This document shows, in pieces, positions 1-57,363 of a DNA stretch of 57,363 nt. Position numbers and translations under genes: made by a program. The notes under the pieces were generated by a model. It had not been told where the DNA came from. It saw only the letters and a list, made by a program, of their open reading frames with translations, and searched no databases. Source of the DNA: a virus (taxonomy: Duplodnaviria > Heunggongvirae > Uroviricota > Caudoviricetes); the IMG/VR virus record IMGVR_UViG_3300043466_002831, positions 1 through 57,363 of that record; one strand, written 5' to 3'. How positions within the stretch are numbered: the first letter of the stretch is position 1; every line of letters starts with the position of its first letter.

Positions 1-1
1 T

Positions 2-145
2 ATTATTTGGGATTTGGTTGCAAAACGAGAACCACAGATTACTTGGCAATACACCAAGAACAATACCTTGAAAAAAGAGAATTTCGACCAAACAGATGCC
101 TATTGCGCGGCACTTGGTATGATGAAACTCAAAGAAATTTGGTAA
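2..145 (+). CDS. 5'-truncated gene; C-terminus resembles a RuvC-like Holliday junction resolvase
   Basis: Frame 2 reads IIWDLVAKREPQ...KENFDQTDAYCAALG...IW*; FDxxDA is the RuvC C-terminal acidic motif. Confidence 0.5.
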   Translation: MIWDLVAKREPQITWQYTKNNTLKKENFDQTDAYCAALGMMKLKEIW

Positions 146-169
146 ATTAAAATATTATCATTATCTTTG
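138..169 (+). promoter_or_regulatory. Bacteroidota-type -33/-7 promoter
   Basis: TTTG 138-141, 20-nt spacer, TATCTTTG 162-169; ATG at 174. Confidence 0.75.
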
Positions 170-173
170 TCGT

Positions 174-539
174 ATGAGACATGTGATAAATGATGATGAA
201 TCCAAAGGAATTAAGAAAGCAATCAAAAAGTTTTCGGGTGGCGACATATCATTTACAAATGGAACTTTAAGGGGTTCATTTAAAATTACAAACTTCAGAA
301 AATATCCCATGCATCATGAAATTGATGTTGAGTTCAAAGGCGAACTTTTTGGTAAGATAAATGTTCTTGAAGGTAAAAGATGGCAGTCATCTGACATTTA
401 TGGTCAAAAAAACATTTCCAAAATAAAAATTAATAAATTAATCAAAAAACACCTTTTAACCGAGGTTAGAAGTCATGCAGTTTATTTTGGTATTGAAATT
501 AAATGGATTGACAATATAAAAAAAATAACATGGATATAA
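174..539 (+). CDS. hypothetical protein
   Basis: 121-aa ORF directly after promoter. Confidence 0.8.
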   Translation: MRHVINDDESKGIKKAIKKFSGGDISFTNGTLRGSFKITNFRKYPMHHEIDVEFKGELFGKINVLEGKRWQSSDIYGQKNISKIKINKLIKKHLLTEVRSHAVYFGIEIKWIDNIKKITWI

Positions 540-694
540 TTTTAATTATTTGGACACTAATGATGTCCTTAGCGGTAGTATTTGTAATCATTGAATACAT
601 TGTAGGTTCAAAATTGAAAGACGGTAATCGTTTCAAAAATTGGTGGAGAAAAAATGTTATTGGTTTTTGGAATAGTAATCACCCACGTGTGTAG
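530..694 (+). CDS. small membrane protein (54 aa, not in ORF track)
   Basis: MDIILIIWTLMMSLAVVFVIIEYIVG...HPRV*; one TM helix, overlaps upstream stop. Confidence 0.6.
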   Translation: MDIILIIWTLMMSLAVVFVIIEYIVGSKLKDGNRFKNWWRKNVIGFWNSNHPRV

Positions 695-725
695 TTAAAA
701 CCAAAAAATTTACTATATTTAGTGT

Positions 726-1640
726 ATGTCAGATGAGGTAGAGGTTTTAGTGGAATTGTTAAGAGATGTGTTGGGTCATGAGAAACAACACTACGAGTCA
801 AAAGGTCAAATATCTTTTGACTGTCCTGTCTGTGCTGACGAGAAAGGACTTGACGGTGGAGATGGAAAAGGAAACCTTGAAATCAACTATTCAAAACACG
901 TATACAAGTGTTGGTCTTGTGGTGAGACATACGGTACTCAAGGACCATTAGGGAGATTATTTGATAAACACGCAACCAAAGCCCAAAAGAAAGTATACAA
1001 CCTCATCAAACCTGAGGAATTAAAACAACAAGATGCAAAGAAACCAAAGTTAAAATTACCTGAAGGTTACACGACCTTTGAAGATTCTAACGCAAGATTC
1101 ATTCCACATATCGAAGCTATGAATTACCTCAAGTCAAGAGGTATCACGGATGAAATAATCAAGAAATATAAGATAGGATATACCGTTAGTGGTGACTTCG
1201 CTTATCGAATCATCGTCCCATCATTCAACAAAGAAGGAACGTTAAATTACTTTGTTGCAAGGGCTTGGGTATCAAAGAAGATGAAGTATAAAAATCCATC
1301 AGTACCAAAAGATGAAATCATATTCAACGAAGGGTTGATTGATTGGTCAAAAGACGTTTATTTGGTTGAGGGGGCATTTGACGGATTCTTTCTAGAGAAC
1401 TCAATCGTGATGTTAGGTAAGAAGATGAGTAAGTTATTATTTGAAACCTTATACAACAATGCCAAAGGTAATGTGATTATATGTGTGGATGGTGATGCGT
1501 GGAAGGATGGATTAAAACTTTATCATGAATTAAATGGTGGAGTGTTGTATAATAAAATAAAAATCATTAAATTGCCGATGGATAAGGATATCTGTGATTT
1601 AAGAGGACAAATAAATGAATACTACTATGAGATTAAATGA
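726..1640 (+). CDS. DNA primase (Zn-binding domain + TOPRIM)
   Basis: CPVC...CWSC zinc motif; LVEGAFD and CVDGDA TOPRIM motifs. Confidence 0.9.
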   Translation: MSDEVEVLVELLRDVLGHEKQHYESKGQISFDCPVCADEKGLDGGDGKGNLEINYSKHVYKCWSCGETYGTQGPLGRLFDKHATKAQKKVYNLIKPEELKQQDAKKPKLKLPEGYTTFEDSNARFIPHIEAMNYLKSRGITDEIIKKYKIGYTVSGDFAYRIIVPSFNKEGTLNYFVARAWVSKKMKYKNPSVPKDEIIFNEGLIDWSKDVYLVEGAFDGFFLENSIVMLGKKMSKLLFETLYNNAKGNVIICVDGDAWKDGLKLYHELNGGVLYNKIKIIKLPMDKDICDLRGQINEYYYEIK

Positions 1641-2469
1641 TGTTGCTAAAGAAATAAGAGAGATTATTTCACAAAAACAATCAGAACTTGGTTTGACGTT
1701 TGAAGAGGCAGACCACAAATATACAATGAACGGGAGAACTGATTACCCGTCAGTGTCCAAAGTATTGAAAAAATTCTACACAGAATTTGCAACAGAAGAA
1801 GTTTCTTATAAAGTTGCGAAAGGTGACCCAATTAAACAACAAGAGTTGATAGCTGAATGGGCAGCGGCTGGTGATTACTCTACCAATATGGGTAGTCGTG
1901 TTCACTTTGTTTTAGAGAGTGAGGTTATCAAAAAACACGGAAGTTATAAAGAGGTTAGACAACCTGAATTTGAATGTGACTTAACACAAATCATGAAGGG
2001 TGATAACATGATTGTTGCTGGTAAAAAATACCTTAACCTTATGGAAGAACGAGGGGCAGTATTACTTGATACTGAGATGGTTTTGGGTCATCCTGAACTT
2101 GGTTATACAGGTCAACCCGATAAAGTATGGTTGATGATGAACCGTGAGAAAACTGAGTTTGGTATTGTGATTACCGATTGGAAAACAAACAAACCAAAGA
2201 ACTTTACTGTAACAAATTTCACTAAGAAAATGTTACATCCATTCGACGATTATCATGACACTGCTTTGGGTCACTACTATGTCCAACTACCACTTTACGG
2301 TAAGTTATTATTGAAGATGTTGGAGGGTAGTAAGTATGGTAATATTAAACTTTATGGTTGTGTGATTTCCCATCTAAAAGAAGATTCATTATATGATGAA
2401 TACAAAGTTCCTCAAAACATTATTAATATTGTTATGGATATGGATGTCAATCAATATTTGACAAAATAA
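1615..2469 (+). CDS. PD-(D/E)xK (RecB/Cas4-like) exonuclease
   Basis: GSRVH, GQPD, ITDWKT, QLxLY motifs. Confidence 0.8.
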   Translation: MNTTMRLNDVAKEIREIISQKQSELGLTFEEADHKYTMNGRTDYPSVSKVLKKFYTEFATEEVSYKVAKGDPIKQQELIAEWAAAGDYSTNMGSRVHFVLESEVIKKHGSYKEVRQPEFECDLTQIMKGDNMIVAGKKYLNLMEERGAVLLDTEMVLGHPELGYTGQPDKVWLMMNREKTEFGIVITDWKTNKPKNFTVTNFTKKMLHPFDDYHDTALGHYYVQLPLYGKLLLKMLEGSKYGNIKLYGCVISHLKEDSLYDEYKVPQNIINIVMDMDVNQYLTK

Positions 2470-2501
2470 CCTTAATTGATTAAACTTATAAAAAAACAAA
2501 T

Positions 2502-2744
2502 ATGAGCGATTTAACACCAAAAGTTAATTTAAGAGATAGTGAAACTATCAAATGTGAGAAATGTGAAAGCATCTACTTCCGTGAGGTGATTTACATTAAG
2601 AAAGTATCTAAATTGTTGACAGGTTCTGCTGAAGATACCATCGTACCTTTCCCAATTTATAAATGTGATTCTTGTGGACACGTAAATAAAGGATTCAACC
2701 CTTTTGACGACGCAGAACAACCAAAGATTACATTGAATGATTAA
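2502..2744 (+). CDS. small zinc-ribbon protein
   Basis: CEKC...CDSCGH. Confidence 0.75.
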   Translation: MSDLTPKVNLRDSETIKCEKCESIYFREVIYIKKVSKLLTGSAEDTIVPFPIYKCDSCGHVNKGFNPFDDAEQPKITLND

Positions 2745-3516
2745 TAGATTAGTTCACTTTTCTGACCTACACGTCAGATTATTTAAGGACCATGATTTAT
2801 ATCGTGGTATACTACAAACAGCATTAAAGGAGTGGGAAACATTACGACCAGACCGTATTGTTTTCACAGGAGATTTGGTTCACTCAAAAAATCAGATGAC
2901 ACCCGAATTAGTTGAATTCGTTGCTTGGGTTTTATCTGAATGTGCTAAAATTGCCAAAACTATAGTTATCATTGGGAACCACGACTTCCTTGAAAACAAC
3001 AACACAAGGTTGGACGCTCTCACTCCTATTATTGATTCATTGAAGAATGACCAAATTGTTTATCTTAAAAACCGTGGGGTTTATGAGGATGACAACATTA
3101 ACTGGTGTGTATATTCATTAATGGACCATAACATTCCACCTGACATTCAAAAGTCAGATAAGACAAACATTGGATTATTCCACGGACCTATCCAAGGTTT
3201 ATATACCGATATTGGATATAAGTTTGAAGATGGATTTGACGTAGATAAGTTTAATGGGTGTGACTTGGTATTGTGTGGAGATATTCACAAACGACAAGTG
3301 TTCGACATCCCTGGTAAAAAGAAAGCCTACATGATTGGTTCAACTATTCAACAAAACTTTGGTGAGAAGATTACCAAACACGGTTATGGTGTGTACGATG
3401 TTGAGAAAGATGAGTATGACTTTGTTGATTTACCAAATCCAAAACCATTTTTGGCGTTCCGTATTAACTCAATTGACGACCTTGTCAATGGAGCTGAAAA
3501 ATTAATGAACTACTAA
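2737..3516 (+). CDS. metallophosphoesterase nuclease, SbcD/Mre11/T4 gp47-like
   Basis: DLH, GD, GNHD, HG, GDIH motifs; gp46-like gene nearby. Confidence 0.9.
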   Translation: MINRLVHFSDLHVRLFKDHDLYRGILQTALKEWETLRPDRIVFTGDLVHSKNQMTPELVEFVAWVLSECAKIAKTIVIIGNHDFLENNNTRLDALTPIIDSLKNDQIVYLKNRGVYEDDNINWCVYSLMDHNIPPDIQKSDKTNIGLFHGPIQGLYTDIGYKFEDGFDVDKFNGCDLVLCGDIHKRQVFDIPGKKKAYMIGSTIQQNFGEKITKHGYGVYDVEKDEYDFVDLPNPKPFLAFRINSIDDLVNGAEKLMNY

Positions 3517-4340
3517 TGGATATCACCTTCCAACTTGACTCAGGTCAGTATAAAGATTTGACACGATATTGTGAACTAAATAAGTTAGTTCCTGAAGATA
3601 TTGTGAAGAAATCTTATTTGGAAGGGTTTATGATTGAAAAGTATGGATTATTGGGAAAAACGGTTAATGAAGGTGAAAAACACTTAATAAAGGAGGTTAT
3701 TGTTGAAAAACGGGTGGAAATACCTGTTGAGGTTATCAAAGAAGTTGTTAAGGTAGAATACGTTGAGGTCCCTGTTGAAGTAATCAAGGAAGTAACTGTT
3801 GAAAAATTGGTTGAGGTCATCAAAGAGGTACCTGTTGATAAAGTGGTTATTAAGGAAATTATCAAAGAGGTTCCTGTCGAAAAAATTGTAACAATTTACG
3901 ACAACAGTAGTGAGAATGAACTGTTGTTAAAAATACAACAGTTGGAGCAAGAATTTTCCACTAAAACTACCGAAATAGGTACAATTAAACAAGAATTTTC
4001 CACTATAACGACAGAAAACGAAAATATTTTCCACTATAAAATGTCTAAGAAGGATGAAGAACTAGATGAACTTAGACGAACTTTAGATGAACATTTAGCC
4101 AAACCACCAGTCGAAAAGATAGTGGAAGTGGTCGTAGAGAAGGAGACAACGGACAATTCATCAAAGTCTAAACTTGACGCATTACAAAACACTTTAGCTA
4201 AAGTTAGACAAGAAACTTTGGAGAAAGACAAAAAAATAAAAGAATTGGAACAAACGATTCAAGAGATTCAAAAGTTCCAAGACAATAAACAAGCCGTCTA
4301 CTTAAAGGGGTCAAACCTGGACGATAAATTATACAAATAA
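3516..4340 (+). CDS. VEVP/VIKE-repeat coiled-coil protein
   Basis: repeated E(I/V)PVEVIKEV / EKIVEV units, then heptad coiled coil. Confidence 0.8.
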   Translation: MDITFQLDSGQYKDLTRYCELNKLVPEDIVKKSYLEGFMIEKYGLLGKTVNEGEKHLIKEVIVEKRVEIPVEVIKEVVKVEYVEVPVEVIKEVTVEKLVEVIKEVPVDKVVIKEIIKEVPVEKIVTIYDNSSENELLLKIQQLEQEFSTKTTEIGTIKQEFSTITTENENIFHYKMSKKDEELDELRRTLDEHLAKPPVEKIVEVVVEKETTDNSSKSKLDALQNTLAKVRQETLEKDKKIKELEQTIQEIQKFQDNKQAVYLKGSNLDDKLYK

Positions 4341-4348
4341 AAAGAAAT

Positions 4349-4522
4349 ATGATAACACAAGAAATTTTAGACACATTTATCTTCGATACAATCGGAGGGG
4401 AAAAATTTGGGGTTAACGACCCACTTACTCATGATGAGATAATCGGTTATTATCCAACAAAGGAAGAGGCCGAAGAAGCCTTTAAACAATATGTTGAAAA
4501 AGAAGGAATAATTTTCGAATAA
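4349..4522 (+). CDS. hypothetical protein (57 aa, not in track)
   Basis: MITQEILDTF...EGIIFE* fills the gap between genes. Confidence 0.65.
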   Translation: MITQEILDTFIFDTIGGEKFGVNDPLTHDEIIGYYPTKEEAEEAFKQYVEKEGIIFE

Positions 4523-4525
4523 GAT

Positions 4526-4879
4526 ATGGTACAACTATTATTATGGATGGTAATGGCTTACGGGTTAAGCAACATCTTAGTTTACGGTTCAATCTTCAAC
4601 GGACCAAGAAATTTCATTTTCAACCAAGCCGACCACGGGTTTAGAATTTTCACAGGATTTTTTAAATTCCTTAAAGGAATGTTATCTTGTATGATGTGTA
4701 CACCTGTTTGGGTTGGATTTTTCTTCGGAATTTTCTTATATTCACCTGTACACGAAATGCTCGAAGTTCACAAGTATTACTCATGGTTCTTTGATGGCAT
4801 GTTAGCTTCAGGAGCAGTATGGGCAATCAACGCAATTATCGAGTGGTTCGAAGTGAATCGACCATCACCTAATCATTAA
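4526..4879 (+). CDS. membrane protein, DUF1360-like
   Basis: hydrophobic segments with CMMCTPVW (CxxC-xx-W) motif. Confidence 0.6.
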   Translation: MVQLLLWMVMAYGLSNILVYGSIFNGPRNFIFNQADHGFRIFTGFFKFLKGMLSCMMCTPVWVGFFFGIFLYSPVHEMLEVHKYYSWFFDGMLASGAVWAINAIIEWFEVNRPSPNH

Positions 4880-4894
4880 TTAAAAACAAAACAA

Positions 4895-5065
4895 ATGGGA
4901 AAAAAAGACAAAGAACACCGTAAGAAAGTTCAAGCGAGAAATCAAAAATTAAAAGCGGCTGACAGTGCAATGCAAAAATTATTCCAAGAGTCAATGAAAA
5001 GACAACTTGCGGAATTAACAAAACAACGTGAGGCAGAAATGTCAGGAGACACACAAAACCAATAA
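4895..5065 (+). CDS. basic helical hypothetical protein (56 aa, not in track)
   Basis: MGKKDKEHRKKVQARNQKLK...QNQ*; stop abuts next ATG. Confidence 0.65.
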   Translation: MGKKDKEHRKKVQARNQKLKAADSAMQKLFQESMKRQLAELTKQREAEMSGDTQNQ

Positions 5066-5066
5066 A

Positions 5067-7445
5067 ATGAAATGGGATTTATTCAATCCACAACCAGAAT
5101 TTAATTACAAAACAATGTCAACAAAGTTAGACGTAGAATCGTTGGAGAATCCTTATATTCAAGTGGTATGGGAAGACACACCAGAAAACTTCACACAAGA
5201 AAGAATTAAATCGGTTAAGCAATATTTTCAAAAGAAATATAACTCAACCAACATTAATGTCATCTCAAAGGTTAAGACCACAGAAGACACACAACAAACG
5301 ATTGATGTGTCAGTTAACATCATGGATAAGAACTACCAAAGAGAACTTATCAAGTCAATGTTGGAATCCAAAGGTCAAGAACAATATTACGAACAAGTAA
5401 TGGGAATTGATTCTGCGGTTGAGAATAGATTGACTGCCAACGATGTTGAAGTTACAGCATTTAAGAAATGGCACATCAAGAAGATTGAATTCAGTAACTT
5501 CTTATCTTATGGTGAGAACCAAGTTATTGACTTCGACCAATGTAATGGTATTACCGTGGTTGAATCAGACCCACCAAACTTTGGAGGTAAGACCGTATTA
5601 ACGGTAGACTTATTATTGTTCTTGTTCTTCAACACAACAACAAAGACACAGAAGGCCGAAGAAATCTTTAATCGATTTACCGATAAAAACACGGTAGTTG
5701 TTAAAGGTGACATTATCATTGACGGTGAGGAGTACATCATCGCCCGTAAGATTGAAAGAAAGAAATCTAAAGCTGGCGAATGGAATGTTAAAACTGAGTT
5801 AGAGTTCTTCAAGAAACTTGCTGACGGACAACTTCAAAACTTTACAGGTGAACAACGTAGAGAGACCGAGAACTTCATGAAAACATCTATCGGTAGTATG
5901 GATGACTTCTTGATGACAATCGTAACAACTGCGTCAAACCTTGAAGATTTATTGGAAGCAAAACCAACAGCCCGTGGTCAAGTATTAAGTAGATTCTTGG
6001 GTCTTGAGTTCTTGAAAAAGAAAGAAGAAACTGGTAAAGAAATCTATTCTGAGTTCTCAAAGGGGATGTTATCAAATGTATATAACACAGAGTCTTTGAA
6101 ACAAGACAATGATAGTTCATCGGAACAAATCCAAACACTTAAAACTCAGATTGAAGAGTCTGAAACAAAAGTTAAAGATGTTGACTTGAGATTACAGAAA
6201 GGTCAGGAGTACAAAGACAATTTATTGAAGTCAAAATATTCTGACATCGACCAAGAACTTATTGTCTTAAACCCACTTAAACTACAATCAGACATCACAG
6301 ACTTTGATGGTTCTTGCGAAAGACTTAGAGGTCAAATCAAAGAGGTTAAGATTGTTGAACCAAAAGAGTTTTATCATGAAGACAAACATGATGAGATTAA
6401 AGAAGGGATGAAAACCACAAACGGTGAACTTATCCTCGCTCAGAACAAAGTCGAAGAGATTGAACAATTGGTTAAAAAGTTTGGGGACGGTATTCAATGT
6501 GAACACTGTGGAATCAAATTGATGGAAGCGGCACTCACAAAGAAAAAGATTGATGAGTTGGGTGATTGGGAGAAAAAGGTTGACACCTTATCCAAAAAAT
6601 GGAAAGACCTTGATTACAAAGAGAAAACGTACACCCAACTTAAGAAAGACTTTGACGAATATGAAAAAAACAAACTTATCAAAGAGAAGTATGAAGTTCA
6701 ATTGGAGTCAGGTGAATTAAAACTTCAACAAGCAAAAGACAAACTTAAACGATACGAAGAGGTTCAAGATAAGATTAAGAAGAACAATGAGATTGATGCT
6801 CAGTTGGTGAAGGCTGGTTTACGTATTGATGAATTGATTAACGAGAAACGTAGTTATGAACGAATTCAAACCACAAACCACACTCAAATCGAAAACCTTC
6901 AAGCTCGTATTGAAAAGAACAATGGTTTCATCTTGAAAATTGCCGAGGAGTTTGAACGTGAAAAGATTTACAAGATGTATGTTGATGTGTTCGGTAAGAA
7001 TGGTATCACCAAAATGATTATGAGAACCATGATGCCGTTGATTAACTCTGAACTTCAACGATTACTTCAGGACTCATGTTACTTCAACTTGGAGATTCGT
7101 ATTAATGAAAAGAATGAAGTTGAATTCATGATGATTGATAACTCAACTGGTATTGAAAAACTGATGGTATCGGGTTCGGGTTATGAAAGAACCATCGCGG
7201 CTATGGCATTGAGAGCGGTACTATCAAAAGTATGTTCACTTCCAAAACCAAACATTATTGTATGGGATGAGGTCTTTGGAAAGATTTCAAACGATAACTT
7301 AGAAATGGTTGGGGAGTTCTTTACCAAGATGAAGGAATATTTTGAGAAGATATTTGTCATCACTCACAACCCGTTGGTGAATAACTGGTCAAACAACGTG
7401 GTCAAGATTACCAAGACCGACAATATTTCAAAAGTCTCACAGTAA
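5067..7445 (+). CDS. SbcC/Rad50/T4 gp46-like recombination ATPase
   Basis: Walker A variant PPNFGGKT, CEHC zinc hook inside coiled coil, signature SGSGYE, Walker B IVWDE, ITH; start moved to 5067. Confidence 0.92.
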   Translation: MKWDLFNPQPEFNYKTMSTKLDVESLENPYIQVVWEDTPENFTQERIKSVKQYFQKKYNSTNINVISKVKTTEDTQQTIDVSVNIMDKNYQRELIKSMLESKGQEQYYEQVMGIDSAVENRLTANDVEVTAFKKWHIKKIEFSNFLSYGENQVIDFDQCNGITVVESDPPNFGGKTVLTVDLLLFLFFNTTTKTQKAEEIFNRFTDKNTVVVKGDIIIDGEEYIIARKIERKKSKAGEWNVKTELEFFKKLADGQLQNFTGEQRRETENFMKTSIGSMDDFLMTIVTTASNLEDLLEAKPTARGQVLSRFLGLEFLKKKEETGKEIYSEFSKGMLSNVYNTESLKQDNDSSSEQIQTLKTQIEESETKVKDVDLRLQKGQEYKDNLLKSKYSDIDQELIVLNPLKLQSDITDFDGSCERLRGQIKEVKIVEPKEFYHEDKHDEIKEGMKTTNGELILAQNKVEEIEQLVKKFGDGIQCEHCGIKLMEAALTKKKIDELGDWEKKVDTLSKKWKDLDYKEKTYTQLKKDFDEYEKNKLIKEKYEVQLESGELKLQQAKDKLKRYEEVQDKIKKNNEIDAQLVKAGLRIDELINEKRSYERIQTTNHTQIENLQARIEKNNGFILKIAEEFEREKIYKMYVDVFGKNGITKMIMRTMMPLINSELQRLLQDSCYFNLEIRINEKNEVEFMMIDNSTGIEKLMVSGSGYERTIAAMALRAVLSKVCSLPKPNIIVWDEVFGKISNDNLEMVGEFFTKMKEYFEKIFVITHNPLVNNWSNNVVKITKTDNISKVSQ

Positions 7446-7462
7446 TGTGGGGCTTTTTTTTT
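7433..7462 (+). terminator. intrinsic terminator
   Basis: AGTCTCACA-GTAA-TGTGGGGCT then T-run. Confidence 0.7.
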
Positions 7463-7509
7463 GACTTCATAATTTTTTTATCCTACCTTTACTTGATTAA
7501 ACCTGTATA

Positions 7510-8037
7510 ATGAAAGAATTATGTTTTAACAAGAAGGGAGTGAATTATACACCCCTCCAATATTGGACAACTGATAAGGACACCAAAGTTGCTATTTATC
7601 AAGGTAGTCGTGGGGAGAACCCTGACCTTGATTTTATTGTCAAATACAAAGAGAAGGGTAAGAGACTACGTACACCTTCACATACTCATTGGATTGTTGA
7701 TTTGTTGGTTAAGGCTGAATACAATAAGAACTTATTGTCGTCGTATGTGAGCGACTTAATTAACGTGTATGATGGAACAACACCATTCAATAGTGTTGAG
7801 GAACGTGATAGATATGAGTTAACCCATATGAATGACATGGAGGATAAGTATTGGTTATTGAACGGACACGGATATTATAGTGTAAAGACATTAACCTCGT
7901 TGGTTGAGTTGTTCTCCAAGTGTGAGAAACAATCCACAGGTGCTTTTATGTTCAAGACACTACTTGAACTGGTGAAGGACTACTGTGATGGTAAAAAAGA
8001 TTTTTACCAAATTGTTGGGTATTCTAAGCGAGTTTAA
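7510..8037 (+). CDS. hypothetical protein
   Basis: 175-aa ORF; no family recognised. Confidence 0.75.
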   Translation: MKELCFNKKGVNYTPLQYWTTDKDTKVAIYQGSRGENPDLDFIVKYKEKGKRLRTPSHTHWIVDLLVKAEYNKNLLSSYVSDLINVYDGTTPFNSVEERDRYELTHMNDMEDKYWLLNGHGYYSVKTLTSLVELFSKCEKQSTGAFMFKTLLELVKDYCDGKKDFYQIVGYSKRV

Positions 8038-8070
8038 ATAAATAACCTTATCTTTGTCAAAACAAAATAT

Positions 8071-8586
8071 ATGAAGAAATACTTATTGACCATTTTCGGT
8101 AAATTTGAGGAGAAAGATTGTATAACAATTGCAAACAATCTACAACCGATTGTTGATTCTCAAAACCTAAAGTTTCAGTATCGTGATAATGTAATCATTT
8201 TACACTTTGGTTCTGAGTACTTACTTGATGATATCCATGAGTTCATTAAGATGACTGATGATGTTGAAGAAACGTTTGACATGTTTATCTTGTCTGAGTT
8301 TAATGACACCGTATCAGTTCACATGACTGATGGTATGGACGAACATTTATTCAATTTGGATGTAGAGACTGAGAACATCGACATGGTTAAAGTTACACCA
8401 AAAGGTAAGTTTGAGTATTATGATGATGACGACACTGATGACATTGCGTTGATGTTGTTGAATGAAATCAAGAAAAACTTAAATACTCCATCTTTGGACC
8501 AACTATTGGACAAGGTGGTGGAACACGGAGTTGATTCGCTTACTCCTTATGAAAAAGCAACATTAGATAACTATAGCCAGAAATAA
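8071..8586 (+). CDS. hypothetical protein with C-terminal DUF6576-like helix
   Basis: LDQLLDKVVEHGVDSLTPYEKATL; upstream TATCTTTG 8049-8056. Confidence 0.65.
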   Translation: MKKYLLTIFGKFEEKDCITIANNLQPIVDSQNLKFQYRDNVIILHFGSEYLLDDIHEFIKMTDDVEETFDMFILSEFNDTVSVHMTDGMDEHLFNLDVETENIDMVKVTPKGKFEYYDDDDTDDIALMLLNEIKKNLNTPSLDQLLDKVVEHGVDSLTPYEKATLDNYSQK

Positions 8587-8587
8587 T

Positions 8588-9385
8588 ATGAAAGAAAAAT
8601 CATCAATTCCAATTAACCAAGAAGAGATTGCGGGATATCTCAAGGACATTCGTAGAATCCGAGTTATGACACCTGATAGGGAGAGAGAACTGGCAAAACA
8701 GATGTTATCTCCTGATGTGACAGAACGAGAGAAGAAAGAGATTCAACAGGAGTTGTTGGAAGGTAACCTTCGTTTTGTCATCACGGTGAGTAAACAATAC
8801 CAGAATCAAGGATTGGATTTATCTGACTTGATTGCTGAAGGGAACTATGGTCTTATGAAGGCTATCGAAAACTTTGATTGGACCAAAGGATTAAGATTCA
8901 TCTCTTATGCTGTATGGTGGGTTCGTCAATCAATCTTGCAATCGTTGAACGAGAATGCAAGAACCATTCGTCTCCCTGTTAATGTGGTTCAAGAATTGCA
9001 TCGAGCGAAGAAGGAGTTGGACTCAGCGGGAGTTGAATTACCTGAGAAATTTGCAACCTTACCTTATACCATTAACTTGGACAATCCATTAAATGAAGAA
9101 GGTGACACCCTATTGGATATCTTGAATAATCCAAATGCGGAATTAGCTGATGCTAATCTATCAACTGAGGACACCTTGAAGAAGAAACTCCTCGAAATGT
9201 TGGACGTGTTGGACAATCGTGAACGAGTAATCATTGAAGATTATTTTGGATTGACAGGTAATACCAGGACATTGGAAGATATTGGTGGTGACTTTTCATT
9301 AACCAAAGAAAGGGTTCGACAAATCAAGGAGAAGGCTCTACGAAAGTTAAGAAACGAAACGTCAAGTTTGTTTGATTATATGTAA
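8588..9385 (+). CDS. RNA polymerase sigma-70 family factor (RpoD-like, no region 1.1)
   Basis: NLRFV, DLIAEGNYGL, FISYAVWWVRQ (region 2); TLEDIG...LTKERVRQIKEKALRKLR (region 4). Confidence 0.95.
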   Translation: MKEKSSIPINQEEIAGYLKDIRRIRVMTPDRERELAKQMLSPDVTEREKKEIQQELLEGNLRFVITVSKQYQNQGLDLSDLIAEGNYGLMKAIENFDWTKGLRFISYAVWWVRQSILQSLNENARTIRLPVNVVQELHRAKKELDSAGVELPEKFATLPYTINLDNPLNEEGDTLLDILNNPNAELADANLSTEDTLKKKLLEMLDVLDNRERVIIEDYFGLTGNTRTLEDIGGDFSLTKERVRQIKEKALRKLRNETSSLFDYM

Positions 9386-9452
9386 AACTAAATAAAGGGT
9401 GTATTTATAAGATACACCTTTTATATTAAACTTAAAACAAAAACAAAAAAAT

Positions 9453-9734
9453 ATGAAAAAATTTGTAGAGAAAAACTTTGTGATTATCGTATTGGTAATT
9501 GCATTACTGTCCTTTTTTAAGGGATGTGGTGATGGTAGAGAACTTGCTAAAATTAGAAAAGAAGTTGAGGCAATCAAAGATTCGACTTATACTAAACAAG
9601 AATTAAACGTTGAACTTCAAATCATGGGATTGGAATCAGAAAAAAGAATGATTCAGGCAACCGACAGAAAATTGTTGGATGTTCAAAGACAAACTCAAAT
9701 TGAAGAAGAAATCAAAAAATTAAAATCTAAATAA
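9453..9734 (+). CDS. membrane/lipoprotein-like coiled-coil protein
   Basis: N-terminal hydrophobic stretch ending FKGC. Confidence 0.6.
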   Translation: MKKFVEKNFVIIVLVIALLSFFKGCGDGRELAKIRKEVEAIKDSTYTKQELNVELQIMGLESEKRMIQATDRKLLDVQRQTQIEEEIKKLKSK

Positions 9735-9735
9735 T

Positions 9736-10434
9736 ATGAATTGGGTTCAAAGAAATTTTAGAAAGATAATCTATGTTGCTTTCTTGGTTCCAATCTTGGC
9801 AGTTGCTGGTGTGTCAATTTCACACGTAACAACTTGGTTTGGAATATCAAATCCATTCACTTGGGCGATTTACCTTTCAATCGGTGTTGAGATTGCTGCG
9901 TTGTCTGCAGTTGCGGCTATTTCAGCAAAGATGGGTAAAAAGGTTTATCTACCGTTTGGTATTGTAACATTACTTCAATTCATTGGAAATATCTTCTTCG
10001 CATATCAATATATTGATATTAACGGACAGTTGTTTAAGGATTGGGTTGAAATGGTTGACCCTGTTGTTAGTTATCTTGGTGTTGAATCAGGAGACCCTAT
10101 TGGACACAAAAGATTCTTGGCGTTATTTGCGGGAGGTATGTTACCAATAATTTCTCTGTCCTTTTTGCACATGTTAGTTAAGTTTGAGGAAGAGGGAAAA
10201 ACCGAAGCTCCTCAACCTGATATCGATATCGAAGCATTGAGTACCGAAGCAGGAAAGAAAGAAGCTGAAGTTGAAAAAGAAAAGTATGCTCCGACTCAAG
10301 AAGATTTACAAAGACTTGAGGACGAATTAAGACGAGTTAACGAACAAAAATTTGGTAACTTAACTGAGGAAACTTCTGACCCAATAAATGAAGACCAAGT
10401 AAGAAGGTTAAGTTATAGTAGACGAGATGCTTAA
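9736..10434 (+). CDS. multi-pass membrane protein (holin-like candidate)
   Basis: about four TM segments plus charged C-tail; upstream of amidase. Confidence 0.55.
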   Translation: MNWVQRNFRKIIYVAFLVPILAVAGVSISHVTTWFGISNPFTWAIYLSIGVEIAALSAVAAISAKMGKKVYLPFGIVTLLQFIGNIFFAYQYIDINGQLFKDWVEMVDPVVSYLGVESGDPIGHKRFLALFAGGMLPIISLSFLHMLVKFEEEGKTEAPQPDIDIEALSTEAGKKEAEVEKEKYAPTQEDLQRLEDELRRVNEQKFGNLTEETSDPINEDQVRRLSYSRRDA

Positions 10435-11035
10435 TATTGAAAAATACGGAAATTTCAAAACAACGGGTAAACAAAAAAAGAAAAGACAAATAATTTTATG
10501 TCATACATCAAGGGAGGTTGAGGAATACTTGACCTCCCTTAAAGTTAGATACAATTCCAAGTATGACAAAATTCCCAACTATATAATCACCAAAGATGGG
10601 AGAATCCTTCAACTACTTCCTGATGAAGGACATTCAAATTTTTTTATGGAATCCAACATAAACCGCAATTCAATAATTGTGTGTTTGGAAAATTTGGGTT
10701 GGTTAGAAAAGAAACCTTTAACTAACTATCATATTAACTGGAAAGGAAGTATTTATAATCAAGAAGTTTACGAAAAAAAATGGAGGGATTTCTTTTTTTG
10801 GGAACCATATTCTGATGAACAAGTTAAATCTACCGCAGAATTGTGTATCCACTTAATAGAAATACTTAACATTAAAAAAAGATGTGTAGGTCACAACACA
10901 AGATTTGAAGGTGTTGAACATTTTGAAGGAATTGTCTCAAAGAGTAATTTCGACGGAAAGTACACTGACTTAAACCCATCTTTTAATTTCGAAAACTTTA
11001 CTAAATTAATAGACAATGGCGAATACACACAATGA
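10427..11035 (+). CDS. N-acetylmuramoyl-L-alanine amidase (Amidase_2-like)
   Basis: IILCHT, PNYIITKDGRILQL, SIIVCLEN, EQVKSTAELC, VGHN motifs. Confidence 0.75.
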   Translation: MLNIEKYGNFKTTGKQKKKRQIILCHTSREVEEYLTSLKVRYNSKYDKIPNYIITKDGRILQLLPDEGHSNFFMESNINRNSIIVCLENLGWLEKKPLTNYHINWKGSIYNQEVYEKKWRDFFFWEPYSDEQVKSTAELCIHLIEILNIKKRCVGHNTRFEGVEHFEGIVSKSNFDGKYTDLNPSFNFENFTKLIDNGEYTQ

Positions 11036-11603
11036 CCGATACGACGAGATTAAGTCGTTATTAAAGAAATCAAGAATGTTGCTTGAGCAAGATACTCAAG
11101 ACAATGTTGCTGCGAGTATTGAACAGAGAATTGACCAAGACCAAGATTATGAAACTGCGGTTAGTAATAGACAACCTGGTGATGATATTGAAGATGGTGA
11201 ACAATCTCCAAAAGATAAAACACAGAAGTATAGAATATCAGGTGGAATCTTAGCATTACATGGTAAGGAAAAGAATGATTTGGATATCACTAGTGATGAG
11301 AAAATTGCTTTCCAAGAAAGTATGGATGAGTTCGTCTCCGAGGTTTCCGATTTGGTTGATTTTGACACATTAAATGTTTACCAAAACAATGTTGATTGGT
11401 CTGGTAAAATCATCGACCAAGATATTGAATTTACATTCACTATTGGTGAAGATAGTGGAATCTACATTAATGGTGAAATGGTTAAAGTTGACGAAGATTT
11501 TTTAGAAATGATTAATAAATTACAACAGTTCTATCAGAAGTTCAAATCCAAATGGGGTAAAGTACTTGCAAGTAGAAAGAAAACAAAAGAATCACCAGAA
11601 TAA
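11016..11603 (+). CDS. acidic hypothetical protein (virion candidate)
   Basis: 195-aa ORF; N-terminal LLKKSRMLLEQ. Confidence 0.7.
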   Translation: MANTHNDRYDEIKSLLKKSRMLLEQDTQDNVAASIEQRIDQDQDYETAVSNRQPGDDIEDGEQSPKDKTQKYRISGGILALHGKEKNDLDITSDEKIAFQESMDEFVSEVSDLVDFDTLNVYQNNVDWSGKIIDQDIEFTFTIGEDSGIYINGEMVKVDEDFLEMINKLQQFYQKFKSKWGKVLASRKKTKESPE

Positions 11604-11604
11604 T

Positions 11605-11964
11605 ATGGAAACGGTTAAAATTTTTATAATGAAAAATTACAAAACAATTCTTGCAGGTTTGCTCGCGTTGTTTTTATTATATTGGTTCATTTTTATTCTT
11701 ACACCAAAGAATACCATGTTAAAAGAGGACCGAAAAAGAATTGAAAAACTTGACAAGGTTATTACAGAACTTAATAAAGAACAAGATAAGTTAGAGAATC
11801 AAATAACTGAAGTTAACAAAGAGATTGACCAAATCGAAACAAAAGTAACCAAAATAAAAAAGGATAAAACTAAAGTATCAAAAGAATATCATGAAGAAAT
11901 TAAGCGTGTTGATAACTATACTGAGCCTGAGCTCGATAGCTTTTTCACAAACAGGTACCAATAA
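11605..11964 (+). CDS. N-terminal TM + coiled-coil protein (i-spanin-like)
   Basis: TM helix then heptads; overlaps next gene. Confidence 0.5.
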   Translation: METVKIFIMKNYKTILAGLLALFLLYWFIFILTPKNTMLKEDRKRIEKLDKVITELNKEQDKLENQITEVNKEIDQIETKVTKIKKDKTKVSKEYHEEIKRVDNYTEPELDSFFTNRYQ

Positions 11965-12304
11965 TGAACCCGTTAAATGTTTCCCAATACCAGTGGTGAA
12001 ACAGATAACAAAAGATTTGTTGAGTGGAGATTCTGCCAAAGCTCAATTAAAATTAACTGAGCAACAACTTGCGGAAACTGAAAAGATTGTCGAGAAGAAA
12101 GACAGTGTAATTTCAATTATGAAAGTTAAAGAGGAAAACTATAATTCAATTATTACCGCTCAAACTGAAAAATATTCTATTTTAGAGTCTCACACCAAAC
12201 AAGTTGAATCCGACTTTAAAAAATTGAAAGTTAAACATAAATTCACTTCAATATTGTCATACGGTGTTATGGCGACTTTGACGTTCTTTTTAATTACAAA
12301 ATAA
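11891..12304 (+). CDS. secreted coiled-coil protein with C-terminal TM (spanin-like candidate)
   Basis: signal peptide MKKLSVLITILSLSSIAFSQ; hydrophobic C-terminus. Confidence 0.5.
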   Translation: MKKLSVLITILSLSSIAFSQTGTNNEPVKCFPIPVVKQITKDLLSGDSAKAQLKLTEQQLAETEKIVEKKDSVISIMKVKEENYNSIITAQTEKYSILESHTKQVESDFKKLKVKHKFTSILSYGVMATLTFFLITK

Positions 12305-12549
12305 TGGCACTTACAGCTACAGATAAAAGAGAAATTGAGACTATGGTTCGTAAAGAGATTAGGTCTTTTATGGACAATAATACTCTTAAACAATTTGAGG
12401 ACAAATTGATGGATAGGATTTCAAAAGAGATTAAAAGGGGTAAACTTACTGGTGATGTGAAAGAACTCACTTTAAGAATGTTCCGTGAGTTTTATCAGTT
12501 CATGTGGATGAACCGTAGCTATTGGGAGCCAAGATTAAGAAACGCATAA
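12304..12549 (+). CDS. hypothetical protein
   Basis: 81-aa ORF with TAATG coupling. Confidence 0.7.
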   Translation: MALTATDKREIETMVRKEIRSFMDNNTLKQFEDKLMDRISKEIKRGKLTGDVKELTLRMFREFYQFMWMNRSYWEPRLRNA

Positions 12550-12550
12550 T

Positions 12551-13567
12551 ATGGGAAGTTCTGTTAACGTATTTAAAAACGCTATTGATAAGGCTTTTAC
12601 GGGCCAACCTAATGTAAAAATTAACGCTGCAACTATGGGAGATGCTTTAAAATATAAATCAGGTTTTACTGAAGAAAAAAATGAAGACGTGTCAAAAGAC
12701 AACCAAAAAGAAATGGTTGATGGTATTGTTGACATCGTCAAACAAGTCAAAGACATTAATAATAGAAAATTGATTGTTAAAGATATGATTAAGAAATTCA
12801 AAAAAGAAAACATTAAGACAGACCTCAATAAATTCATGAAAGATTGTGGAATCAAAGAATCGACAAAAAAAGAAACTAATGAAGTTATGGATGACGAATA
12901 TGAATATGAAACTTTCTTGGAAAAAACCAAAAGATTAAAAAAATCCGCAAAAGACCAATTCAATAAAGACCTTTTAGGTGACAAGGATTATATTGATTTT
13001 AAAAAGAATGCCGAGTTCAAAGATGAATCAGGTGTAACTCGTAGTCATGGTACTCCACATGCTATTAGTAGAGACCCATTCATTAAAAAGAAAAAATATA
13101 GTAGAGTAGGTAAAGAAGAAGCAACCGAAGCGACAGGTTCGGGTTCTTCAGGTGCATATTCAGGACCTGTATTTGGTGGTGACGATGCGTTTTGGGAGAG
13201 AAGTAGGTCTGAAACACCTAAGTTAAAAGAAAGTGATGTTGAAAAAGTTGAGGCTAAAGAAGCTACTACATCAGGTTCTGTTGGTGGTTATGAATCCCCT
13301 TCAATGTGGGCAAAATCTACTAAGAAGAAAGATTGGGGACCAAGTAGAAAAACTCAAATTCCTGGTGGTGGGTTTGTTAAAGTAAAAAAGAAATGTACGA
13401 AATTCCCATATTGTAATCAGGGTGATATCAATAACCTTAAGATTAGTAAAAACGAATCGGTTAAAGAAGCAATTGAAATGGTTGCTAAGAAAATGGGTAT
13501 AAGTCCTAAGGTTGTAATGACAATTTTGGAACATGAATACGAAAACGTAAATAAAAGAGTAAAATAA
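12551..13567 (+). CDS. charged hypothetical protein (internal virion candidate)
   Basis: duplicated EAT-x-SGS-x-G-x-Y motif; KKKCTKFPYC. Confidence 0.7.
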   Translation: MGSSVNVFKNAIDKAFTGQPNVKINAATMGDALKYKSGFTEEKNEDVSKDNQKEMVDGIVDIVKQVKDINNRKLIVKDMIKKFKKENIKTDLNKFMKDCGIKESTKKETNEVMDDEYEYETFLEKTKRLKKSAKDQFNKDLLGDKDYIDFKKNAEFKDESGVTRSHGTPHAISRDPFIKKKKYSRVGKEEATEATGSGSSGAYSGPVFGGDDAFWERSRSETPKLKESDVEKVEAKEATTSGSVGGYESPSMWAKSTKKKDWGPSRKTQIPGGGFVKVKKKCTKFPYCNQGDINNLKISKNESVKEAIEMVAKKMGISPKVVMTILEHEYENVNKRVK

Positions 13568-13590
13568 GATATTTATATTAAAAACGTAAA

Positions 13591-15474
13591 ATGAAAAACT
13601 TTCAAGAAAGCATCGATAATTTAGTATCCAAAATCCTTAATGAGGAAATTGATGCTAAAGTTAAACAAATAATGGAGAACAAAGGTGAGTGGGAAGAGGA
13701 ACTTCATGGTGGTCAATCTAAGATTGATGTTGCAAGTCCTAAAGGTAAAATCACCGCTGCCGATTTTAAAAAATTAAGAGACGCTAAGTCTCACAAGAAA
13801 GAAGTTGAGGAGTATTTTTTAGATGATGACGATTCTGAAGAAGAGGAGGCTGAAGAACTTTCACAAAATGAACCAACTTATGTTGGTAGAGGATTGAGAG
13901 ATAATAAAATTATGTCTAAGTTAAAAAACGCTTTACACTCATATAATGATGAGGACGAGGAAGAATTGGATATTGAAACTGATTGGGCTCAATTAGAGGA
14001 AGATATGGATTTTGAAGACGAAGAGGACATGGAAACTGAATACGATAGTGATGATAGTGATTGGGAAGAAATTGATTTAGACGATGAAACTGATTGGTCT
14101 CAATTAGAAGAAAATGATATGTTTGGTTCATTTGATGATGAACACGGTTGGTTTGACAAAACTGATAGAAAACATTCAGGTGAGTTTGATTTTGATTACG
14201 ATGAGGAAGAATTTGAAGATTTCCCATCATTAATGTCGAAACATGGTAAAAACCAAAGTTGGTTTGGACCAAATGACGGTGAAACTTTTTTTAATAAATA
14301 CAAAGAAAAGTTTGGTGGTAAACCATTCAGAGTTAGAACTGCTAAGAAATTAGAAGAAGATGAAGCTACTGAAGGTAATGCTTTTAGTGGCGCCTTGGCT
14401 CAAGCTAGAAAATCAGGTAAAGATAGTTTTGAGGTTGACGGTAAAGAGTATAAAGTTAATGAATCTGAAGATAAGTGGATTCAAAAAACAGATATGAAAA
14501 AAGGAGCACTACACAAAAAATTAGGTATTCCTGAAGGAGAAAAAATCCCTAAATCAAAATTAAATTCAATTAAAAAAGACTTGATGGCTAAAGCTAAAGG
14601 TGATAAAAAATTGTCTGCAGCTGACTCTAAATTGTTAAAACAAGTTAATATGGCATTAACCTTAGGTGGTTTAAAAGAAAGTAAAAACTCTTTAAAGTTA
14701 ACTGAGAATGAGTTAATTGATATGATTGAGATGATTGTTTTACAAGAGCAAGAAAAAGTTAAAGATTCTGCAGAAAAAAACACATTTACGGTTAATAAAC
14801 CTCAAGGTTTAAAGAAAACTGAAAAAGCTCAAGGTGAAAGTAAAAAAGAGAATGATGACTACACTCAAGAGGTAGTTAAGAAAATGAAAGATTACATGAA
14901 AGATATGTTTTCAGGAGGAAATGGTTATGAAGAAAATCCTGATGATTTCCCTCAAAGTAATTATGACATGGAAAAAGAACATAATGAAATGAAATATCAT
15001 CCATCAGATGCGGTTGAAGAATATATTGAAGCGTTTGCATATCCTGGTATGACAAATCTTGTTTATGATGAGATTAAACCTGAAGATAAAAACATTGAAA
15101 AACAAATCAAAGGTGATTCACAGAATGGTAATGCAGTAACAGGTAAAGATGGTAAAGCACTTGGTAATGTTTCAAAAAGAAGTGAAAAAGTTGGTGAGAG
15201 ATTTAAGAAAAACTTTGATGAGAATTTATATGGCGCGGAACAACAAAAGGCTTCATATAAAAGACAATCACAACCAGTAGATGTTGCGGGTAATGGTAAA
15301 TCAAGTGGGACTTTAAAATCTAAACAACAAGGTGCTGACAAATCAAGTTCGATTAATAAGGCAACTAAAATACTTAACACATTAGAGTCAACTGAAGATA
15401 AAGCAACAAAGGTTATCAAAGAAGACCTTCAAAAAATGATGGGTTTAATTTCTTACAATAGAAAAACTCAATAA
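13591..15474 (+). CDS. large acidic protein (internal virion/scaffold candidate)
   Basis: D/E-rich tract, internal 37-codon repeat ETDWxQLEE; TATTTAT upstream. Confidence 0.7.
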   Translation: MKNFQESIDNLVSKILNEEIDAKVKQIMENKGEWEEELHGGQSKIDVASPKGKITAADFKKLRDAKSHKKEVEEYFLDDDDSEEEEAEELSQNEPTYVGRGLRDNKIMSKLKNALHSYNDEDEEELDIETDWAQLEEDMDFEDEEDMETEYDSDDSDWEEIDLDDETDWSQLEENDMFGSFDDEHGWFDKTDRKHSGEFDFDYDEEEFEDFPSLMSKHGKNQSWFGPNDGETFFNKYKEKFGGKPFRVRTAKKLEEDEATEGNAFSGALAQARKSGKDSFEVDGKEYKVNESEDKWIQKTDMKKGALHKKLGIPEGEKIPKSKLNSIKKDLMAKAKGDKKLSAADSKLLKQVNMALTLGGLKESKNSLKLTENELIDMIEMIVLQEQEKVKDSAEKNTFTVNKPQGLKKTEKAQGESKKENDDYTQEVVKKMKDYMKDMFSGGNGYEENPDDFPQSNYDMEKEHNEMKYHPSDAVEEYIEAFAYPGMTNLVYDEIKPEDKNIEKQIKGDSQNGNAVTGKDGKALGNVSKRSEKVGERFKKNFDENLYGAEQQKASYKRQSQPVDVAGNGKSSGTLKSKQQGADKSSSINKATKILNTLESTEDKATKVIKEDLQKMMGLISYNRKTQ

Positions 15475-15524
15475 AAATTCACATTTATTAAACTTTTATT
15501 ATATTCTCCATAGACTCATACTCT

Positions 15525-15983
15525 ATGGAGAATTTTTTTAATTGGATGGCAAAGCCCTTACCTAAAGACGAAATCATAATTTGGTTTAATGTTCATAACA
15601 TGACTTATGAAAAAATTGAACTATATGGTGATGTCTTCAAATCATTAAATCAAATTATAGTTGATACATATCTTGGGGATGATATATCCGTAACTAAGAT
15701 AGTTTTATCAGATGAAGATAAAACATCTCATTTTGAATGGTGTTGGAAAAAAATGATAGATGATTTTAGACGTGAAAACATATTGATAAAATATGACGGG
15801 GAACACAAAGAATATTTTAAATCATTCTACATGGACACTTTCTACAATCAAAAAGAAGATAGTGTTAGACAATCAATCCCAAAATTCCTTAGAGAAATTT
15901 TTGATGTTGGTAACATGTATTCAAAATCTGATTTAGATTTACTAACTGAGTTATATAAATTAATTGAAAAAAATTCAGAATAA
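15525..15983 (+). CDS. hypothetical protein
   Basis: 152-aa ORF. Confidence 0.75.
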   Translation: MENFFNWMAKPLPKDEIIIWFNVHNMTYEKIELYGDVFKSLNQIIVDTYLGDDISVTKIVLSDEDKTSHFEWCWKKMIDDFRRENILIKYDGEHKEYFKSFYMDTFYNQKEDSVRQSIPKFLREIFDVGNMYSKSDLDLLTELYKLIEKNSE

Positions 15984-16059
15984 ATGTTGATTCTATTTAC
16001 ACCAGAGGGGAAAAACTTATAATTTGGATTATAAATAAACTATTAGAAACAAAAACAAA

Positions 16060-16242
16060 ATGGAAACATTAGAACAAATCAAGGTATTGACTGAGCTACT
16101 TTCAGTAGATACTACAAAATTTTTCGGAGGAAACAAAAGTGCAGGAACTAGAGCAAGAAAATCAGCACAAGAGTTGAAAGCATTACTTCAACAATTAAGA
16201 GGAGAAATTTTAGAGCACAATAAGTCAGACAAGAATGCATAA
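16060..16242 (+). CDS. histone H1-like (Hc1-family) nucleoid protein
   Basis: GNKSAGTRARK-x5-LK-x4-xLR motif. Confidence 0.75.
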   Translation: METLEQIKVLTELLSVDTTKFFGGNKSAGTRARKSAQELKALLQQLRGEILEHNKSDKNA

Positions 16243-16423
16243 TATTGACACAATATATCTTTTTATATTTGTTTTTACAATATTAGTGACATTGTTGAAT
16301 GTCTTAAAATTTTTAAGAGCCCTGTTACAAAAAGAACCAAAACCCTTGGTTCTTAGTAACAGGGAACTTATCCTCTTAGGAGTATCAATTAGTTATTTAG
16401 TAACATATCTATCACAAACATGA
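16235..16423 (+). CDS. small two-TM protein
   Basis: two hydrophobic helices; overlapping start and stop codons. Confidence 0.65.
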   Translation: MHNIDTIYLFIFVFTILVTLLNVLKFLRALLQKEPKPLVLSNRELILLGVSISYLVTYLSQT

Positions 16424-16881
16424 GTTTTTATAAAGAAATAGTACCATTCGTTGAATACATCCATTCAATTAGAAAATTGGAATCATATTTAAGTTTTGAT
16501 ATGAAATTCCCAACAAAGTGGTCAATACCTAAAAGTATTGTGGATGAAGGTCAAGTTATAGGATTTGAAGTTGAAGACCCTAATATGAAGGGTATTACAT
16601 TTATTAGCCCAATTGGAGAAAAAGAAGTTTCCACAATAATCGTTAAGATTGGTAAAATTATTAAATTAAATAAAGAACGAGAATTGAAGGAACGATTGTT
16701 TAAACAAACTGTTGAACAGTTAAAACAAACTTTTGAAAAAACTGATTTAGATAAATTACAAAATCTGTATTTTGATTTTGATGTGGAGGATGAATTAGAT
16801 ACTGATTTAGAATCCGAAATAGATATAGACGATGAGCAAGACGGACAGGAGTCAACAGCTACTGAATTGGTTCAACAGTGA
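16420..16881 (+). CDS. hypothetical protein
   Basis: 153-aa ORF. Confidence 0.75.
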   Translation: MSFYKEIVPFVEYIHSIRKLESYLSFDMKFPTKWSIPKSIVDEGQVIGFEVEDPNMKGITFISPIGEKEVSTIIVKIGKIIKLNKERELKERLFKQTVEQLKQTFEKTDLDKLQNLYFDFDVEDELDTDLESEIDIDDEQDGQESTATELVQQ

Positions 16882-17026
16882 AAAACTAAAGGACCAAAAA
16901 GAGCTTGATAAGGGCAAAGAAAAAATAATCAAAGAGATTAAAGGTCTTACTAAAGACGACCTTTTCCCTAAACCAAAAAAATTAAGTATATGGAAGAAAA
17001 TAAAGATAATACTCTTGGGACAATAG
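16832..17026 (+). CDS. hypothetical protein
   Basis: 64-aa Lys-rich ORF in operon. Confidence 0.6.
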   Translation: MSKTDRSQQLLNWFNSEKLKDQKELDKGKEKIIKEIKGLTKDDLFPKPKKLSIWKKIKIILLGQ

Positions 17027-17223
17027 AAAAGTTAGCATTGATTGCTGAATCAGTCCAAACGTTATTTAGTGGTAAGGGTACAATTATATTTGAATTACCT
17101 AAGGGTGAATATACTAGTGTGATTAATCACTTCAGAGAAGTGGATAGACACCACAAACAATTTTCAATGGATATATCAGGAACTGAGTTCCATTTTATCT
17201 TGGACGAGAAGGATAAGTCGTAA
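16990..17223 (+). CDS. hypothetical protein
   Basis: 77-aa ORF. Confidence 0.65.
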   Translation: MEENKDNTLGTIEKLALIAESVQTLFSGKGTIIFELPKGEYTSVINHFREVDRHHKQFSMDISGTEFHFILDEKDKS

Positions 17224-17842
17224 ACTTTCTATAAAGAACTTTCTTATCGAATCCATTAGATTCCAACAAACTATACAAATACTTCCTTTGAGGTGACGAG
17301 TAATCTTTAATAAAGAGACAGTCACCTCTTTTTGTTTTAAAGAAGTGAGATGATAAACAATCAATAAATCTTGAAGATTCTTTTTCATTCTTCAATGAAA
17401 ATAATTTAATGTCCTCGTCTTTTTGTATAACAATTTTATTATTTAAAACCGAAACCATTTTTAATCCATCACCTTTAAGATAAGACTTGATTAAGTCTTT
17501 TGTGGTTATCTTTATCTTTTTCTGTACATCGTATATCAATTCTTCTTCTTTGTATGGTTTCATTTGTAGTATAGACATCCCATCATCTTCCAATTTAACT
17601 TTAATGTTTCTACCAAACTCATCAGTAATATATACAGGAGCGGATTGGTTAGTCCTCATCTCAATTAAACCCAATTCAAGTTTACATTCTTTGGCGTTTT
17701 CGATGGTAGTTTCAAAGATTACCTCATCAGATTCACCAATTAATTTGTTAAAAAACGATTTGGCACGAGATAAAGTAACAAACTTCTTTATTATTCGTTT
17801 TCTTTTTTTATTTTTGAATAAGACTACCAAATAGTTCTCCAT
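17195..17842 (-). CDS. hypothetical protein
   Basis: 215-aa ORF with phage-like composition. Confidence 0.75.
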
Positions 17843-17844
17843 AT

Positions 17845-18777
17845 ATGAATAATTATTACGAAACTTTGGGCGTAAGTAAAGACGCCACTCAAGATGAAAT
17901 CAAGAAGGCTTATAGAAAGCTAAGTAAACAATACCATCCCGATGTAAATCCTGAGGGTGGTGAAAAATTTAAAGAGATTTCAGTTGCGTATGATGTTGTT
18001 GGGGATGAAACTAAAAGAGCTCAGTATGATAATAAGTTAAACAATCCGTTTGCAGGTAATGGAGGTATGTCGTACGAGGATTTGTTTAATCAGATGTTTG
18101 GTAACCAAGGACAGAATCCATTTGGAGGTAGACAAAAAACCGCACCCGACAAAATAATTAAAGTTCGAATAAACCCAATCGAATCATATAACGGTATAGA
18201 CAAGAATATCCAATACGTTAAAGACAACCATTGTAATACTTGTAATGGTAGTGGGGGAGAACAACAAAACTGTAATACTTGTGGAGGTGCTGGATTCCAA
18301 ATAAAAACATTTGGGACTGGGTTCATGGTTCAACAGATTAGAACCGCATGTCAAACATGTGCAGGACGTGGATACACTTTAGTTCATAGATGTTATAGTT
18401 GTGACGGTAAAGGGGTTAAACCAACAACCCATGAAGTTAATGTTAAATTACCTGTTGGTGTTGATAATGGTCAATATTTAAAACTTGCTGGTCTTGGAGA
18501 CTTTAGAAACGGACAATATGGTGATTTGGTTATCCAAATAGAAATGGTGAACCAAGATGGGTTTGAAAAAATGAATAATGATTTGATTTATAATTTGTTC
18601 TTGAATTTACAAGAGATACAAGATGATAAGTTTATAATACCACATCCAAATGGAGAATTAACTATAAATGCACTACCTATTTTTGATTCATCTAAACCTT
18701 TAAGATTAAAGGGTAAGGGATTTAACGGTGGGGATATGTACGTTAAATTGAACGTTAAGTTTAATAAGGTTATTTAA
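17845..18777 (+). CDS. dnaJ: DnaJ co-chaperone
   Basis: J-domain YHPD, four CxxCxGxG repeats, C-terminal substrate-binding domain. Confidence 0.95.
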
Positions 18778-18913
18778 AATAACTAATAATGTCGTTAATT
18801 AGAGTATAAGTACCGTATACGGTCATCCCTAATACGTAGAATCCTAATACTATCGCTCCAATCTGAAATTTACCAGGACCTTTTTGTTTACATGTTTTAC
18901 AACCTTCTGCCAT
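18770..18913 (-). CDS. small Cys/TM protein (47 aa, not in track)
   Basis: [12 protein letters not shown]...[21 protein letters not shown]...FK*. Confidence 0.6.
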
Positions 18914-18923
18914 ATTTATAAGT

Positions 18924-19100
18924 ATGTTAATTGAACAAATTATTAAAAGAGTTCTTTATCAGTATCTTGACGAGAAAGAACAAGAGAAATATAAGAAACC
19001 TCGTAAGTATAGTAAATCATATTGTGAATCTACTTCATGTAAAGATATGGGATTCACTCAGAAAGCATCCTGTCGACCATACAAAAATTGTTACAAGTAA
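18924..19100 (+). CDS. small Cys-rich protein (58 aa, not in track)
   Basis: MLIEQIIKRVLYQYLDE...YSKSYCESTSCKDMGFTQKASCRPYKNCYK*; TATTTAT just upstream. Confidence 0.7.
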   Translation: MLIEQIIKRVLYQYLDEKEQEKYKKPRKYSKSYCESTSCKDMGFTQKASCRPYKNCYK

Positions 19101-19146
19101 ATTTGCCTTTTGATATTTTTTTCTTATTATTGTAAAAAGAAAAATT

Positions 19147-19986
19147 ATGCTATCATACATCGGAGGTAAAAGTAAAATTGGAAAGTGGATTGTCCCTTTC
19201 TATGATAAAGATATTGAGACTTATGTTGAAACATTCGGAGGGATGTTTTGGTGTTTCTTCAACATGGACTTGAAACAATTCCCAAATCTTAAGAAGGTCG
19301 TGTACAACGACTTTAACCCACTCAACTACAATCTATTCCAATGTGTTAAAAATCCTGAAAGATTGTTGAAATCAATTAACGCGATTCCGTGTCAACAATT
19401 TGGTGAGGAAATCACACCTGCAATATATAAAGAACAATTTATCAGGTTCCAAGCTGAAATATTTGGAGATGGTTTCAGCGTACAACCTTACGATTATGAT
19501 GTTGCTGCAAAGTATGCTTACGTTCTTACTCAGGTGTTTAGTGGAAGTAAACCTGAAACTAGTTCGTTTATTGATTTGAAAGGTAAATATAAATCAAAGT
19601 ACCTTACATTCAGAGATAAGTTATCTAAACCTGAGTGGGTTGAACATTTCAACAAAATAACTCACGTTGAGAATATGGACTTTGCAGATGTGATTGCTAA
19701 GTATGATTCACCAACTACATACATTTATCTAGACCCACCATATTGGAAAACTGAAAACTATTATAGTAATCATGATTTTGATAGAGATGACCATGAACGT
19801 TTGGCGAATGTGTTAGATGAAGTTAAAGGTAAGTTCAGTTTATCTTATTATGATTTTGATTTATTACATGAATGGTTTCCTGAGGATAGATACCGTTGGG
19901 AGATGAAAGAGTTTGCTAAAGCAGCGGCTGCGAAGAAAGGAACAAAACAAAATATGGGTGAAGAGTTGTTAATATTGAATTATTAA
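19147..19986 (+). CDS. Dam-like (D12 class) DNA adenine methyltransferase
   Basis: YIGGKS, YVETFGG, YNDFN, DPPY motifs. Confidence 0.92.
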   Translation: MLSYIGGKSKIGKWIVPFYDKDIETYVETFGGMFWCFFNMDLKQFPNLKKVVYNDFNPLNYNLFQCVKNPERLLKSINAIPCQQFGEEITPAIYKEQFIRFQAEIFGDGFSVQPYDYDVAAKYAYVLTQVFSGSKPETSSFIDLKGKYKSKYLTFRDKLSKPEWVEHFNKITHVENMDFADVIAKYDSPTTYIYLDPPYWKTENYYSNHDFDRDDHERLANVLDEVKGKFSLSYYDFDLLHEWFPEDRYRWEMKEFAKAAAAKKGTKQNMGEELLILNY

Positions 19987-20034
19987 GTTATTTTTGTACC
20001 GTCAATATATTTATAGTATAAACCAAAAAGAAAA

Positions 20035-21354
20035 ATGAAGTTCACGTCGATTTTAAAAAGAGTCATTTTAGAGCAGTCAAGATTTGAATTGTTGTCTGAC
20101 GCATTAACCAAACCATCAAAAGACAAAGAAGGTAATAAGGTTAAACCTAAAATGAGTAAAGAAGAGTTCAACCAATTAGTTCAGGCTGACCCAACAACAA
20201 GATTAAATAATGTTGATTTAACCGCTGCGGATTCTAAGGAACTTGAAAAGGTTAAAGCTGGTAAATACGTTCAGTGGTTGATTAAACAATACTTAATGCC
20301 AAAAACCGAAAGACAACCTGGTGAATCGGGATATGAACGTGAAGTTCAACAAGTGAAAGAAACTTTCATGGAGGATTTATATAAGGTTACAGATGACCTT
20401 GCAAAATTTGAAAAGTTTAAGGGTAAACTTCCTCAAGACATGAGAGATATTAACAAGTTAACTCCCGATGCATTATACGATGCAGTTAAGGACTTTGACT
20501 TGACTTTAGCAACAACTACAAAGGCTGAGAGACAATCAGCTCCTGTTCACCCTGGTGCTAAATTGGTATTCGACGGACCAACATGGAGAGTTATTGAAAT
20601 TGAAAACAAAGGACCTGTAGGTAAAGAAGCTGCTTGTTTCTACGGAGGGCACAATAGAGAAACAAGATGGTGTACATCAACACCTGGTACAGACCAATGG
20701 TTTAATCGTTATATTAAAGATGGTCCTTTATATGTTGTATATAATCCAAGTGATACACAAGTTGCACCTGAAACAGGATTACCTGTAAATAGATATCAGT
20801 TCCACTTCCCATCCAATCAGTTCATGGATAAGGATGACCGTCAACAAGATTTGGTTCAGTTATTGAACGGACCAATGAAAGAGTTGAAAAACTTCTTCAA
20901 ACCTGAATTTGCAAAAGGTTTAACAACTGGCGGTGAGAAATTAGTTATTGATAGTTTCAGTCATGGTGCGATTGGCAAGTTTATTGGATTATACGGATTG
21001 GATGATTTGATTGGTAATTTACCTGACACATTGAAAGAATTCCATATTCAAAACAGAGATAAGAATGGTTTAATCATCAACATCCCTGAAGAAATTGGAA
21101 GGTTCAAAGATTTGACTGGTATTATCTTGGACAACTGTATTGCAAGTGTTCCTGATTCAATCTGTACTTTACCTAAATTGAGATTCTTGGCATTGAACAA
21201 CAACGAAAAACTTACAAGTATTCCTGATTGTATTGCGGATTTACCAAGTTTATACTTCTTGAATCTTAAAGGTAGTAACAACGTACAAGTTCCTGAATCA
21301 ATCAAAGCTAAGGGTACTGAAATGGGACCAGGCATGTGGGACCTTCAAGACTAA
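20035..21354 (+). CDS. WCT-motif protein with C-terminal leucine-rich repeats
   Basis: ACFYGGHNRETRWCTS; LRR units IPEEIGRFKDL, VPDSICTLPKLRFLALNNN, IPDCIADLPSLYFLNLKG. Confidence 0.75.
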   Translation: MKFTSILKRVILEQSRFELLSDALTKPSKDKEGNKVKPKMSKEEFNQLVQADPTTRLNNVDLTAADSKELEKVKAGKYVQWLIKQYLMPKTERQPGESGYEREVQQVKETFMEDLYKVTDDLAKFEKFKGKLPQDMRDINKLTPDALYDAVKDFDLTLATTTKAERQSAPVHPGAKLVFDGPTWRVIEIENKGPVGKEAACFYGGHNRETRWCTSTPGTDQWFNRYIKDGPLYVVYNPSDTQVAPETGLPVNRYQFHFPSNQFMDKDDRQQDLVQLLNGPMKELKNFFKPEFAKGLTTGGEKLVIDSFSHGAIGKFIGLYGLDDLIGNLPDTLKEFHIQNRDKNGLIINIPEEIGRFKDLTGIILDNCIASVPDSICTLPKLRFLALNNNEKLTSIPDCIADLPSLYFLNLKGSNNVQVPESIKAKGTEMGPGMWDLQD

Positions 21355-21380
21355 TTGTTTAACTTTTAAAACTTACTTTA

Positions 21381-21668
21381 ATGAATGTTGATGTTGAAAT
21401 ATACATGAATGGATTTATCAAATTTTTCAAGAATAATCCTGATGACCTTTTTACGCTAATACCGAGAGGGAAAGAAGATGAGTTTTATGATAAGATTAGA
21501 GAGACTTCACTTAATAATATTAATAAAGGTGATGACGTTTCTTTAACTCAAAGACAAATTCTTGACATCTGTGTAGTCTTGAATGGTAAAGACCCAAATA
21601 GTCCCAAGAAGGAAAAATTGGAAAGTTTCATTATGGAAACAAAATTTGGAAACATTATCCTGAATTAA
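21381..21668 (+). CDS. hypothetical protein
   Basis: 95-aa ORF. Confidence 0.7.
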   Translation: MNVDVEIYMNGFIKFFKNNPDDLFTLIPRGKEDEFYDKIRETSLNNINKGDDVSLTQRQILDICVVLNGKDPNSPKKEKLESFIMETKFGNIILN

Positions 21669-21686
21669 ATTTATTCATTTAATAAA

Positions 21687-21718
21687 AAAGGTGGGGGACA
21701 TTTTGTCTCCCATTTTTA
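21687..21718 (+). terminator. intrinsic terminator
   Basis: GTGGGGACA-TTT-TGTCTCCCAT then T-run. Confidence 0.55.
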
Positions 21719-21736
21719 TTTTATTATATTTGTAAT

Positions 21737-23389
21737 ATGAAAGAGGTGTTATTTAAAAAGGAGTATTCAAAGTATGAAACGGTTGAACACGAACCTTATA
21801 GTCCTTTCCCTTATTTTAGAAAAAAAATTAAAGACGAGATACTTGGTTTTGATGCTGAGGTTGGTCCTGTTCCTACTAAAAAACACCCATTATTTATTCA
21901 TAAAAAAACTAACGATACTGAAGAGGAGTTTGTTGCTCGATTTGCAGACCAAATGTGTTCTGTTCATATAATTAATAGTACGGTTGTTGTAGAACGAGAT
22001 GGTGATAAAGTTGCTATCAAATTGTTTTATAATTTTAAACACAGACGACCTGGTGTTGTTTGGTTTAAACAAAGTAAGAACGTTCAGTTTATTAGTGTGA
22101 ATACAAAAACGGGTGATGTATATGTTGGGGGGATTGATAATTACCATTTAAAGACAAAGTCGAGAAAACGAATAAGACGTAATTATTTTTTTGGTGAACC
22201 ATTAATGGTGTTGGCTTCATTAATTAGAAATCGGCTCAGGATTCATAATAAGGATGTTGAAATTTCTAATGATGCTATTTCTGCGTTCATCAACGCGATT
22301 GACCCAAATGAAGGTTTTGGGGACCTGACTTGGAACCAAAGGTTATTCAAATTTTATCTGACCAAGAGGGGAGTTAAATTCCCAAATAATTTCCATATAT
22401 ATACTAGTGCTTGGTTTGGGCCTGAGATTAAAAAATCTTTGAAGAAAAATGGTAATCGAATGGTAGACGCTATTATGGATTTAAATAAATTTTCAGGTAA
22501 GAAGATTAAAAAGGCACTACATACTTGTGATGATTTGAATCTTCGTATGTATGAATATGGACGTAATATGTTTGGGGATGATTGGATGAACCAAGATGAG
22601 GAGTTAATCTTGAAATGTTTAAATTCTGATATTTTGTATTACCCACCTCATGAAACCTTCTTGGAGTTTGTTACCACTGAAGAATTGAAACGTGTGTTTA
22701 AGTTATTCAAACAGGTTATTATTAATGGTACTTTGGATGGGTCAACATTCTTTGACCACATTAGATTCTACACTGATTTAAAATTGTATGAACCTAACGT
22801 TAAATGGATGGCGTCTGACGATAATAGAAGTGATTTCAGACACGAACACTTGGATTGGACGGATAAGCTCCAATCGTATCGACAAGGTACGTATTATCGA
22901 CAATATCCTGATTATACCTATACGGTGATATCGAAACCAATTACATTTGGTGATGGGGTGTATTACCCTGTCGTACTTGATAATAGTAATAACTATAACG
23001 AGGAGAGTGCGGTTCAATCCAATTGTGTTAAAACATATGTTGGCAAGGCTGGTTCCATTATTGTATCACTCCGTAAAGGTGGTGTTGACTCAGAAGAAAG
23101 GGCAACGATTGAATATAATATGACCAAAAGTTTAATGAATGAAAATGTCCATATTAATAGAGTCCAATCTTTGGGTAGGTTTAATAAGGGATTACCTGAA
23201 AATTGGAATGAGGTTCTATTGAAATTGGATGAACGTATGTTATATTATATAAATGAAAAAGAATTCGATACGGTTAAGATTAAAAAGGTTCTCAAGTCTG
23301 GTTTGGAACTTGAATCTTCTTCTAATTGGAACACTACTGGCCGCTTGGTTTGGGATACAAAAGAAATTAATGACTATAATCTATGGTAA
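21737..23389 (+). CDS. PcfJ-like domain protein
   Basis: C-terminal YNEESAVQSNCVKTY...RATIEY...Q..GRFN; host-type promoter at 21702-21732. Confidence 0.7.
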   Translation: MKEVLFKKEYSKYETVEHEPYSPFPYFRKKIKDEILGFDAEVGPVPTKKHPLFIHKKTNDTEEEFVARFADQMCSVHIINSTVVVERDGDKVAIKLFYNFKHRRPGVVWFKQSKNVQFISVNTKTGDVYVGGIDNYHLKTKSRKRIRRNYFFGEPLMVLASLIRNRLRIHNKDVEISNDAISAFINAIDPNEGFGDLTWNQRLFKFYLTKRGVKFPNNFHIYTSAWFGPEIKKSLKKNGNRMVDAIMDLNKFSGKKIKKALHTCDDLNLRMYEYGRNMFGDDWMNQDEELILKCLNSDILYYPPHETFLEFVTTEELKRVFKLFKQVIINGTLDGSTFFDHIRFYTDLKLYEPNVKWMASDDNRSDFRHEHLDWTDKLQSYRQGTYYRQYPDYTYTVISKPITFGDGVYYPVVLDNSNNYNEESAVQSNCVKTYVGKAGSIIVSLRKGGVDSEERATIEYNMTKSLMNENVHINRVQSLGRFNKGLPENWNEVLLKLDERMLYYINEKEFDTVKIKKVLKSGLELESSSNWNTTGRLVWDTKEINDYNLW

Positions 23390-23718
23390 GTAAACCTGAA
23401 TATATAATAGGTATTGAAGATGGGAAACCATTTTCAACTTTGGAACTTGATGTTCCTGACGATTTTCAAAAGTTCTTGGATGGTCGTACATTCACCACAG
23501 TTTATAGTGATAATTGGATGGAGTTCAAGACAGGTGAATTTAAAACAAGAAGTAAAATATATTTAACCAAACAATCATTTTATTTATATTTATTTAAAAG
23601 TGCTATGGATGATAAAAGTTTGGCTATTTATTATCGAGAAGAACAATTAAACGAATTAAAATTATTTATAGGACAATTATTAAAAACATATAAGAATGGA
23701 ACAACTAACAGCAAATGA
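23383..23718 (+). CDS. hypothetical protein
   Basis: 111-aa ORF. Confidence 0.7.
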   Translation: MVSKPEYIIGIEDGKPFSTLELDVPDDFQKFLDGRTFTTVYSDNWMEFKTGEFKTRSKIYLTKQSFYLYLFKSAMDDKSLAIYYREEQLNELKLFIGQLLKTYKNGTTNSK

Positions 23719-24016
23719 ATTAAGAAAAAAAATTAGCAACGGAGAAAACTTCGTATTGGACTTATATGCCACTTGGTGTGGACCGTGTAAGGTAATGTTA
23801 AACAACTTAGGTAAAGTAAACGAATCGTTGATTAGTGAATCAACTGACAGACCTAAATATAATATTTATAAATTCGATGTCGATAGCGACATGGATTACA
23901 TGAGAGAGTTGGGTATTAGAAGCGTACCGACAATAAAAATTTTCAAGGAAGGTTCTGAAGTATATTCAAGAGCGGGTGTTATGTCACCAGCAGAAGTCCT
24001 TGGATTACTTAACTAA
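23696..24016 (+). CDS. trxA: thioredoxin
   Basis: WCGPC active site, GIRSVPT. Confidence 0.95.
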   Translation: MEQLTANELRKKISNGENFVLDLYATWCGPCKVMLNNLGKVNESLISESTDRPKYNIYKFDVDSDMDYMRELGIRSVPTIKIFKEGSEVYSRAGVMSPAEVLGLLN

Positions 24017-24021
24017 TTAAT

Positions 24022-24321
24022 ATGAAAGATTTAAATGTAATAGTGTATACAATGAAGGGATGTCCTTTTTGTACAGACTTCAAAGAAATGTTAACTAATG
24101 AAGGAATTGAATTCTTTGATAGAGATATTGACGATTACGATGAGGAATATCAGTTGTTTACTGAAGTCACCGATAACGATATGATTCCTGCGTTATTAAT
24201 TATTGAAACTGATAATGAAAAACATGAATCTTTCTTATATGCGCCTGAAAGAAATTATGATGAGTTGAGAGAGGCTCTCTCAATCATCCAAGAACACAGA
24301 AAAAAAGTTGGTCTGATTTAA
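24022..24321 (+). CDS. glutaredoxin-like protein
   Basis: GCPFC motif. Confidence 0.85.
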   Translation: MKDLNVIVYTMKGCPFCTDFKEMLTNEGIEFFDRDIDDYDEEYQLFTEVTDNDMIPALLIIETDNEKHESFLYAPERNYDELREALSIIQEHRKKVGLI

Positions 24322-25079
24322 AAAATTACAAAATCTTTAACTTTCTGTTTAAGAAAGTCATAATCCTCAAGTGGGTTGGTAACTTCAATAGACCAATCCA
24401 CTTTTTTTATGTCTTTATCTAATGAGGACATGTCAAAGTCAAATACATCTAATATGGCAGACCTTAAAGTCTCATCTTCTTTTTGATTTGCGTTTTTAAC
24501 TGAGAATGATACATCGCCATATTCATCTTTGGTTGTTGACATTGTAAATGTCAGAGTTGAAAATGGGTAATTGTATGGTATGTTGTAGAAAATATGTTTC
24601 CCATAATAATACATCAACCGTCCCTGTTTCAAAGAATAACCATGAGGAAACTCAGAACAAAAAATTAAATTATTATCTTCTGAGATTTGTTTTAAGTGGA
24701 AGTTATAATCGTATGAGTTGGTATTATCTAACAAAAATTCTTCACATTGTGTTTTATGGTATGAACAATTGGTCGAATTGTTATGGTAAGAGAAGGTTAA
24801 ACTTTCTGATGGTCTTAACTTTGAATCGTACTCAATCAAATCTATCGTATGAGATAACTTTAAATCACCCATTAATTCTTCAAATTTTGTTATGAATTCG
24901 TCCTTTATTTTTGCAATGTCTAAAGGTTCTTTGTATGTGGTTTTACCTTTGATTACATAAAAGTTTAAACAGTCGGCGACTTGGATAATACTTTCCTCGT
25001 CTTTTGGAATTTGATTTAATATGAAATCTGCAAATAAATTAACTATTGATAGTTTGCTTGTTGGTGATTTTAATATCAT
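24318..25079 (-). CDS. degenerate S-adenosylmethionine synthetase (MetK)-like protein
   Basis: by-eye similarity to the MetK N-domain (ADFIL...S.I.V...V.G.TT...DI) and C-domain (S..P.G.S...GR..YY.K.I..NI); catalytic GHPDK and GAGDQG motifs absent. Confidence 0.45.
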   Translation of the reverse strand: MILKSPTSKLSIVNLFADFILNQIPKDEESIIQVADCLNFYVIKGKTTYKEPLDIAKIKDEFITKFEELMGDLKLSHTIDLIEYDSKLRPSESLTFSYHNNSTNCSYHKTQCEEFLLDNTNSYDYNFHLKQISEDNNLIFCSEFPHGYSLKQGRLMYYYGKHIFYNIPYNYPFSTLTFTMSTTKDEYGDVSFSVKNANQKEDETLRSAILDVFDFDMSSLDKDIKKVDWSIEVTNPLEDYDFLKQKVKDFVIF

Positions 25080-25141
25080 TGGTATTTCTTTTGAAATTTA
25101 TTCTTGTTTAAGTATAAACAATTAAATTCACAAAAAGAATA

Positions 25142-26143
25142 TTAAATGTAATCGTTAAAGTATATATTGATATTTTTATCTACCTCTCTTGAGTCGGCGT
25201 AATCCGATGGGTAAACACTCAAACATTCGTCATCCTCGGTTAATACATCTATGTAACTCCCCCAATATTCGAGAGTACTATTATAACCCCACCCTTTGCT
25301 CCTATTCAAGTAATCTAATATATTACTTTCAAAGTTATGTATTGGGACTTGGAAGATTTCAACTTGGGTTTCCTTTTTATACTGGTGTGGTCTACTTGAC
25401 CATTTCCCATTTGGCATGTCAAAATATTTTTCTAATTCACCTGTAACCTCTTTATATAATTTGTCTTCGTATGCGTTATTATATGAAGTCTCGTAGATAT
25501 AATACAATTCATTTTTCAAATCAGATAACTCATCATTCATGATTTCCTTCATTGTTTCTTCATCATCAACAACTTCATCTATATTATCATTATTGATGGT
25601 TGAGTAATCAGTTCCTTGAGTTTCGGCAATTGATTGAAGTAATTCTGTTTGAGGTTCAATTTGAGAACCATTAAGTGTATCTACAATGTATTCTTTTAAT
25701 CTTGTTAAGTTGGCTTTGGTTAATTCTTGAATTACATCTCTATAGACATTATCTGTAAGGTCATAACCATTCCATCCGTCCAAATCATTATCACCATTAA
25801 GAATGGATTCCACGGTACCACGAGATAAATCATTACGTCTATTATCACAAAACAATTTGGATAAATTACCACCTTTGTCGTTAGTTGTCAAATAAGGTTT
25901 ACCGTCAATCATATCAACATCGTGTAAATATTCTTCGGTAATTAATCTATAAAATTCAGGCTTGTCTATTGAATATAAGAATAATAGATATTCATTTTGA
26001 TGTTCATCTAAAATATCTAATTTATCGAAAAATCCTCGTCTATGGGCATATTTGAAAAACACATTAAGTTCATCATTAAAGTATTTCATCCATTCGGATT
26101 CATTACCATTATTATAATCATCTATTAGGTCTTCAATTTCCAT
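25142..26143 (-). CDS. acidic hypothetical protein
   Basis: start moved to MEIEDL, 5 nt after TATTTAT on the minus strand. Confidence 0.75.
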   Translation of the reverse strand: MEIEDLIDDYNNGNESEWMKYFNDELNVFFKYAHRRGFFDKLDILDEHQNEYLLFLYSIDKPEFYRLITEEYLHDVDMIDGKPYLTTNDKGGNLSKLFCDNRRNDLSRGTVESILNGDNDLDGWNGYDLTDNVYRDVIQELTKANLTRLKEYIVDTLNGSQIEPQTELLQSIAETQGTDYSTINNDNIDEVVDDEETMKEIMNDELSDLKNELYYIYETSYNNAYEDKLYKEVTGELEKYFDMPNGKWSSRPHQYKKETQVEIFQVPIHNFESNILDYLNRSKGWGYNSTLEYWGSYIDVLTEDDECLSVYPSDYADSREVDKNINIYFNDYI

Positions 26144-26160
26144 ATAATATAAATACGAAA

Positions 26161-26190
26161 AAAGGGACAATTTTCATTGTCCCCTCCTTA
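26161..26190 (-). terminator. hairpin/terminator
   Basis: GGGACAAT-TTTC-ATTGTCCC preceded by an A-run on + (U-run on -). Confidence 0.55.
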
Positions 26191-26210
26191 ATTTCTTTAA
26201 ACTTAGTTAA

Positions 26211-26372
26211 TTACTTACTAGTTTTGTTTACGTTGTAGTACTTTTCAACCGTTTTTTTGATAGCTGCTTTGACACTTTCGTTAGTTTGTTGTCTCTGAGC
26301 CGCAGCCTGTTGAACCTGTTGAGGTGAAGGCTGTTGTGATTGGTTTCCATTATTTTTGCATCCGCATCCCAT
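26211..26372 (-). CDS. small MGCGC- protein (53 aa, not in track)
   Basis: MGCGCKNNGNQSQQPSPQQVQQ...KKTVEKYYNVNKTSK*. Confidence 0.7.
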   Translation of the reverse strand: MGCGCKNNGNQSQQPSPQQVQQAAAQRQQTNESVKAAIKKTVEKYYNVNKTSK

Positions 26373-26468
26373 GGTATTGTATTTTAGTTAGTTTATTTGT
26401 TTCCTGATAATAAATACTATCTTTGTGGAAATATAAGACTAAAAGAATATTTATCAATTAAAGATACG

Positions 26469-28226
26469 ATGGATTTTTTAAAATTAATACAAGAAGGTAG
26501 AATTGACGATTTCAAAGCCAAGTACTCACAAAAGTTTGGTGAGGAGAATATAAAGAAGATATTAAAGTCAGTCCCACAGAAATATTTGGACTGGGTTGGT
26601 AAACATATGGATGGGGTTAACTTTGACGAGAACCTTTCAAAGATTGAAACTGCTCTTAATGCGTTCCAAAAGATTTCAAGCAACCTTCCAATCACTGACC
26701 TATATCAATATAAGAGTATCGGTCAATTATTTTCAGCCTTAACCGATTACCAAACAAGACAAAGACGAATTGTTAAGAAAGTTGAGGGAGGTAATGTTGT
26801 ATATGATGACGGTAGATTTTTTGTTGTTAATCCATTAACTTATGATACGTCTTGTTATTATGGTAAGGGTACTAAGTGGTGTACTGCAGCATCTACTGAC
26901 CATCAGTTCAAAAGGTATAATGAAGATGGTAAGTTGTTTTATATATTAGACCGACAAGCACCATCTGACAATAAGTTCTATAAAGTTGCATTACTTCAAA
27001 AATTTGATGGGGATAAAACATATTATGATGCATTGGATGCTACGGTTAATAGTGGGTGGATTATCGGAACAAACAAATTGAATGAAATATTAAGTTCTGT
27101 TGACGACTATCTTAATTCAGAATATCCTGAACAAGTTAAGATTTTTAAGGATAAAGAGTTGGCTCGTAAAGAAAGAGACCGATTGGAAAGAGCAAGACAA
27201 GCTCAAATATTAAGACAACGAGAAGAGGAAGCTCAAGAAAGACGTATTGATAATGAATGGGCTTTGGGTCCTAATTGTCCTGATGAAGGTTTAAGGGCTC
27301 ATGCCTTATTGGAGTTTTTATCTGATAATGGAGATGCTGAGATATTAACCAACTTGGACCGAGGTGAGATTGCCAGAATCGAAACTGAGATTGACCAACT
27401 TCAAGCAGAATTTGATAATGATGATGAAGTAAGAAATGATTTGTTGGCGGAGATTGGTGAACTTGAAGATGAGTTGGAAGAATTGGACCAAAAGATTGAT
27501 GTTTACAATATCATCCCAACAGGTTCTTATTATGATACAGATGAATTTGAAGTGATTGGAGTTCCTGACTTGGAAGACCGTAGATATGCAGTTGGAAACG
27601 AACGTGAAATGCAATCAAGTGCTGAGGAATATGTAGAACAATTGATTGATGATGTAGGTTATGAGGGATTCAATTCTAATTTCGTGAGACAACACCTTGA
27701 TTATGATGCAGTTATTGCATATGCCGAAGATTTATTTAATCAAGATGTTTATCAAAATCCTGAGATTTACATCGAAGAATCGGAAAGGGAATTGTCAAGA
27801 AAACAAGAAGAAGACGTTAAAGTTAGGGAAGATAAAATCCAAAGATTGAGTGAGTACATTTCAAGATTGGAAAGTGACATGGATGGTGAAGATGATGAAG
27901 AAATCCAAGAAAAAATTGATGAACTACAAGAATCGATTGATGAGATGGAACAAGAGATTGAAGAAATTAAGGAGGACCCAGAAGGTGACTTCCCTGATGA
28001 ATTAATTGAAGAAATTATCTCAGATAGAGTTCGAGAAGCAAACAATGATATAGAAGGGTTTATGAATGAGTGGGGATTGGAATGGAATGAATATGTAGAT
28101 AAAGATGCATTCATTAAAGCGGTTATTGATGAAGATGGTTACGGTCACACATTAAACGGATATGATGGAAGTGCCGATGAAGTTACTATTCAAGATGAGT
28201 TATTTTATGTTATGAGAATTGATTAA
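26469..28226 (+). CDS. WCT-motif protein with acidic coiled-coil C-terminus
   Basis: TSCYYGKGTKWCTAA; start moved to MDFLKLIQEG. Confidence 0.75.
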   Translation: MDFLKLIQEGRIDDFKAKYSQKFGEENIKKILKSVPQKYLDWVGKHMDGVNFDENLSKIETALNAFQKISSNLPITDLYQYKSIGQLFSALTDYQTRQRRIVKKVEGGNVVYDDGRFFVVNPLTYDTSCYYGKGTKWCTAASTDHQFKRYNEDGKLFYILDRQAPSDNKFYKVALLQKFDGDKTYYDALDATVNSGWIIGTNKLNEILSSVDDYLNSEYPEQVKIFKDKELARKERDRLERARQAQILRQREEEAQERRIDNEWALGPNCPDEGLRAHALLEFLSDNGDAEILTNLDRGEIARIETEIDQLQAEFDNDDEVRNDLLAEIGELEDELEELDQKIDVYNIIPTGSYYDTDEFEVIGVPDLEDRRYAVGNEREMQSSAEEYVEQLIDDVGYEGFNSNFVRQHLDYDAVIAYAEDLFNQDVYQNPEIYIEESERELSRKQEEDVKVREDKIQRLSEYISRLESDMDGEDDEEIQEKIDELQESIDEMEQEIEEIKEDPEGDFPDELIEEIISDRVREANNDIEGFMNEWGLEWNEYVDKDAFIKAVIDEDGYGHTLNGYDGSADEVTIQDELFYVMRID

Positions 28227-28252
28227 GATTTTTATTTGGTTATAATTGTTAT

Positions 28253-29032
28253 ATGGGGAGAAGAAAGAAAATGGCGTTTAAGCTAAATCCAGAGTGGATG
28301 TTAAAAGAACCTTTGGACTTTGAATATAACAAATATACTTTATTGGATTACATTCAAAAATGCGAGAAAAACTTAGAGAACTTTGAAATCTACCCAGACT
28401 TTGTTGAAATATCATTACACTTAGCCAACGTCCAATCTTTATTCAAAGAGAATACAATATTATTGACAGACAAGAAATTCCAATCTTGTGACGATGAAAT
28501 CCTGTTAAAAGATTTATACCCAAAGAAACCAAGAGAACTTTCCAAAGAAGAGGAAGGTGAATTGGACAAGACCTTAAAATACTCCAACCACAAATTGTAC
28601 GATGCTTTCAACACCGCCAAATCAATTTGGAACATGGTGTTTGATAGTGTTGAAATCTCAATTAAAAAGAACCGAGAGAACTTGGCTTCAGGGCGTGGTT
28701 ATGTTTTCTATTATAGAAAATTCAATAACAACATCTATGTTTGGGAATACCAAATCAAGAAAAGAAGAGGTGGTGTGGATTCAAACAAAACGATTCTTAC
28801 CAAGATTTATCAGAGTGAACCTGATGACACAACCCTACTTACAATTATCGAAAACCATTCAACATTTAATAAATTAAAGAATTATATATCATTACCTGTC
28901 TTTGAAATGACGTGCAACCAAGATTTCCCAATGGAACAAACCGTGGTACCAATTATGAAAAGAAAAATAATGTCATATATTTTTCAAATTGTTAATATGG
29001 CTAAGATAAAAAACTTTGACTCTGAAATTTAA
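28253..29032 (+). CDS. hypothetical protein
   Basis: 259-aa ORF. Confidence 0.8.
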   Translation: MGRRKKMAFKLNPEWMLKEPLDFEYNKYTLLDYIQKCEKNLENFEIYPDFVEISLHLANVQSLFKENTILLTDKKFQSCDDEILLKDLYPKKPRELSKEEEGELDKTLKYSNHKLYDAFNTAKSIWNMVFDSVEISIKKNRENLASGRGYVFYYRKFNNNIYVWEYQIKKRRGGVDSNKTILTKIYQSEPDDTTLLTIIENHSTFNKLKNYISLPVFEMTCNQDFPMEQTVVPIMKRKIMSYIFQIVNMAKIKNFDSEI

Positions 29033-29050
29033 TTTTCCTATATTTGTGTC

Positions 29051-29236
29051 GTGGGATTCAATAAACGACTTATTAATTACGACAGAAGCTTGTCGGCACT
29101 TGAGAACAATAAACTGAAAGAGTATTACGGTAAGAGTGATGCTCTTTTTTTTATGGACCAAAAAAGTCGTGAGATATTTAAACTTCATGAGGAAGGTAAA
29201 ACTGATAAAGAAATTTTGGAACTAATAATAAGATAA
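29051..29236 (+). CDS. hypothetical protein (GTG start)
   Basis: 61-aa ORF 4 nt after TATATTTG. Confidence 0.65.
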   Translation: MGFNKRLINYDRSLSALENNKLKEYYGKSDALFFMDQKSREIFKLHEEGKTDKEILELIIR

Positions 29237-29424
29237 TGGAAGATAAAATAACTAAAACCTTGATGTCTAAATTGAGACAACCCATTCACATAAACTACAT
29301 CGCATCTCACATTCTTCGAGTTCCCGAAAGTGAGGCAAGAACCATCCTCGACAAACTCATGGAAGATGGTATTATTGAAGAATCAAAATATGCAAACGAT
29401 TATTATGTGGTCAAAGCAGTGTAA
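29236..29424 (+). CDS. small winged-helix DNA-binding protein
   Basis: EARTILDKLMEDGIIEE wHTH pattern. Confidence 0.6.
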   Translation: MEDKITKTLMSKLRQPIHINYIASHILRVPESEARTILDKLMEDGIIEESKYANDYYVVKAV

Positions 29425-29435
29425 ATAATTTCAGT

Positions 29436-30644
29436 ATGAAAAGAAAAGTAGAATACGTGTGGCTCGACGGATATAAACCTGAGCCGAACTTAAGAAGTAA
29501 AGTTAGAATATTGGATTTCAAATATGAAAACCTTATTTTATTGACCGATATTCCTGAATGGGGTTTTGATGGCTCATCAACTATGCAAGCAGAAGGATAC
29601 TCATCAGATTGTTTCCTTAAACCTGTTAAGTTGTATTCTAACAACTCAGACAGAATTTATGTTCTGTGTGAGGTAATGGGTAGTAATGGGAAACCACACC
29701 AAACAAATGACAGAGCTAAATTAGGTAAAGAAGACAATGATTTTTGGGTTGGATTTGAACAAGAATATTTTATTCGCTCAGCTCATAATAAAGAAATCCT
29801 TGGATTTAATAGAGGAGGTGCGATTGACCCACAAGGAAAATATTATTGTGGTGTTGGTGGACAAATGGTTGGAAGAAGTTTGACTGAAGAACATTTGGAT
29901 ATGTGTTTGGCATACCATATTGGTATTGAAGGTACCAATGCTGAAGTTGCTTTAGGTCAGTGGGAGTATCAAGTATTTTCTAAAGGTAAGTTAACCGCTT
30001 CTGACGATTTATGGATGTCTCGTTATTTCCTTTACAAAATTGCTGAGAAACATGGATTACAAATTGAATTTCACCCTAAACCTATGGTATTCGGTGATTG
30101 GAATGGCTCAGGACTTCACACAAACTTCTCAAACAATAGAATGAGAGAACAGGGCGGAGAAGAATACTTCAAATCAATTTTCAAAGTATTTGGCTCAAGA
30201 ACTAAAGAACATATCGATAACTATGGTTCAGACAATCACTTGAGATTGACTGGTAAACATGAGACTCAGGCAATTGACAAATTTAGTTGGGGTATTTCAG
30301 ACAGAGGTGCATCAATCAGAGTTCCAAGAAGTGTTGGTGAAACATGGAAAGGTTATTTAGAGGACAGACGACCATCATCAAACGCCAATCCTTATAAAAT
30401 CTTAAATGTGATTTGTGAATCTTTATCTTTAGCTGAAGAGTTGGACGAAACACTTCATATTATGTATGATGATGATGTTGACACAACCAAACTTAGTGAG
30501 AAATTTGGTGCAATGTCTAATGAGGATTTATTGGACCAATATCGCAAAGATGCTGAAACTGAATTTGACAACATGGTTGACTTAATGGAATCAAAGGCGA
30601 ATATTCCTTCAGAGGAAATAAAATTTAATGTAAATCAAAATTAA
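29436..30644 (+). CDS. glnII: glutamine synthetase, type II
   Basis: WGFDGSST, GFEQEY, NAEVALGQWEYQV, DWNGSGLHTNFS, RLTGKHET, RGASIR, YLEDRRP. Confidence 0.95.
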   Translation: MKRKVEYVWLDGYKPEPNLRSKVRILDFKYENLILLTDIPEWGFDGSSTMQAEGYSSDCFLKPVKLYSNNSDRIYVLCEVMGSNGKPHQTNDRAKLGKEDNDFWVGFEQEYFIRSAHNKEILGFNRGGAIDPQGKYYCGVGGQMVGRSLTEEHLDMCLAYHIGIEGTNAEVALGQWEYQVFSKGKLTASDDLWMSRYFLYKIAEKHGLQIEFHPKPMVFGDWNGSGLHTNFSNNRMREQGGEEYFKSIFKVFGSRTKEHIDNYGSDNHLRLTGKHETQAIDKFSWGISDRGASIRVPRSVGETWKGYLEDRRPSSNANPYKILNVICESLSLAEELDETLHIMYDDDVDTTKLSEKFGAMSNEDLLDQYRKDAETEFDNMVDLMESKANIPSEEIKFNVNQN

Positions 30645-30645
30645 T

Positions 30646-30828
30646 ATGAAAAGTACAGTAGTAGAGTTAATACTCACAGGTTGTGTTGGAATGTGGTTAG
30701 GTGCAATGATGATGTATCTAATGATTATTCGACCACTTCATCAAGAAAACGAAGATTTAAAAGAGGTTATTCATCAACAACCAAAGATTGGTTTTTACGA
30801 AGAATTAAAACAAGAAGACTATGAGTGA
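30646..30828 (+). CDS. small membrane protein
   Basis: N-terminal TM helix. Confidence 0.6.
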   Translation: MKSTVVELILTGCVGMWLGAMMMYLMIIRPLHQENEDLKEVIHQQPKIGFYEELKQEDYE

Positions 30829-31099
30829 ACAAGTAAACAATATGCCTGGACATAGAAATCCACCACTACCACCTGAAAGAGAACAAGTGAACCACCCCCA
30901 ACATTACGGTGGACAAGATAATCCATATGAAGCAATTAAAGTAATTGAAGCTTGGGACTTGGATTTCCATCTTGGGAATACCGTTAAGTATGTATCAAGA
31001 GCGGGAAAAAAAGGTACAGATAAAGAACTCCAAGACCTTAACAAGGCTCTTTGGTATTTGAAAAGAAAGATTGAAATTTTAGAAAAAAATGGAAAATAA
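30821..31099 (+). CDS. DUF3310-family protein
   Basis: VNHPQHY, LGNTVKYVSRAGKK, QDLNKALWYL. Confidence 0.9.
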   Translation: MSEQVNNMPGHRNPPLPPEREQVNHPQHYGGQDNPYEAIKVIEAWDLDFHLGNTVKYVSRAGKKGTDKELQDLNKALWYLKRKIEILEKNGK

Positions 31100-31787
31100 T
31101 AATACTCAATTTGATTGGGGTAAAAAAAATGAGTTGCGTATTGATGACGCAGTTAACATGAAATTAGTGTTAGAGAAAGAGATATTTGAAGATAATATCT
31201 ATGAGAGATGTTTTGAGGTTGAGGAAAATGATGTCGTTGTAGATTTAGGTGCATCATTAGGACCTTTCACTTATAGTATTTTACCAAAAAATCCAAAACA
31301 ATGTTATGTTGTTGAACCTTTATCATATCATATTGATATTCTTTATAAAAATGTTGGTAGAGATAATGTTAAAATTATTCAAGGAGCCATTACAGATAAA
31401 AAGAAATTTGAAATTAGTTCAGACGATATAATTGAAAGTGTTCCGACATTTACATTTAAGGAATTTTTAGAAGAGAATGGTATTGAAAAAATTGACTTTT
31501 TAAAATGTGATTGTGAAGGTGGGGAGTATGAAGTATTCCAACTAGATAATGTTGAATTTTTAAAGACAATTCCAAAGATTGTGACTGAATTTCACATGGC
31601 AAATGATGAGAATTTACATCAATGTAAATTCAGATGGTTTAGGGATAATATTTTAACTAAATTTGATAATGTACAAGTTTATTCTATCGATGGAGTTAAT
31701 ATAAAATGGGATTTGTGGAACGAACATTTTATTCAATATTATACTGAAGTGTTAATTTACATTGACAATAGAAAAAATATACAATAA
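31089..31787 (+). CDS. FkbM-family methyltransferase
   Basis: VVVDLGASLG, VVEP, IDFLKCDCEGGEY. Confidence 0.85.
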   Translation: MENNNTQFDWGKKNELRIDDAVNMKLVLEKEIFEDNIYERCFEVEENDVVVDLGASLGPFTYSILPKNPKQCYVVEPLSYHIDILYKNVGRDNVKIIQGAITDKKKFEISSDDIIESVPTFTFKEFLEENGIEKIDFLKCDCEGGEYEVFQLDNVEFLKTIPKIVTEFHMANDENLHQCKFRWFRDNILTKFDNVQVYSIDGVNIKWDLWNEHFIQYYTEVLIYIDNRKNIQ

Positions 31788-31796
31788 GAACAAACT

Positions 31797-31886
31797 ATGA
31801 AAAAAATATATTGGTTTTTTTGGTGGGTGTGGAATTATCCTGAAATAGTTTGGATGAAAATTAAATCAAAATTTAAAAGTAACTAA
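31797..31886 (+). CDS. Trp-rich 29-aa peptide (not in track)
   Basis: MKKIYWFFWWVWNYPEIVWMKIKSKFKSN* fills the intergenic gap. Confidence 0.45.
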   Translation: MKKIYWFFWWVWNYPEIVWMKIKSKFKSN

Positions 31887-31888
31887 AC

Positions 31889-32074
31889 ATGGATAGAAGA
31901 GAAAGACAATTAGAAGAAAGACTTCGTCATTTGGAGATTGAAGTCAAAATGGAACGTGAGTGGAATCAAATTCCCGAATCATTAAAACCAACATCAAAAG
32001 GTCGATGGGACCAAATGGCAGGAGAACTTAAAGCTCAAGAAAGTAGAAGATTGGGTTGGCCTAAAAATTATTAA
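31889..32074 (+). CDS. hypothetical protein
   Basis: 61-aa ORF. Confidence 0.65.
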   Translation: MDRRERQLEERLRHLEIEVKMEREWNQIPESLKPTSKGRWDQMAGELKAQESRRLGWPKNY

Positions 32075-32077
32075 ATT

Positions 32078-32515
32078 ATGAAAACAAAAGTGTACTCAGC
32101 ATTCCCTGGTGTAGGGAAAACAACTTACTTTAACACCACAGATAGAAACGTATTGGATAGTGATAGTTCAAAGTTCGATAAGAAACTTTTTCCTGACAAT
32201 TACATCCAACATATTGAAAGAAATATTCAAGACCCAAAGGTTGATAAGATTTTGGTATCATCACATAAAGATGTGAGAGATGCCCTATTGAAGAGAGGAA
32301 TCCCATTCGTATTGGTATATCCTAATAGAGATATTAAAGATGAATATATCCAACGATATAAAGATAGAGGGAACAACGATGCGTTTGTTGACTTATTGGA
32401 AAAAAATTGGGATACTTGGATGGACGAGATGGATGGAATGGAAGCTCCAAAAGGTCAAACATTATATAAAGTTAAATTAGGTCCAGGTCAGTACCTAACT
32501 GACGTAATCGATTAA
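32078..32515 (+). CDS. P-loop kinase-like protein
   Basis: SAFPGVGKT Walker A. Confidence 0.75.
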   Translation: MKTKVYSAFPGVGKTTYFNTTDRNVLDSDSSKFDKKLFPDNYIQHIERNIQDPKVDKILVSSHKDVRDALLKRGIPFVLVYPNRDIKDEYIQRYKDRGNNDAFVDLLEKNWDTWMDEMDGMEAPKGQTLYKVKLGPGQYLTDVID

Positions 32516-32516
32516 G

Positions 32517-33368
32517 ATGATAGAAACAGGAAAAATATTAAACGGAGATTGTATTGAGGTGATGAAGACATTACCTGAGGGTTGTGTTGATTTGGTTGTA
32601 ACGTCTCCACCATACAACGTAGGGATTGACTATGATAGTCATAATGACCGTATGAGTATGGAAGATTATTGGGAGTTTACCCGACAGTGGTTAACCGAAG
32701 CGTACAATCGATTAAAAGACGATGGTCGTATTGCGGTAAACATTCCATACGAAGTAAACGTACAGGACAGAGGTGGACGAGTATTGTTCATGTCAGAGTT
32801 TTGGACCATCATGAAACAAGTTGGATTTAAGTTCTATGGACTTGTTGACCTTGATGAAAATTCGCCACACAGAAGTAAGACCACGGCTTGGGGTTCATGG
32901 ATGAGTCCGTCAAGTCCTTACATCTACAACCCAAAGGAATGTGTTATCTTGGCTTACAAGAAAGACCGTATCAAGAAAATTAAGGGTGAACCTCAATGGA
33001 AAGCGGATATGGTTGACATGGAACAGGAGGATGGTACCGTAAAAACCAAAGCAGTATATCAGGATGAAGATAAGAAAGAATTTATGTCTTTGGTTTATGG
33101 TCAGTGGGAATACTTTGCGGACACCAAACAACAAACTAAGGCAACCTTTTCAATGGATATCCCAATGAAAGCGATTAAGATTCTTACCTATAAGAACGAT
33201 GTCGTTCTTGACCCTTTTGCTGGTAGCGGAACTAGTTTGGTTGCAGCTGAGATTAGTGGAAGACGATGGATTGGAATTGAATTGAGTGAAAACTACAGTA
33301 AAGTTGCGAAAGAACGAGTTCAACATTTTGTCGACCAAAATAAACAAATGGAAATGGAATTTAAATAA
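32517..33368 (+). CDS. DNA N4-C/N6-A methyltransferase (beta class)
   Basis: TSPPY precedes DPFAGSGTS. Confidence 0.92.
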   Translation: MIETGKILNGDCIEVMKTLPEGCVDLVVTSPPYNVGIDYDSHNDRMSMEDYWEFTRQWLTEAYNRLKDDGRIAVNIPYEVNVQDRGGRVLFMSEFWTIMKQVGFKFYGLVDLDENSPHRSKTTAWGSWMSPSSPYIYNPKECVILAYKKDRIKKIKGEPQWKADMVDMEQEDGTVKTKAVYQDEDKKEFMSLVYGQWEYFADTKQQTKATFSMDIPMKAIKILTYKNDVVLDPFAGSGTSLVAAEISGRRWIGIELSENYSKVAKERVQHFVDQNKQMEMEFK

Positions 33369-33396
33369 AAGGGTTTAACAACCCTTTTTTTTGTTT
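33368..33396 (+). terminator. intrinsic terminator
   Basis: AAAGGGTT-TAAC-AACCCTTT plus T-run. Confidence 0.7.
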
Positions 33397-33425
33397 TATG
33401 GATATTTATTAATAAATCATTTTTA

Positions 33426-34469
33426 ATGGCGTCAATAATAATAACCGAAAAACAACTTGAGTTGATTGTGAAAGAACAAAAATCACAAGGAACTGAATTA
33501 CTTCAAGAAGCGGAGTGGTATAATACTGTTGGAGATATTTTAGGTATTGTTGACCCTACACCTACAATTGATATCATTAATGGAATATCTTATTTTTCAC
33601 AAGGAGACCATCTTTTTGGTTTATTAAGTTTAATATCTGCAATACCATATGCTGGTGATGCGGTTGGAAAAACTATTATGGGTTCCTTAAAAATTGGTGG
33701 TGGAGCAACTAAAGGATTATCTGCGGCTATGAAATTAGCTAAAGCAGGTAAAACTGCCGAAGCTAGTGTTGCTTTGGCTAAATTGGCAGAAAAACCTGGT
33801 ATGGTTGGTAGATTTTTACAAGGAGCTAAATCATGGGCACCAAAGGCTGCCTCATATGTTGAAAAAATGCCTGGAGGACTATTGAAAGGTTTTAAGAATA
33901 CAATATTGGATTATTTGAAATTACTTGAAAACGCTGGTGCAAAGAGTCTTAAGTTCCAAAAAAATGTTGGGAACCTCTCAAAATATATTGGACTTGCAGC
34001 AAAACCTGCAGAAAATATCAAAGCCTTACAATCTATGTTAAAGAATGAAAAGATAATGACAGGTTTAACTAAAAAAGGACCAATGGCTAAAATCTTTCTT
34101 GGTGGAGCACCAAGACTATTCGGTAACAGAGAAATGAGAATACTAATGAGAAGAACTAAATTTTGGTTAGGTTTCTTAGATTATATTAATGTTGGAAATT
34201 TTGTGGGACCTGAAGAACTATCTAAAAAAATGGGACAAGCAAATATTCAAAATAAAATGGCGGAATATGCAAGAACACCTCAAGGTATAAGAAATGCTGA
34301 GGCGGATTTTGGTAACGCTCAATATCAAGGTGATACACCATCACAATCAAGTTCAGGTAGTTCAAGTATGGATATGCCAAGTTCATCATCACAATCAGAC
34401 CCGATTCAAGGATTCATGTCCGATATATTTGGAGGACAATTAAAAAATGCAGCTATGTTGGCAATATAA
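33426..34469 (+). CDS. G/A/K-rich protein with hydrophobic hairpin (ejected/virion candidate)
   Basis: ITEKQLELIVKEQ N-terminus; DIINGISYF...GLLSLISAIPYAGD segment. Confidence 0.65.
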   Translation: MASIIITEKQLELIVKEQKSQGTELLQEAEWYNTVGDILGIVDPTPTIDIINGISYFSQGDHLFGLLSLISAIPYAGDAVGKTIMGSLKIGGGATKGLSAAMKLAKAGKTAEASVALAKLAEKPGMVGRFLQGAKSWAPKAASYVEKMPGGLLKGFKNTILDYLKLLENAGAKSLKFQKNVGNLSKYIGLAAKPAENIKALQSMLKNEKIMTGLTKKGPMAKIFLGGAPRLFGNREMRILMRRTKFWLGFLDYINVGNFVGPEELSKKMGQANIQNKMAEYARTPQGIRNAEADFGNAQYQGDTPSQSSSGSSSMDMPSSSSQSDPIQGFMSDIFGGQLKNAAMLAI

Positions 34470-34479
34470 TTATATTATT

Positions 34480-34851
34480 ATGAAAGAAGAAATTATTATA
34501 AAATTAGTACAAATTCAAACACAATTTAGATTTGTGCATTGGCAAACTACTTATGATGCCAAACATAGGGCGTATGGTAAAGTTTACGATAAGATGGGAG
34601 ACTTAATAGACGATTTTGTTGAGGCTATGATGGGTAAATATGGAAGACCTGTGTTCGATAGCGAATTCGGAATAATGTTCCAAGATTTAGAGTCAATGAA
34701 ATTACAGAACTTCATTGATGGTACTTGTGAATTTTTAATTTCACTAACAGAGCAATTGAATCCCACTATGGATACTGATTTATTAAATTTACGAGATGAA
34801 ATGTTACTTTTAATAAATAAATTAAAATACTTATTAACACTAAAATACTAA
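34480..34851 (+). CDS. ferritin/Dps-like protein (DUF5856-like)
   Basis: HWQT...HRAYG..YD...DLIDDFVE; LLNLRDEM. Confidence 0.75.
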   Translation: MKEEIIIKLVQIQTQFRFVHWQTTYDAKHRAYGKVYDKMGDLIDDFVEAMMGKYGRPVFDSEFGIMFQDLESMKLQNFIDGTCEFLISLTEQLNPTMDTDLLNLRDEMLLLINKLKYLLTLKY

Positions 34852-35216
34852 TGGCGAAGAAAATTATAAAATTAACCGAATCAGATTTAACAAGAATCGT
34901 TAAACGAGTTATTGCCGAACAAGAAGAAGGTGATTATAAAAGGGGTATTCAATGTTTCCTTAATAAAAGAGGGATTAAAGATGACTCAGGTCAATCATTA
35001 AAAATTGATGGTAGTATTGGTAATTATCCAAATTCTAAAAGTGCTCAGGCAATACATAGTTATCAATCCAAAATTGGTGTATATCCTGCTGACGGAGTTT
35101 GGGGAGAAGATACAATGAGAAAGATGCCAAATAAGGATAAAGAAATGTTCAAACAATGTGTTTCTGATTACGGTGATATCTTTGATAAAGGTGCTCACTG
35201 GCTTGGACTCGATTAA
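34851..35216 (+). CDS. peptidoglycan-binding domain protein
   Basis: LKIDGSIG, AIHSYQSKIG, ADGVWGEDT. Confidence 0.7.
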   Translation: MAKKIIKLTESDLTRIVKRVIAEQEEGDYKRGIQCFLNKRGIKDDSGQSLKIDGSIGNYPNSKSAQAIHSYQSKIGVYPADGVWGEDTMRKMPNKDKEMFKQCVSDYGDIFDKGAHWLGLD

Positions 35217-35218
35217 GG

Positions 35219-36616
35219 ATGAAAAAAATACTCAAAGAGACAGGATTAAGAGATATTAATGCCTTGGCTAAAAGATACCCAAAGGCGGAAATATACTTCC
35301 ACCAAGATTTGGATGGAGTGACGACTGCAATCGCGATGAAAAGGTACCTTGAAGACAATGGTATTGATGTAGTAGGTGCTCACATAATCCAATACGGTGA
35401 CAAAGAATTCTCAGTTAAAAAGAACGATGCACAGGGAGACGTGATGCCAGTTCTTGTGGACTTTGCTCACGGTAAGCCAATGTTCGTAATTCATACTGAC
35501 CACCACGACAAACAAGTTGGTGTGGAAAAAGGAACTTCAAAACAATTTAGAGGTGCACGTTCAAATGTCGAAACTATTTCTCAAGTAGTTTCTCCAAAAG
35601 ATTTATTCCCATCTTCAGATATCTTATTAATCAATACTGTTGATTCTGCCGATTATGCTAAACATGACATTACACCTGATGAGGTGGTTAATTACATTTA
35701 TCGTTTAGATAAAGACAAACCACTCCAAAAAAACAAAATGTTATTAGGTTTGGTTATTAACAAGTTATTGTTGGCGTTTAAAAACAAACCAGGGTTTTTA
35801 GAATCTTTAGTGATGGATTCAGAACCTTCTTTAATGTCTATCTTAAATAATATTAAAGATTGGATGAAAAGAACAAACGCGGCAACTCCTGAAGAAATGC
35901 AGAAAAACGCTGAGGGATATAAAGAAAGTATGAAGAATTATCCAAGAGTCAGTGATAGTATCATTTTCCAATATGGTGGTGGTAGTATGTTCAAACCTGG
36001 TTCTTATGATAGATATACACCATTTAGAAACAATCCTGATGCCGATTTTCTTATCATGGCTTGGCCAATGGGATTAGTTCAAGCATCTTGTAACCCATTC
36101 AAAAAAGAAAGAGAGTTAAAAGGTGTTAACTTGGGTGAAATAGCTCAAGAAGTTGTGGGTAAATGGGAAGACCAATTAAAACAAAGAACAATTCCTTTAT
36201 CAACTATTAAATGGGTAAGTGAAACCTCTGTTGGTCCTGAAAGTATTGGGTTCACATTCAAAGATTTCGAAGCGTTGTATGGGGATAAGTTTACAACTAT
36301 GGAAGGTGGTGAAAAAGTATTGAACCACATTCACGATATGATGGAAACACCATTCAAAGATTTAACTGAAGAACACAAAGAGATGTTAGATAAAATTGGG
36401 ATTAACGCTTGGGATTTAATTCAATCAAATTCAGGTGGACACAAATGTATCACAAACATTTCAGGTTTAAATTATTTAGGTAGAGGTAAAAGACCACCTC
36501 AAGGACAATACAGATATGATTCTGAAAAAGATGACTCACCTTCAGTTAAGTTTACGAAGATGATTGCAAATGAGTTTGAAAAGAAACTTAAAGAAAAGAT
36601 TGCCGAATCAAAATAA
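35219..36616 (+). CDS. DHH-family phosphoesterase
   Basis: FHQDLDG, VDFA, HTDHH, SGGH. Confidence 0.75.
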   Translation: MKKILKETGLRDINALAKRYPKAEIYFHQDLDGVTTAIAMKRYLEDNGIDVVGAHIIQYGDKEFSVKKNDAQGDVMPVLVDFAHGKPMFVIHTDHHDKQVGVEKGTSKQFRGARSNVETISQVVSPKDLFPSSDILLINTVDSADYAKHDITPDEVVNYIYRLDKDKPLQKNKMLLGLVINKLLLAFKNKPGFLESLVMDSEPSLMSILNNIKDWMKRTNAATPEEMQKNAEGYKESMKNYPRVSDSIIFQYGGGSMFKPGSYDRYTPFRNNPDADFLIMAWPMGLVQASCNPFKKERELKGVNLGEIAQEVVGKWEDQLKQRTIPLSTIKWVSETSVGPESIGFTFKDFEALYGDKFTTMEGGEKVLNHIHDMMETPFKDLTEEHKEMLDKIGINAWDLIQSNSGGHKCITNISGLNYLGRGKRPPQGQYRYDSEKDDSPSVKFTKMIANEFEKKLKEKIAESK

Positions 36617-36955
36617 GTACTCAATAGTATCACCAGCTTCGATACCTAAATAATCACAGGTACCACCTTCAAGTTCCAATACTATATTTCCATTTCCACC
36701 GTAACTAGGACATTCATTTCCACGACATGGAGGACAGTCGTGATGAATATTTACAATTACATTATTTCTAATGATTATGATATCCAATGGGATGATACAG
36801 TTTTTCATCCAAAAAGATTGTTTATCACCACCCATCAAAAATAGTAAACCATCAAAAGTAGAATCAAACCTTTTACCCATCATTCCGATTGCTTTTGATT
36901 TTCGGTCTATTAAAGTTTTAACATTAAATATATTGTCGTTGATTCTAACTTGCAT
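36608..36955 (-). CDS. DUF192-family protein
   Basis: GMM..., FWMKNCIIPLDII, VLELEGG. Confidence 0.9.
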   Translation of the reverse strand: MQVRINDNIFNVKTLIDRKSKAIGMMGKRFDSTFDGLLFLMGGDKQSFWMKNCIIPLDIIIIRNNVIVNIHHDCPPCRGNECPSYGGNGNIVLELEGGTCDYLGIEAGDTIEYLF

Positions 36956-37242
36956 ATCTATAAATACAAATAATAGTGGAATATGACTTATTTTAAACTT
37001 TTTTATAAAAAAATTTGACTTTTATTAAGTAATGTAGTACTTTTGTAAGTGTTGGAGATATTTATAGTTTCAGTCAGAAATGACGGACATCCCCAAAAAG
37101 TTTCATAATATATATTTGACAAGATGAGAATTTTGTTTTAACTTTGTGAAACAATTGAGATGAGAGTCTCAAAAAAAAATGTCCCACAGGCATTTGATTA
37201 TTCGAAAAAATAGTTTTATCTTTGTGGGACATTACTTTGAAA

Positions 37243-37253
37243 GTTCTTTAACA
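37243..37253 (+). promoter_or_regulatory. boxA-like antitermination element
   Basis: GTTCTTTAACA versus rrn boxA GCTCTTTAACA; second copy GTTCTTTGAA at 37414. Confidence 0.6.
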
Positions 37254-37263
37254 TAAAATATAT

Positions 37264-37337
37264 CGCGAGGTAGTAGCAGTGGTCAGCTCGTCAGGCTCAT
37301 AACCTGAAGGTCGGAGGTTCGAATCCTTCTCTCGCTA
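37264..37337 (+). tRNA. tRNA-Met(CAT), initiator-like; CCA not encoded
   Basis: CGCGAGG/TCTCGCT acceptor with unpaired C1, anticodon arm TCAGG-CTCATAA-CCTGA, T-arm GGAGG-TTCGAAT-CCTTC. Confidence 0.95.
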
Positions 37338-37400
37338 CTAAACAAAAAAAAGTTTACAAAAGATTTGGAAAATCGAAAAAGTATACTTATCTTTGTAAAA

Positions 37401-38330
37401 CAATTAAGAAAACGTTCTTTGAATTAAAGATATTATCCGTTCAGGAAACACAAAAGTGTCGGTGATATTATCCACCGAGTAAATGGCAGAAAGTCCGCAG
37501 CTTGAGTGTAACTGATAAAGATATTGGGCGGTCTATAGTCCATAAAATAAACCATGAAAGTGGTATAAAGTGAATCATTTGGTTAAGTGGTTTGCGGCTT
37601 TCGAAAGAGAGCTCGAGTAGACAAGCGAGATATCGTTAGACCTTGAGTACCGAGGGTGACACTGTAGGGAAACTGGTTTGATGACCAAGCGATGTGGGTC
37701 GTTTGGTTGAGATGGGAACATCAATAAGAATAACTCGTAGAATTATTACAAGACATACGGTCATCCAACCGTACAATTGTGTGATTCATTACAAGAGTGG
37801 GTTTAAAACCGAAAGGTAAGAGGTCGTACAGGTGGTGCTGTTGTCTCCTTCTTAATTTCTCTACCAAGAGAGTTAGGATGAAACAAACTTGAAGTATGAA
37901 GATAGGGATATCTTAGGGAGTAGTTAAGTATCGTGTCGTTCAAAAGATGACATGGCTTGGTCGGCGAACCGCTACTTTCATCATCCACAACCGCAAACTT
38001 TGTTAATTAAGGTTTAACAACTAAAAGATACAAGGAAAAGCGTTCGCCAGTCGTGATTGACAGGTCACTACATAGTCATGAGATGTTCATGGCCGTAAAG
38101 GGTCCCAAGCCCAATACGATTGTTGTGAAAGTTCTCTAAGTCCGCAAGACCGAATCAGGGTGGCAACCTTGAAGAGCAACGAGTAAAAACAGAGTAGATT
38201 ACGACTTAAGGATTGGTTAATCTAATTGACCGTGACTGAGAATTACTATTCAAAAGATAGTGGAAATCGGAGGAAAAAATAATCTCCTGTAAAGATTCTC
38301 ATACGAAGGTGTATTCTCAACCTGAAGCCA
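37401..38330 (+). ncRNA. giant structured ncRNA, GOLLD-like
   Basis: no credible ORF; own promoter and terminator; many helices; size and tRNA-adjacent phage context match GOLLD RNA; boundaries approximate. Confidence 0.7.
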
Positions 38331-38332
38331 AG

Positions 38333-38367
38333 AACCCCGACAAGAAATTGTTGGGGTTTTTTGTTTT
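38333..38367 (+). terminator. intrinsic terminator ending the large ncRNA
   Basis: AACCCCGACAA-GAAA-TTGTTGGGGTT plus T-run. Confidence 0.85.
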
Positions 38368-38396
38368 ATATCATTTTTTGTATTATCTTTGTTCCC

Positions 38397-38822
38397 ATGA
38401 AAGAGGGAGTCAACATAGTGAACAGAAGAGCGAAGCACGAATACGAGTTCTTGGACACGTATCAAGCGGGTATGGTCTTGACTGGTGTTGAGGTTAAATT
38501 CATTCGTGATGGTAAGTTATCTTTTGTTGATTCTTATTGTATGTTCCATGATGGTGAGTTGTTTATGAAAAATGTATCCATCTCTGGTATTGGTACAGAC
38601 AATATCAAAAGAGACCGTAAGTTGTTACTCAGGAAACGTGAATTGGTTAAACTTCAAAAGAGTTTGGACAAAGGTTTGAGTATTATCCCTTACCGTATTT
38701 ACCAAAAGAAAAACACCCTCAAGGTTGATATCGTTCTTGCTCGTGGTAAAAAATTACATGACAAGAGACAGACCTTGAAGGAAAAGGATATTCAAAAAGA
38801 AATAAGTAGAACATTAAAATAA
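38397..38822 (+). CDS. smpB: SsrA-binding protein SmpB
   Basis: NRRAKHEY, AGMVLTGVEVK, RDRKLLL, LARGKKLHDKR; start moved to 38397, own promoter 38360-38391. Confidence 0.92.
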   Translation: MKEGVNIVNRRAKHEYEFLDTYQAGMVLTGVEVKFIRDGKLSFVDSYCMFHDGELFMKNVSISGIGTDNIKRDRKLLLRKRELVKLQKSLDKGLSIIPYRIYQKKNTLKVDIVLARGKKLHDKRQTLKEKDIQKEISRTLK

Positions 38823-38827
38823 AAATT

Positions 38828-39703
38828 ATGTCAAAAGTAGACGAACTAAGAACAAAATTCCCTCAAGTAACTAACGGAACATTCATCAAAATGGTTCAGT
38901 TTGATTTTACAGGTACTCATAAATATTTGGAGTATATGTTAAAAAATTGGGCATACGAACGCACTCAACGTGGTATGAATTATACTCTTAATCGACTTAT
39001 GGAGGAGGTCAAAAAATTTGATGAGTTACTACCATATCATACAAATAAAGACATTTATTCTGAGGACTTTAATCATTATCGTAAATTGATTCAAATGAAC
39101 GAGAAGGCTCAAACTGTGAAAGATGACAAAACATTTGTTAAATCAGAACATGTTGACGTACTTTACGAAGATGATAATGTCATTATGGTTTCACCTAAGA
39201 CTCATAGAGGTTCTTTGAAATATGGTGCTGGTACCACATGGTGTACTGCTTCTAAGAGTAATGCTGATACGTTCAAGAGATATTCCAAAAACGGATGTTT
39301 GGTTTATCTGGTGGATAAGACAGAATCAACGAAAAAGAATTATCAAAAAATTGCGTTTTATAATAACACTGGAAAAAGTTTATCAGGTGAAATTGAAATC
39401 TACACTCAAAATGATAACCAGACTAGTGAGACGAGTTTAGTTAATAATGGTTGGAAACCTGAGAAATTAGCTGAGTTGATGTTAAGATATCGTGCTTATC
39501 ATGTAGATAAGGAAGCAGTCAAAAGAGCAAAGAGTAAAGTTGAATCTCTTATTGACGCTATGAAGAACCTTGACCTTGACGAACTTTATACAAATTTAAA
39601 ATATCTTGAAAACCGAGGTGAGAATGAGTTCAAAGATGTTAAAAATGTTGTAAACGCTTTTGTTAGTACGGTTGAAAAAAGTTTGGAGAAATACAAAGTT
39701 TGA
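38828..39703 (+). CDS. WCT-motif protein
   Basis: PKTHRGSLKYGAGTTWCTAS. Confidence 0.75.
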   Translation: MSKVDELRTKFPQVTNGTFIKMVQFDFTGTHKYLEYMLKNWAYERTQRGMNYTLNRLMEEVKKFDELLPYHTNKDIYSEDFNHYRKLIQMNEKAQTVKDDKTFVKSEHVDVLYEDDNVIMVSPKTHRGSLKYGAGTTWCTASKSNADTFKRYSKNGCLVYLVDKTESTKKNYQKIAFYNNTGKSLSGEIEIYTQNDNQTSETSLVNNGWKPEKLAELMLRYRAYHVDKEAVKRAKSKVESLIDAMKNLDLDELYTNLKYLENRGENEFKDVKNVVNAFVSTVEKSLEKYKV

Positions 39704-39753
39704 TTTGGTAGTTACGAATTAATCACTATCTTTGTAATCTAAATCGAAGGGAT

Positions 39754-40035
39754 ATGAACACAGCATCGCACAACATCAAGATTCAACACGAAACATTCGG
39801 AGTATTGTTAGACGAGACATTCGTCAACCCAACTCAGTTCAAATTATTTTTGAAAATGGTTCACGGTTGTATTGAATTGAAGAATGATTTAACATTCTTC
39901 AATGGTGTGGAGTTCTTTGTTCATATCCCATACAAACACTTGGTGAATTCAATCATCACAACTAACGTAGATTTATACACCTTGGCGGACCACTTGGTTG
40001 CCAAATCAAAAATGGAGGCAGTAGAGACAAAATGA
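39754..40035 (+). CDS. hypothetical protein
   Basis: 93-aa ORF after promoter 39704-39734. Confidence 0.75.
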   Translation: MNTASHNIKIQHETFGVLLDETFVNPTQFKLFLKMVHGCIELKNDLTFFNGVEFFVHIPYKHLVNSIITTNVDLYTLADHLVAKSKMEAVETK

Positions 40036-40346
40036 TAACAATTAAAGATATTAAGAAATGGGCTAAACCACATCCCGCTACTGTATTCCGTAGCGGTAAT
40101 GGTAAACAATCCCGATTTGGTAATGGAAAAGTTGAGTTTTCAATTGTTGGTGGGGACATTGGATTGTATGGTGATTTTGAAAGTACCTTTGAGGTTGCAA
40201 TCTTTGACATGGAGTCGAGGAACTTTATTACTCGATTTTTTTATCCTGAAACTAGTGATGATGTAATTTCTTACATGAGTTCAGATGAGGTTGAAAACCT
40301 TGTAAACTCTGTGATTAAACGAGAAGACCTGAGTATTGAGGTATAG
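40032..40346 (+). CDS. hypothetical protein
   Basis: 104-aa ORF, ATGA overlap. Confidence 0.7.
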   Translation: MITIKDIKKWAKPHPATVFRSGNGKQSRFGNGKVEFSIVGGDIGLYGDFESTFEVAIFDMESRNFITRFFYPETSDDVISYMSSDEVENLVNSVIKREDLSIEV

Positions 40347-40404
40347 TTTCCTTGTTTAGAAAAACAAGGTGGTGGAAGTCTGACACATCCTGTCGGTCCC
40401 AGAA

Positions 40405-40430
40405 AGAGAGGCTTCGGTCTCTCTTTTTTT
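40405..40430. terminator. cUUCGg-capped terminator between convergent genes
   Basis: AGAGAGGC-TTCG-GTCTCTCT plus T-run. Confidence 0.8.
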
Positions 40431-40935
40431 ATTGTTGTGCGTCGAAGTGTATCATAAACTCTGTTTGTTTGTATACTTCGTATTTTACATCATCTTGAAT
40501 TGAATCTATTAGTTCATCCCATTCACCAATTTCACCTAAACCTACTTCTTCATAGGCGTCTTCAAGAGTAACATGCTCATCATCCTCACCCCAAACTAAT
40601 CGACTATCTCCCCAACTATAATTAACCCATACATGAAATGGGAAGTCACCTTCTTCATCCGTTTGAATAATATCAATTGAATGGATTATAATGTGAACAT
40701 AATCACCATTATCGGAACTCAACATTACTTTAAATCCTGGACTTGACATTAAACCTAATTTGGAAAAAGTTCTCTGAACAAAATCTGCGGTACCAACTAC
40801 TCCCAAGTTTGACAACAAATCATTTTGAAATTCTTCGGGGCTATAGCTAATATATCTTGAAACTTGTAATAAGCTTTCAGTTTGATTTGGGTAATCAATT
40901 TTGTTAAGATATTTTAGATAAGATTTAAAGTTCAT
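40429..40935 (-). CDS. hypothetical protein
   Basis: start moved to MNFKSYL. Confidence 0.7.
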   Translation of the reverse strand: MNFKSYLKYLNKIDYPNQTESLLQVSRYISYSPEEFQNDLLSNLGVVGTADFVQRTFSKLGLMSSPGFKVMLSSDNGDYVHIIIHSIDIIQTDEEGDFPFHVWVNYSWGDSRLVWGEDDEHVTLEDAYEEVGLGEIGEWDELIDSIQDDVKYEVYKQTEFMIHFDAQQ

Positions 40936-40936
40936 A

Positions 40937-41722
40937 TTATAATCTATAAATATCAAATGATTGACTATCATCCCAATGAATGATTAGGTTATTATTCGCA
41001 ATCAATAATCTTGGTTCATCTTCGTAGGTGATACAATACATTTCATTTATGTCAACAAAACTTCTTAATTCGGATTCGTCTCCCTGATAAAATAATGTAA
41101 GATAGTTGTCACCACGTAAACGGTCAAAATCGTATTCAGACATTGCAGGTTCTTTTGTACCTGATTCTAATTCACAAGCACTTTTAATCTCTTCACTCCA
41201 AGTACATATATAATAATGTTCGAAGTGGAATCTATCGGTTTCAACTTCTCCTGTACCAGAACATTCATCGCATCTTATATCACCATCACCGCCACATTGG
41301 TCACAATATACATCACCGTTACCTTGACAGTCATTACATGGTTCATCCTCTGATTCATAACCAGTTCCATCACATGTCGGACATTCTACTCTACCGTTAA
41401 AATCACAATTATCGCAACTTACTGTGGCAGAACCTTCACATGCAGGGCATTCCTCATCTGCGTAATTACCACTGGTTGTGAATAGTGATGCGAATGAGAG
41501 ATTATTAATTATTTTATCTCCTAATGCGAAACTACCTGTATCTTTAAGTGAGTAAATGTAGAAAACCATTTTGATGATATTTTCAGGACCTAAATTACGG
41601 AAGTAGTCCGCTTGATTACTATATACTACTGAAAACGCGTCATATACATCTTGAGGGTCTCTTAGGTCTTCAGGTAATAACTCTGAAACATTTTTGGCTA
41701 ATCTTTTTAATTTATCGTTCAT
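40937..41722 (-). CDS. protein with DnaJ-type CxxCxGxG zinc repeats
   Basis: six CxxC motifs: CPAC, CDNC, CPTC, CNDC, CDQC, CDEC; no J-domain. Confidence 0.75.
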   Translation of the reverse strand: MNDKLKRLAKNVSELLPEDLRDPQDVYDAFSVVYSNQADYFRNLGPENIIKMVFYIYSLKDTGSFALGDKIINNLSFASLFTTSGNYADEECPACEGSATVSCDNCDFNGRVECPTCDGTGYESEDEPCNDCQGNGDVYCDQCGGDGDIRCDECSGTGEVETDRFHFEHYYICTWSEEIKSACELESGTKEPAMSEYDFDRLRGDNYLTLFYQGDESELRSFVDINEMYCITYEDEPRLLIANNNLIIHWDDSQSFDIYRL

Positions 41723-42129
41723 TATCTTGGGAATGTGATATAAGTTGCTAATGTAAAATTGTGGGTGTCCTCATATTTGTAATCAACTCTGATTACCATT
41801 GGGTCTGAAACAATATTATCTGAAGTACCACTAACAATTTTACCTTCTTGAGTTGGGGTATATTGTGAAAGTGCTGAAGTAAACTTATCACACATAATTT
41901 TTAAGTCACGGGTAAAGTAATATACGTCATCCCCATCAAGTCTCCCGTCGTATTCAAAATCCACTTGAATAACAACCCTTTCAAGAATCCACTCACCAGT
42001 TTCAAGTTGGTCTTGCTCAAAATCAATGTCTATGGCACTAACTACAAACTTTTTCTGTTCAAGCTCCATCTTGTATAGATATTTTAATTTATCTTCAAGA
42101 CGTTTTAATTTCTCCTTATCTAACTCCAT
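41722..42129 (-). CDS. hypothetical protein
   Basis: start moved to MELDKEK, just after TATTTAT. Confidence 0.7.
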   Translation of the reverse strand: MELDKEKLKRLEDKLKYLYKMELEQKKFVVSAIDIDFEQDQLETGEWILERVVIQVDFEYDGRLDGDDVYYFTRDLKIMCDKFTSALSQYTPTQEGKIVSGTSDNIVSDPMVIRVDYKYEDTHNFTLATYITFPR

Positions 42130-42193
42130 AACTATAAATAGGTTTATTTTATAAAAATGAACTATTATATTTATAATGTAAAGAAATAACAAT

Positions 42194-42370
42194 ATGGGAC
42201 AATACTTAATCATCACCGAAGAAGAAATTAACAACCACCCAAATGATTTTGAATTGGGTAAACTTGTTAGAATGAAATATATCAAATCAAAGGAAAACAA
42301 AGAATGCCCGATATGTGGGGCAGAAAAAAAATGCACTCCTGAAGAAGAAAATTGTAAAAAAGATTTGTAA
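42194..42370 (+). CDS. small CxxC protein (58 aa, not in track)
   Basis: MGQYLIITEEEINNHPNDFELG...ECPICG... Confidence 0.55.
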   Translation: MGQYLIITEEEINNHPNDFELGKLVRMKYIKSKENKECPICGAEKKCTPEEENCKKDL

Positions 42371-42415
42371 TATTCGATTATAGTTGTATCTTTGTATTCA
42401 CAAAACGATAAAGAT

Positions 42416-42892
42416 ATGACAAACACAACCACCAACACCAGCACAATCATCAAAGTAACAGAAGGAACAATGTCAGGAGACGTATTCTACGGCTCATTCA
42501 ATACCCAAATCAAGGGTAAAACTACCTCTGTAATGGTTTCTAACCACATCAAAGACCTTAATAAAGAATATGAATTCCGTATCGCAGGAAAATGTCAGGC
42601 GGGGTTCATTAATATCCACGACAAGAAAGGAACTGCTCATTCTGTAATCGCAGGTTACAAGAAAAACACTTTGGTAAACATCCAAGTTAAGGTGACTTAC
42701 GACAACGGAGTTGAATATTGGCACAATGTTTTCACTACTAAAGGAAACAAGTGGCACGGAATCGATAAAGCTTTCTTGGATGTATTGACCGTTGGTGATA
42801 TGAGAAGTTCATTCCCTGATATGTGTGACATGAACATCTGGGACCGAATGGGAGCGAAGACTTGGGCGGACAAAGCTTTCACCCAAAACTAA
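42416..42892 (+). CDS. hypothetical protein
   Basis: after promoter 42364-42394; terminator follows at 42903-42930. Confidence 0.75.
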   Translation: MTNTTTNTSTIIKVTEGTMSGDVFYGSFNTQIKGKTTSVMVSNHIKDLNKEYEFRIAGKCQAGFINIHDKKGTAHSVIAGYKKNTLVNIQVKVTYDNGVEYWHNVFTTKGNKWHGIDKAFLDVLTVGDMRSSFPDMCDMNIWDRMGAKTWADKAFTQN

Positions 42893-42973
42893 AAAACAAT
42901 CCAAACCCCTTGATAATACGAGGGGTTTTTTATACCTTTAAAAATATAAGTCGAACCATTTAAAAAAAAAACT

Positions 42974-43303
42974 ATGGAAAATCTAAAAGAAAAAATCGGA
43001 CAAGTAATGAAGCAAGTTTCATTCTACACAGTAATCACCATCAGCCTTATCGTTGGTTTCTCAATCGGATACTACTATGATTTTGTGAAACAAAGTTATA
43101 AGAAAGAACCTAAGTTCACATCGGTTAGAAAATCGGATATCAAGTTGGCGATTGACGAGAACAACAACTTGTTAATCATCAAAGAGAGTGACGGGTCTTA
43201 TACGGTTTATCAAGACTCAGTTGGATATACAATCTTTGGTCTATATGCCAAGAACATTTGGGGTCAAGCTTCCGCTCCATCAACTCCTAAAACTGAGAAA
43301 TAA
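42974..43303 (+). CDS. single-TM membrane protein
   Basis: N-terminal TM helix. Confidence 0.7.
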   Translation: MENLKEKIGQVMKQVSFYTVITISLIVGFSIGYYYDFVKQSYKKEPKFTSVRKSDIKLAIDENNNLLIIKESDGSYTVYQDSVGYTIFGLYAKNIWGQASAPSTPKTEK

Positions 43304-43845
43304 TGTTGAAGAGAGGACTTAAATTCCTGTATGTCTTGTGTCTCATGGCGGTCATAATGGCTACCATGAGTCTCACAAACAAGTATGTTCGCCAGGACGA
43401 ATATAGTTTAAGTGAATTAGGTGGGAAACCAAACTCACCATTCTGTTTACAGATGTACACCTCAATTGAGAAATACAGTGAGATGTACAAGGTACCTAAG
43501 TATATTGCGTACAACGTGGCATACCTTGAAACACGTTATCAGGGACCATTCCATTGGAATTATGACCACAGGAAAGTGTCTTCAGCAGGAGCTCAGGGAC
43601 CAATGCAAATCATTACAAGATGGGCTCACAGTTATGCTGAAAGAAGAGTTAGTGAAAAAGAGTTACGTAATAACATTGACTTAAATGTTAAGGTTAGTAT
43701 GAAGATGTTGAGAACAAGATATGATATGACTCGTGATTGGATGTTGGCTTGTGGTGGGTACAACACTGGTTCACCTGTTAGAAACTCATATGCAGTGTTT
43801 GCAGCGTCAAACAAGAATTATAAAAATAATTGGATTAAATATTAA
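43303..43845 (+). CDS. lytic transglycosylase (SLT family) with signal anchor
   Basis: AYLET, SSAGAQGPMQI, N...SMKML, GYNTG. Confidence 0.85.
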   Translation: MLKRGLKFLYVLCLMAVIMATMSLTNKYVRQDEYSLSELGGKPNSPFCLQMYTSIEKYSEMYKVPKYIAYNVAYLETRYQGPFHWNYDHRKVSSAGAQGPMQIITRWAHSYAERRVSEKELRNNIDLNVKVSMKMLRTRYDMTRDWMLACGGYNTGSPVRNSYAVFAASNKNYKNNWIKY

Positions 43846-43847
43846 GT

Positions 43848-44750
43848 ATGAAGGTAGTCGTTACGGGAGCCTATGGATTCATAGGTTCCCATTTTGTGAA
43901 TAAGTTGAAGGAGTTACATCCTGAGTGTGAGATAACGATAATTGATAAGTTAACCTACGCAGCGAATAAAGATAACATTAAGTGTGATGTTAAGTTCATC
44001 CAAGAGGATATTTGGGAGATTCAATATCTACCTGATTCTGATTATATTGTTCACTTCGCAGCTGAGACCCACGTAGATAATTCAATTAAAGACGGTAGAC
44101 CTTTCATGAGAACAAATGTGGAGGGAACATTCAACTTGGTTGAGTTGGCTAAGAACCTTAAGAAACTTAAGAAGTTCATTCACGTTTCAACTGATGAGGT
44201 TTATGGTGACCGTTTGATTAATGGTAAATTGGTTTTGGCAACAGAAGAATCTAACCTACATGGAAGTTCTTATTATTCGTCATCCAAGATTGGTTCAGAC
44301 ATGATTGTTGAAGCGGCGGGAAGAACATTTGGGTTACCTTACATCATTACCAGGACTTGTAATAACTTCGGTGAAAACCAACACCCTGAGAAGATGTTAC
44401 CTAAAATTATCCAATGTGTTAATAACGGAGATACGATACCTGTTTATGGTGATGGAGAACAAGTTAGGGAATGGATTCATGCCGATGATAATTCATTAGC
44501 AATTTACAATTTGTTAATGTCGGATATCAAAAATGAAGTATTTAATATAGGGAGTGGTTATAGAATTACAAACAACCAACTTATCGCGAAGGTTGGAGAA
44601 GTGATTGGAAACACACCCAAATACGAATATGTGACGGATAGATTGGGGCACGACAGGATGTACGGATTACACTGTGAGAAGTACATTGAAAAATTCGGAC
44701 CAATTACAACCATCACATTAGAAGCCTGGTTAAAAAAAATGTTGTCATAA
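43848..44750 (+). CDS. rfbB: dTDP-glucose 4,6-dehydratase
   Basis: TGAYGFIGS, DKLTYA, HFAAETHVD, STDEVYG, YSSSK, TCNNFG, YGDGEQVREW. Confidence 0.92.
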   Translation: MKVVVTGAYGFIGSHFVNKLKELHPECEITIIDKLTYAANKDNIKCDVKFIQEDIWEIQYLPDSDYIVHFAAETHVDNSIKDGRPFMRTNVEGTFNLVELAKNLKKLKKFIHVSTDEVYGDRLINGKLVLATEESNLHGSSYYSSSKIGSDMIVEAAGRTFGLPYIITRTCNNFGENQHPEKMLPKIIQCVNNGDTIPVYGDGEQVREWIHADDNSLAIYNLLMSDIKNEVFNIGSGYRITNNQLIAKVGEVIGNTPKYEYVTDRLGHDRMYGLHCEKYIEKFGPITTITLEAWLKKMLS

Positions 44751-44816
44751 CCGAAAAAATGTTTTGGAGGTTCCAATAATTGTCTTATCTTTGTATCAAC
44801 AAAAACACTAAGACAT

Positions 44817-45554
44817 ATGACAACTATCTCCACCACCCAAAAAGTTCAAAATTACAAAGGTCAAAACTCTTTCATCCTTAAGATGAAGGACGCAGTATCT
44901 AAATACGGTTCATTAACTATGGCACAATCAAACGCAGTAGAGAAAATCCTCAACGCTCCTGTTGAAGCAAAACAAGTCGAGTTGACTGAAGACATGAAGA
45001 AAATCCAAGCCTACAAAGGTGAGAACAACTTTGTGAAAGAAATTCAATCTAAACTTGAGAAGTATGGTAAGTTGACTGACAAACAAGTGTCAGCAGCGGT
45101 TGCTCAAATCGTAAAAGAGGAGAACAAAGAGAAGACTATCAGTATGAACTGGCCAACCGAAGGTGAATCAATCATCTTGGCTCGTAAAATCGGTCAACAA
45201 TTGAAAGAGACCTACGGTTTAGAGTTTAACCCTGTGTTGATTGACATCACTCGTTTGTTGGGTGTTAGTCCAAAAGCGGTTAAGTTCGCAGGTAAAATGA
45301 CCGTAAAACGTGGTAACATCTGTATGTGTTGCGGACGTGAGTTGACCGATGAGTTCTCTATGTTGACTAAAATGGGTAAGACATGTTCTAAACACATGAA
45401 GGTGGAGTACATCAAGAACAAGTCTGAGGTTGAACGTTTCCGTAACGATTACTTGAAACGAGTTGAGGAAATTGGAGAGATGGAGTTTTGGGTTCCAAAA
45501 TCCCAAATCAAAAAATGGAATGGTATGACCGAAATGATGGTCCAATCCATCTAA
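44817..45554 (+). CDS. DUF6011-like zinc-finger protein with duplicated N-terminal module
   Basis: CMCCGRELTD..S...MG..C; YKGxNxF...KYGxLT repeated twice; promoter 44763-44793. Confidence 0.7.
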   Translation: MTTISTTQKVQNYKGQNSFILKMKDAVSKYGSLTMAQSNAVEKILNAPVEAKQVELTEDMKKIQAYKGENNFVKEIQSKLEKYGKLTDKQVSAAVAQIVKEENKEKTISMNWPTEGESIILARKIGQQLKETYGLEFNPVLIDITRLLGVSPKAVKFAGKMTVKRGNICMCCGRELTDEFSMLTKMGKTCSKHMKVEYIKNKSEVERFRNDYLKRVEEIGEMEFWVPKSQIKKWNGMTEMMVQSI

Positions 45555-45562
45555 AAAAAAAG

Positions 45563-45600
45563 AAATCCCTGACCTTGAAAGTTGGGGATTCTTTTCTTAT
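45563..45600 (+). terminator. intrinsic terminator
   Basis: GAAATCCC...GGGATTC with T-run. Confidence 0.55.
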
Positions 45601-45609
45601 TATTTCATC

Positions 45610-45813
45610 ATGAGCTATATTATAATCAAGATGGTGAAAGACATTACCAAAGAGAAAGAATTACCTGTCGTTATTTTAGACAGCGAAGATGATGTGTTAG
45701 AATTCAACACTAAAGAAGAAGCTGAAGAAATGAGACTTCGATTTGAAGTTAACTCTGATTCAGGGTACAAATATAGAGTTAAAAAAATAGGTGAACACCA
45801 TGATGACCATTAA
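45610..45813 (+). CDS. hypothetical protein
   Basis: 67-aa ORF. Confidence 0.65.
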   Translation: MSYIIIKMVKDITKEKELPVVILDSEDDVLEFNTKEEAEEMRLRFEVNSDSGYKYRVKKIGEHHDDH

Positions 45814-46138
45814 CAAAAAAGAACAAGAATTAATTGATGAAGTAATCCAAAACTTCGACTTCTATAAGTGCCAACTAATGATGGAATATATGGGTTGGTT
45901 ATGGTTGAGAAATGACGGGTTTAGAATCCCAACGAAACACGATTTAATCGAAGCTGCTAAAGATAGAATTGAATCTGCTATTAAAGGGATTAAAGAAGCG
46001 GGTAGAATGACTGTAAATGAGTCCTACGGGTCATCAAGTGGTGGTTTGAAGGCGACAGTATTTAAGAACCGTTACAATCAAATAACATTCATTAAATTGG
46101 AATTTATATTGACTGAATGGGATGCAGGGGATGATTAA
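45791..46138 (+). CDS. hypothetical protein
   Basis: 115-aa ORF. Confidence 0.7.
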   Translation: MNTMMTINKKEQELIDEVIQNFDFYKCQLMMEYMGWLWLRNDGFRIPTKHDLIEAAKDRIESAIKGIKEAGRMTVNESYGSSSGGLKATVFKNRYNQITFIKLEFILTEWDAGDD

Positions 46139-46190
46139 ATTTGACTTTTGAATAAAAACACTTATAATATACAAACAACAAAACAAGATT

Positions 46191-46631
46191 ATGAAAGTAA
46201 AACAAGCATTAAAGTACAAGAAGAAATTAGCTTCAAAGATGAACCAAGAGTTCGGTAAAGTTCAAATGTATAATTCTGTTGAGGAAGGTTCAACACGAGT
46301 TTATGATGTTAAAGAATCAATGAAAAATTGGTTGACCATGAGTGAAGAATTGGTTGAATTAAAAACCAAATTACACTTGGCAAATGCACCTGTATACGGT
46401 AAAATTTTCCGTATGTCTGAGTTGAAATCTCAATTGTCGAATCTAAAATCATTGGATTGTGTTGAGGGTAAATACTCTGACCGTTATGGTAGAATGAGTG
46501 GAGATTCTCCAATCGTCAAAACCGCACAAATTGGTATCTTGGAAAGAGACCAAATGGTTTCAATTATTGAAGAAGAAATCGAAAGAATCCAAGAAGAATT
46601 GGATGAGCATAACGCTACCACATCCATCTAA
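46191..46631 (+). CDS. DIP1984/DUF6847-like coiled-coil protein
   Basis: MKVKQAL...YNSVEEG...ELVELKTKLHLAN...ELDEHNATTSI; pattern recalled for this family. Confidence 0.6.
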   Translation: MKVKQALKYKKKLASKMNQEFGKVQMYNSVEEGSTRVYDVKESMKNWLTMSEELVELKTKLHLANAPVYGKIFRMSELKSQLSNLKSLDCVEGKYSDRYGRMSGDSPIVKTAQIGILERDQMVSIIEEEIERIQEELDEHNATTSI

Positions 46632-46637
46632 GATATT

Positions 46638-46807
46638 GGGTTAAGTTGAGAGAGGGAAGGTAATACGTCACGTACAAAACATATCTGGAAACTTTGATAC
46701 ATGAACTGATAAGAATTCAAATCTCAGTCTTCAAAGCGTCAAACTTGTTAAACCCTCAAATGTTAAAATTCTTTTAGACATTTTATCTAACTTTTTTCAC
46801 TTAACCC
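46638..46807 (+). ncRNA. putative structured 3' RNA element
   Basis: ends pair: GGGTTAAGT 46638-46646 with ACTTAACCC 46799-46807, extended by GA/U-rich wobble pairs; nested inner helices. Confidence 0.55.
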
Positions 46808-46828
46808 TTTTTATTGTATTTATTAATA

Positions 46829-47233
46829 ATGAAAGCATGTTTCAAAGATATTAATAAATTTTTCACCACAGAACAAATCGAAGTTACGAAAGAGTTTGTA
46901 AAGTTCTTACATTCTCAATTACCTCTTACAGATGATGTCTACATTACATTCACAGGTAATAGAGATATTAAGATGACCACAGGGGTTAGAATGCCAGGAC
47001 ATAAGATATATGTATTGGCGAACAAAAGATTGTTGATTGATATTTTTAGAACCGTTGCACACGAGTGGGTTCATGAATTCCAACATCAAAAGATGGGACT
47101 TAAAGATACCGATAAGATACAGAACATCGGTGGTCCTGAAGAAAACATGGCAAATACTTTATCGGGAATTTTCGTTAAACAATTCGATAAAGAAAATCCC
47201 CAATATAGTAGTGTAATTTACGAACAGGATTAG
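46829..47233 (+). CDS. HExxH metallopeptidase-like protein
   Basis: VAHEWVHE...ENMAN. Confidence 0.7.
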   Translation: MKACFKDINKFFTTEQIEVTKEFVKFLHSQLPLTDDVYITFTGNRDIKMTTGVRMPGHKIYVLANKRLLIDIFRTVAHEWVHEFQHQKMGLKDTDKIQNIGGPEENMANTLSGIFVKQFDKENPQYSSVIYEQD

Positions 47234-47484
47234 TAGGTAGATTTACGAATTGTAAACTCTACAGTATCTCCAACCTCCTGAGGTTTAATAACCTTCGTCC
47301 ACAAATTATTTTCTTTTAAATGTATTCTCCAATAAGGAGTTGTCTGTAATGAATGGTCCTGACCAATCCCATGATATTCGACAGAGTCTACAACAAGTTT
47401 CATTTTTGTTTCAAGGACATCAGGTTTCATAGTACAAGACGAAATTAAACCTAAGACCAATAATAAATTAATACTCTTCTTCAT
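47230..47484 (-). CDS. lipoprotein
   Basis: MKKSINLLLVLGLISSC lipobox. Confidence 0.7.
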   Translation of the reverse strand: MKKSINLLLVLGLISSCTMKPDVLETKMKLVVDSVEYHGIGQDHSLQTTPYWRIHLKENNLWTKVIKPQEVGDTVEFTIRKSTY

Positions 47485-47692
47485 AACTTTCTAATTTTTC
47501 AGTTACAAAGGTACGCATTTCTCTCATTTTTTCCAAAAGTTCTTTTCTTAATTTGTGAAAATCCTCATCTTCGATTTCTTCGAATGAGCTGTAATGTTCA
47601 AAACAGTATTCCATACCTTCATTATCAATTCGGTATCTAACCATTTCCCAATTTTCGTATTCTTCTTCTGTCATAATATTCAATTTGTACAA
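47468..47692 (-). CDS. acidic hypothetical protein
   Basis: 74-aa ORF. Confidence 0.65.
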   Translation of the reverse strand: MYKLNIMTEEEYENWEMVRYRIDNEGMEYCFEHYSSFEEIEDEDFHKLRKELLEKMREMRTFVTEKLESYEEEY

Positions 47693-47711
47693 AGGTAAAT
47701 AAAAAAATATG

Positions 47712-48167
47712 TTAATCCAAAGAAGAATATAATCTTATCTTATCTTTTGCATTACCGATTAACCAAGGTTCGACATTTGGAATCTTATTGAGGAAATCCA
47801 ATTCATATTTATAACACCTTAGCTCTTCTTCATGTGGAGGAAGTTTTACTTTATTTCTTAAATAGAATAAATGTTTGGATTCATGAATGATGATTGCAGC
47901 AATATTATTTATTGAACCGTACAACATATCCCTCTGAGTAATTAGAATCGTGGAGGAGTCCTCAATAGTTGAAAACCCACCATTCCAATAAGATATGTGG
48001 TCACAAACTTCTATCAACAGTTCGTACTTATCTGAATCGGTATTTCTTATTAGTGCGACGGCACTATCAACTCTTAATTTCCACCCATCTCCGACATCAT
48101 CAATCTTAACTTGTGAGTAAATTGGGGTGAATAACACAACGAATAATAACAAAAAAAATAGTCTCAT
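47712..48167 (-). CDS. secreted HExxH metallopeptidase-like protein
   Basis: signal peptide; IIHESKH...EE motif. Confidence 0.7.
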   Translation of the reverse strand: MRLFFLLLFVVLFTPIYSQVKIDDVGDGWKLRVDSAVALIRNTDSDKYELLIEVCDHISYWNGGFSTIEDSSTILITQRDMLYGSINNIAAIIIHESKHLFYLRNKVKLPPHEEELRCYKYELDFLNKIPNVEPWLIGNAKDKIRLYSSLD

Positions 48168-48256
48168 AATTTAATTATAAATAGTAAAAATAAGGTCGAA
48201 TGATAAACCAATAATATTTATAGTCAATACTAAAATAAAAATAAACCAAAAACAAA

Positions 48257-50176
48257 ATGCTAATGAAAAAAATTCTCCTTTCCCTAACGTTCTCGTTATT
48301 AACCATTTTTGGTTTTGGGCAAACCACAACTTGTCCAATACCATCGACCGCAGGTGTTTACATTAACTTGGACACCTCGTACTTAGCAGGTACCGTTGCT
48401 CAAGGTTTTACCAATGTAGATTTATGTTTCTACAACAATACCTCGACAAAGATTACCGCTTTCCAATTTAGAGTTTTCTACGATAACTCGGCTTTTTCAG
48501 GTATCGATACCATAACTTCACTGAATACTTCATTCGCTCAAAACTTGAAATATTCTGTTGCTCAGGCATCTGGTTCGGCAACAATCACTTTCACTTATAC
48601 AGGTAGTTTATCAACATTTGAATTACCGTCAGGTCCGATTGTTAGATTAAAACTAGACCATGTATCAAACTTCGCATCACTTACTTCAATTGCGAATATG
48701 ACATTTGGAACAGTATCTACATATCCTGCAGTTGCAGCTAAACAAGATGGTACAGATAATACATTAACTCTACAAAACTACGGTGGTGTAATTGCTCCTC
48801 AAACAATGTCATTCAAAGGTACTTTTACCAACGTGACAGGTTCAGGGGCTAAAAACCTTACAGTTGCTTTGGAGAAGAAACTTAAACCAAGTGGTTCGTG
48901 GGTTCAAGTTACCAGTCAACTTACAAACACACAAGGTAAGTTTAATTTTGCAAACGTGGCAATAGATACTACAGGTTATTTTGTAAGAATTAAAGTACAA
49001 GGTGATACTATGGGTGTAGGTAACGTAATATCCACAGCAGATGCTCAAAAAGTACAGGACTATGTATTAGGTACACAAACACCAACAGGTTTTGATTACT
49101 ATGCTGCTGATGTTAATGGTGACAATAACTTAACTATCTCGGATGCTTGGGGTACATTTGGTAGAATCTCAGGTAGATTCTCTGTATGGCCTAACAACGT
49201 AAAAGATGTTAAGTTCTTTACAGTATCACAATACGGAACTATCAACGGTTCATCCACTAACTATACTTCATCAATTGCAGGTGTAACCAACTTCACTTAT
49301 GATATCATCGCAGGTCAACCTGACTCAGTTACTTACTATGTTTTAGTACCAGGTGATGCTAATGGAACAGGTTATAACATGGCACGTATGACACCAATCG
49401 AAGTGTTAATCGCACCTCAACCAGGTGTTGAACATCAAATCTATAATGTGATTGATAGTAGAGTTGAATATGATTTCCCAACAACAACTATCGAAGTTAA
49501 CGTACCAAGGTTATCAGTACAAGAAGGTAACTTGGTTAATGTACCTGTTAAAGTTTTAACTAACGGTACTGAGTTAGGTTCATTACAGTTCGGATTAAAA
49601 TACAACGATACATTACTTGAGTTCAAAGGTGTTGAAACAAAATCAGCAACTTCAAGTTGGGTATCATACTTGAACACAAACGACAACCAAATTGATTGGG
49701 GTGGATTCGATGTGAACAACCACACCAAACCACTTGTTGATGGTGCTGAGGTTGTGACTTTACAATTCGTTGCAAAAAAACCACAAGCGGAATGGACAGT
49801 TAGTCCTTTATGGACAACAAACAAATTCGCAGGAAACAACCAATGTAAAGATTTGGAAATCACACCAACAAACGGAATCGTTCAAGTATATAAGATGGCT
49901 TTCGGTGGTGATTTAACAGGTAATGATGAGATTACAGTTTCACCAAATCCAACAGATGATTTCACAACAATTACATTTAAAGTTAAAGAATACGGTCCTG
50001 TTAAACTTTCAGTTAAAGATTTAATGGGTAGAGAATATGAAGTTGTTTTGGATGGTTCAGTTCCAAAAGGAGAATATTCTTACATGGTTGATTTAGGTAA
50101 CTTATCACCAGGAGTTTACGTGGCAATGTTAAGAAGAGTTGACACAAACATCGCAACAAAAATAGTTGTACAATAA
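48257..50176 (+). CDS. secreted cohesin/Ig-like/dockerin protein with T9SS C-terminal sorting domain
   Basis: signal peptide; two cohesin-like beta-sandwiches (TAFQFRVFYD, SLQFGLKYN); DVNGDNNLTISD dockerin loop; VSPNP...DLMGR...LSPGVYV CTD. Confidence 0.8.
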   Translation: MLMKKILLSLTFSLLTIFGFGQTTTCPIPSTAGVYINLDTSYLAGTVAQGFTNVDLCFYNNTSTKITAFQFRVFYDNSAFSGIDTITSLNTSFAQNLKYSVAQASGSATITFTYTGSLSTFELPSGPIVRLKLDHVSNFASLTSIANMTFGTVSTYPAVAAKQDGTDNTLTLQNYGGVIAPQTMSFKGTFTNVTGSGAKNLTVALEKKLKPSGSWVQVTSQLTNTQGKFNFANVAIDTTGYFVRIKVQGDTMGVGNVISTADAQKVQDYVLGTQTPTGFDYYAADVNGDNNLTISDAWGTFGRISGRFSVWPNNVKDVKFFTVSQYGTINGSSTNYTSSIAGVTNFTYDIIAGQPDSVTYYVLVPGDANGTGYNMARMTPIEVLIAPQPGVEHQIYNVIDSRVEYDFPTTTIEVNVPRLSVQEGNLVNVPVKVLTNGTELGSLQFGLKYNDTLLEFKGVETKSATSSWVSYLNTNDNQIDWGGFDVNNHTKPLVDGAEVVTLQFVAKKPQAEWTVSPLWTTNKFAGNNQCKDLEITPTNGIVQVYKMAFGGDLTGNDEITVSPNPTDDFTTITFKVKEYGPVKLSVKDLMGREYEVVLDGSVPKGEYSYMVDLGNLSPGVYVAMLRRVDTNIATKIVVQ

Positions 50177-50183
50177 TTATAAT

Positions 50184-50203
50184 GAGGTCACTTCGGTGAC
50201 CTC
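50184..50203 (+). promoter_or_regulatory. perfect cUUCGg hairpin without U-tract
   Basis: GAGGTCAC-TTCG-GTGACCTC. Confidence 0.6.
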
Positions 50204-50242
50204 TTAGCCAAAATAATAAACCAAAACAAAAACAAAACAAAA

Positions 50243-50575
50243 ATGAGTGAAGAAACACAAGAAACAAACGACGGAACTTGGTCTGGCCTTAAAAAGACCC
50301 TAATCGGAACAATATCAACAGCGGTTTTAGCTGGTGGTACTTGGTTTACAACAACACTTTTCGGTGGTGAAAGTTCTGATGACAAAGAAGAACCTAAAAC
50401 TGAACAAGCTGCACCTGCATCACAACCTGTTATCAACTTGAATGTACAACAAAATCAAGAAAACAAACAAAAGGTTGAGAATGGTGGAACTCATGTTATT
50501 GAACGAGTAGTTGAAAAACCTGCAGCTTCACAACCAGCACAAGCACAACCTAAAAAGGAAGAAGAAAGTTGGTAA
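50243..50575 (+). CDS. membrane-anchored protein with P/Q/E-rich tail
   Basis: single TM then low-complexity region. Confidence 0.7.
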   Translation: MSEETQETNDGTWSGLKKTLIGTISTAVLAGGTWFTTTLFGGESSDDKEEPKTEQAAPASQPVINLNVQQNQENKQKVENGGTHVIERVVEKPAASQPAQAQPKKEEESW

Positions 50576-51291
50576 TGAGAAAGTTGTTATTGATTACACT
50601 ACCATTATTTTTGTTCTCTTGTAAAGTAAGTGGACAAATTGGTACGGTAAAAACTGAAGAGTATCAAGCAGATTTCGAAAAGAAACAATCTATGGCGGTC
50701 GTGTCGGATTACACCGACACAATCGTTATTCCTATTCAAGTTCTTAAAATTGGTATCAACGAGGAACTTTATGAAATGTACCCTGAACTTAAAGATAAAA
50801 GAGTTGGGTTAGGGGTTGCAAACATTGTGTTAGAGTACTTGGAGTCAACAGATAGATTTAAGTTCACTGAAGACCGAGAAGAAATTAAACAAAAGATGAT
50901 TGCACAAGACAAAGCATCTGATAAAGGTATTTCGAGTAATAAAATTGAAGTTAAGGGTAACGTTATCTTAGCTAAGTATTTTGTTTACATCGAGGTATAT
51001 GACTTTTCAGTTTCTGAAGACGAAGTGGTTAAAGCGGTTGACGGAGCTAAGGCGACACAGACAACTCGTTTGGGATTACAAGTTAGATTTGTTGATGCTG
51101 AAACAGGTGAGATTATCACAGGTAGTGGTTTAGGTGAGTCCTCAACTGTTAAGACATCTTCAATTTTGTCTGATGTGGAAGACATTAAGTTTAATCAATC
51201 AACAATAGGTATTTCGACCAAAAAGGCTCTCGAAACGGCATCGTCAAGAGTTGTGTCAAAATTAATAAAAAAGGGTGTCTTTAAATCTTAA
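50569..51291 (+). CDS. CsgG/HfaB/FlgT-like lipoprotein
   Basis: lipobox LFSC; RFKFTEDRE, LAKYFVYIEVYDF, LQVRFVDAETGEII. Confidence 0.75.
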   Translation: MVMRKLLLITLPLFLFSCKVSGQIGTVKTEEYQADFEKKQSMAVVSDYTDTIVIPIQVLKIGINEELYEMYPELKDKRVGLGVANIVLEYLESTDRFKFTEDREEIKQKMIAQDKASDKGISSNKIEVKGNVILAKYFVYIEVYDFSVSEDEVVKAVDGAKATQTTRLGLQVRFVDAETGEIITGSGLGESSTVKTSSILSDVEDIKFNQSTIGISTKKALETASSRVVSKLIKKGVFKS

Positions 51292-51297
51292 AAACAA

Positions 51298-51645
51298 ATG
51301 AATTTAAAAAAATTATTAATGGGTGAAACAGGTTACACAAAGGTAGACGATAAGAATCGTTTCTACTACATGTTACAACAAATGCAATCAAATCGTTGGA
51401 GAATTACCGCAATCGTATTGGGGTTATTTTTCTTCATTATCTTGGGTATCAACTCAGCGGTGTTCTTTGGAATTGAAATCAAAGAAGATTGGAAAGAGAT
51501 GTTACTTATCCTTTTAGGTGCGTTCGTTGGTAACTTAAACAAAGTGGTTGATTACTGGTTCAATTCAGAAGACCGTGATAAAATGTTAATCCAAAAAGTT
51601 GACGAAGAAGACGGTAATGTTATGTCTGACGTGACAGAAATCTAA
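51298..51645 (+). CDS. two-TM membrane protein
   Basis: two hydrophobic helices, VVDYWF. Confidence 0.7.
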   Translation: MNLKKLLMGETGYTKVDDKNRFYYMLQQMQSNRWRITAIVLGLFFFIILGINSAVFFGIEIKEDWKEMLLILLGAFVGNLNKVVDYWFNSEDRDKMLIQKVDEEDGNVMSDVTEI

Positions 51646-51646
51646 T

Positions 51647-53131
51647 ATGAATATTAAGAAAATTTTATTTACTTTAAGTTTTCTGTTCAACACGATAATG
51701 GTTTTAGGACAGGGGTTCTCGTATACATTTACGGACCCCTGTACCTTTAAACAGAAACAAATTTATATCGACAATCCATCGGGTAATGTGTTACTTACCT
51801 ATAATGGTTCGATACAGAGTTTTACCGCAGCTGAATTACAATCAGGGGCGATGGAACAGTGGGTTAATCAAGTTAATTCACAAAATCCCAACGGACCATG
51901 TAGTGGTGTTGGTTTAGCCCAAAATACAAATATGAATGTGTTAATAACTCAAAATAATATTGCGGTATTGACTAATGTGATGTCAGCATTAACCGACATA
52001 AGTTCAATTGGGGGAGCGAGTGTTGGTGGAATTGTCGAGGCGAAAGAAAAATCAGCATCAGAGGACAACAAAAAAAAGAACAACAACTCATCGAATAATA
52101 ATAATACGACATCAAATAGTAATCCTACCACTAATGGTCAGGGTAGTCAAACCATTAACAATCAAAAACAAGGAAATGGGCAAACTAACGAGGGAAATAA
52201 TGGTAGCTCTGGAGGAACTCAGACAAATCAACCAAACCAAACAGGCGGAAACACTAATCCAAATGGTGGAGGACAAACTCAAGGAAGTGGAGAAACGTCA
52301 CAGACATCAGGAGGAAACACAGGAAATCCGAATACAACAACTCAAGGAGGAGGTCAACAGACTGGGTCGACTGTAGGAGGGAACGGTTCAAATCCTCAGG
52401 GTAATGGTCAGAATAGTAATACACAAACTCCTGACGAAACACAACAAAATCAAAGTACAGATAATGCGAGAAGTACATCAAGTGCAAAAGAGAAAGTTGC
52501 TAATGCAAAACAAGGAGGGATTGTATTGAATGGTGATATAGTTGTAATTAATAGTGCGACACAAGGAGAACCACAACAATTTAGAATGAATATGAGTGTT
52601 GTTAAAAGTAATACCAACAACACAGTTGTTAAAGGTGCGTTACTTAACTATACAACCAGTATTAACAACTCAAGTTTAACTTTATTCATGGGTAGGAAAG
52701 TTAAAAGTTTTACAGGGATTGTTGCTAATTCATCAATGTTAAACTTTGAGAGAGATTTGTTCAATACTACTTCTTTAATGACTTCATACAAGTATAAATC
52801 AATTACATCAACACTTGGGGTTAATTTTACTACGGGTAAATTGGGTGAATCAAGATTCCAAAGTTTATCTGCACTTGGTGGTGGAGTTGGAACATTCAAA
52901 GTAAGTAAGAAGATAACCAATACAACCATGATGGTTGTGGTTTATTCACCTTTCGTTTATTACTACGAAGGTTTATGGTATAAGTCAGGTTGGTTAATGG
53001 TTCCATTCACAGCATTTGATTATAGATTAACAAAGAAATTTAAACTTAACTTGAGCTTCAGTGGGGTTCAACAAATAAAAAGTACCACAATAAATTACCA
53101 AGTATTACTTGGGGCAAAGGCATTATTATAA
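51647..53131 (+). CDS. secreted protein with N/Q/G/T/S low-complexity tract and C-terminal beta-barrel-like region
   Basis: signal peptide; alternating hydrophobic beta-strands in the C-terminal ~200 aa. Confidence 0.65.
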   Translation: MNIKKILFTLSFLFNTIMVLGQGFSYTFTDPCTFKQKQIYIDNPSGNVLLTYNGSIQSFTAAELQSGAMEQWVNQVNSQNPNGPCSGVGLAQNTNMNVLITQNNIAVLTNVMSALTDISSIGGASVGGIVEAKEKSASEDNKKKNNNSSNNNNTTSNSNPTTNGQGSQTINNQKQGNGQTNEGNNGSSGGTQTNQPNQTGGNTNPNGGGQTQGSGETSQTSGGNTGNPNTTTQGGGQQTGSTVGGNGSNPQGNGQNSNTQTPDETQQNQSTDNARSTSSAKEKVANAKQGGIVLNGDIVVINSATQGEPQQFRMNMSVVKSNTNNTVVKGALLNYTTSINNSSLTLFMGRKVKSFTGIVANSSMLNFERDLFNTTSLMTSYKYKSITSTLGVNFTTGKLGESRFQSLSALGGGVGTFKVSKKITNTTMMVVVYSPFVYYYEGLWYKSGWLMVPFTAFDYRLTKKFKLNLSFSGVQQIKSTTINYQVLLGAKALL

Positions 53132-53132
53132 C

Positions 53133-53720
53133 ATGAAAAAACTATTACTAACATTAGGATTTATTTTACCATTATTCGTTTACGGGCAAAAAACATTAAG
53201 AGATTCAATTTATGTCAAGACTGACATGTTTGAGTTGGTGTATTCAGAGAAATTACAACAACCTAAATTTATTAGATACACGGTTCAATGTCCAAATGGA
53301 ACCGCACCAAGAAAGGGTATGGACTTTTACGTTTGTGATTCAATCCTAACCTCAGATGACAAGGACTATGCAAACAATCCATATGATAAAGGACATTTGG
53401 CACCTGCAGCTGATTTTAACTGTACAAGTGAAATGTTATTTAAGACCTTCACATACCTTAATTGTTCCCTACAACAAGAGAACCTTAACAGAACCACTTG
53501 GAGATTGTTAGAGGTAAGAGAAAGGGATTTATCAAAGACACAGAAAGTTGTTGTTGAGATTAGATGTGTGTATTCACCAAAGTCAATTGTGTTACCAACA
53601 GGTGCAACAATACCTGATGCATACTACAAGACAATCAAATACGGTAAAACTACTGAAGTGTATTACTTCAAGAACGAGAAACCATTAACAACAGATTATA
53701 CCAAATACAAAATAAAATGA
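53133..53720 (+). CDS. secreted DNA/RNA non-specific endonuclease (NucA/EndA-like)
   Basis: signal peptide; YDKGHLAPAAD, QQENLNRTTW, IPDAYYK. Confidence 0.92.
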   Translation: MKKLLLTLGFILPLFVYGQKTLRDSIYVKTDMFELVYSEKLQQPKFIRYTVQCPNGTAPRKGMDFYVCDSILTSDDKDYANNPYDKGHLAPAADFNCTSEMLFKTFTYLNCSLQQENLNRTTWRLLEVRERDLSKTQKVVVEIRCVYSPKSIVLPTGATIPDAYYKTIKYGKTTEVYYFKNEKPLTTDYTKYKIK

Positions 53721-54166
53721 GAAAACTATTATTAATTCCCGTGATGTTCTTAGCGTCTTTAACTTACGCTCAGAACTGTTATTCAGTTAAACATGTTGAG
53801 AGTCGTGCTAATATTGAAGGTATTAGTCCAAAGAGATTCACACTTGGTGTTAAACAGATTACTGAAGAAGTAATATCAGAGAAGTATTCTATCTGTGAGG
53901 ATGGGGATAGTGTTTCTGTTATTGTTGAAAGTATTGAAGCTCCAACAACAGGGATTGCAATTGGTCCATTTGAAATGAAAAGAAAGGTAACAATTGTAAC
54001 TACCAAAATAATTATTAATGGTAAGGAATATGTCGGAGTAGGTGAGAGTAAGATTGATGTTAAGTCAACTTTTATTGAACTACAAGATGAGAACATACCA
54101 TTTGAAAAATCATCATTCTCCGCAGCATTAAAGAAATCTTTAATGGATGGTGTTAATAAAATATGA
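53717..54166 (+). CDS. secreted protein, possible second CsgG-fold paralogue
   Basis: signal peptide; LGVKQITEE and SSFSAALKKSL echo LGVANIVLE and STIGISTKKAL of 50569. Confidence 0.5.
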   Translation: MRKLLLIPVMFLASLTYAQNCYSVKHVESRANIEGISPKRFTLGVKQITEEVISEKYSICEDGDSVSVIVESIEAPTTGIAIGPFEMKRKVTIVTTKIIINGKEYVGVGESKIDVKSTFIELQDENIPFEKSSFSAALKKSLMDGVNKI

Positions 54167-55839
54167 GGAAATATGTAACCATATTATTTTTAATTTTTAC
54201 CAATATTCTTTTTGGTCAAACATTTACGTATTCTGGTTACATCTATAATGCAGGAGGAGGAGCGGCACCTAATGTTCCCGTTAAGTTATATAAAAGAACC
54301 ACACCAAATTTGGTTGGGTTCACGTCACAAACAAACTATAACGGACATTCATATTATCGTTCAACAGGTAGTGCGACTTGGACTTCAGCAAAAACAACTT
54401 GTGAATCCATGAATGGTCACTTGGCAACAGTGTCTAATATCAGTGAGAATAATTTCTTATTCAACACATGGCCATCAGGTTGGATTGGGTATTATCAAGA
54501 TAAGGTTGCGGGATACACATATTCTGAACCTGCTGGTGGTTATCGTTGGACTGAGGTACAAGTTACCGATGGATTATCTGCAGACTATGACGTTTCTTCA
54601 TATTCTTCAGGAACGGTTTTGACCGACATTAAATCTTCAATTAACTCCACACTATATAATACACCAACTTATTCAAGTACAGGTGGTAAGTATCTAACAT
54701 TTAATGGGACTAACCAATACGCAATAACGAATAATTTGGCTTCTAAGTTTTCAAGTACTTCAATATCTGTAGTTGCTTGGATTTACCCAACAGGGAATGG
54801 TGTAATTGCATCTGAATTAGGTGTAGCAAGTCCTTCTTCAGGTTGGCATGAATCAATTATGGAAATTACTGGTTCAAACACATTAAGAGTTGGATTTTGG
54901 AACGGTGCGGGGATTACTCAATTAAGTACTTCAATTACTTTAAACACTTGGAATTTAGTATGCGTCACATACGATGGTACAACAATGAGAGGTTATTTAA
55001 ATAACGTAAACTTTGGTAGTACCAACTTTACTCGTCAAGCGGCGTTTTTACATAGTGGTACAGGACAACAACATTTTGCCTTTGGTTTACAAGATGCTAC
55101 TAACATGGGACATGGTGGTTATGGTGCGTTTAGATTGGGAGACATCCAATTCTTTAATAGAGCAATTACTGTTGATGAAATTGATAGAACATTTAATCTA
55201 TACAATTATAGATATAGGTCTAACCAATATGTTAATTGGAATCCTGGAGAACCTAACAATTCGGGGACTGAAGATTATACTCAGTTTGTAAGTGGAGGTA
55301 AATGGAATGACTTGGCAAACACATCACTACCATACGTGATAGAGTTTGATTATGTTGTCGGTTTCACTGCATGGGTATTACACCAAACAGTTTATACTAA
55401 TTCATTAGGGTATTATTCTTTTTCTCAATCAACAAATCCATCAACTGAATGGTATATTCAAATTGACATACCAACACCAACAACGACTATTAGTAATAAT
55501 GATGCGATTTCCGCCAACAATAAAGTAATAAGTAGAACATTTAACTCATTGGATTATTATCGATATGATGTTAATAATGATGGGAATATTAATATAACGG
55601 ATGTATACCGAATTTATATGAGAATTAGCGGTAGATTCTCAACTTGGGGAGGGTCTTTACCTAACACAAGATTATTTACTTCAAGCCAATATAATACAAT
55701 TAACACCTCAACTTCGGATTTAAGAAGTACATTACCTGGTACTACTTCAATCACAATTACTAGCCCAACGAGTGGTGCTAGTTCAAGTTATTATTTGATT
55801 AATACAGGATATTCAAATGGTTCAGTAGTTAGTTACTGA
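54163..55839 (+). CDS. secreted C-type lectin/LamG/dockerin protein
   Basis: YNGHSYY..TWTSA..CES.NGHLAT, WNPGEPNN, WNDL (CTL); LamG core; DVNNDGNINITD dockerin loop. Confidence 0.8.
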   Translation: MRKYVTILFLIFTNILFGQTFTYSGYIYNAGGGAAPNVPVKLYKRTTPNLVGFTSQTNYNGHSYYRSTGSATWTSAKTTCESMNGHLATVSNISENNFLFNTWPSGWIGYYQDKVAGYTYSEPAGGYRWTEVQVTDGLSADYDVSSYSSGTVLTDIKSSINSTLYNTPTYSSTGGKYLTFNGTNQYAITNNLASKFSSTSISVVAWIYPTGNGVIASELGVASPSSGWHESIMEITGSNTLRVGFWNGAGITQLSTSITLNTWNLVCVTYDGTTMRGYLNNVNFGSTNFTRQAAFLHSGTGQQHFAFGLQDATNMGHGGYGAFRLGDIQFFNRAITVDEIDRTFNLYNYRYRSNQYVNWNPGEPNNSGTEDYTQFVSGGKWNDLANTSLPYVIEFDYVVGFTAWVLHQTVYTNSLGYYSFSQSTNPSTEWYIQIDIPTPTTTISNNDAISANNKVISRTFNSLDYYRYDVNNDGNINITDVYRIYMRISGRFSTWGGSLPNTRLFTSSQYNTINTSTSDLRSTLPGTTSITITSPTSGASSSYYLINTGYSNGSVVSY

Positions 55840-55880
55840 ACTATTTATATATAAAATAAACTAAATAAAAATTAAAAAAA

Positions 55881-56711
55881 ATGTTATTAAAAAAAGGTTC
55901 AAAAAGTGATGACGTAAAGAAATTACAAGAAAAATTAGGATTGGCGGCTGATGGTATTTTCGGTGCTGGTACTGAAACTAAAGTTAAAGAATGGCAAGCA
56001 GCAAATGGTTTAACTGCAGATGGTATTGTAGGTGACGGTACTTGGTCCAAAATGTTTGGTGGAGTTGCTCCATCAGTTATTAAAGAAGATGTAGTAATTG
56101 CGAAAGCGGGACCATTAAACATAGACAAGTTGAAAGGTCACATTCCTGATGCGGTAATTGCTCAGATTCCTGAAACTGCGGCAAAGTTCAACATTACAAA
56201 CAATTTAAGGTTAGCTCACTTCTTATCACAATGTGGTCACGAGTCAGGTGGTTTTAAAGCTGTGTCTGAAAACTTAAACTATTCTGCTGATGGATTGAAA
56301 AAAATCTTCCCTAAATATTTCCCTGGTAATCTTGCTGAGTCATACGCAAGAAACCCTGAGAAAATTGCTTCCAAAGTATATGGTGGTAGAATGGGTAATG
56401 GTGATGAAACAACAAAAGAAGGTTTCAAATTTAGAGGTAGAGGTTACATCCAATTGACAGGTAAGGCAAACTACACAAACTTCGCTAAGTTCATTGGTGA
56501 AGATACTGTTGCTAATCCTGATTTGGTTGCTACAAAATACCCATTGGCTTCTGCAGCATTCTTCTTCGATTCAAATAAGTTATGGGCTATTTGTGATAAA
56601 GGTGCTGATGACGCTACCGTAACTGCGGTTACAAAAAGAGTGAACGGTGGAACTATCGGGTTACCTGATAGAATCAAACACTTCAAAGAGTATTACAACT
56701 TACTTAAATAA
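55881..56711 (+). CDS. endolysin: PG-binding domain + GH19
   Basis: ADGIFGAGT/ADGIVGDGT repeats; AHFLSQCGHES, RGRGYIQLTGKANY, VNGG. Confidence 0.92.
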   Translation: MLLKKGSKSDDVKKLQEKLGLAADGIFGAGTETKVKEWQAANGLTADGIVGDGTWSKMFGGVAPSVIKEDVVIAKAGPLNIDKLKGHIPDAVIAQIPETAAKFNITNNLRLAHFLSQCGHESGGFKAVSENLNYSADGLKKIFPKYFPGNLAESYARNPEKIASKVYGGRMGNGDETTKEGFKFRGRGYIQLTGKANYTNFAKFIGEDTVANPDLVATKYPLASAAFFFDSNKLWAICDKGADDATVTAVTKRVNGGTIGLPDRIKHFKEYYNLLK

Positions 56712-56741
56712 TGAAATGGGAGTCACTGACTCCCATTTTTG
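56712..56741. terminator. bidirectional terminator
   Basis: AAATGGGAGTCA-C-TGACTCCCATTTT between convergent genes. Confidence 0.7.
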
Positions 56742-57097
56742 TTTTCAAAATAAAAAACAACTTCAACATCATTTACGGTAATTAATCCAAAATCTCTAGC
56801 CAAATTAAAGTTGGGTGTATCTCTTTCTAATCTATTTATTGAGGTTTTAACGACCTTTCTAAAGTCTTCTAATCTGAATGTGCTCTTCCACTTATTACAT
56901 CTACCACAAGAAGGGAGAAGGTTATATATTTCATTTGTACCTCTCTCCCTTTTGTAATGTTCCAACTGACTATCGGTATGATTTCTAAATAAAGGTTCTA
57001 TGTGGTCGATTTGCATTTGTTTTATTGTGATTTCATTTCCACAATAAGCACAATGTCCTCCACACTTATTATAAACCTCTTCTCTATTAATTTTCAT
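56723..57097 (-). CDS. HNH endonuclease
   Basis: CAYCG, IDHIEP, NLLPSCGRCN. Confidence 0.9.
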   Translation of the reverse strand: MKINREEVYNKCGGHCAYCGNEITIKQMQIDHIEPLFRNHTDSQLEHYKRERGTNEIYNLLPSCGRCNKWKSTFRLEDFRKVVKTSINRLERDTPNFNLARDFGLITVNDVEVVFYFENKNGSQ

Positions 57098-57308
57098 ACC
57101 AATTTTCGTTGGGGTTATTGTGTGCTATAACCACAAATGACATCCCACTACCAGGGTCTTTACTTGAGAATGAGTAAAACCCGTTACAGTATTTTTTTGG
57201 GTCTTTAGTTGCTAAACAGATATCACCATTTTTACCTGGTTGTTTTTTATAGATATATCTATAACCCTCATAATCTATGTGGTCTAATACTATTGTACCG
57301 TCATTCAT
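57087..57308 (-). CDS. hypothetical protein
   Basis: 73-aa ORF. Confidence 0.6.
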   Translation of the reverse strand: MNDGTIVLDHIDYEGYRYIYKKQPGKNGDICLATKDPKKYCNGFYSFSSKDPGSGMSFVVIAHNNPNENWYEN

Positions 57309-57363
57309 TTGTTCTATTTTTTAATTTTCTTCATCATCTTCTTCGGGATTGAATTGGGTAAAA

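Follow-up and report, generated by a model that had tools for sequence, protein, structure and literature searches.

An initiator-type tRNA, a GOLLD RNA and smpB in two probable neighbouring transcription units of a freshwater phage genome

Overview of the locus

The locus described here (Table 1) very probably consists of two neighbouring units, one in which a leader drives an initiator-type tRNA together with a giant GOLLD RNA, and another in which smpB is expressed from its own promoter and serves a phage tmRNA located past the break of the contig. In the mechanism that we propose, a freshwater Bacteroidota phage of about 290 kb would carry the two units side by side. In the first, host RNA polymerase would fire from four stacked promoters, to which a probable phage promoter is added, and boxA would recruit Nus factors of the host in the manner of rRNA leaders, favouring processive synthesis and folding of the two products, the initiator tRNA and a GOLLD of about 890 nt, up to the terminator. 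In the second, a promoter dedicated to smpB would give a leaderless mRNA, and the protein would take part in ordinary trans-translation, its partner being a phage tmRNA whose gene lies about 8 kb past the assembly end and possibly the host tmRNA as well. The position of smpB would be inherited from a GOLLD-smpB-tmRNA neighbourhood that is still seen in sister lineages. Against this explanation stand the absence of the tmRNA from the assembly itself, the homologous GOLLD-smpB junction of two SmpB lineages, and the fact that in the lineage studied here smpB stayed with GOLLD and not with the tmRNA. The locus is genuine, if for the most part ordinary. For the function of GOLLD, clues from the genomic context count.

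The stretch of DNA that was analysed (57,363 nt, hereafter the window) corresponds to the first 57 kb of a linear virus record of 137,752 bp that is estimated to be 47% complete. The GC content of the assembly is 33.5%, and 14 further tRNAs form an array that runs off its far end, the assembly breaking inside this array. Two contigs that overlap the assembly end (G064 and G056) encode the ribosomal protein bS21, which is absent from the assembled part of the genome and which points to the freshwater Bacteroidetes phages of 293-331 kb that encode bS21 (PMC9723584). The size estimate, the GC content, the tRNA array and the Bacteroidota promoters are common to both, although bS21 is known here from the overlapping contigs rather than from the assembled part. 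The main text of PMC9723584 mentions neither GOLLD, tmRNA nor smpB, and no close relative of the phage was found among the GenBank phages searched.

Table 1. Features of the locus and its upstream markers (window coordinates; promoters and terminator are predictions)
Feature	Position	Strand	Remarks
DHH-family protein	35219-36616		In many relatives, marks the upstream side of the GOLLD site
DUF192 gene	36608-36955		In many relatives, marks the upstream side of the GOLLD site
Promoter P1	37015-37045	+	Bacteroidota sigma-A type, TTG-N20-TAnnTTTG; position conserved in relatives
TATTTAT	37059-37065	+	Putative phage-specific promoter motif; enriched before ORF starts; kept in relatives
Promoter P2	37116-37146	+	TTG-N20-TAnnTTTG; pattern match
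Promoter P3	37194-37224	+	TTG-N20-TAnnTTTG; pattern match
boxA-like element before tRNA	37243-37254	+	GTTCTTTAACAT; varies among relatives, pattern absent in L011, L012, L014 and L016
tRNA-Met(CAT), initiator type	37264-37337	+	C1xU72 mismatch; anticodon stem au/GC/GC
Promoter P4	37365-37395	+	TTG-N20-TAnnTTTG; between tRNA and GOLLD; conserved in relatives
boxA-like element before GOLLD	37414-37425	+	GTTCTTTGAATT; conserved in lake-type GOLLDs; motif common to host 16S leaders
GOLLD RNA, about 890 nt	37432-38323	+	5' end inferred; 3' domain 37916-38323 matches RF02032
Intrinsic terminator	38330-38361	+	14-pair stem and T tail, ends the GOLLD unit; sequence prediction
Promoter P5	38361-38391	+	Host type, smpB's own; kept in both smpB lineages
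smpB, 141 aa	38397-38822	+	ATG start; PF01668 match

Promoters and the rRNA-style leader

An earlier note on this DNA had pointed to four host-type promoters with equal 20-nt spacers within about 380 bp. They are found as described, with a span of 381 bp, although the spacers are alike in length alone, and 20 nt is the modal spacer genome-wide (31 of 55). In 5000 dinucleotide shuffles of the region, the mean number of such promoters was 0.02 and the maximum was 2, compared with the four observed, and P1-P4 form the densest 400-bp promoter cluster of the 138-kb assembly, in which no other 400-bp stretch has as many. A scan with sigma-70 promoters was uninformative, as this is the wrong promoter type for this DNA. 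Amid the host-type stack lies TATTTAT, a motif with 97 copies in the genome, 25 of them within 12 nt of an ORF start, where about one would be expected; it is found 201-209 nt before the tRNA in eight of eight relatives, which suggests that the copy at 37059 is an additional, phage-specific promoter. All of the elements that had been listed earlier are present, but the list had overlooked this motif as well as the terminator and the fifth promoter.

The boxA-like elements that follow the third and fourth promoters, which had been likened to those of rrn leaders, are also present. Both lie 18 nt downstream of a -7 box, and the two motifs together were recovered in none of 5000 shuffles. The same pattern occurs within 600 nt upstream of 16S in 18 of 24 Bacteroidota and in none of 23 control windows located further upstream, while two to three stacked promoters were observed in six of the 24 16S leaders. 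In nearly every lake-type GOLLD with enough flanking sequence, a boxA is located at a distance of about 810-920 nt from the 3' end of the RNA, on the upstream side. Two phage tRNA clusters and the tmRNA genes of relatives are likewise preceded by it and, given its presence before tRNA clusters, tmRNAs and GOLLDs, the motif is a general leader for the stable RNAs of this phage family. The view that an rRNA-style leader precedes the tRNA and GOLLD is thus supported at the level of predicted signals, and the distribution of the motif shows that lake-type GOLLDs are predicted to be transcribed with a leader signal common to host rRNA, phage tRNA and phage tmRNA genes. We found no paper on a boxA-led GOLLD in the literature searched.

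The resemblance to the rRNA operon leaders of Bacteroidota comprises the promoter consensus and the GTTCTTT[AG]A box. The phage locus differs in that it contains no rRNA, is divided into two short units, has a promoter between the tRNA and GOLLD, and leaves smpB outside the leader-driven unit. By analogy, the leader suggests Nus-assisted synthesis of stable RNA, the Nus dependence of boxA leaders being something that we infer from work on rrnTAC (PMC10250234). An RNA-chaperone role has also been proposed for rrnTAC (PMC10250234), and it is conceivable, if rather unlikely, that boxA in the phage is a signal for processing or folding instead of antitermination, or that the stacked promoters serve different infection stages instead of a high output. 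The units are short (less than 1.3 kb), the boxA before the tRNA has been lost in some relatives, and a phage-type motif lies amid the host promoters, all of which would fit such a role, whereas the identity of the motif and its position after a promoter match those of host rRNA leaders. This alternative differs only in the purpose of Nus recruitment and does not conflict with the remainder of the two-unit explanation.

Elsewhere in the genome, we observed two short ORFs with terminator hairpins directly before promoter-boxA-tRNA clusters (L152, about 10980-11140 and 14680-14860, corresponding to genome positions of about 132980-133140 and 136680-136860), which resemble leader-peptide attenuators.

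The products of the first unit

The tRNA had been described as an initiator, and this assignment is borne out, with the anticodon stem in a variant form. A 1:72 mismatch is kept in the relatives inspected, the D-arm of the window tRNA has one extra U, and CCA is not encoded. The stem lacks the three G-C pairs at 29-31:39-41; the au/GC/GC form found instead occurs naturally in alphaproteobacteria and in some mycoplasmas, and is somewhat impaired in E. coli (PMC5389676). In some of the loci L230, L278, L280, L281, L327 and L101, the initiator tRNA is found just after GOLLD and not before it, while in others it is absent.

The assignment of the large RNA to GOLLD is based on its 3' domain, which matches the whole Rfam model RF02032 (positions 1-416) with 327 bits against a cut-off of 150. 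In the 5' domain, 67 of the 108 predicted pairs present compensatory changes among 20 homologues, and the fold has a z-score of -3.3. The phage context near tRNA genes also holds, as the sequence comes from a virus record and tRNA-Met lies 95 nt upstream. Four freshwater RNA studies yielded contigs that tile 37432-38333, among them near-identical pieces of the 5' variant found in this lineage; such RNA-library contigs show presence, and not level or strand. smpB is barely covered by them, and no contig bridging GOLLD and smpB was seen among the matches listed, which has no bearing on expression or co-transcription. Indeed, the RNA runs were picked for holding the stretch and their depths sum over relatives, so they were not used as evidence of either.

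The GOLLD of env-38, an RNA of 833 nt for which a Met-tRNA upstream has already been stated, forms a D7 14-mer RNA-only cage according to cryo-EM (bioRxiv 10.1101/2024.12.08.627333). The RNA in the window is alike in exceeding 800 nt, in lying downstream of a Met-tRNA, and in combining the full 416-position 3' model with a structured 5' domain; it is longer (about 890 nt) and has an insert of about 65 nt near its 5' end, the two RNAs having been compared by description. By analogy, the window GOLLD probably assembles into a similar RNA-only cage. The insert (37446-37512) is lineage-specific, lies in the first GOLLD stem and contains several small hairpins, unlike the hairpin found in close relatives.

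It had also been remarked that the large RNA lacks a T-arm and a CCA end, and we reached the same result. The tmRNA model RF00023 gave no signal over 37400-38330 even at an E value of 10, neither a T-arm nor a CCA end was found on inspection, and the only GTTCAA sits in a GOLLD hairpin loop. By these measures, GOLLD is an RNA without a tRNA-like domain.

smpB as a probable separate unit

The proposal that smpB belongs to a single antiterminated module together with GOLLD fails, given that a predicted terminator and, after it, a promoter dedicated to smpB lie between the two genes; the split is read from the DNA alone. A hairpin with a T tail at the GOLLD end is kept in relatives despite different stem sequences, and the order of terminator, promoter and ATG is the same in two SmpB lineages that are about 50% identical. 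As the -7 box spans -12 to -5 (PMC9723704), the predicted start of P5 is at about 38396, within a base or two of the smpB ATG, and smpB mRNA is probably leaderless.

The encoded protein matches PF01668 over its full length with 153 bits (cut-off 27). Its C-terminal tail is intact (GKK, G117-K118-K119; DKR, D122-K123-R124), it keeps 27 of 31 host-conserved columns in addition to the ribosome-binding tail, and dN/dS values of 0.02-0.09 indicate strong purifying selection. The central loop has 17 residues, compared with 22 in 26 Bacteroidota hosts, and the Y..G..NH motif has been lost. Loss of the central loop is known in Carsonella, Hodgkinia and hemoplasmas, and the window SmpB presents a milder form of it; a short central loop is thus a variant feature that does not exclude a protein from the SmpB family (PMC4131195). 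Phage smpB and tmRNA have already been published for huge phages (PMC7162821), and the window phage resembles these systems in having an intact SmpB under purifying selection and, in the overlapping contigs, a one-piece tmRNA whose tag frame ends in hydrophobic or Ala residues. It differs from them in the large distance between smpB and the tmRNA gene and in a central loop with five residues fewer than that of hosts. The loop-shortened phage SmpB offers a natural variant for probing the role of the central loop. In another contig (L192:5-424), an SmpB combines a long-loop N-terminal part with a tail matching the window clade, and might be a recombinant or come from a chimeric contig.

The missing tmRNA

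The earlier note saw no tmRNA in the window, and this holds for the window and for the whole assembly. ARAGORN found none with default settings or at -ps90, and at -ps80 it gave scattered low-score calls without Rfam support; the RF00023 matches in the assembly are tRNA T-arms below the cut-off; and no match came from a profile built on 22 phage tmRNAs. Taken by itself, ARAGORN tests this poorly, as it recovered 11 of the 22 phage tmRNAs at -ps90; it also missed the tmRNA of G054. The best RF00023 match (25 bits) is a tRNA-Ala(TGC) with G3-U70 and an unusual D-arm (genome 134937-135012, in L001), which was considered as a tmRNA remnant and ruled out by its normal anticodon arm.

A tmRNA encoded elsewhere had been named as a possible partner of SmpB, and the overlapping contigs make this likely. 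G064 overlaps the last ~690 nt of the assembly at 96-99% identity, with an overlap that is partly tRNA and contains an indel of about 110 nt, and it carries, 8.4 kb further on and on the opposite strand, a one-piece tmRNA (86.7 bits) preceded by a promoter and a boxA of its own. In G054 (41.9 kb collinear, 80.5%) and G056 (10.8 kb, 83.8%), a tmRNA is found at the same place, and their identity of 80-84% is at the level of the smpB-GOLLD relatives G001 and G002. Of 50 records that bear smpB, four are complete phages; each of these has a tmRNA match, three of them over the cut-off and one with 45.6 of the 47 bits required, while GOLLD is present in two of the four. In the closest clade, in which all contigs are fragments, no contig has both smpB and a tmRNA. 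A tmRNA beyond the contig break is a strong inference from a short and partly tRNA overlap, and the most likely partner of SmpB would be such a phage tmRNA just past the broken end. A tmRNA that default ARAGORN misses and that lies past the contig break would explain the apparently lone smpB and remove a tempting false lead.

The phage tmRNAs themselves (G064:57091-57487 and L224-L234) have a tag frame of about 21 residues that ends in VAA or VTA, and most of them are missed by default ARAGORN.

Is the adjacency of GOLLD and smpB conserved?

GOLLD and smpB lie side by side in several lineages, with a homologous spacer between them, yet this adjacency is not required. Seen from smpB, GOLLD is found 73-76 nt upstream throughout the window clade, down to 68% identity, and the same spacing occurs in a second clade with the order GOLLD, smpB and convergent tmRNA; the junction is homologous in the two SmpB lineages, about 50% identical, and is located at two genomic sites. 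Seen from GOLLD, in 80 loci that were picked by the GOLLD motif regardless of smpB and were not dereplicated, smpB occupies 3 of the 21 slots of the window type that are fully visible, and 1 of 11 GOLLD-tmRNA intervals. For example, L265 has a 94% identical GOLLD 3' domain and the slot without smpB, and in close relatives one or two inserted ORFs separate GOLLD from smpB. Among 45 records chosen by length, a set that leaves out four loci already known to hold smpB, GOLLD was found in 40 and smpB in 2, at distances of 13 and 39 kb. The base of the SmpB tree has too little resolution to show a single origin of the adjacency. The simplest reading of these arrangements is that smpB is an optional gene of a GOLLD-tmRNA neighbourhood, which would have been carried with GOLLD when the neighbourhood was rearranged.

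The earlier note suggested, as one option, that SmpB might partner the giant RNA. A repurposing of the loop-shortened SmpB for binding to GOLLD could draw on the immediate adjacency in the window lineage, the altered central loop, the strong purifying selection and the lack of a tmRNA in the assembled 138 kb. We consider it highly unlikely. GOLLD lacks a tRNA-like domain and is in most cases found without smpB, the cage seen by cryo-EM is made of RNA only (bioRxiv 10.1101/2024.12.08.627333), and short-loop SmpBs are found without GOLLD nearby (for instance, in L022, with a tmRNA 4.3 kb away); in addition, the protein retains its host-conserved columns and ribosome-binding tail, and a tmRNA is present in the overlapping contigs.

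A broader partnership, in which GOLLD would belong to a ribosome-control set with tmRNA and SmpB and the leader, the linkage at two sites and the remodelled loop would reflect a real functional or physical association, seems improbable, but if true it would give GOLLD its first defined partner in the trans-translation genes. Distinctly improbable, in our opinion, is the looser version in which GOLLD binds or stores ribosomes or tRNAs, trans-translation works alongside without direct SmpB-GOLLD binding, and the linkage is kept by selection and not just by inheritance. GOLLD-smpB-convergent tmRNA clusters occur in a dozen records, GOLLD and a convergent tmRNA lie within 0.3-3.3 kb of each other in 11 motif-picked loci, a boxA leader is common to all these RNA genes, and ribosomes are reported to bind GOLLD in pull-downs, as cited in bioRxiv 10.1101/2024.12.08.627333. 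However, relatedness among these loci, which were not dereplicated, means that they do not count as independent events; the tmRNA would be about 108 kb from the window's GOLLD site; neither smpB nor a tmRNA was found in any of eight near-complete GOLLD phages, all of other groups; and the longest complementarity between GOLLD and tmRNA is 9 nt, on which ground antisense pairing between the two RNAs was rejected. The explanation with two neighbouring units and an inherited position of smpB remains our preferred one. We found no paper on a linkage between GOLLD and tmRNA in the literature searched.

Putative leaderless phage mRNAs

The arrangement of P5 and smpB has counterparts elsewhere in the genome. 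Of the 55 host-type promoter matches found genome-wide, 11 are followed by an ORF start at 4-7 nt from the -7 box, compared with 0.3 expected, and 18 TATTTAT motifs have an ORF start 4-5 nt downstream; examples of such sites are window positions 21703, 29016 and 38361 and genome positions 60709, 108466 and 131445. Many phage mRNAs thus look leaderless, judging from predicted signals, whereas in a Flavobacterium host leaderless mRNAs amount to 5.5% (PMC9723704). Widespread leaderless mRNAs may be a reason for the phage to keep an initiator tRNA.

Follow-up and report, generated by a model that had tools for sequence, protein, structure and literature searches.

A full-length gene for GOLLD RNA lies on the plus strand at positions 37401-38330 of the stretch of viral DNA analysed here (the window, 57,363 nucleotides, the first part of IMG/VR virus record IMGVR_UViG_3300043466_002831). 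When the whole window was scanned with Rfam 15, the output at gathering thresholds consisted of two matches, a tRNA at 37264-37337 and GOLLD (RF02032) at 37916-38323 on the plus strand, the latter with 327 bits (E 5.6e-93), the gathering score being 150. The alignment extends over positions 1-416 of the 416 positions of the model, is untruncated, and contains four non-canonical pairs only. The score was reproduced in the complete IMG/VR record, where the gene is present in a single copy. This record is linear, 137,752 bp long and estimated to be 47% complete, which implies a phage genome near 290 kb; it is a fragment of a large lake phage. A sequence-only reading of the same DNA had proposed a GOLLD-like RNA beside a phage tRNA, had named the Rfam scan as the check, and had kept a new giant RNA class in reserve. 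The scan gave GOLLD over the whole model, and this agrees with the size, the origin from a phage, the tRNA alongside, the dedicated promoter and the terminator; with a complete RF02032 match in the 3′ half and homology to the GOLLD RNA env-38 in the 5′ half, the fallback of a new giant RNA became needless. The possibility that the RF02032 match is a fragment of another element was also considered, and was excluded by the full-length match together with the covariation described below.

The RF02032 model represents only the 3′ half of the GOLLD family. As regards size, for which about 800 nt or more is expected of a GOLLD RNA, the core of the present copy (37524-38323) measures about 800 nt and the entire unit about 930-970 nt. 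The layout is in two parts: the 3′ region, which is conserved throughout the family, is preceded by a 5′ region whose conservation is lower. As regards location, the gene stands in a virus record, with the end of a tRNA-Met (the phage tRNA seen earlier) 62 nt before the proposed start of GOLLD. Loops of the contact types (A-rich, GC/CG symmetric kissing, GAAA and terminal) are all found in the window and are conserved or covarying in 66 homologues. The gene is complete and ordinary; its family has been described and includes a solved homologue, and the RNA class is already known. We hold with high confidence the proposal as a whole, namely that this is a GOLLD gene with its own transcription unit, whose product would form a cage like that of env-38 and may have a role near translation.

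The 5′ domain and its homologues

The gene is divided into a 5′ domain (37524-37915, plus strand), corresponding to the cap domain in the env-38 cage and recognized by homology to env-38, by the copies described in this section and by covariation, and a 3′ domain (37916-38323, plus strand), which is the RF02032 region and is supported by the full-model match and again by covariation. A BLAST search of a phage collection with the 5′ half found relatives of it in two huge phages, uncultured and of 635 and 642 kb, and in both a full 3′ domain of GOLLD follows shortly after the 5′ match. A conserved 5′ motif, AAATAAAC-N3-GAAAG-N4-ATAAAGTGA, served for a search of IMG/VR, where at least 120 contigs were found to contain it. 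Using an nhmmer profile of the whole unit, at least 108 full-length homologues were identified on viral contigs (E 1e-128 to 1e-293), and these collapsed to 66 representatives below 90% identity, which are 60-89% identical to the copy in the window.

Homology between the 5′ core and env-38 begins with the first nucleotides of the env-38 construct, and the two are alignable along its length from position 37524 onward. Since the construct begins opposite 37524, the core was defined as 37524-38323 (about 800 nt, compared with 833 in env-38) and positions 37401-37523 were taken as an extra leader. The env-38 sequence was machine-read from the supplement PDF and conflicts in places with the published alignment file, and was therefore used for overall homology only and not for mapping at the level of single bases. 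Among 185,579 species-representative prokaryote genomes, this type of 5′ domain gave only three matches (L147-L149), all on small MAG contigs, and the scan of these genomes with the 5′ motif yielded no clue to the host. The three are short contigs assigned to MAGs of Woesearchaeota and Methylocystis, and are probably misbinned phage contigs.

Secondary structure and loop motifs

The alignment of the 66 sequences was folded with RNAalifold, which gave a consensus of 39 helices and 226 pairs. In the paired columns 94.7% of the cells are canonical, a share that falls to about 40% if the 3′ partner is displaced by 1-3 columns. Covariation across related phages, put forward earlier as a further check, supports both halves of the RNA in the 66 representatives: 44 of the 115 pairs assigned to the 5′ domain (neither partner lying beyond 37915) and 47 of the 105 in the 3′ domain lie above the 99.9th percentile of a background of 40,000 random column pairs that were scored identically. 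The sequence-only reading had named five helices, four of which are real, covary in the 66 homologues and rank with the best supported. These are the helix at 37684-37707, with 9 of 10 pairs compensatory; the ACC-GAAA-GGU helix at 37808-37817; the helix at 37933-37953, which is contained in a P13/P14-like hairpin (37926-37958, 12 of 13 pairs compensatory) with a UUCAAAAGA loop; and the helix at 38215-38231, contained in a hairpin at 38214-38232 with 5 of 7 pairs compensatory. For the fifth, TCGGTG/CACCGA at 37459-37478, the inverted repeat is real, yet it is confined to a variable leader insert that is present in some relatives only. Two 3-bp long-range helices proposed by RNAalifold (37615-37623 with 38310-38318) showed zero compensatory change and were discarded.

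An all-against-all covariation search added helices beyond those of RNAalifold, including a P13-like stem (37916-37924 with 37971-37979), a helix closing the linker (37963-37973 with 38039-48, seven compensatory pairs), a pseudoknot (38063-38068 with 38232-38237) and a terminal hairpin (38307-38323) with a GUAUUCUCA loop. Covariation was also found for six bases of the hairpin loop at 37694-37699, which pair with 37983-37988, and in which the two sides switch together among the homologues (UGUGGG:UCCACA, UACCGG:UCGGUA, UCCGAG:UUCGGA, UGCAGG:UCUGCA and UGUAGA:UCUACA). In the cryo-electron microscopical study of env-38, a covariation-supported pairing to J13/15 was reassigned as a bridge between chains (PMC12286853), and the pairing of 37694-37699 with 37983-37988 may be that same contact.

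Within the 5′ domain (plus strand throughout), there is a GGUGGUG hairpin loop at 37831-37837 together with two GAAA hairpins, and the 3′ domain contains a variable linker (~37989-38038), GC-containing loops at 38143-38147 and 38162-38165, and a second UUCAAAAGA loop at 38249-38257, which is conserved in the 66 homologues. The repeat of a loop sequence noticed earlier is exact, with TTCAAAAGAT at 37939 and at 38249, and both copies are conserved GOLLD loops (UCAAAAG), whereas by number alone two copies are not significant (17 of 100 shuffles). The GAAA loop closed by ACC/GGU, a GGCA loop and the GUAUUCUCA end loop are likewise conserved, and one further loop alternates between CGCAA and GUCGAA, i.e., from GC to CG. 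Such a GC/CG switch has been described in L21a of GOLLD (PMC12286853), and we infer that the alternating loop corresponds to it. The loop names used (L14, L21a, L21b, L26, L27, L11a and J13/15) were assigned from the text of that paper and by sequence likeness, not from its figure; under these names, the RNA keeps the loop motifs that the env-38 study reports or implies as contacts between chains.

A proposed separate transcription unit

An exact copy of TTTG-N20-TAtcTTTG, which we take to be the -33/-7 promoter design of Bacteroidota, stands at 37364-37395 on the plus strand (-33 TTTG, -7 TAtcTTTG), where a promoter had been read from the sequence alone. The pattern is enriched in the window, with 17 occurrences against 3.6 +/- 1.9 expected (0 of 100 shuffles reached 17), and is kept at this site in the close relatives L004-L016; a generic sigma-70 scan found nothing at 37364-37395. 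From its position, the GOLLD transcript would start near 37401. There are three successive copies of the motif on the plus strand, one ahead of the tRNA-Met (37193-37224, an exact match that presumably serves the tRNA), one ahead of GOLLD, and one ahead of the smpB gene that follows (38360-38391, a pattern match whose -33 TTTG lies inside the T run of the GOLLD terminator). The motif was found in 32 of the 66 GOLLD representatives, and in 24 of these the leader motif follows its end at a distance of 17-28 nt.

This leader motif, GUUCUUUGA (37414-37422, plus strand), was recognized by its conservation and is situated about 18 nt after the promoter, and GTTCTTT[GA] is found upstream of the core in 65 of the 66 representatives. 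As the 9-mer GTTCTTTGA, it also follows the promoters ahead of both tRNA arrays of the record (133179 and 136936 in G000:C1), and it occurs six times in the genome against 1.7 expected. The boxA element of rRNA leaders has the form GCUCUUUA in E. coli and GUUCUUUGAAA in the Bacillus type, and we take GUUCUUUGA to resemble it. Like the boxA leaders of rRNA operons, which act in NusB/NusE antitermination, the U-rich motif stands soon after a promoter and before a long, untranslated, structured RNA, and this likeness makes it reasonable to suppose that a Nus-dependent mechanism would shield the long untranslated transcript from Rho. The comparison, made with these E. coli and Bacillus-type sequences, draws on the likeness of the motif and on its position before stable-RNA genes. 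The 9-mer is, in addition, almost complementary to both UUCAAAAGA loops of GOLLD, and all three sequences are invariant. Between it and the core is a variable leader (37427-37523, plus strand) with lineage-specific hairpins, including that at 37459-37478, which are replaced or absent in relatives and which lie upstream of the start of the env-38 construct.

The downstream boundary is an intrinsic terminator at 38330-38371 (plus strand), as strong as had been claimed, with a 14-bp stem (38330-38361), a 4-nt loop and a subsequent T run; in distant relatives the terminator hairpin is maintained by means of different stem sequences. In the proposed course of events, the host RNA polymerase would start at the -33/-7 promoter (37364-37395), the boxA-like leader would let it cross about 900 nt of untranslated and highly folded RNA, as in rRNA operons, and transcription would halt at the hairpin. 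In the folded ~800-nt core, the 5′ part would then form a cap domain and the 3′ part a ring domain, and the core would assemble, protein-free, into a hollow homo-oligomeric cage like that of env-38. For the present RNA, such an assembly would be an extrapolation from one solved homologue.

Neighbouring genes

The tRNA-Met upstream of GOLLD (anticodon CAT, 37264-37338, plus strand) was found by ARAGORN and scores 50.6 bits with the Rfam tRNA model. When the identity rules of initiator tRNAs are applied to the Rfam alignment, it appears initiator-like: positions 1 and 72 are mismatched (C1-U72), A11:U24 and A73 are present, and the anticodon stem has two G:C pairs at its base. The tRNA of several relatives has C1-A72 and GGG:CCC. 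The C1-U72 seen here takes the place of the C1-A72 that is usual in initiators, close relatives having C1-A72 or U1-A72, and the D stem carries an additional U, which falls between positions 10 and 11 of the same alignment. Elsewhere, in a phage of more than 630 kb (L002), a tRNA-Met at 1736-1813 of the locus abuts the 5′ end of GOLLD; no promoter separates the two, and this points to their co-transcription, with processing of the tRNA type, in that phage. In another phage of more than 630 kb (L003), a tRNA is located directly 3′ of the end of GOLLD according to Rfam (the accessions of L002 and L003 are LR745206.1 and LR756502.1).

On the other side, the gene for SmpB, the tmRNA-binding ribosome-rescue protein, occupies 38397-38822 on the plus strand (Pfam SmpB 8.9e-45), and the protein exceeds the cut-offs of two NCBIfam equivalogs (NF003843, 150.5 bits with a cut-off of 130; TIGR00086, 148.8 bits with a cut-off of 119.1). 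It starts 67 nt after the end of GOLLD. With its ATG placed 5 nt after the -7 box of the promoter, smpB probably has an mRNA with no leader or almost none. A search for tmRNA in this 47%-complete record and in the fragments of close relatives (18-47% complete) gave sub-threshold matches only, the strongest of them on tRNA genes.

Further upstream are a gene for a 465-aa protein (35219-36616, plus strand) and one for a DUF192 protein (36608-36955, minus strand). The former gave only a sub-threshold match to DHH, and none among solved structures or NCBIfam. The two largest clusters of upstream neighbours, comprising 32 and 30 of the 113 GOLLD loci listed, match the DHH-like and DUF192 genes in size and orientation, and both families also flank smpB in two relatives that lack GOLLD (L162 and L173).

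GOLLD, tmRNA and smpB in other phages

The wider survey was based on 113 unique GOLLD loci among the matches listed, which had been found by the 5′ motif alone and are thus unbiased for rescue genes. A tmRNA was present in 35 of these 113, downstream of GOLLD in 33 and upstream in 2, and nine of the loci listed contain convergent GOLLD/tmRNA pairs that are 107-149 nt apart as measured by the nhmmer envelope. All 14 tmRNAs tested among GOLLD loci were confirmed at the Rfam cut-off. A gene for smpB was found in only 3 of the 113. Within the larger set of 123 unique related loci, a tRNA is located at most 400 nt upstream in 38 of the 120 that were judged, and in 34 of these 38 it is a tRNA-Met. 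ARAGORN detected one of the eight tmRNAs that Rfam found in smpB-linked loci; it misses most phage tmRNAs, and its counts therefore understate the link between GOLLD and tmRNA. Examples of this type of GOLLD next to a phage tmRNA, from the loci L019-L138 and L150-L229, are L132:2974-3892, L042:1131-2083 and L185:2021-4193.

The association was also approached from smpB, using a scan with a phage SmpB profile in which 80 loci were listed of 384 matches. In 29 of the 80 phage smpB loci listed, GOLLD precedes smpB on the same strand, and 17 of those 29 have it immediately before the gene, no more than 110 nt from the smpB start. The GOLLD-linked proteins include some that are only 47-55% identical to the SmpB encoded in the window, and ten such loci were confirmed by Rfam. 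On the SmpB tree, the GOLLD-linked genes fall into three clades and have two flanking contexts. One clade, which has different genes on both outer sides, keeps the terminator, the promoter placed over the T run and an ATG 4-5 nt after the -7 box, and its tmRNA is found 0.1-1.5 kb beyond smpB. The design of the intergenic region is nearly identical across clades whose SmpB proteins are about 48% identical, and is conserved in all three. The gene order in one SmpB clade is GOLLD, smpB, one to three small genes and a tmRNA on the opposite strand, the last confirmed by Rfam in eight cases. In the literature, no paper was found that treats GOLLD as a neighbour of tmRNA or SmpB.

Comparison with known systems

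GOLLD env-38 was solved by cryo-electron microscopy as a homo-14-mer of D7 symmetry, a nanocage composed of RNA only (Kretsch et al., Nature 2025, PMC12286853). The same study reports a ribosome pull-down for GOLLD, places env-38 downstream of a tRNA-Met, and describes the 5′ region as less conserved across the family (PMC12286853). The present RNA shares with env-38 the two-domain layout, a homologous 5′ domain and a variable linker after a P13/P14-like hairpin, as well as the UCAAAAG loops (twice), GAAA, GUAUUCUCA and GC-containing loops of the kissing type; both originate from uncultivated aquatic phages and lie directly downstream of a tRNA-Met. Unlike the env-38 construct, it has about 123 nt of extra 5′ leader, which contains the boxA-like motif and a lineage-specific hairpin, its linker is without a tRNA, smpB follows, and its description comes from sequence.

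The GOLLD RNAs of a Lactobacillus brevis prophage and of Mycobacterium tRNA arrays are expressed as stable RNA (PMC6582537). They belong to the same family and have a similar mobile or phage context near tRNA genes, but, unlike the present copy, their hosts are cultivated Gram-positive bacteria, in which they reside in prophages or tRNA arrays. ROOL, too, is a large phage RNA found near tRNA islands and forms an RNA-only cage; its sequence and structure are unrelated, however, and nothing in the window reached the ROOL gathering score in the Rfam scan.

Alternative explanations

That the region might belong to a new class of giant structured RNA with no kinship to GOLLD would agree with the lack of an Rfam match of their own for the 5′ 515 nt, RF02032 spanning the 3′ 408 nt only. 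The 3′ half, however, is a full-length GOLLD match, and the 5′ half can be aligned with the corresponding domain of env-38 and is always fused to a GOLLD 3′ domain in the at least 108 full-length homologues, and we give this explanation practically no credence. The same slight weight is attached to a protein read by an alternative genetic code or by recoding, an idea raised by the stop codons that are reassigned in some huge phages and by two small plus-strand ORFs of 31-41 aa in the region. Each plus-strand frame of 37401-38330 contains 17-25 stops, and the longest stop-free run on this strand is 44 codons, as opposed to 291-310 in the flanking genes, in line with the ORF-free island that the sequence-only reading had described. 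That reading had also allowed that a recoded ORF would overturn it; no frame spans the region under table 11 or under any single stop reassignment, the longest run then being 114 codons, and the region stays closed whichever stop is read through. The neighbouring genes translate cleanly under table 11, and the substitutions in homologues are compensatory base-pair changes. Composition and folding set the region apart as well, with a GC content of 0.40-0.43 compared with 0.25-0.35 in the flanks, the G-richer island noted before, and with an MFE z-score of -4.05, i.e., it folds better than its shuffles. It has further to be asked whether GOLLD is a free-standing RNA at all or a long cis-acting leader (a 5′ UTR or riboregulator) of smpB, which follows on the same strand 67 nt on, with a spacing of 66-69 nt in 13 GOLLD-adjacent loci from two of the three SmpB clades. 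Between GOLLD and smpB, nevertheless, stand a strong terminator and a second promoter, both conserved; smpB is found in just 3 of the 113 unbiased loci listed; other genes are inserted between GOLLD and smpB in L152-L156, L182 and L200; and in related phages smpB has the same synteny without GOLLD. We consider a cis-acting leader very unlikely.

Phage manipulation of translation is the most likely area in which GOLLD, as a free-standing RNA, would have its role, because tRNA-Met and smpB adjoin it, tmRNA and smpB are near it in related phages, and ribosome binding has been reported; being drawn from the neighbourhood, this link is offered as a lead and not as a result. We lean slightly towards the explanation that GOLLD is found near tRNA, tmRNA and smpB merely through islands of stable-RNA and translation genes, in which case the neighbourhood would be uninformative on function. 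It has long been known that GOLLD occurs near tRNA islands (PMC12286853, PMC6582537), the flanking gene order F4-F5 ... smpB-F2 is the same with or without GOLLD (without it in L162 and L173), and the GOLLD labels are grouped on the SmpB tree in the way that descent would produce. Against this, the tmRNA is the nearest gene in the nine convergent pairs separated by 107-149 nt, none of which has a tRNA within ~400 nt of GOLLD; tmRNA shows a side bias of 33 downstream versus 2 upstream; and the cassette of GOLLD, terminator, promoter and smpB is seen in two flanking contexts despite a divergence of SmpB to ~48% identity. The more specific idea that GOLLD is a working partner of the phage trans-translation genes, with tRNA-fMet, GOLLD, smpB and tmRNA forming one module and the cage holding, sequestering or presenting SmpB-tmRNA, initiator tRNA or stalled ribosomes in the infected cell, seems to us rather unlikely; its clues are the cassette in three SmpB clades and two flanking contexts, the convergent tmRNA pairs, the tmRNA in 35 of the 113 loci listed and the reported ribosome pull-down.

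Implications

For the annotation of this phage, the gain is a large RNA gene whose promoter, boxA-like leader, core and terminator are defined. For the family, the approximately 190 related loci indicate that this type of GOLLD repeatedly adjoins tmRNA, smpB and an initiator-like tRNA, and that its leader motif is held in common with tRNA operons. The association may reflect inherited gene order; the neighbourhood and the leader nonetheless direct attention to translation, ribosome rescue and Nus-dependent read-through, and to SmpB, tmRNA and ribosomes as the partners to be considered.

What the first reader, a model, noticed from the sequence alone, without database searches (positions are those of the whole stretch)
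46191..46807. DIP1984-like coiled-coil gene with a self-enclosed 170-nt structured 3' RNA (candidate protein-ncRNA system)
Six nt after the stop codon, GGGTTAAGT(T)GAGAGAG pairs with CTTTTTTCACTTAACCC about 150 nt later, with G-U wobbles that favour RNA on the + strand. Inside are nested helices (CTTTGA/TCAAAG, ACTGA/TCAGT, AAATGT/ACATTT) and about six T(C/T)AAA motifs between 46717 and 46767. It is far larger than a terminator, and the protein has no known function. A ribonucleoprotein, a type III TA-like pair or an RNA-guided system is conceivable.
Basis: partly seen in the sequence, partly recalled or inferred. Interest (0 to 1): 0.7.

Follow-up and report, generated by a model that had tools for sequence, protein, structure and literature searches.

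The report
Phage protein gene with partner RNA
Right behind a small phage gene of unknown function lies a real, conserved, roughly 170-base folded RNA carrying a row of evenly spaced 7-base units; the pair travels together in every related phage examined and matches no catalogued RNA family, so it is probably an undescribed protein-RNA module.

Summary
Six bases after the stop codon of a 146-aa helical protein (46191-46631), an RNA element (46638-46807, + strand) is closed by a long 5'/3' helix and holds seven UYAA units spaced 7-9 nt apart.

A covariance model built from 24 relatives finds exactly one copy, on the gene's strand and directly after the gene, in all 88 related phage loci and once in this phage's own 138-kb record. 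All 11 modelled closing pairs show compensatory changes. G-U pairs outnumber A-C mismatches 69 to 13.

Searching by the RNA pattern alone returns the gene upstream in 26 of 28 informative phage hits; the other two are chance hits inside thyX. No Rfam family matches and no paper mentions the protein family.

The protein has the DIP1984 fold (Z 13 to PDB 3kdq) but scores below the family cut-off. It is predicted to form a homodimer.

True DIP1984 genes in Bacillota also carry a conserved, different 3' non-coding element.

Best reading: a dedicated protein-RNA pair, with the protein probably binding the periodic units. Binding and function are inferred, not shown. Type III toxin-antitoxin and RNA-guided readings have no support.

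This scan has reported the same kind of pair on other DNA many times. The claimed phage T5 relative could not be verified here.

The parts
46141..46168 (+). Promoter-like site (TTGACT, 16 nt, TATAAT; 11 of 12 consensus matches) 22 nt upstream of the start codon
   Evidence: Consensus scan. It is a match to a consensus only, and the host promoter type is not known.
46191..46631 (+). Gene for a 146-aa helical protein with the DIP1984 / DUF6847 fold, predicted to form a homodimer
   Evidence: ORF. AlphaFold2 mean pLDDT 96.4. 3kdq match: Z 13.0, 140 residues aligned, rmsd 3.1. NF038048 scores 17.4 bits against a cut-off of 70 for this protein, but 88 of 101 relatives match it. DUF6847 matches 56 of 101 relatives. 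Dimer ipSAE 0.65 against a best control of 0.01.
46638..46807 (+). Whole conserved RNA element (heptad-rail RNA), 170 nt
   Evidence: Covariance model R1 scores 121.4 bits, E 1e-18, over the full model length. There is one copy in the 137,752-base record.
46638..46662 (+). 5' strand of the closing rod, purine-rich: P1a 46638-46646, P1b 46648-46655, P1c 46658-46662
   Evidence: Fold. Covariation of P1a and P1b. Rod duplex z-score averages -3.2 over 51 relatives.
46664..46674 (+). Short hairpin P2 (UACG/CGUA), at the position where relatives carry longer hairpins of unrelated sequence
   Evidence: A hairpin of at least 4 bp is present in 43 of 51 relatives, but the segment z-score is not significant.
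46694..46710 (+). Conserved YUGAU motif (GAU nearly invariant) followed by ACUGA, which can pair with the second rail unit UCAGU (46724-46728)
   Evidence: Nearly invariant columns G, A, U. Clade A has GUUAA/UUAAC at the same place. This was seen by eye and not tested formally.
46717..46769 (+). Heptad rail: seven UYAA(A/C) units starting at 46717, 46724, 46731, 46739, 46748, 46756 and 46763. It is G-poor and about half unpaired in the ensemble.
   Evidence: Across the family, a spacing of exactly 7 nt occurs 124 times against about 4 in shuffles. Unit profile.
46758..46783 (+). Hairpin over the nearly invariant UUAAAAYUC block (AAAUGUU/GACAUUU plus AAA/UUU). The stem is clade-specific; the sequence block is family-wide.
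   Evidence: alignments.
46784..46807 (+). 3' strand of the closing rod, pyrimidine-rich: P1c 46784-46788, P1b 46791-46798, P1a 46799-46807
46808..46815 (+). T-run (TTTTTATT) directly after the closing helix; a possible transcript end
   Evidence: Sequence. A T-run or a separate G+C-rich hairpin with a T-run follows the element in 34 of 51 relatives. The terminator scan did not call it. One RNA-library contig runs on to 46862.

Best explanation
The stretch 46638-46807 encodes a structured non-coding RNA made on the + strand. It is most likely the 3' part of the transcript of the preceding gene, or is processed from it. A long three-part helix between its two ends clamps an interior that holds a short hairpin, a conserved YUGAU segment and a G-poor rail of about seven UYAA(A/C) units at 7-nt spacing.

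Shown: the RNA is the one constant neighbour of the 146-aa DIP1984-fold protein gene. Inferred: the two form a ribonucleoprotein in which copies of the protein (predicted to be a parallel homodimer) dock on successive rail units, so that the clamp presents a fixed number of binding sites.

The biological role is unknown. The recurring neighbourhood of tRNA genes, SmpB and GOLLD points loosely to RNA or translation housekeeping during infection.
For: - Element after every gene copy: model R1 finds one copy, on the gene's strand and directly after the gene, in all 88 phage loci (protein identity down to about 46%). It finds nothing else in 450 kb except weak reverse-strand echoes.
- Single copy in this phage: one hit in its own record.
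- Closing helix covaries: on a plain MAFFT alignment, 9 of 11 pairs have compensatory changes. On the model alignment, 11 of 11 do, with 89.9% of cells paired against 66% in shuffles and 37-60% when the partner is slid, and a covariation score of 0.559 against 0.208.
- Strand: G-U 69 against A-C 13 in the helix. A terminator or T-run lies on the + strand after the element in 34 of 51 relatives.
- Periodicity: a 7-nt spacing occurs 124 times against about 4 expected.
- Reverse test: 26 of 28 informative pattern hits in IMG/VR have the gene upstream, and the other two lie inside thyX. In 185,579 genome representatives the only strong hit also has the gene.
- Independence from the stop codon: the RNA persists when a small ORF is inserted between gene and RNA (L032, L077, L080, L086).
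- Neighbouring genes otherwise differ.
- Bona fide DIP1984 genes in Bacillota also have a conserved ORF-free 3' element.
- RNA-library contigs span the gene/element junction (46549-46699) and the rail (46679-46780).
- Homodimer prediction: ipSAE 0.65, best of 3 controls 0.01. This mark was reached by 20 of 30 solved pairs and 1 of 23 single chains. The runs agree in at least 98% of contacts and partner pLDDT is at least 89. The pass may reflect likeness to 3kdq.
Against: - No direct evidence that the protein binds the RNA.
- The protein is near neutral (median pI 6.8), and several invariant residues (N28, K58, E77, F73) lie in the predicted dimer interface rather than on a free surface.
- Whole-element folding energy does not favour the + strand: mean -34.3 against -36.0 kcal/mol, with + more stable in only 20 of 51.
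- Interior helices could not be resolved, and P2 is not statistically supported.
- The RNA-library contigs may derive from DNA carry-over, and one runs past the closing helix.
- The model alignment is fitted to the structure, so its pair counts lean towards it.
Confidence: 0.55

Rival explanations
1. The element is a cis-acting 3' untranslated region. It would be a large stabilising or terminating structure, or a site that regulates expression of the upstream gene's own mRNA, with no separate life as an RNA or as a particle.
For: It starts 3-10 nt after the stop codon in most loci. A terminator or T-run follows it in 34 of 51 relatives. An RNA-library contig bridges gene and element.
Against: A stabiliser or terminator needs no nearly invariant sequence blocks or 7-nt periodic units. 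The element is kept when another ORF separates it from the gene. In clade A no terminator follows it. In one RNA library the rail contig has depth 17 against 2 for the gene piece; this is weak, because contig depths are poor measures.
Confidence: 0.18
2. The RNA is a decoy or sponge for a host factor. Candidates are an RNA-binding protein, Rho, or an enzyme or nuclease that recognises 7-nt tRNA loops. On this reading the neighbouring protein only assists it or is co-regulated with it.
For: The G-poor rail has regularly spaced UC/UU dinucleotides and units resembling 7-nt tRNA loops (UUCAAAU-like). tRNA genes lie within 2 kb in 11 of 56 loci, in several independent clades. The neighbourhood includes SmpB and GOLLD.
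Against: The strict one-to-one linkage with a single protein family is not explained by a host target alone. No host factor has been identified. The resemblance to tRNA loops is by eye only.
Confidence: 0.15
3. The feature acts as DNA: iteron-like repeats between inverted repeats, for example a replication origin, a partition site or a recombination site.
For: It consists of short direct repeats at near-helical spacing flanked by a long inverted repeat. Whole-element folding energy is no better on the + strand.
Against: The inverted repeat keeps pairing through G-U (69) far more often than through A-C (13), which matters only for + strand RNA. Arm sequences change completely between clades while pairing is kept. 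The element always lies on the gene's strand and is followed by + strand terminators. A 7-nt period does not match the 10.5-bp DNA helical repeat.
Confidence: 0.05
4. It is a type III toxin-antitoxin-like pair in which the repeat RNA neutralises a toxic protein.
For: A protein gene is strictly linked to a repeat-bearing RNA. 'Septicolysin' is used as an annotation label for relatives on Acinetobacter plasmids, by annotation only.
Against: The gene order is reversed relative to ToxIN. The units are 7 nt, not about 36 nt. The protein is a helical bundle with no nuclease fold match. There is no PADLOC match. The pair is carried by lytic-type large phages next to tRNA genes.
Confidence: 0.04

Closest known systems
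TRAP with the trp leader, and HutP with the hut terminator RNA (Bacillus subtilis)
   Same: A single-stranded RNA tract carries a short motif repeated at a fixed small period (HutP: UAG every 7 nt; TRAP: GAG/UAG every 5-6 nt). That tract is read by several identical protein subunits at once. This comparison rests on my own knowledge of these systems.
   Different: Those proteins are beta-rich rings and the RNAs are 5' leaders that control termination. Here the protein is a helical bundle with a predicted dimer. The RNA lies 3' of the protein's own gene and is clamped by a long terminal helix. The motif here is UYAA.
Ro60 (Rsr) with Y RNAs / YrlA (Rfam RF02553)
   Same: A dedicated protein and a small RNA whose 5' and 3' ends form a long closing stem are encoded side by side. 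They are often near tRNA-related or RNA-repair genes and occur in bacteria and phages. The Bacillota partner elements even contain a T-arm-like hairpin.
   Different: The protein is not a TROVE/vWA ring. No Y RNA or YrlA model matches. No RtcB is found in this phage record. Y RNAs have no heptad rail.
GOLLD, ROOL and other ornate phage RNAs (RF02032, RF03087)
   Same: They are conserved structured RNAs of unknown function carried by large phages, often beside tRNA genes. GOLLD is present in this very window and next to the pair in L036.
   Different: Those RNAs are 400-800 nt, form RNA-only assemblies (PMC12286853) and have no fixed protein gene partner. This RNA is about 170-215 nt and always follows one protein gene.
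CsrB/RsmZ and CrcZ protein-sponge RNAs
   Same: They carry multiple copies of a short single-stranded motif (GGA; A-rich CA motifs) that titrate a dimeric or hexameric RNA-binding protein. This comparison rests on my own knowledge.
   Different: Their motifs sit in hairpin loops at irregular spacing. The partner proteins (CsrA, Hfq/Crc) are encoded elsewhere and are global regulators.
DIP1984 family / DUF6847 (PDB 3kdq; NF038048; PF20935)
   Same: The fold is the same over the whole chain (Z 13.0, 140 residues) and the length is the same. Relatives of the window protein match the family models. Family members in Bacillota also have a conserved non-coding 3' element.
   Different: The window protein itself scores 17.4 bits against a cut-off of 70 and has no Pfam hit. 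The bacterial 3' elements share no detectable sequence or heptad rail with the phage RNA.

Membership tests
DIP1984 family (NCBIfam NF038048) / DUF6847 (PF20935) | The protein scores at or above the curated cut-off of the family model | tested here: not met
   NF038048 scores 17.4 bits against a cut-off of 70. There is no Pfam hit at E <= 0.1 other than noise.
DIP1984 family (NCBIfam NF038048) / DUF6847 (PF20935) | Homology to the family is traceable through intermediate sequences | tested here: met
   88 of 101 aligned relatives match NF038048 at E < 1e-3, best 8.7e-15. 56 of 101 match DUF6847. The profile of the relatives hits 3kdq at E 0.007 over the full length.
DIP1984 family (NCBIfam NF038048) / DUF6847 (PF20935) | Same three-dimensional fold as the solved member 3kdq | tested here: met
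   Foldseek TM 0.66-0.74. VIA-align Z 13.0, rmsd 3.1, 140 residues aligned; the next best is Z 8.8 and covers only partial helical hairpins.
Type III toxin-antitoxin (ToxIN, CptIN, TenpIN) | The antitoxin RNA is an array of tandem direct repeats of about 34-40 nt, upstream of the toxin gene and separated from it by a terminator | tested here: not met
   The RNA lies downstream of the gene. The units are 7 nt. No tandem array of longer units is present.
Type III toxin-antitoxin (ToxIN, CptIN, TenpIN) | The toxin is a ToxN/AbiQ-type endoribonuclease | tested here: inconclusive
   There is no Pfam, PHROG or PADLOC match to such families. The fold is a helical bundle whose only clear match is 3kdq. 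A family that is not listed is not strictly excluded.
Any Rfam 15 family (including 6S, Y RNA/YrlA, tmRNA, GOLLD, RAGATH motifs) | A match to a curated covariance model | tested here: not met
   No hit on the element at E <= 10 in the window. None at E <= 0.1 in 15 diverse loci. None on the Bacillota elements at E <= 0.01.
TRAP / HutP type periodic-motif RNA recognition | A short RNA motif repeated at a fixed small period in a single-stranded tract | tested here: met
   UYAA occurs at exactly 7-nt spacing 124 times against about 4 in shuffles. The rail is G-poor (7% G). About half of the rail is unpaired in the ensemble for the window.
TRAP / HutP type periodic-motif RNA recognition | The protein belongs to the TRAP or HutP fold and forms a ring oligomer | tested here: not met
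   The fold is the DIP1984 helical bundle. Only a homodimer was tested, and it is supported by prediction.
TRAP / HutP type periodic-motif RNA recognition | The protein binds the repeats | not testable with these tools
   No protein-RNA complex predictor or experiment was available.
Intrinsic (Rho-independent) terminator | A short G+C-rich hairpin with a 3-8 nt loop directly followed by a U-run | tested here: not met
   The closing helix spans 170 nt. The terminator scan calls nothing at 46630-46820. A T-run does follow at 46808-46815.

The most novel reading that the evidence does not exclude
The pair is a new class of ribonucleoprotein in which dimers of a helical-bundle protein line up on a clamped rail of 7-nt units. 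The units imitate 7-nt tRNA loops (T-loop or anticodon-loop like, UUCAAAU). The particle would then act in tRNA or translation maintenance, or as a decoy against host tRNA-targeting defences during infection. The same protein family would use different partner RNAs in bacteria and in phages.
Probability: 0.12. Interest if true: 0.9.

Novelty: categorically new. Interest (0 to 1): 0.75.

Why it matters
The protein family is large: 1167 clusters at 50% identity and 266 IMG/VR loci for this branch alone. It has had a solved structure since 2009 and still has no known function.

A dedicated, conserved RNA partner gives the family its first concrete functional handle. It also adds an uncatalogued structured RNA class to the small set of phage RNAs (GOLLD, ROOL) that cluster with tRNA genes.

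The periodic rail makes a simple, testable prediction: stoichiometric binding of protein copies to UYAA units. If the pair proves to be a particle, it would be a new way for a helical protein to read RNA. It might also show what large phages do with their translation-related accessory regions.

Tried and rejected
- Strand from folding energy: the - strand folds slightly better overall, so this argument was dropped. The strand assignment rests on G-U counts and terminators.
- Interior helices: a column-pair scan of the model alignment found only P1a and P1b. The P2 hairpin is common, but its z-score is not significant. CUUUGA/UCAAAG loses pairs in L003 and L005 without compensation.
- Phage T5, named in earlier notes of this scan:
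  - NF038048 and the A1 profile find nothing in the whole T5 record.
  - T5.081 with RNAX is not the pair.
  - T5.085 (212 aa) is followed by an unannotated 360-nt gap with an A-rich 7-nt tract, but hhalign gives probability 0.3, Pfam finds nothing and R1 finds nothing. The link is unverified here.
- RtcB: not found in this phage's record, which is 47% complete.
- tblastn of the protein against 50,697 named phage records: one weak hit in an uncultured phage. blastn of the region: nothing.
Relatives cannot be drawn for a virus record.
- The 47 other pattern hits in bacterial genomes are chance. They give only weak partial R1 scores and have no DIP1984-like gene upstream.
- Parts of the stretch without RNA-library cover are not taken as evidence of anything.
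- mafft-qinsi was not installed, and my first alifold run gave no structure.

Full report
**What is in the window.**
- The ORF 46191-46631 (+) encodes a 146-aa protein.
- A strong sigma-70-like promoter match lies at 46141-46168.
- Six bases after the stop codon, GGGTTAAGT (46638-46646) is the exact complement of ACTTAACCC (46799-46807).
- The predicted fold extends this helix through GAGAGAGG/CUUUUUUC, which has four G-U pairs, and AGGUA/UAUCU.
- The fold energy is -40.5 kcal/mol, z = -2.97 against shuffles.
- Inside the clamp are a small hairpin, a UUGAU segment and seven UYAA units at 46717-46769, spaced 7, 7, 8, 9, 8 and 7 nt apart.
- A T-run follows the clamp.
- No ORF longer than 30 codons lies in the element. 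A 7-nt period is also incompatible with coding.

**The window is a large lake-water phage.**
- It carries a full-length GOLLD RNA and a tRNA-Met.
- It is a 137,752-base virus record.
- DNA runs that hold the stretch are lake-water metagenomes.

**The protein.**
- It has no Pfam, PHROG or PADLOC match of note.
- NF038048 (DIP1984 family) gives only 17.4 bits against a cut-off of 70.
- The family is nevertheless large. There are 418 close relatives and 1167 representatives at 50% identity.
- Of 101 aligned relatives, 88 match NF038048 and 56 match DUF6847.
- The AlphaFold2 model (pLDDT 96.4) matches only the solved DIP1984 protein 3kdq over its whole length. Foldseek gives TM 0.66-0.74. VIA-align gives Z 13.0, rmsd 3.1 and 140 residues aligned, with the next hits at Z 8.8 or less covering partial helical hairpins.
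- 'DIP1984-like' is therefore right at the level of fold and distant homology, but the protein fails the family's score cut-off.
- The protein is near neutral. Its conserved basic and polar residues lie near both termini: K8, K10, K12, Q134, H140 and N141.
- A homodimer is supported by prediction: ipSAE 0.65 against a best control of 0.01. This mark was reached by 20 of 30 solved pairs and 1 of 23 single chains. Runs agree in at least 98% of contacts and partner pLDDT is at least 89.
- That pass may reflect likeness to 3kdq. The interface uses invariant N28, K58, F73 and E77.

**The RNA is conserved wherever the gene is.**
- In 88 IMG/VR loci (protein identity 97% down to about 46%) the stop codon is followed by an ORF-free gap of about 180-230 nt with one shared plan:
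  1. a purine-rich 5' strand;
  2. a hairpin of variable sequence;
  3. YUGAU;
  4. a G-poor run of UYAA units;
  5. a nearly invariant UUAAAAYUC block;
  6. a pyrimidine-rich 3' strand.
- A covariance model built from 24 diverse copies finds one copy in every locus. Each is on the gene's strand and directly behind the gene. Nothing else appears in 450 kb apart from three weak reverse-strand echoes.
- The model finds one copy in the phage's own record.
- In four clade members a small cysteine-rich ORF sits between the gene and the RNA, and the RNA is still there.

**Covariation.**
- On a plain MAFFT alignment, RNAalifold predicts 11 closing pairs, and 9 of them have compensatory changes.
- On the model-fitted alignment of 59 distinct rows:
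  - all 11 pairs have compensatory changes;
  - 89.9% of cells pair, against 66.2% in shuffles (0 of 500 reach the observed value) and 37-60% when the partner is slid by 1-3 columns;
  - the covariation score is 0.559 against 0.208.
- The rest of the rod was checked per sequence. The duplex between the first and last 45 nt averages -22 kcal/mol, with a mean z of -3.2 and z < -2 in 38 of 51.
- The arm sequences differ completely between clades.

**Strand.**
- G-U pairs outnumber A-C mismatches 69 to 13 in the closing pairs.
- A classic terminator (21 of 51) or a T-run directly after the clamp (13 of 51) lies on the + strand.
- Whole-element folding energy does not discriminate between the strands.

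**Periodicity.**
- Successive UYAA motifs are exactly 7 nt apart 124 times in 56 distinct copies, against about 4 in shuffles. A secondary peak lies at 14 nt.
- The unit profile is U-Y-A-A-(A>C)-(A>N)-N with 7% G.
- The upstream YUGAU/GAU segment falls into the same 7-nt register in many copies.
- One local helix shows what looks like compensation between clades: ACUGA/UCAGU in the window clade against GUUAA/UUAAC in clade A. It would display the first, invariant UCAA unit in a loop. I did not test this formally.

**Reverse test.**
- A degenerate pattern of the rail alone found 32 IMG/VR stretches.
- Of the 28 with room upstream, 26 have the protein gene directly upstream on the same strand, at E 1e-43 to 1e-58.
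- The other two are chance matches inside a thyX gene on the opposite strand.
- In one genome for each of 185,579 bacterial and archaeal species the pattern hit 48 places.
  - Only one is a true copy (R1 108.9 bits), and it too follows the gene. It lies on a 2.2-kb contig of an Aquiluna MAG.
  - The rest give weak partial scores and have unrelated genes upstream.
- This RNA type therefore appears confined to phage DNA, and no orphan copy was found.

**Context.**
- Neighbouring genes are not conserved between clades.
- tRNA genes lie within 2 kb in 11 of 56 loci, belonging to at least four clades.
- In one clade the pair sits inside a tRNA array next to freshwater-1 and GOLLD RNAs.
- SmpB and Band_7 genes recur nearby.
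- No RtcB is found in this record.

**Expression.**
- Six metatranscriptome runs hold short parts of the stretch. Four were laid.
- Their contigs, at 95-100% identity, cover:
  - parts of the gene;
  - the gene/element junction (46549-46699, riverine run);
  - the rail (46679-780, estuary run; depth 17 against 2 for a gene piece);
  - 46715-46862, which runs past the clamp.
- This is compatible with co-transcription and with partial read-through. It is weak evidence: these are contigs, depth is unreliable and DNA carry-over is possible.

**Bacterial relatives.**
- Bona fide DIP1984 genes (150-196 bits) occur in 15 of 301 sampled Bacillota genomes.
- All 16 loci examined have an ORF-free gap of 238-675 nt after the gene.
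- The 13 full-length, non-duplicate loci aligned share conserved blocks: GGUAGC, GGCGAG, ACUACC..GCUG and a terminal GUGAGGGYGGG...GGGG. Several contain a T-arm-like hairpin.
- These elements have no heptad rail and no Rfam match.
- The protein family therefore seems to keep a partner RNA of different kinds in different lineages. That is what a dedicated protein-RNA relationship predicts.

**What it is not.**
- No Rfam family matches the element.
- It is not a canonical terminator.
- It does not fit type III toxin-antitoxin systems in gene order, unit size or protein fold.
- Nothing suggests an RNA-guided nuclease.
- No paper in the library mentions DUF6847. DIP1984 and 'septicolysin' appear only as annotation labels.

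**Earlier notes of this scan.**
- They describe the same kind of pair on many other genomes. I reproduced the core claims independently for this locus.
- I could not reproduce their claim of a phage T5 member by sequence.
- T5 does have an unannotated 360-nt gap with an A-rich 7-nt tract behind the 212-aa T5.085 gene.

**Verdict.**
- Shown: a conserved, structured RNA on the gene's strand with a clamped heptad rail, strictly linked to a DIP1984-fold protein gene in large freshwater phages.
- Inferred: the two form a particle in which protein dimers read the rail.
- Unknown: what the particle does.

Noticed in passing
window 37264-38822: A tRNA-Met gene (37264-37338) is followed by a full-length GOLLD RNA (RF02032, 327 bits, 37916-38323) and then an ORF at 38361-38822. 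Earlier notes call that ORF SmpB. The block lies about 8 kb upstream of the pair studied here.
   Followed up: partly
window 46826-47233: The next gene encodes a protein of about 135 aa with an HExxH-like motif (AHEWVHEFQH) and no Pfam, PHROG or NCBIfam match. It also follows the RNA in the close clade and seemingly in L013 and L022. It could be a small metallopeptidase.
   Followed up: no
L183-L196 (Bacillota chromosomes), the 190-270 nt after each DIP1984 gene: True DIP1984-family genes are followed by a conserved non-coding element. It ends in GUGAGGGYGGG...GGGG and in several copies contains a T-arm-like hairpin (for example GCAGG-TTCAAAC-CCTGC). It has no Rfam match and no heptad rail. 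It is probably a second, undescribed partner RNA family.
   Followed up: partly
L097 23143-23505 (phage T5 record 43142-43504, - strand): An unannotated 360-nt gap lies behind the 212-aa gene T5.085 and contains an A-rich tract with a 7-nt period (AAAG-type units). No sequence similarity to the window protein or to model R1 was detectable. T5 also lists eight 'stable RNAs with unknown functions' in its tRNA region.
   Followed up: partly
L032, L077, L080, L086: about 2440-2625: A small ORF of about 60 codons with two Cys pairs (zinc-ribbon-like) overlaps the stop codon of the DIP1984-like gene and sits between it and the RNA, in one clade only.
   Followed up: no
L036, L044, L055, L066: In this clade the pair is embedded in an array of seven tRNA genes. 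L036, the one locus of this clade scanned with Rfam, also has a freshwater-1 RNA (RF02979) upstream and a GOLLD RNA about 500 nt downstream; all four are followed by tRNA-Met. This makes a dense island of non-coding RNA genes.
   Followed up: partly
L105 733-791 and L124 758-816: The rail search pattern also matches, by chance, the antisense strand of a conserved stretch of a thyX-like gene (shown for L105; L124, with the same match length, not inspected). This is a warning that the pattern alone is not specific.
   Followed up: yes
window 46694-46716 and the same columns in relatives (A3 columns 126-150): The conserved YUGAU...GAU segment upstream of the UYAA rail is in the same 7-nt register and is complementary to UCA of the rail units. 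The two halves could zip into a periodic imperfect helix or a pseudoknot. This was not resolved.
   Followed up: partly

What the first reader, a model, noticed from the sequence alone, without database searches (positions are those of the whole stretch)
48257..55839. Phage operon that may build a cellulosome-like cohesin-dockerin surface complex with its own CsgG-like channel
Seen: eight tightly coupled + strand genes behind one TATTTAT motif (48215). All appear to encode envelope-targeted proteins: a 2x cohesin-like/dockerin protein with a T9SS CTD, an anchored linker, a CsgG-like lipoprotein, a 2-TM protein, a beta-barrel-like protein, a secreted nuclease, a possible second CsgG-fold protein and a dockerin lectin. 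Established: cohesin-dockerin pairs assemble cellulosomes, T9SS CTDs route cargo through the Bacteroidota T9SS, and CsgG forms an outer-membrane secretion pore. Inference: the infected cell displays a phage-encoded scaffold carrying a lectin and a nuclease, which could serve superinfection exclusion, aggregation/adhesion, grazer defence or progeny release. I know of no description of such a phage system.
Basis: partly seen in the sequence, partly recalled or inferred. Interest (0 to 1): 0.92.

Follow-up and report, generated by a model that had tools for sequence, protein, structure and literature searches.

The report
Phage-encoded host envelope and lectin-display module
A large lake-water phage of Flavobacterium-type bacteria carries a conserved, phage-specific block of exported proteins that most likely re-dresses the envelope of the infected cell: a scaffold tagged for the host's type IX secretion system, a sugar-binding lectin with a matching plug, two CsgG-family proteins, an outer-membrane barrel and an inner-membrane tether. 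Its purpose is untested.

Summary
The eight + strand genes are real, tightly packed and sit at the stated coordinates.
- T9SS type A sorting domain and one cohesin, both above Pfam cut-off.
- A half-degenerate dockerin inside a 158-aa cassette shared by genes 1 and 8.
- A CsgG-family lipoprotein, shown by profile and by fold.
- A second, non-lipidated CsgG-fold paralogue.
- A 12-stranded outer-membrane barrel on a floppy stalk.
- An NS-type nuclease.
- An EPN/WND C-type lectin.

The core (genes 1, 2, 3, 5, 7, 8) is kept in 48 of 48 well-flanked phage contigs and in the cultured Flavobacterium phage immuto. It usually lies beside the endolysin. The gene-1 dockerin-cohesin query matched none of 151 sampled host-family genomes outside a phage-like contig.

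Not shown:
- That cohesin and dockerin bind. The complex prediction gave only weak support, and it pointed at the N-terminal domain.
- That the CsgG-like protein forms a pore.
- That the nuclease is displayed.
- That TATTTAT is a promoter; it occurs at chance frequency.

Precedents exist for the parts: phage T9SS cargo, and phage CsgG/CsgF. The combination is undescribed in the papers I could search. This scan has already noted the same module at least 34 times in at least 30 other genomes. Function remains inferred: surface or envelope remodelling, with a lysis-linked role as the main rival.

The parts
48257..50176 (+). g1, 639-aa scaffold. Signal peptide (cleavage before Q22); N-terminal cohesin-like domain (aa 23-182); beta-sandwich + dockerin cassette (aa 214-371 = 48896-49369); cohesin (aa 412-544 = 49490-49888); T9SS type A CTD (aa 562-638 = 49940-50170).
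   Evidence: Pfam Cohesin E 3e-11, Por_Secre_tail 31.3 bits (cut-off 27), Dockerin_1 E 0.004-0.04. TIGR04183 24 bits against 23. Among 21 homologues, the CTD is found in 21, Cohesin in 17 and Dockerin_1 in 14. The profile hits solved dockerin 4uyp_B at E 0.0011.
50184..50203 (+). 8-bp GC-rich hairpin with a TTCG loop in the 66-nt g1-g2 spacer. There is no T-tract after it.
   Evidence: Role unknown: possibly an mRNA stabiliser or attenuator.
50243..50575 (+). g2, 110-aa bitopic inner-membrane protein. N-in TM at about aa 19-41; P/Q/E/K-rich periplasmic tail ending in an invariant Trp (EE[ED][SP]W).
   Evidence: Alignment of 28 homologues. The stop overlaps the g3 start. Present in 48 of 48 well-flanked loci. 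No Pfam or PHROG family.
50569..51291 (+). g3, 240-aa lipoprotein of the CsgG family (lipobox LFSC; likely start ATG 50575). It is the most conserved gene of the module.
   Evidence: 18 of 35 phmmer homologues hit PF03783 (best E 1.9e-25). The profile hits PDB CsgG at E 2.7e-6. AF2 model pLDDT 83. Foldseek's top PDB hits are CsgG (E 3.5e-7, TM 0.5-0.57), followed by PelC, FlgT and GNA1162. Median identity among relatives is 79%.
51298..51645 (+). g4, 115-aa protein with two TM segments and an acidic C-terminal tail. Holin-like in shape; optional in the module.
   Evidence: Sequence. Weak hit to phrog_38564. Present in 25 of 48 relatives.
51647..53131 (+). g5, 494 aa. Signal peptide; small N-terminal domain with two invariant Cys (aa 22-116); N/Q/G/T/S-rich linker of variable length (aa 117-288); 12-stranded outer-membrane beta-barrel (aa 292-494 = 52520-53128).
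   Evidence: AF2 gives pLDDT 63-87 for the barrel blocks and below 50 for the linker. Foldseek: NanC E 4.2e-5, KdgM, and the EspP, intimin and NalP beta-domains. VIA-align: NalP translocator Z 16.3 (rmsd 3.8, 224 aligned), KdgM Z 14.6, PorV 14.4, FapF 13.4. In the alignment the linker length ranges from near 0 to about 300 aa.
53109..53720 (+). g6, secreted DNA/RNA non-specific endonuclease (likely start ATG 53133; DKGH motif). An accessory gene.
   Evidence: PF01223 E 4.9e-19. phrog_14168 nuclease. Present in 7 of 48 relatives. Has neither a dockerin nor a CTD.
53717..54166 (+). g7, 149-aa exported, non-lipidated, shortened paralogue of g3 (CsgG-like core).
   Evidence: hhalign A4 against A1: probability 96%, E 4.2e-9, 116 columns. 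Present in 48 of 48 relatives.
54163..55839 (+). g8, 558-aa lectin. Signal peptide; beta-sandwich; C-type lectin domain (EPN and WND motifs) split by a LamG insertion; C-terminal beta-sandwich + dockerin cassette (about 55345-55836). No T9SS CTD.
   Evidence: Lectin_C E 2.3e-7, Laminin_G_3 E 7e-14, Dockerin_1 E 0.004. The cassette is 33% identical to that of g1, E 7e-22. Heads vary while the cassette is conserved among relatives.
55881..56711 (+). g9, endolysin (PG_binding_1 + GH19), without a signal peptide. Probably the last gene of the same unit.
   Evidence: phrog_181 E 1.4e-66. Pfam. Lies within the locus in 34 of 48 relatives.
56713..56739 (.). 12-bp bidirectional intrinsic terminator closing the unit.

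Best explanation
This is a phage-encoded module that places a set of phage proteins in every layer of the infected Bacteroidota cell's envelope. It is not a virion part and not host DNA.

**Shown**
- All eight products carry export or membrane signals of the Bacteroidota type.
- g1 carries a T9SS type A sorting domain and a cohesin.
- g1 and g8 share one beta-sandwich/dockerin cassette.
- g3 and g7 are CsgG-family paralogues.
- g5 ends in a 12-stranded outer-membrane barrel.
- The core set travels together in phages.

**Inferred mechanism**
1. Host Sec exports the proteins. g2 and g4 stay in the inner membrane. g3 is lipidated and faces the periplasm from the outer membrane.
2. The host T9SS takes g1 out by its CTD and leaves it on, or near, the cell surface.
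3. The dockerin cassettes plug into g1's cohesin-type domains. g8's cassette goes to the N-terminal domain. g1's own cassette goes to the C-terminal cohesin, in cis or in trans. This gives a chain of anchor, adaptor and lectin.
4. g8 has no CTD, so docking would have to happen in the periplasm, with the folded lectin hitch-hiking out with g1. Otherwise the lectin acts in the periplasm.
5. g3, g7 and g5 form an outer-membrane sub-complex: a ring of lipoproteins around or beside a small barrel, as in PelC-PelB, or a CsgG-like portal. g2's extended tail, with its invariant C-terminal Trp, tethers this to the inner membrane.
6. The net effect is an infected cell, and later its debris, that carries swappable Ca-dependent sugar-binding heads. 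The most likely purpose is to mask or bind host-type surface glycans. That could serve superinfection exclusion, protect progeny from being lost on debris, or clump neighbouring hosts. The nuclease is an optional add-on.
For: **Export signals.** Signal peptides with Gln at +1 and a lipobox are present. Q22 is invariant in the g1 and g5 alignments.

**Scaffold and cassette.**
- The T9SS CTD is above cut-off in g1 and found in 21 of 21 homologues. Cohesin is found in 17 of 21.
- The g1 and g8 cassettes are 33% identical, E 7e-22. They are the only two cassettes in the 137.7-kb record, which also holds only one type A CTD.
- The second Ca-loop is canonical in both (DVNGDNNLTISD and DVNNDGNINITD). 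The g1 profile hits the solved dockerin 4uyp_B at E 0.0011.
- g8 heads vary among relatives (C-lectin with or without LamG, and other domains) while the cassette stays.
- Phage immuto splits g1 into an exported N-domain + cassette protein without a CTD and an exported cohesin + CTD protein. A fusion in one lineage and a split in another is a hint that the parts work together.

**Predicted complex.** The job tested g8's cassette against g1's two cohesin-type domains.
- Verdict: weak support, score 0.34, best of 3 controls 0.00.
- In the tool's calibration, 58 of 80 solved complexes and 2 of 110 mismatched pairs reached the pass mark. At 0.60 or under, only 7 of those 80 passed, along with both mismatches.
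- The runs agree in at least 79% of contacts, and the partner's pLDDT is at least 53.
- Replacing the N-terminal domain dropped the score to 0.00.

**CsgG family and barrel.**
- g3.
- g7 as a paralogue.
- g5 barrel.
- g2-g3 start/stop overlap and the invariant C-terminal Trp.

**Conservation.**
- The core is kept in 48 of 48 well-flanked loci.
- It is also kept in a distant contig binned as Sediminibacterium.
- g1 residues 250-552 matched 1 of 151 host-family genomes, and that match is on a phage-like contig.

**Precedent.** Phage T9SS cargo is published (PMC7468147).
Against: - The complex prediction is weak. By the tool's own calibration such a pass is more often wrong than right unless the guess was already likely.
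- That prediction points at the domain that is not a Pfam-level cohesin (E 0.062; hhalign not significant).
- Dockerin_1 is below Pfam's cut-off in both window proteins. The first Ca-loop is degenerate. In immuto's adaptor protein the second loop is degenerate too.
- g8, g6 and g7 have no T9SS signal. I know of no demonstration of hitch-hiking through the T9SS.
- In Flavobacterium many type A cargoes are released rather than anchored (general knowledge), so 'display' may really be 'secretion'.
- No oligomer or pore was tested for g3.
- The module's usual place beside the endolysin, and the holin-shaped g4, fit a lysis role at least as well for the g2/g3/g5/g7 half.
- No functional data exist. 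The only expression hint is a few short contigs in one metatranscriptome.
Confidence: 0.5

Rival explanations
1. **Lysis-linked outer-membrane device.** g2 (inner-membrane tether), g3/g7 (CsgG-family) and g5 (barrel) work with the holin-shaped g4 and the endolysin g9. They would breach or gate the outer membrane at the end of infection. This makes them a functional analogue of spanins, or of the gated CsgG pore proposed for phage Melnitz. The cohesin/lectin half is then a separate passenger function.
For: - The endolysin is the next gene, lies before the only strong terminator, and has no signal peptide.
- An endolysin lies within the locus in 34 of 48 relatives and in the distant contigs L085-L087.
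- g3 is as conserved as the endolysin: median 79% against 83%.
- g2 and g3 have the membrane topology and overlapping-gene layout of an i-spanin/o-spanin pair.
- Phage CsgG/CsgF genes beside a lysin have been proposed to time lysis (PMC9004378).
Against: - g2's periplasmic part is a P/Q-rich low-complexity stretch, not coiled coil. g3 is a 220-aa folded domain, not a short Pro-rich lipoprotein. So neither meets the spanin definitions.
- In immuto the module lies among replication genes, and the nearest lysin-like gene is about 6 kb away.
- g4 is missing from the module in 23 of 48 relatives.
- The cohesin/lectin genes never separate from g2/g3/g5, even in the most distant contig. That argues for one function.
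Confidence: 0.22
2. **Periplasmic and envelope defence, with no surface display.** The lectin binds peptidoglycan or LPS/capsule intermediates in the periplasm. The nuclease degrades DNA entering from superinfecting phages. The CsgG-family, barrel and tether proteins alter envelope permeability. g1 alone is secreted.
For: - g6, g7 and g8 have Sec signals only, with no T9SS domain.
- g3 has no acidic lipoprotein-export signal after its Cys, so it should face the periplasm.
- The CsgG/LpoB/TolB-N fold is widely used as a periplasmic module. It is fused to kinases, caspases and FlgT in bacteria.
Against: - It does not explain why g8 keeps a dockerin cassette shared with the T9SS-tagged g1 while its head varies.
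- The nuclease is dispensable, present in 7 of 48 relatives.
- An EPN/WND C-type lectin with swappable heads looks like an outward-facing recognition module.
Confidence: 0.15
3. **Curli-like (type VIII) fibre secretion.** g3 is a CsgG pore that exports the N/Q/G/T-rich tract of g5, or another subunit, as an amyloid or fibre.
For: - g3's closest solved fold is CsgG.
- g5 has a tract of about 170 aa rich in N, Q, G, T and S.
Against: - No CsgA, B, E or F relatives were seen in the module.
- The tract has no repeat register. It is predicted disordered, and among relatives its length runs from almost nothing to about 300 aa, as a linker would.
- The tract is covalently joined to a barrel.
- g3's nearest bacterial relatives are not in curli operons.
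- Its constriction-loop residues differ from CsgG's (YPELKDKR against YPASNF).
Confidence: 0.04
4. **Virion (tail or decoration) proteins, or host DNA wrongly joined to a phage contig.**
For: - Ig-like and lectin domains do decorate some virions.
- A few MAG bins labelled Flavobacterium or Bacteroidetes hold the module.
Against: - Every soluble product has a Sec signal peptide, which virion proteins assembled in the cytoplasm lack.
- None has a structural PHROG.
- The module sits in a cultured phage genome and in at least 201 IMG/VR contigs.
- The MAG contigs that hold it also carry the phage endolysin and the same gene order.
- Only 1 of 151 host-family genomes matched, and that match is on such a contig.
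Confidence: 0.03

Closest known systems
Cellulosome-type cohesin-dockerin scaffolds (anchoring scaffoldin, adaptor scaffoldin, dockerin-tagged subunits; e.g. Acetivibrio cellulolyticus ScaB dockerin, PDB 4uyp)
   Same: - A Pfam-level cohesin sits next to a cell-surface anchoring signal.
- A dockerin-like module with a canonical second Ca-loop is shared by an 'adaptor' part and a cargo protein.
- Cargo heads are swappable.
- Immuto splits anchor and adaptor into two proteins.
   Different: - The system is phage-encoded and sits in a Gram-negative host.
- The anchor is a T9SS CTD, not an SLH or sortase signal.
- The cargo is a lectin, not an enzyme.
- The dockerin is half-degenerate, below Pfam's cut-off, and embedded in a beta-sandwich.
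- Binding has only weak predicted support.
Phage-encoded T9SS type A cargo of 'Cryophage' (Bellas et al. 2020, PMC7468147)
   Same: A Bacteroidota phage carries genes with type A T9SS sorting domains. These presumably use the host system to export phage proteins, and the cargo varies between phage variants.
   Different: There the cargoes are single enzymes or a PA14 protein in variable islands. Here one CTD protein sits in a fixed multi-gene core with cohesin/dockerin, CsgG-family, barrel and tether proteins.
CsgG, the curli (type VIII) secretion channel (PF03783; PDB 4uv3, 3x2r, 6l7a), and the csgG/csgF genes of pelagimyophages and phage Melnitz (PMC9004378)
   Same: - g3 is a lipoprotein whose homologue profile and predicted fold match CsgG best.
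- Its conserved 'YP' loop aligns with the CsgG constriction loop.
- It is phage-borne and near a lysin, as in Melnitz.
   Different: - No CsgF, E, A or B is present.
- g3 itself is below Pfam detection.
- The TM1 hairpin region is about 6 residues shorter and polar.
- The constriction residues differ.
- It is paired with a soluble paralogue (g7), a barrel (g5) and an inner-membrane tether (g2).
- The hosts are Bacteroidota, not SAR11 or OM43.
PelC-PelB outer-membrane export complex (PDB 5t0z, 9h80; PMC12141448)
   Same: A small CsgG/LpoB-fold lipoprotein (PelC is among the top fold hits for g3) is encoded with an outer-membrane beta-barrel protein. In Pel a ring of twelve lipoproteins surrounds the barrel on the periplasmic side.
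   Different: - No polysaccharide synthesis genes are present.
- g5's barrel has 12 strands (PelB's has 16) and carries a stalk and an N-terminal domain.
- No oligomer was tested.
Type Va autotransporter translocators (NalP 1uyo, AIDA-I 4mee) and small 12-strand porins (KdgM 4pr7, NanC 2wjq)
   Same: g5 ends in a 12-stranded barrel, with an N-terminal 'passenger-side' domain and a conserved segment just before strand 1. NalP is the best VIA-align match (Z 16.3). KdgM and NanC are the best barrel-only matches.
   Different: - No Pfam autotransporter domain is detected.
- A disordered linker of about 170 aa lies between the predicted helix and the barrel.
- The helix placement has low confidence (pLDDT 46-67).
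- The topology of the N-terminal part, outside or periplasmic, is unknown.
Flavobacterium phage vB_FspM_immuto genes immuto35A_12 to _19 (MW353176)
   Same: - It holds the same module in a cultured phage-host pair: nuclease, C-type lectin, adaptor, cohesin + CTD, tether, CsgG-like protein, barrel and small paralogue.
- g3 is 74% identical.
   Different: - Gene order is shuffled, with lectin and nuclease first.
- g1 is split in two.
- There is no LamG insertion and no g4.
- The genes are annotated only as hypothetical, lectin, cohesin or nuclease.

Membership tests
T9SS type A cargo (Por_Secre_tail / TIGR04183) | C-terminal sorting domain scoring above the curated cut-offs | tested here: met
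   PF18962 31.3 bits against 27. TIGR04183 24 against 23. Genome-level hit 33.4 bits. Found in 21 of 21 homologues.
T9SS type A cargo (Por_Secre_tail / TIGR04183) | N-terminal Sec signal peptide, so that the CTD is read in the periplasm | tested here: met
   g1 starts with a basic/hydrophobic leader, then G|Q22. Q22 is invariant in 21 homologues.
T9SS type A cargo (Por_Secre_tail / TIGR04183) | Export that depends on the host T9SS, with CTD cleavage | not testable with these tools
   Needs expression in wild-type and T9SS-mutant Flavobacterium.
Cohesin (PF00963) | Domain match above the Pfam gathering score | tested here: met
   g1 aa 412-544: 44.1 bits against 24.1, full profile 1-139. Found in 17 of 21 homologues.
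Cohesin (PF00963) | The second (N-terminal) domain of g1 is also a cohesin | tested here: inconclusive
   Cohesin is its only Pfam lead, at E 0.062 and 13.9 bits. hhalign against the C-terminal cohesin gave probability 0.45%.
Cohesin-dockerin pair | Specific binding of the dockerin to the cohesin | tested here: inconclusive
   Complex prediction gave weak support: 0.34 against a best control of 0.00. In calibration the mark was reached by 58 of 80 solved complexes and 2 of 110 mismatches; at 0.60 or under, by only 7 of those 80 and by both mismatches. Runs agree in at least 79% of contacts and the partner's pLDDT is at least 53. The score fell to 0.00 when the N-terminal domain was replaced.
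Dockerin type I (PF00404) | Domain match above the Pfam gathering score (22.9 bits) | tested here: not met
   g1 14.6-17.7 bits, g8 17.7 bits. Best among relatives E 2.3e-4. The g1 profile against solved dockerin 4uyp_B gives E 0.0011.
Dockerin type I (PF00404) | Two EF-hand-like Ca-binding loops (D-x-[DN]-x-[DN]-G-x-[IV]-x-x-x-D), each followed by a helix | tested here: not met
   The second loop is canonical in g1 and g8. The first loop lacks the ligand residues in both (sequence). So this is a half-degenerate, dockerin-like module.
CsgG family (PF03783) | Sequence membership | tested here: inconclusive
   g3 itself has no Pfam hit at E 0.1. However, 18 of 35 of its phmmer homologues do (best 1.9e-25). 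Relatives in FCB bacteria at 35% identity pass the cut-off. The family profile hits PDB CsgG at E 2.7e-6.
CsgG family (PF03783) | CsgG-like alpha/beta fold and N-terminal lipidation signal | tested here: met
   Foldseek's top PDB hits are CsgG, E 3.5e-7, TM 0.5-0.57. The top BFVD hit is a phage CsgG. The lipobox is LFSC.
CsgG family (PF03783) | Two amphipathic TM hairpins per subunit and a nonameric 36-strand pore | tested here: inconclusive
   The model has long strands at 137-155, 159-176 and 182-197. But the TM1 region is about 6 aa shorter than in E. coli CsgG and is polar. No oligomer was predicted.
Curli / type VIII secretion system | CsgE and CsgF accessory proteins and CsgA and CsgB repeat subunits in the locus | tested here: not met
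   No such families were found in any of the nine products. The g5 tract is a variable linker without a repeat register.
Two-component spanin (i-spanin / o-spanin) | i-spanin: N-terminal TM plus a coiled-coil periplasmic domain. o-spanin: a short Pro-rich outer-membrane lipoprotein. The two genes are adjacent or overlapping. | tested here: not met
   The topology and gene overlap fit. But g2's tail is low-complexity, and g3 is a 220-aa folded CsgG-type domain. No spanin PHROG was hit.
Type Va autotransporter | C-terminal 12-strand barrel with a pore-filling helix directly before it, and the PF03797 domain | tested here: inconclusive
   A 12-strand barrel is modelled, and NalP is the best VIA match at Z 16.3. 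No Pfam autotransporter hit. The helix at 88-119 is separated from the barrel by a disordered linker of about 170 aa and has low confidence.
C-type lectin (PF00059), Ca-dependent sugar binding | Domain above cut-off, with the EPN and WND motifs of the primary Ca/sugar site | tested here: met
   Lectin_C 32 bits against 22.6 on the N-terminal half. The immuto orthologue gives E 3e-15. EPN and WND are present in the C-terminal half after the LamG insertion. Sugar binding itself was not tested.

The most novel reading that the evidence does not exclude
Large Bacteroidota phages encode a self-contained surface-display kit. A T9SS-tagged anchor exports folded sugar-binding heads that have no sorting signal of their own: they dock onto the anchor by cohesin-dockerin contacts in the periplasm and hitch-hike out. 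A phage-made outer-membrane complex (CsgG-family ring, 12-strand barrel, inner-membrane tether) serves as its own portal or anchor point. This would be a new class of phage-directed rebuilding of the host surface, and the first case of cohesin-dockerin-mediated piggy-back secretion through the T9SS.
Probability: 0.2. Interest if true: 0.85.

Novelty: new variant of a known kind. Interest (0 to 1): 0.64.

Why it matters
**Why the module should matter to the phage.**
- It is a core feature of a large, environmentally common group of big Flavobacteriia-type phages. At least 201 IMG/VR contigs hold it. This particular phage is present in at least 19 lake-water metagenome runs.
- Its CsgG-like gene is as conserved as the endolysin.
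- None of its genes has a tested function.

**What it would add if the display model holds.**
- A non-cellulosomal use of cohesin-dockerin logic encoded by a virus.
- A new way of using the T9SS.
- An explanation for swappable lectin heads in phage genomes: receptor masking, exclusion or host clumping.

**What it would add if the lysis model holds.** It would fill the gap of how phages of Bacteroidota breach the outer membrane.

**It can be tested.** A cultured pair exists (phage immuto and Flavobacterium sp. LMO8), so both models are directly testable.

Tried and rejected
**Promoter and motif**
- TATTTAT as a promoter mark: 33 matches against 28 +/- 5 expected. The sigma-70-type scan found fewer promoter-like sites than in shuffles. 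No promoter can be named.

**Second cohesin and host origin**
- hhalign of g1's N-terminal domain against its C-terminal cohesin was not significant.
- A search for longer (host adhesin) relatives of g1 250-639 returned none. This is weak evidence only.
- The same segment matched 1 of 151 host-family genomes, on a phage-like contig.

**Searches that failed or told little**
- The genome-contig scan with the wide g3 alignment failed for lack of a conserved stretch. It was repeated with a narrower alignment.
- The bacterial contexts of g3 homologues (caspase, kinase, CHASE2 cyclase) gave no functional clue for the phage module.
- PHROGs gave nothing for g1-g5, g7 and g8.
- NCBIfam gave only the CTD.

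**Expression**
- One estuary metatranscriptome holds short contigs (126-236 nt, 0-3 mismatches) on g1, g2, g4, g7 and g9.
- The tool warns that DNA can be present in such libraries, and that contigs cannot show starts, ends or levels. This is not used as evidence of transcription.

**Amyloid reading of the g5 tract**
- Rejected. The tract varies in length and has no repeat register.

**Literature**
- Searches for a described phage cohesin/dockerin/CsgG module found none. The library lacks most subscription journals.

**Not done**
So g1, g7 and g8 were not folded, and no g3 oligomer, g2-g3 pair or g1 cassette-cohesin pair was predicted.

Full report
**What is there.**
The window is the first 57 kb of a 137.7-kb IMG/VR virus record that CheckV rates 47% complete. 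Spacing is tight:
- 66 nt between g1 and g2, holding an 8-bp hairpin with a TTCG loop.
- A stop/start overlap between g2 and g3.
- Gaps of 1-6 nt, or overlaps of 4 nt, elsewhere.

A ninth gene follows after 41 nt: the endolysin (PG_binding_1 + GH19; phrog_181, E 1.4e-66). It ends at the only strong intrinsic terminator of the region, at 56713-56739. The transcription unit therefore probably includes the lysin.

It carries no weight.

**Export signals.**
- g1, g5, g6, g7 and g8 begin with a basic/hydrophobic leader followed by Gln (G|QTTT, G|QGFS, G|QKTL, A|QNCY, G|QTFT). This is the Bacteroidetes Q-rule for signal peptidase I substrates (PMC5837995), which has already been noted in phage proteins of P. 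gingivalis (PMC10367356). The Gln is invariant in the g1 and g5 alignments.
- g3 has a lipobox (LFSC) with no acidic surface-export signal after the Cys.
- g2 has a single N-in TM segment and g4 has two.

These are therefore envelope proteins made for a Bacteroidota host, not virion parts.

**g1 and g8: scaffold and lectin.**

*g1*
- It scores above Pfam's cut-offs for Cohesin (aa 412-544, E 3e-11) and for the T9SS type A sorting domain (aa 562-638), and above NCBIfam's cut-off for TIGR04183.
- Among 21 homologues from related phage contigs, the CTD is found in 21, Cohesin in 17 and Dockerin_1 in 14.
- The dockerin is below cut-off in the window proteins (14.6-17.7 bits against 22.9). But the g1 family profile finds a solved dockerin (4uyp_B, E 0.0011), and the second Ca-loop is canonical in g1 and g8. 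The first loop is degenerate.
- The N-terminal domain (aa 23-182) has Cohesin as its only Pfam lead, at E 0.062. It is not significantly similar to the C-terminal cohesin by hhalign. So '2x cohesin' is one confirmed plus one possible.

*The shared cassette*
- The dockerin sits inside a 158-aa beta-sandwich cassette that g1 (214-371) and g8 (403-554) share at 33% identity, E 7e-22.
- These are the only two copies in the record, which also holds a single type A CTD.

*g8*
- Its head is a C-type lectin with EPN and WND motifs, split by a LamG insertion.
- Among relatives the head changes (lectin without LamG, other domains) while the cassette is kept.

*Immuto*
- The cultured phage immuto splits g1 into two proteins. 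One is an exported 363-aa protein (N-terminal domain + cassette, no CTD). The other is an exported 243-aa protein (cohesin + CTD).
- Fused in one lineage and split in another is a classical hint that the parts work together.

*Complex prediction*
- The one complex job tested g8's cassette against both cohesin-type domains of g1. It gave weak support: score 0.34, best control 0.00.
- In the tool's calibration, 58 of 80 solved complexes and 2 of 110 mismatches reached the mark. At 0.60 or under, only 7 of those 80 passed, along with both mismatches.
- The runs agree in at least 79% of contacts, and the partner's pLDDT is at least 53.
- The score fell to 0.00 when the N-terminal domain was replaced.
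- I read this as a lead that the lectin docks on the N-terminal domain, not as a demonstration.

**g3 and g7: two CsgG-family proteins.**

*Membership of g3*
- g3 has no direct Pfam hit. A full HMMER scan of 1.8 billion representatives found 239 relatives.
- 18 of 35 full-length relatives hit PF03783 CsgG (best E 1.9e-25) and 10 hit LpoB.
- Their profile hits solved CsgG at E 2.7e-6.
- The AF2 model (pLDDT 83) matches CsgG best in the PDB (E 3.5e-7, TM 0.5-0.57). PelC, FlgT, CT253 and GNA1162 follow.
- The best viral match is a phage protein named CsgG.
- The nearly invariant YPEL...KRVGxG stretch aligns with CsgG's constriction loop.

*Whether g3 is a pore*
- The region equivalent to the first transmembrane hairpin is about six residues shorter than in E. 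coli CsgG and is polar.
- No oligomer was predicted.
- The nearest bacterial relatives (35% identity, FCB-group MAGs) lie next to or are fused with caspase, kinase and cyclase domains, not curli genes.
- So g3 is a CsgG-family member, but 'channel' is unproven, and a curli system is excluded by the absence of CsgA, B, E and F.

*g7*
- It is a shortened, non-lipidated paralogue of g3 (hhalign probability 96%, E 4.2e-9).

**g5 and g2.**

*g5*
- The last 200 residues fold as a 12-stranded barrel (pLDDT 63-87 by block).
- Foldseek matches NanC and KdgM porins and autotransporter or intimin beta-domains.
- VIA-align gives NalP translocator Z 16.3 (rmsd 3.8, 224 aligned), AaaA 14.7, KdgM 14.6, AIDA-I 14.6, PorV 14.4 and FapF 13.4.
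- Several relatives end in Phe, as outer-membrane proteins often do.
- Upstream lie a small domain with two invariant Cys, a conserved helix of low confidence, and an N/Q/G/T/S-rich tract. The tract is disordered in the model, and among relatives its length runs from almost nothing to about 300 aa. It is a stalk, not an amyloid repeat.
- Whether the N-terminal part faces out (autotransporter-like) or stays in the periplasm (FapF- or PelB-like) cannot be told.

*g2*
- It keeps a conserved cytoplasmic start, a TM segment, short conserved periplasmic motifs and an invariant C-terminal Trp.
- With its stop overlapping g3's start, it looks like an inner-membrane tether for the g3 complex.

**Conservation.**
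- g3 has relatives on at least 201 IMG/VR contigs.
- In the 48 loci with enough flank, g1, g2, g3, g5, g7 and g8 are all present. The order g1-g2-g3-(g4)-g5 is nearly fixed; g4 lies before g3 in 2 loci.
- g4 is present in 25 of the 48, the nuclease in 7, and an endolysin within the locus in 34. The loci include near-duplicates.
- g3 is the most conserved gene (median 79% identity, close to the endolysin's 83%). g1, g5 and g7 lie near 50-58%.
- A distant contig binned as Sediminibacterium still has endolysin, cohesin, CTD, g2, g3, g5 and a lectin-type gene together. The two halves of the module therefore do not separate.
- The dockerin-cohesin part of g1 matched 1 of 151 genomes sampled from the host family, and that match lies on a phage-like contig.

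**How it most likely works.**
The steps are given under Best explanation. In brief: Sec export; T9SS export of g1; cassettes plugging into g1's cohesin-type domains to form an anchor-adaptor-lectin chain; and an outer-membrane sub-complex of g3, g7 and g5 tethered by g2. The likely outcome is an infected cell, and its debris, bearing Ca-dependent sugar-binding heads.

Only the parts list and its conservation are shown. Assembly, route and purpose are inferred.

The main rival is a lysis-linked role for the g2/g3/g5/g7 half. It draws on the endolysin's position and on the published proposal that phage CsgG/CsgF pores time lysis (PMC9004378). Against it, neither g2 nor g3 meets the spanin definitions, and in immuto the module lies among replication genes.

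**Novelty.**
Published precedents for the parts:
- Phage T9SS type A cargo (PMC7468147).
- Phage CsgG/CsgF (PMC9004378).
- Q-rule phage proteins (PMC10367356).

I found no description of the combined module. Immuto's genes are annotated only generically.

Within this scan the module is not new. Earlier notes describe it at least 34 times in at least 30 genomes, with readings close to mine.

I rate it a new variant of a known kind: phage-encoded exported proteins that remodel the host envelope. Interest is moderate to high, because the module is widespread, phage-specific, functionally blank and testable in a cultured system.

Noticed in passing
window 50184-50203: Perfect 8-bp GC-rich hairpin with a TTCG loop in the g1-g2 spacer. 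It is not followed by a T-tract. It could stabilise the g1 message or attenuate read-through into g2-g9.
   Followed up: no
window 56723-57097 (- strand): An HNH endonuclease gene (phrog_2118, E 2.7e-34) sits directly behind the bidirectional terminator that closes the module. It is probably a mobile homing-type insertion.
   Followed up: no
window 20035-21354, 26397-28226, 38828-39703: Three + strand genes all hit the same PHROGs of unknown function (phrog_28193, phrog_17056). This looks like a paralogous family spread over the window.
   Followed up: no
P0085, P0106, P0090, P0096, P0100, P0128, P0050 (bacterial and metagenomic relatives of g3): The g3-type CsgG/LpoB domain occurs fused to Ser/Thr kinases, caspase (Peptidase_C14) domains and, in one case, a C1q domain. 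In FCB MAGs it sits next to caspase or CHASE2-cyclase genes. This appears to be an uncharacterised signalling-associated branch of the CsgG family.
   Followed up: partly
L087 4572-6341 and 6343-6699: In the Sediminibacterium-binned contig, the cohesin protein and the T9SS CTD lie in two adjacent ORFs. This is either a frameshift or sequencing error, or another natural split.
   Followed up: no
window 47000-57363, runs X1-X20: The stretch is held at 68-95% of sampled words by 19 lake-water metagenome runs (2020-2024). One estuary metatranscriptome has short, near-identical contigs on g1, g2, g4, g7 and the endolysin.
   Followed up: partly
window 37264-37338: A single tRNA-Met (CAT) gene lies just upstream of the ORF-free stretch that another first-stage note flagged as a possible large structured RNA.
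   Followed up: no
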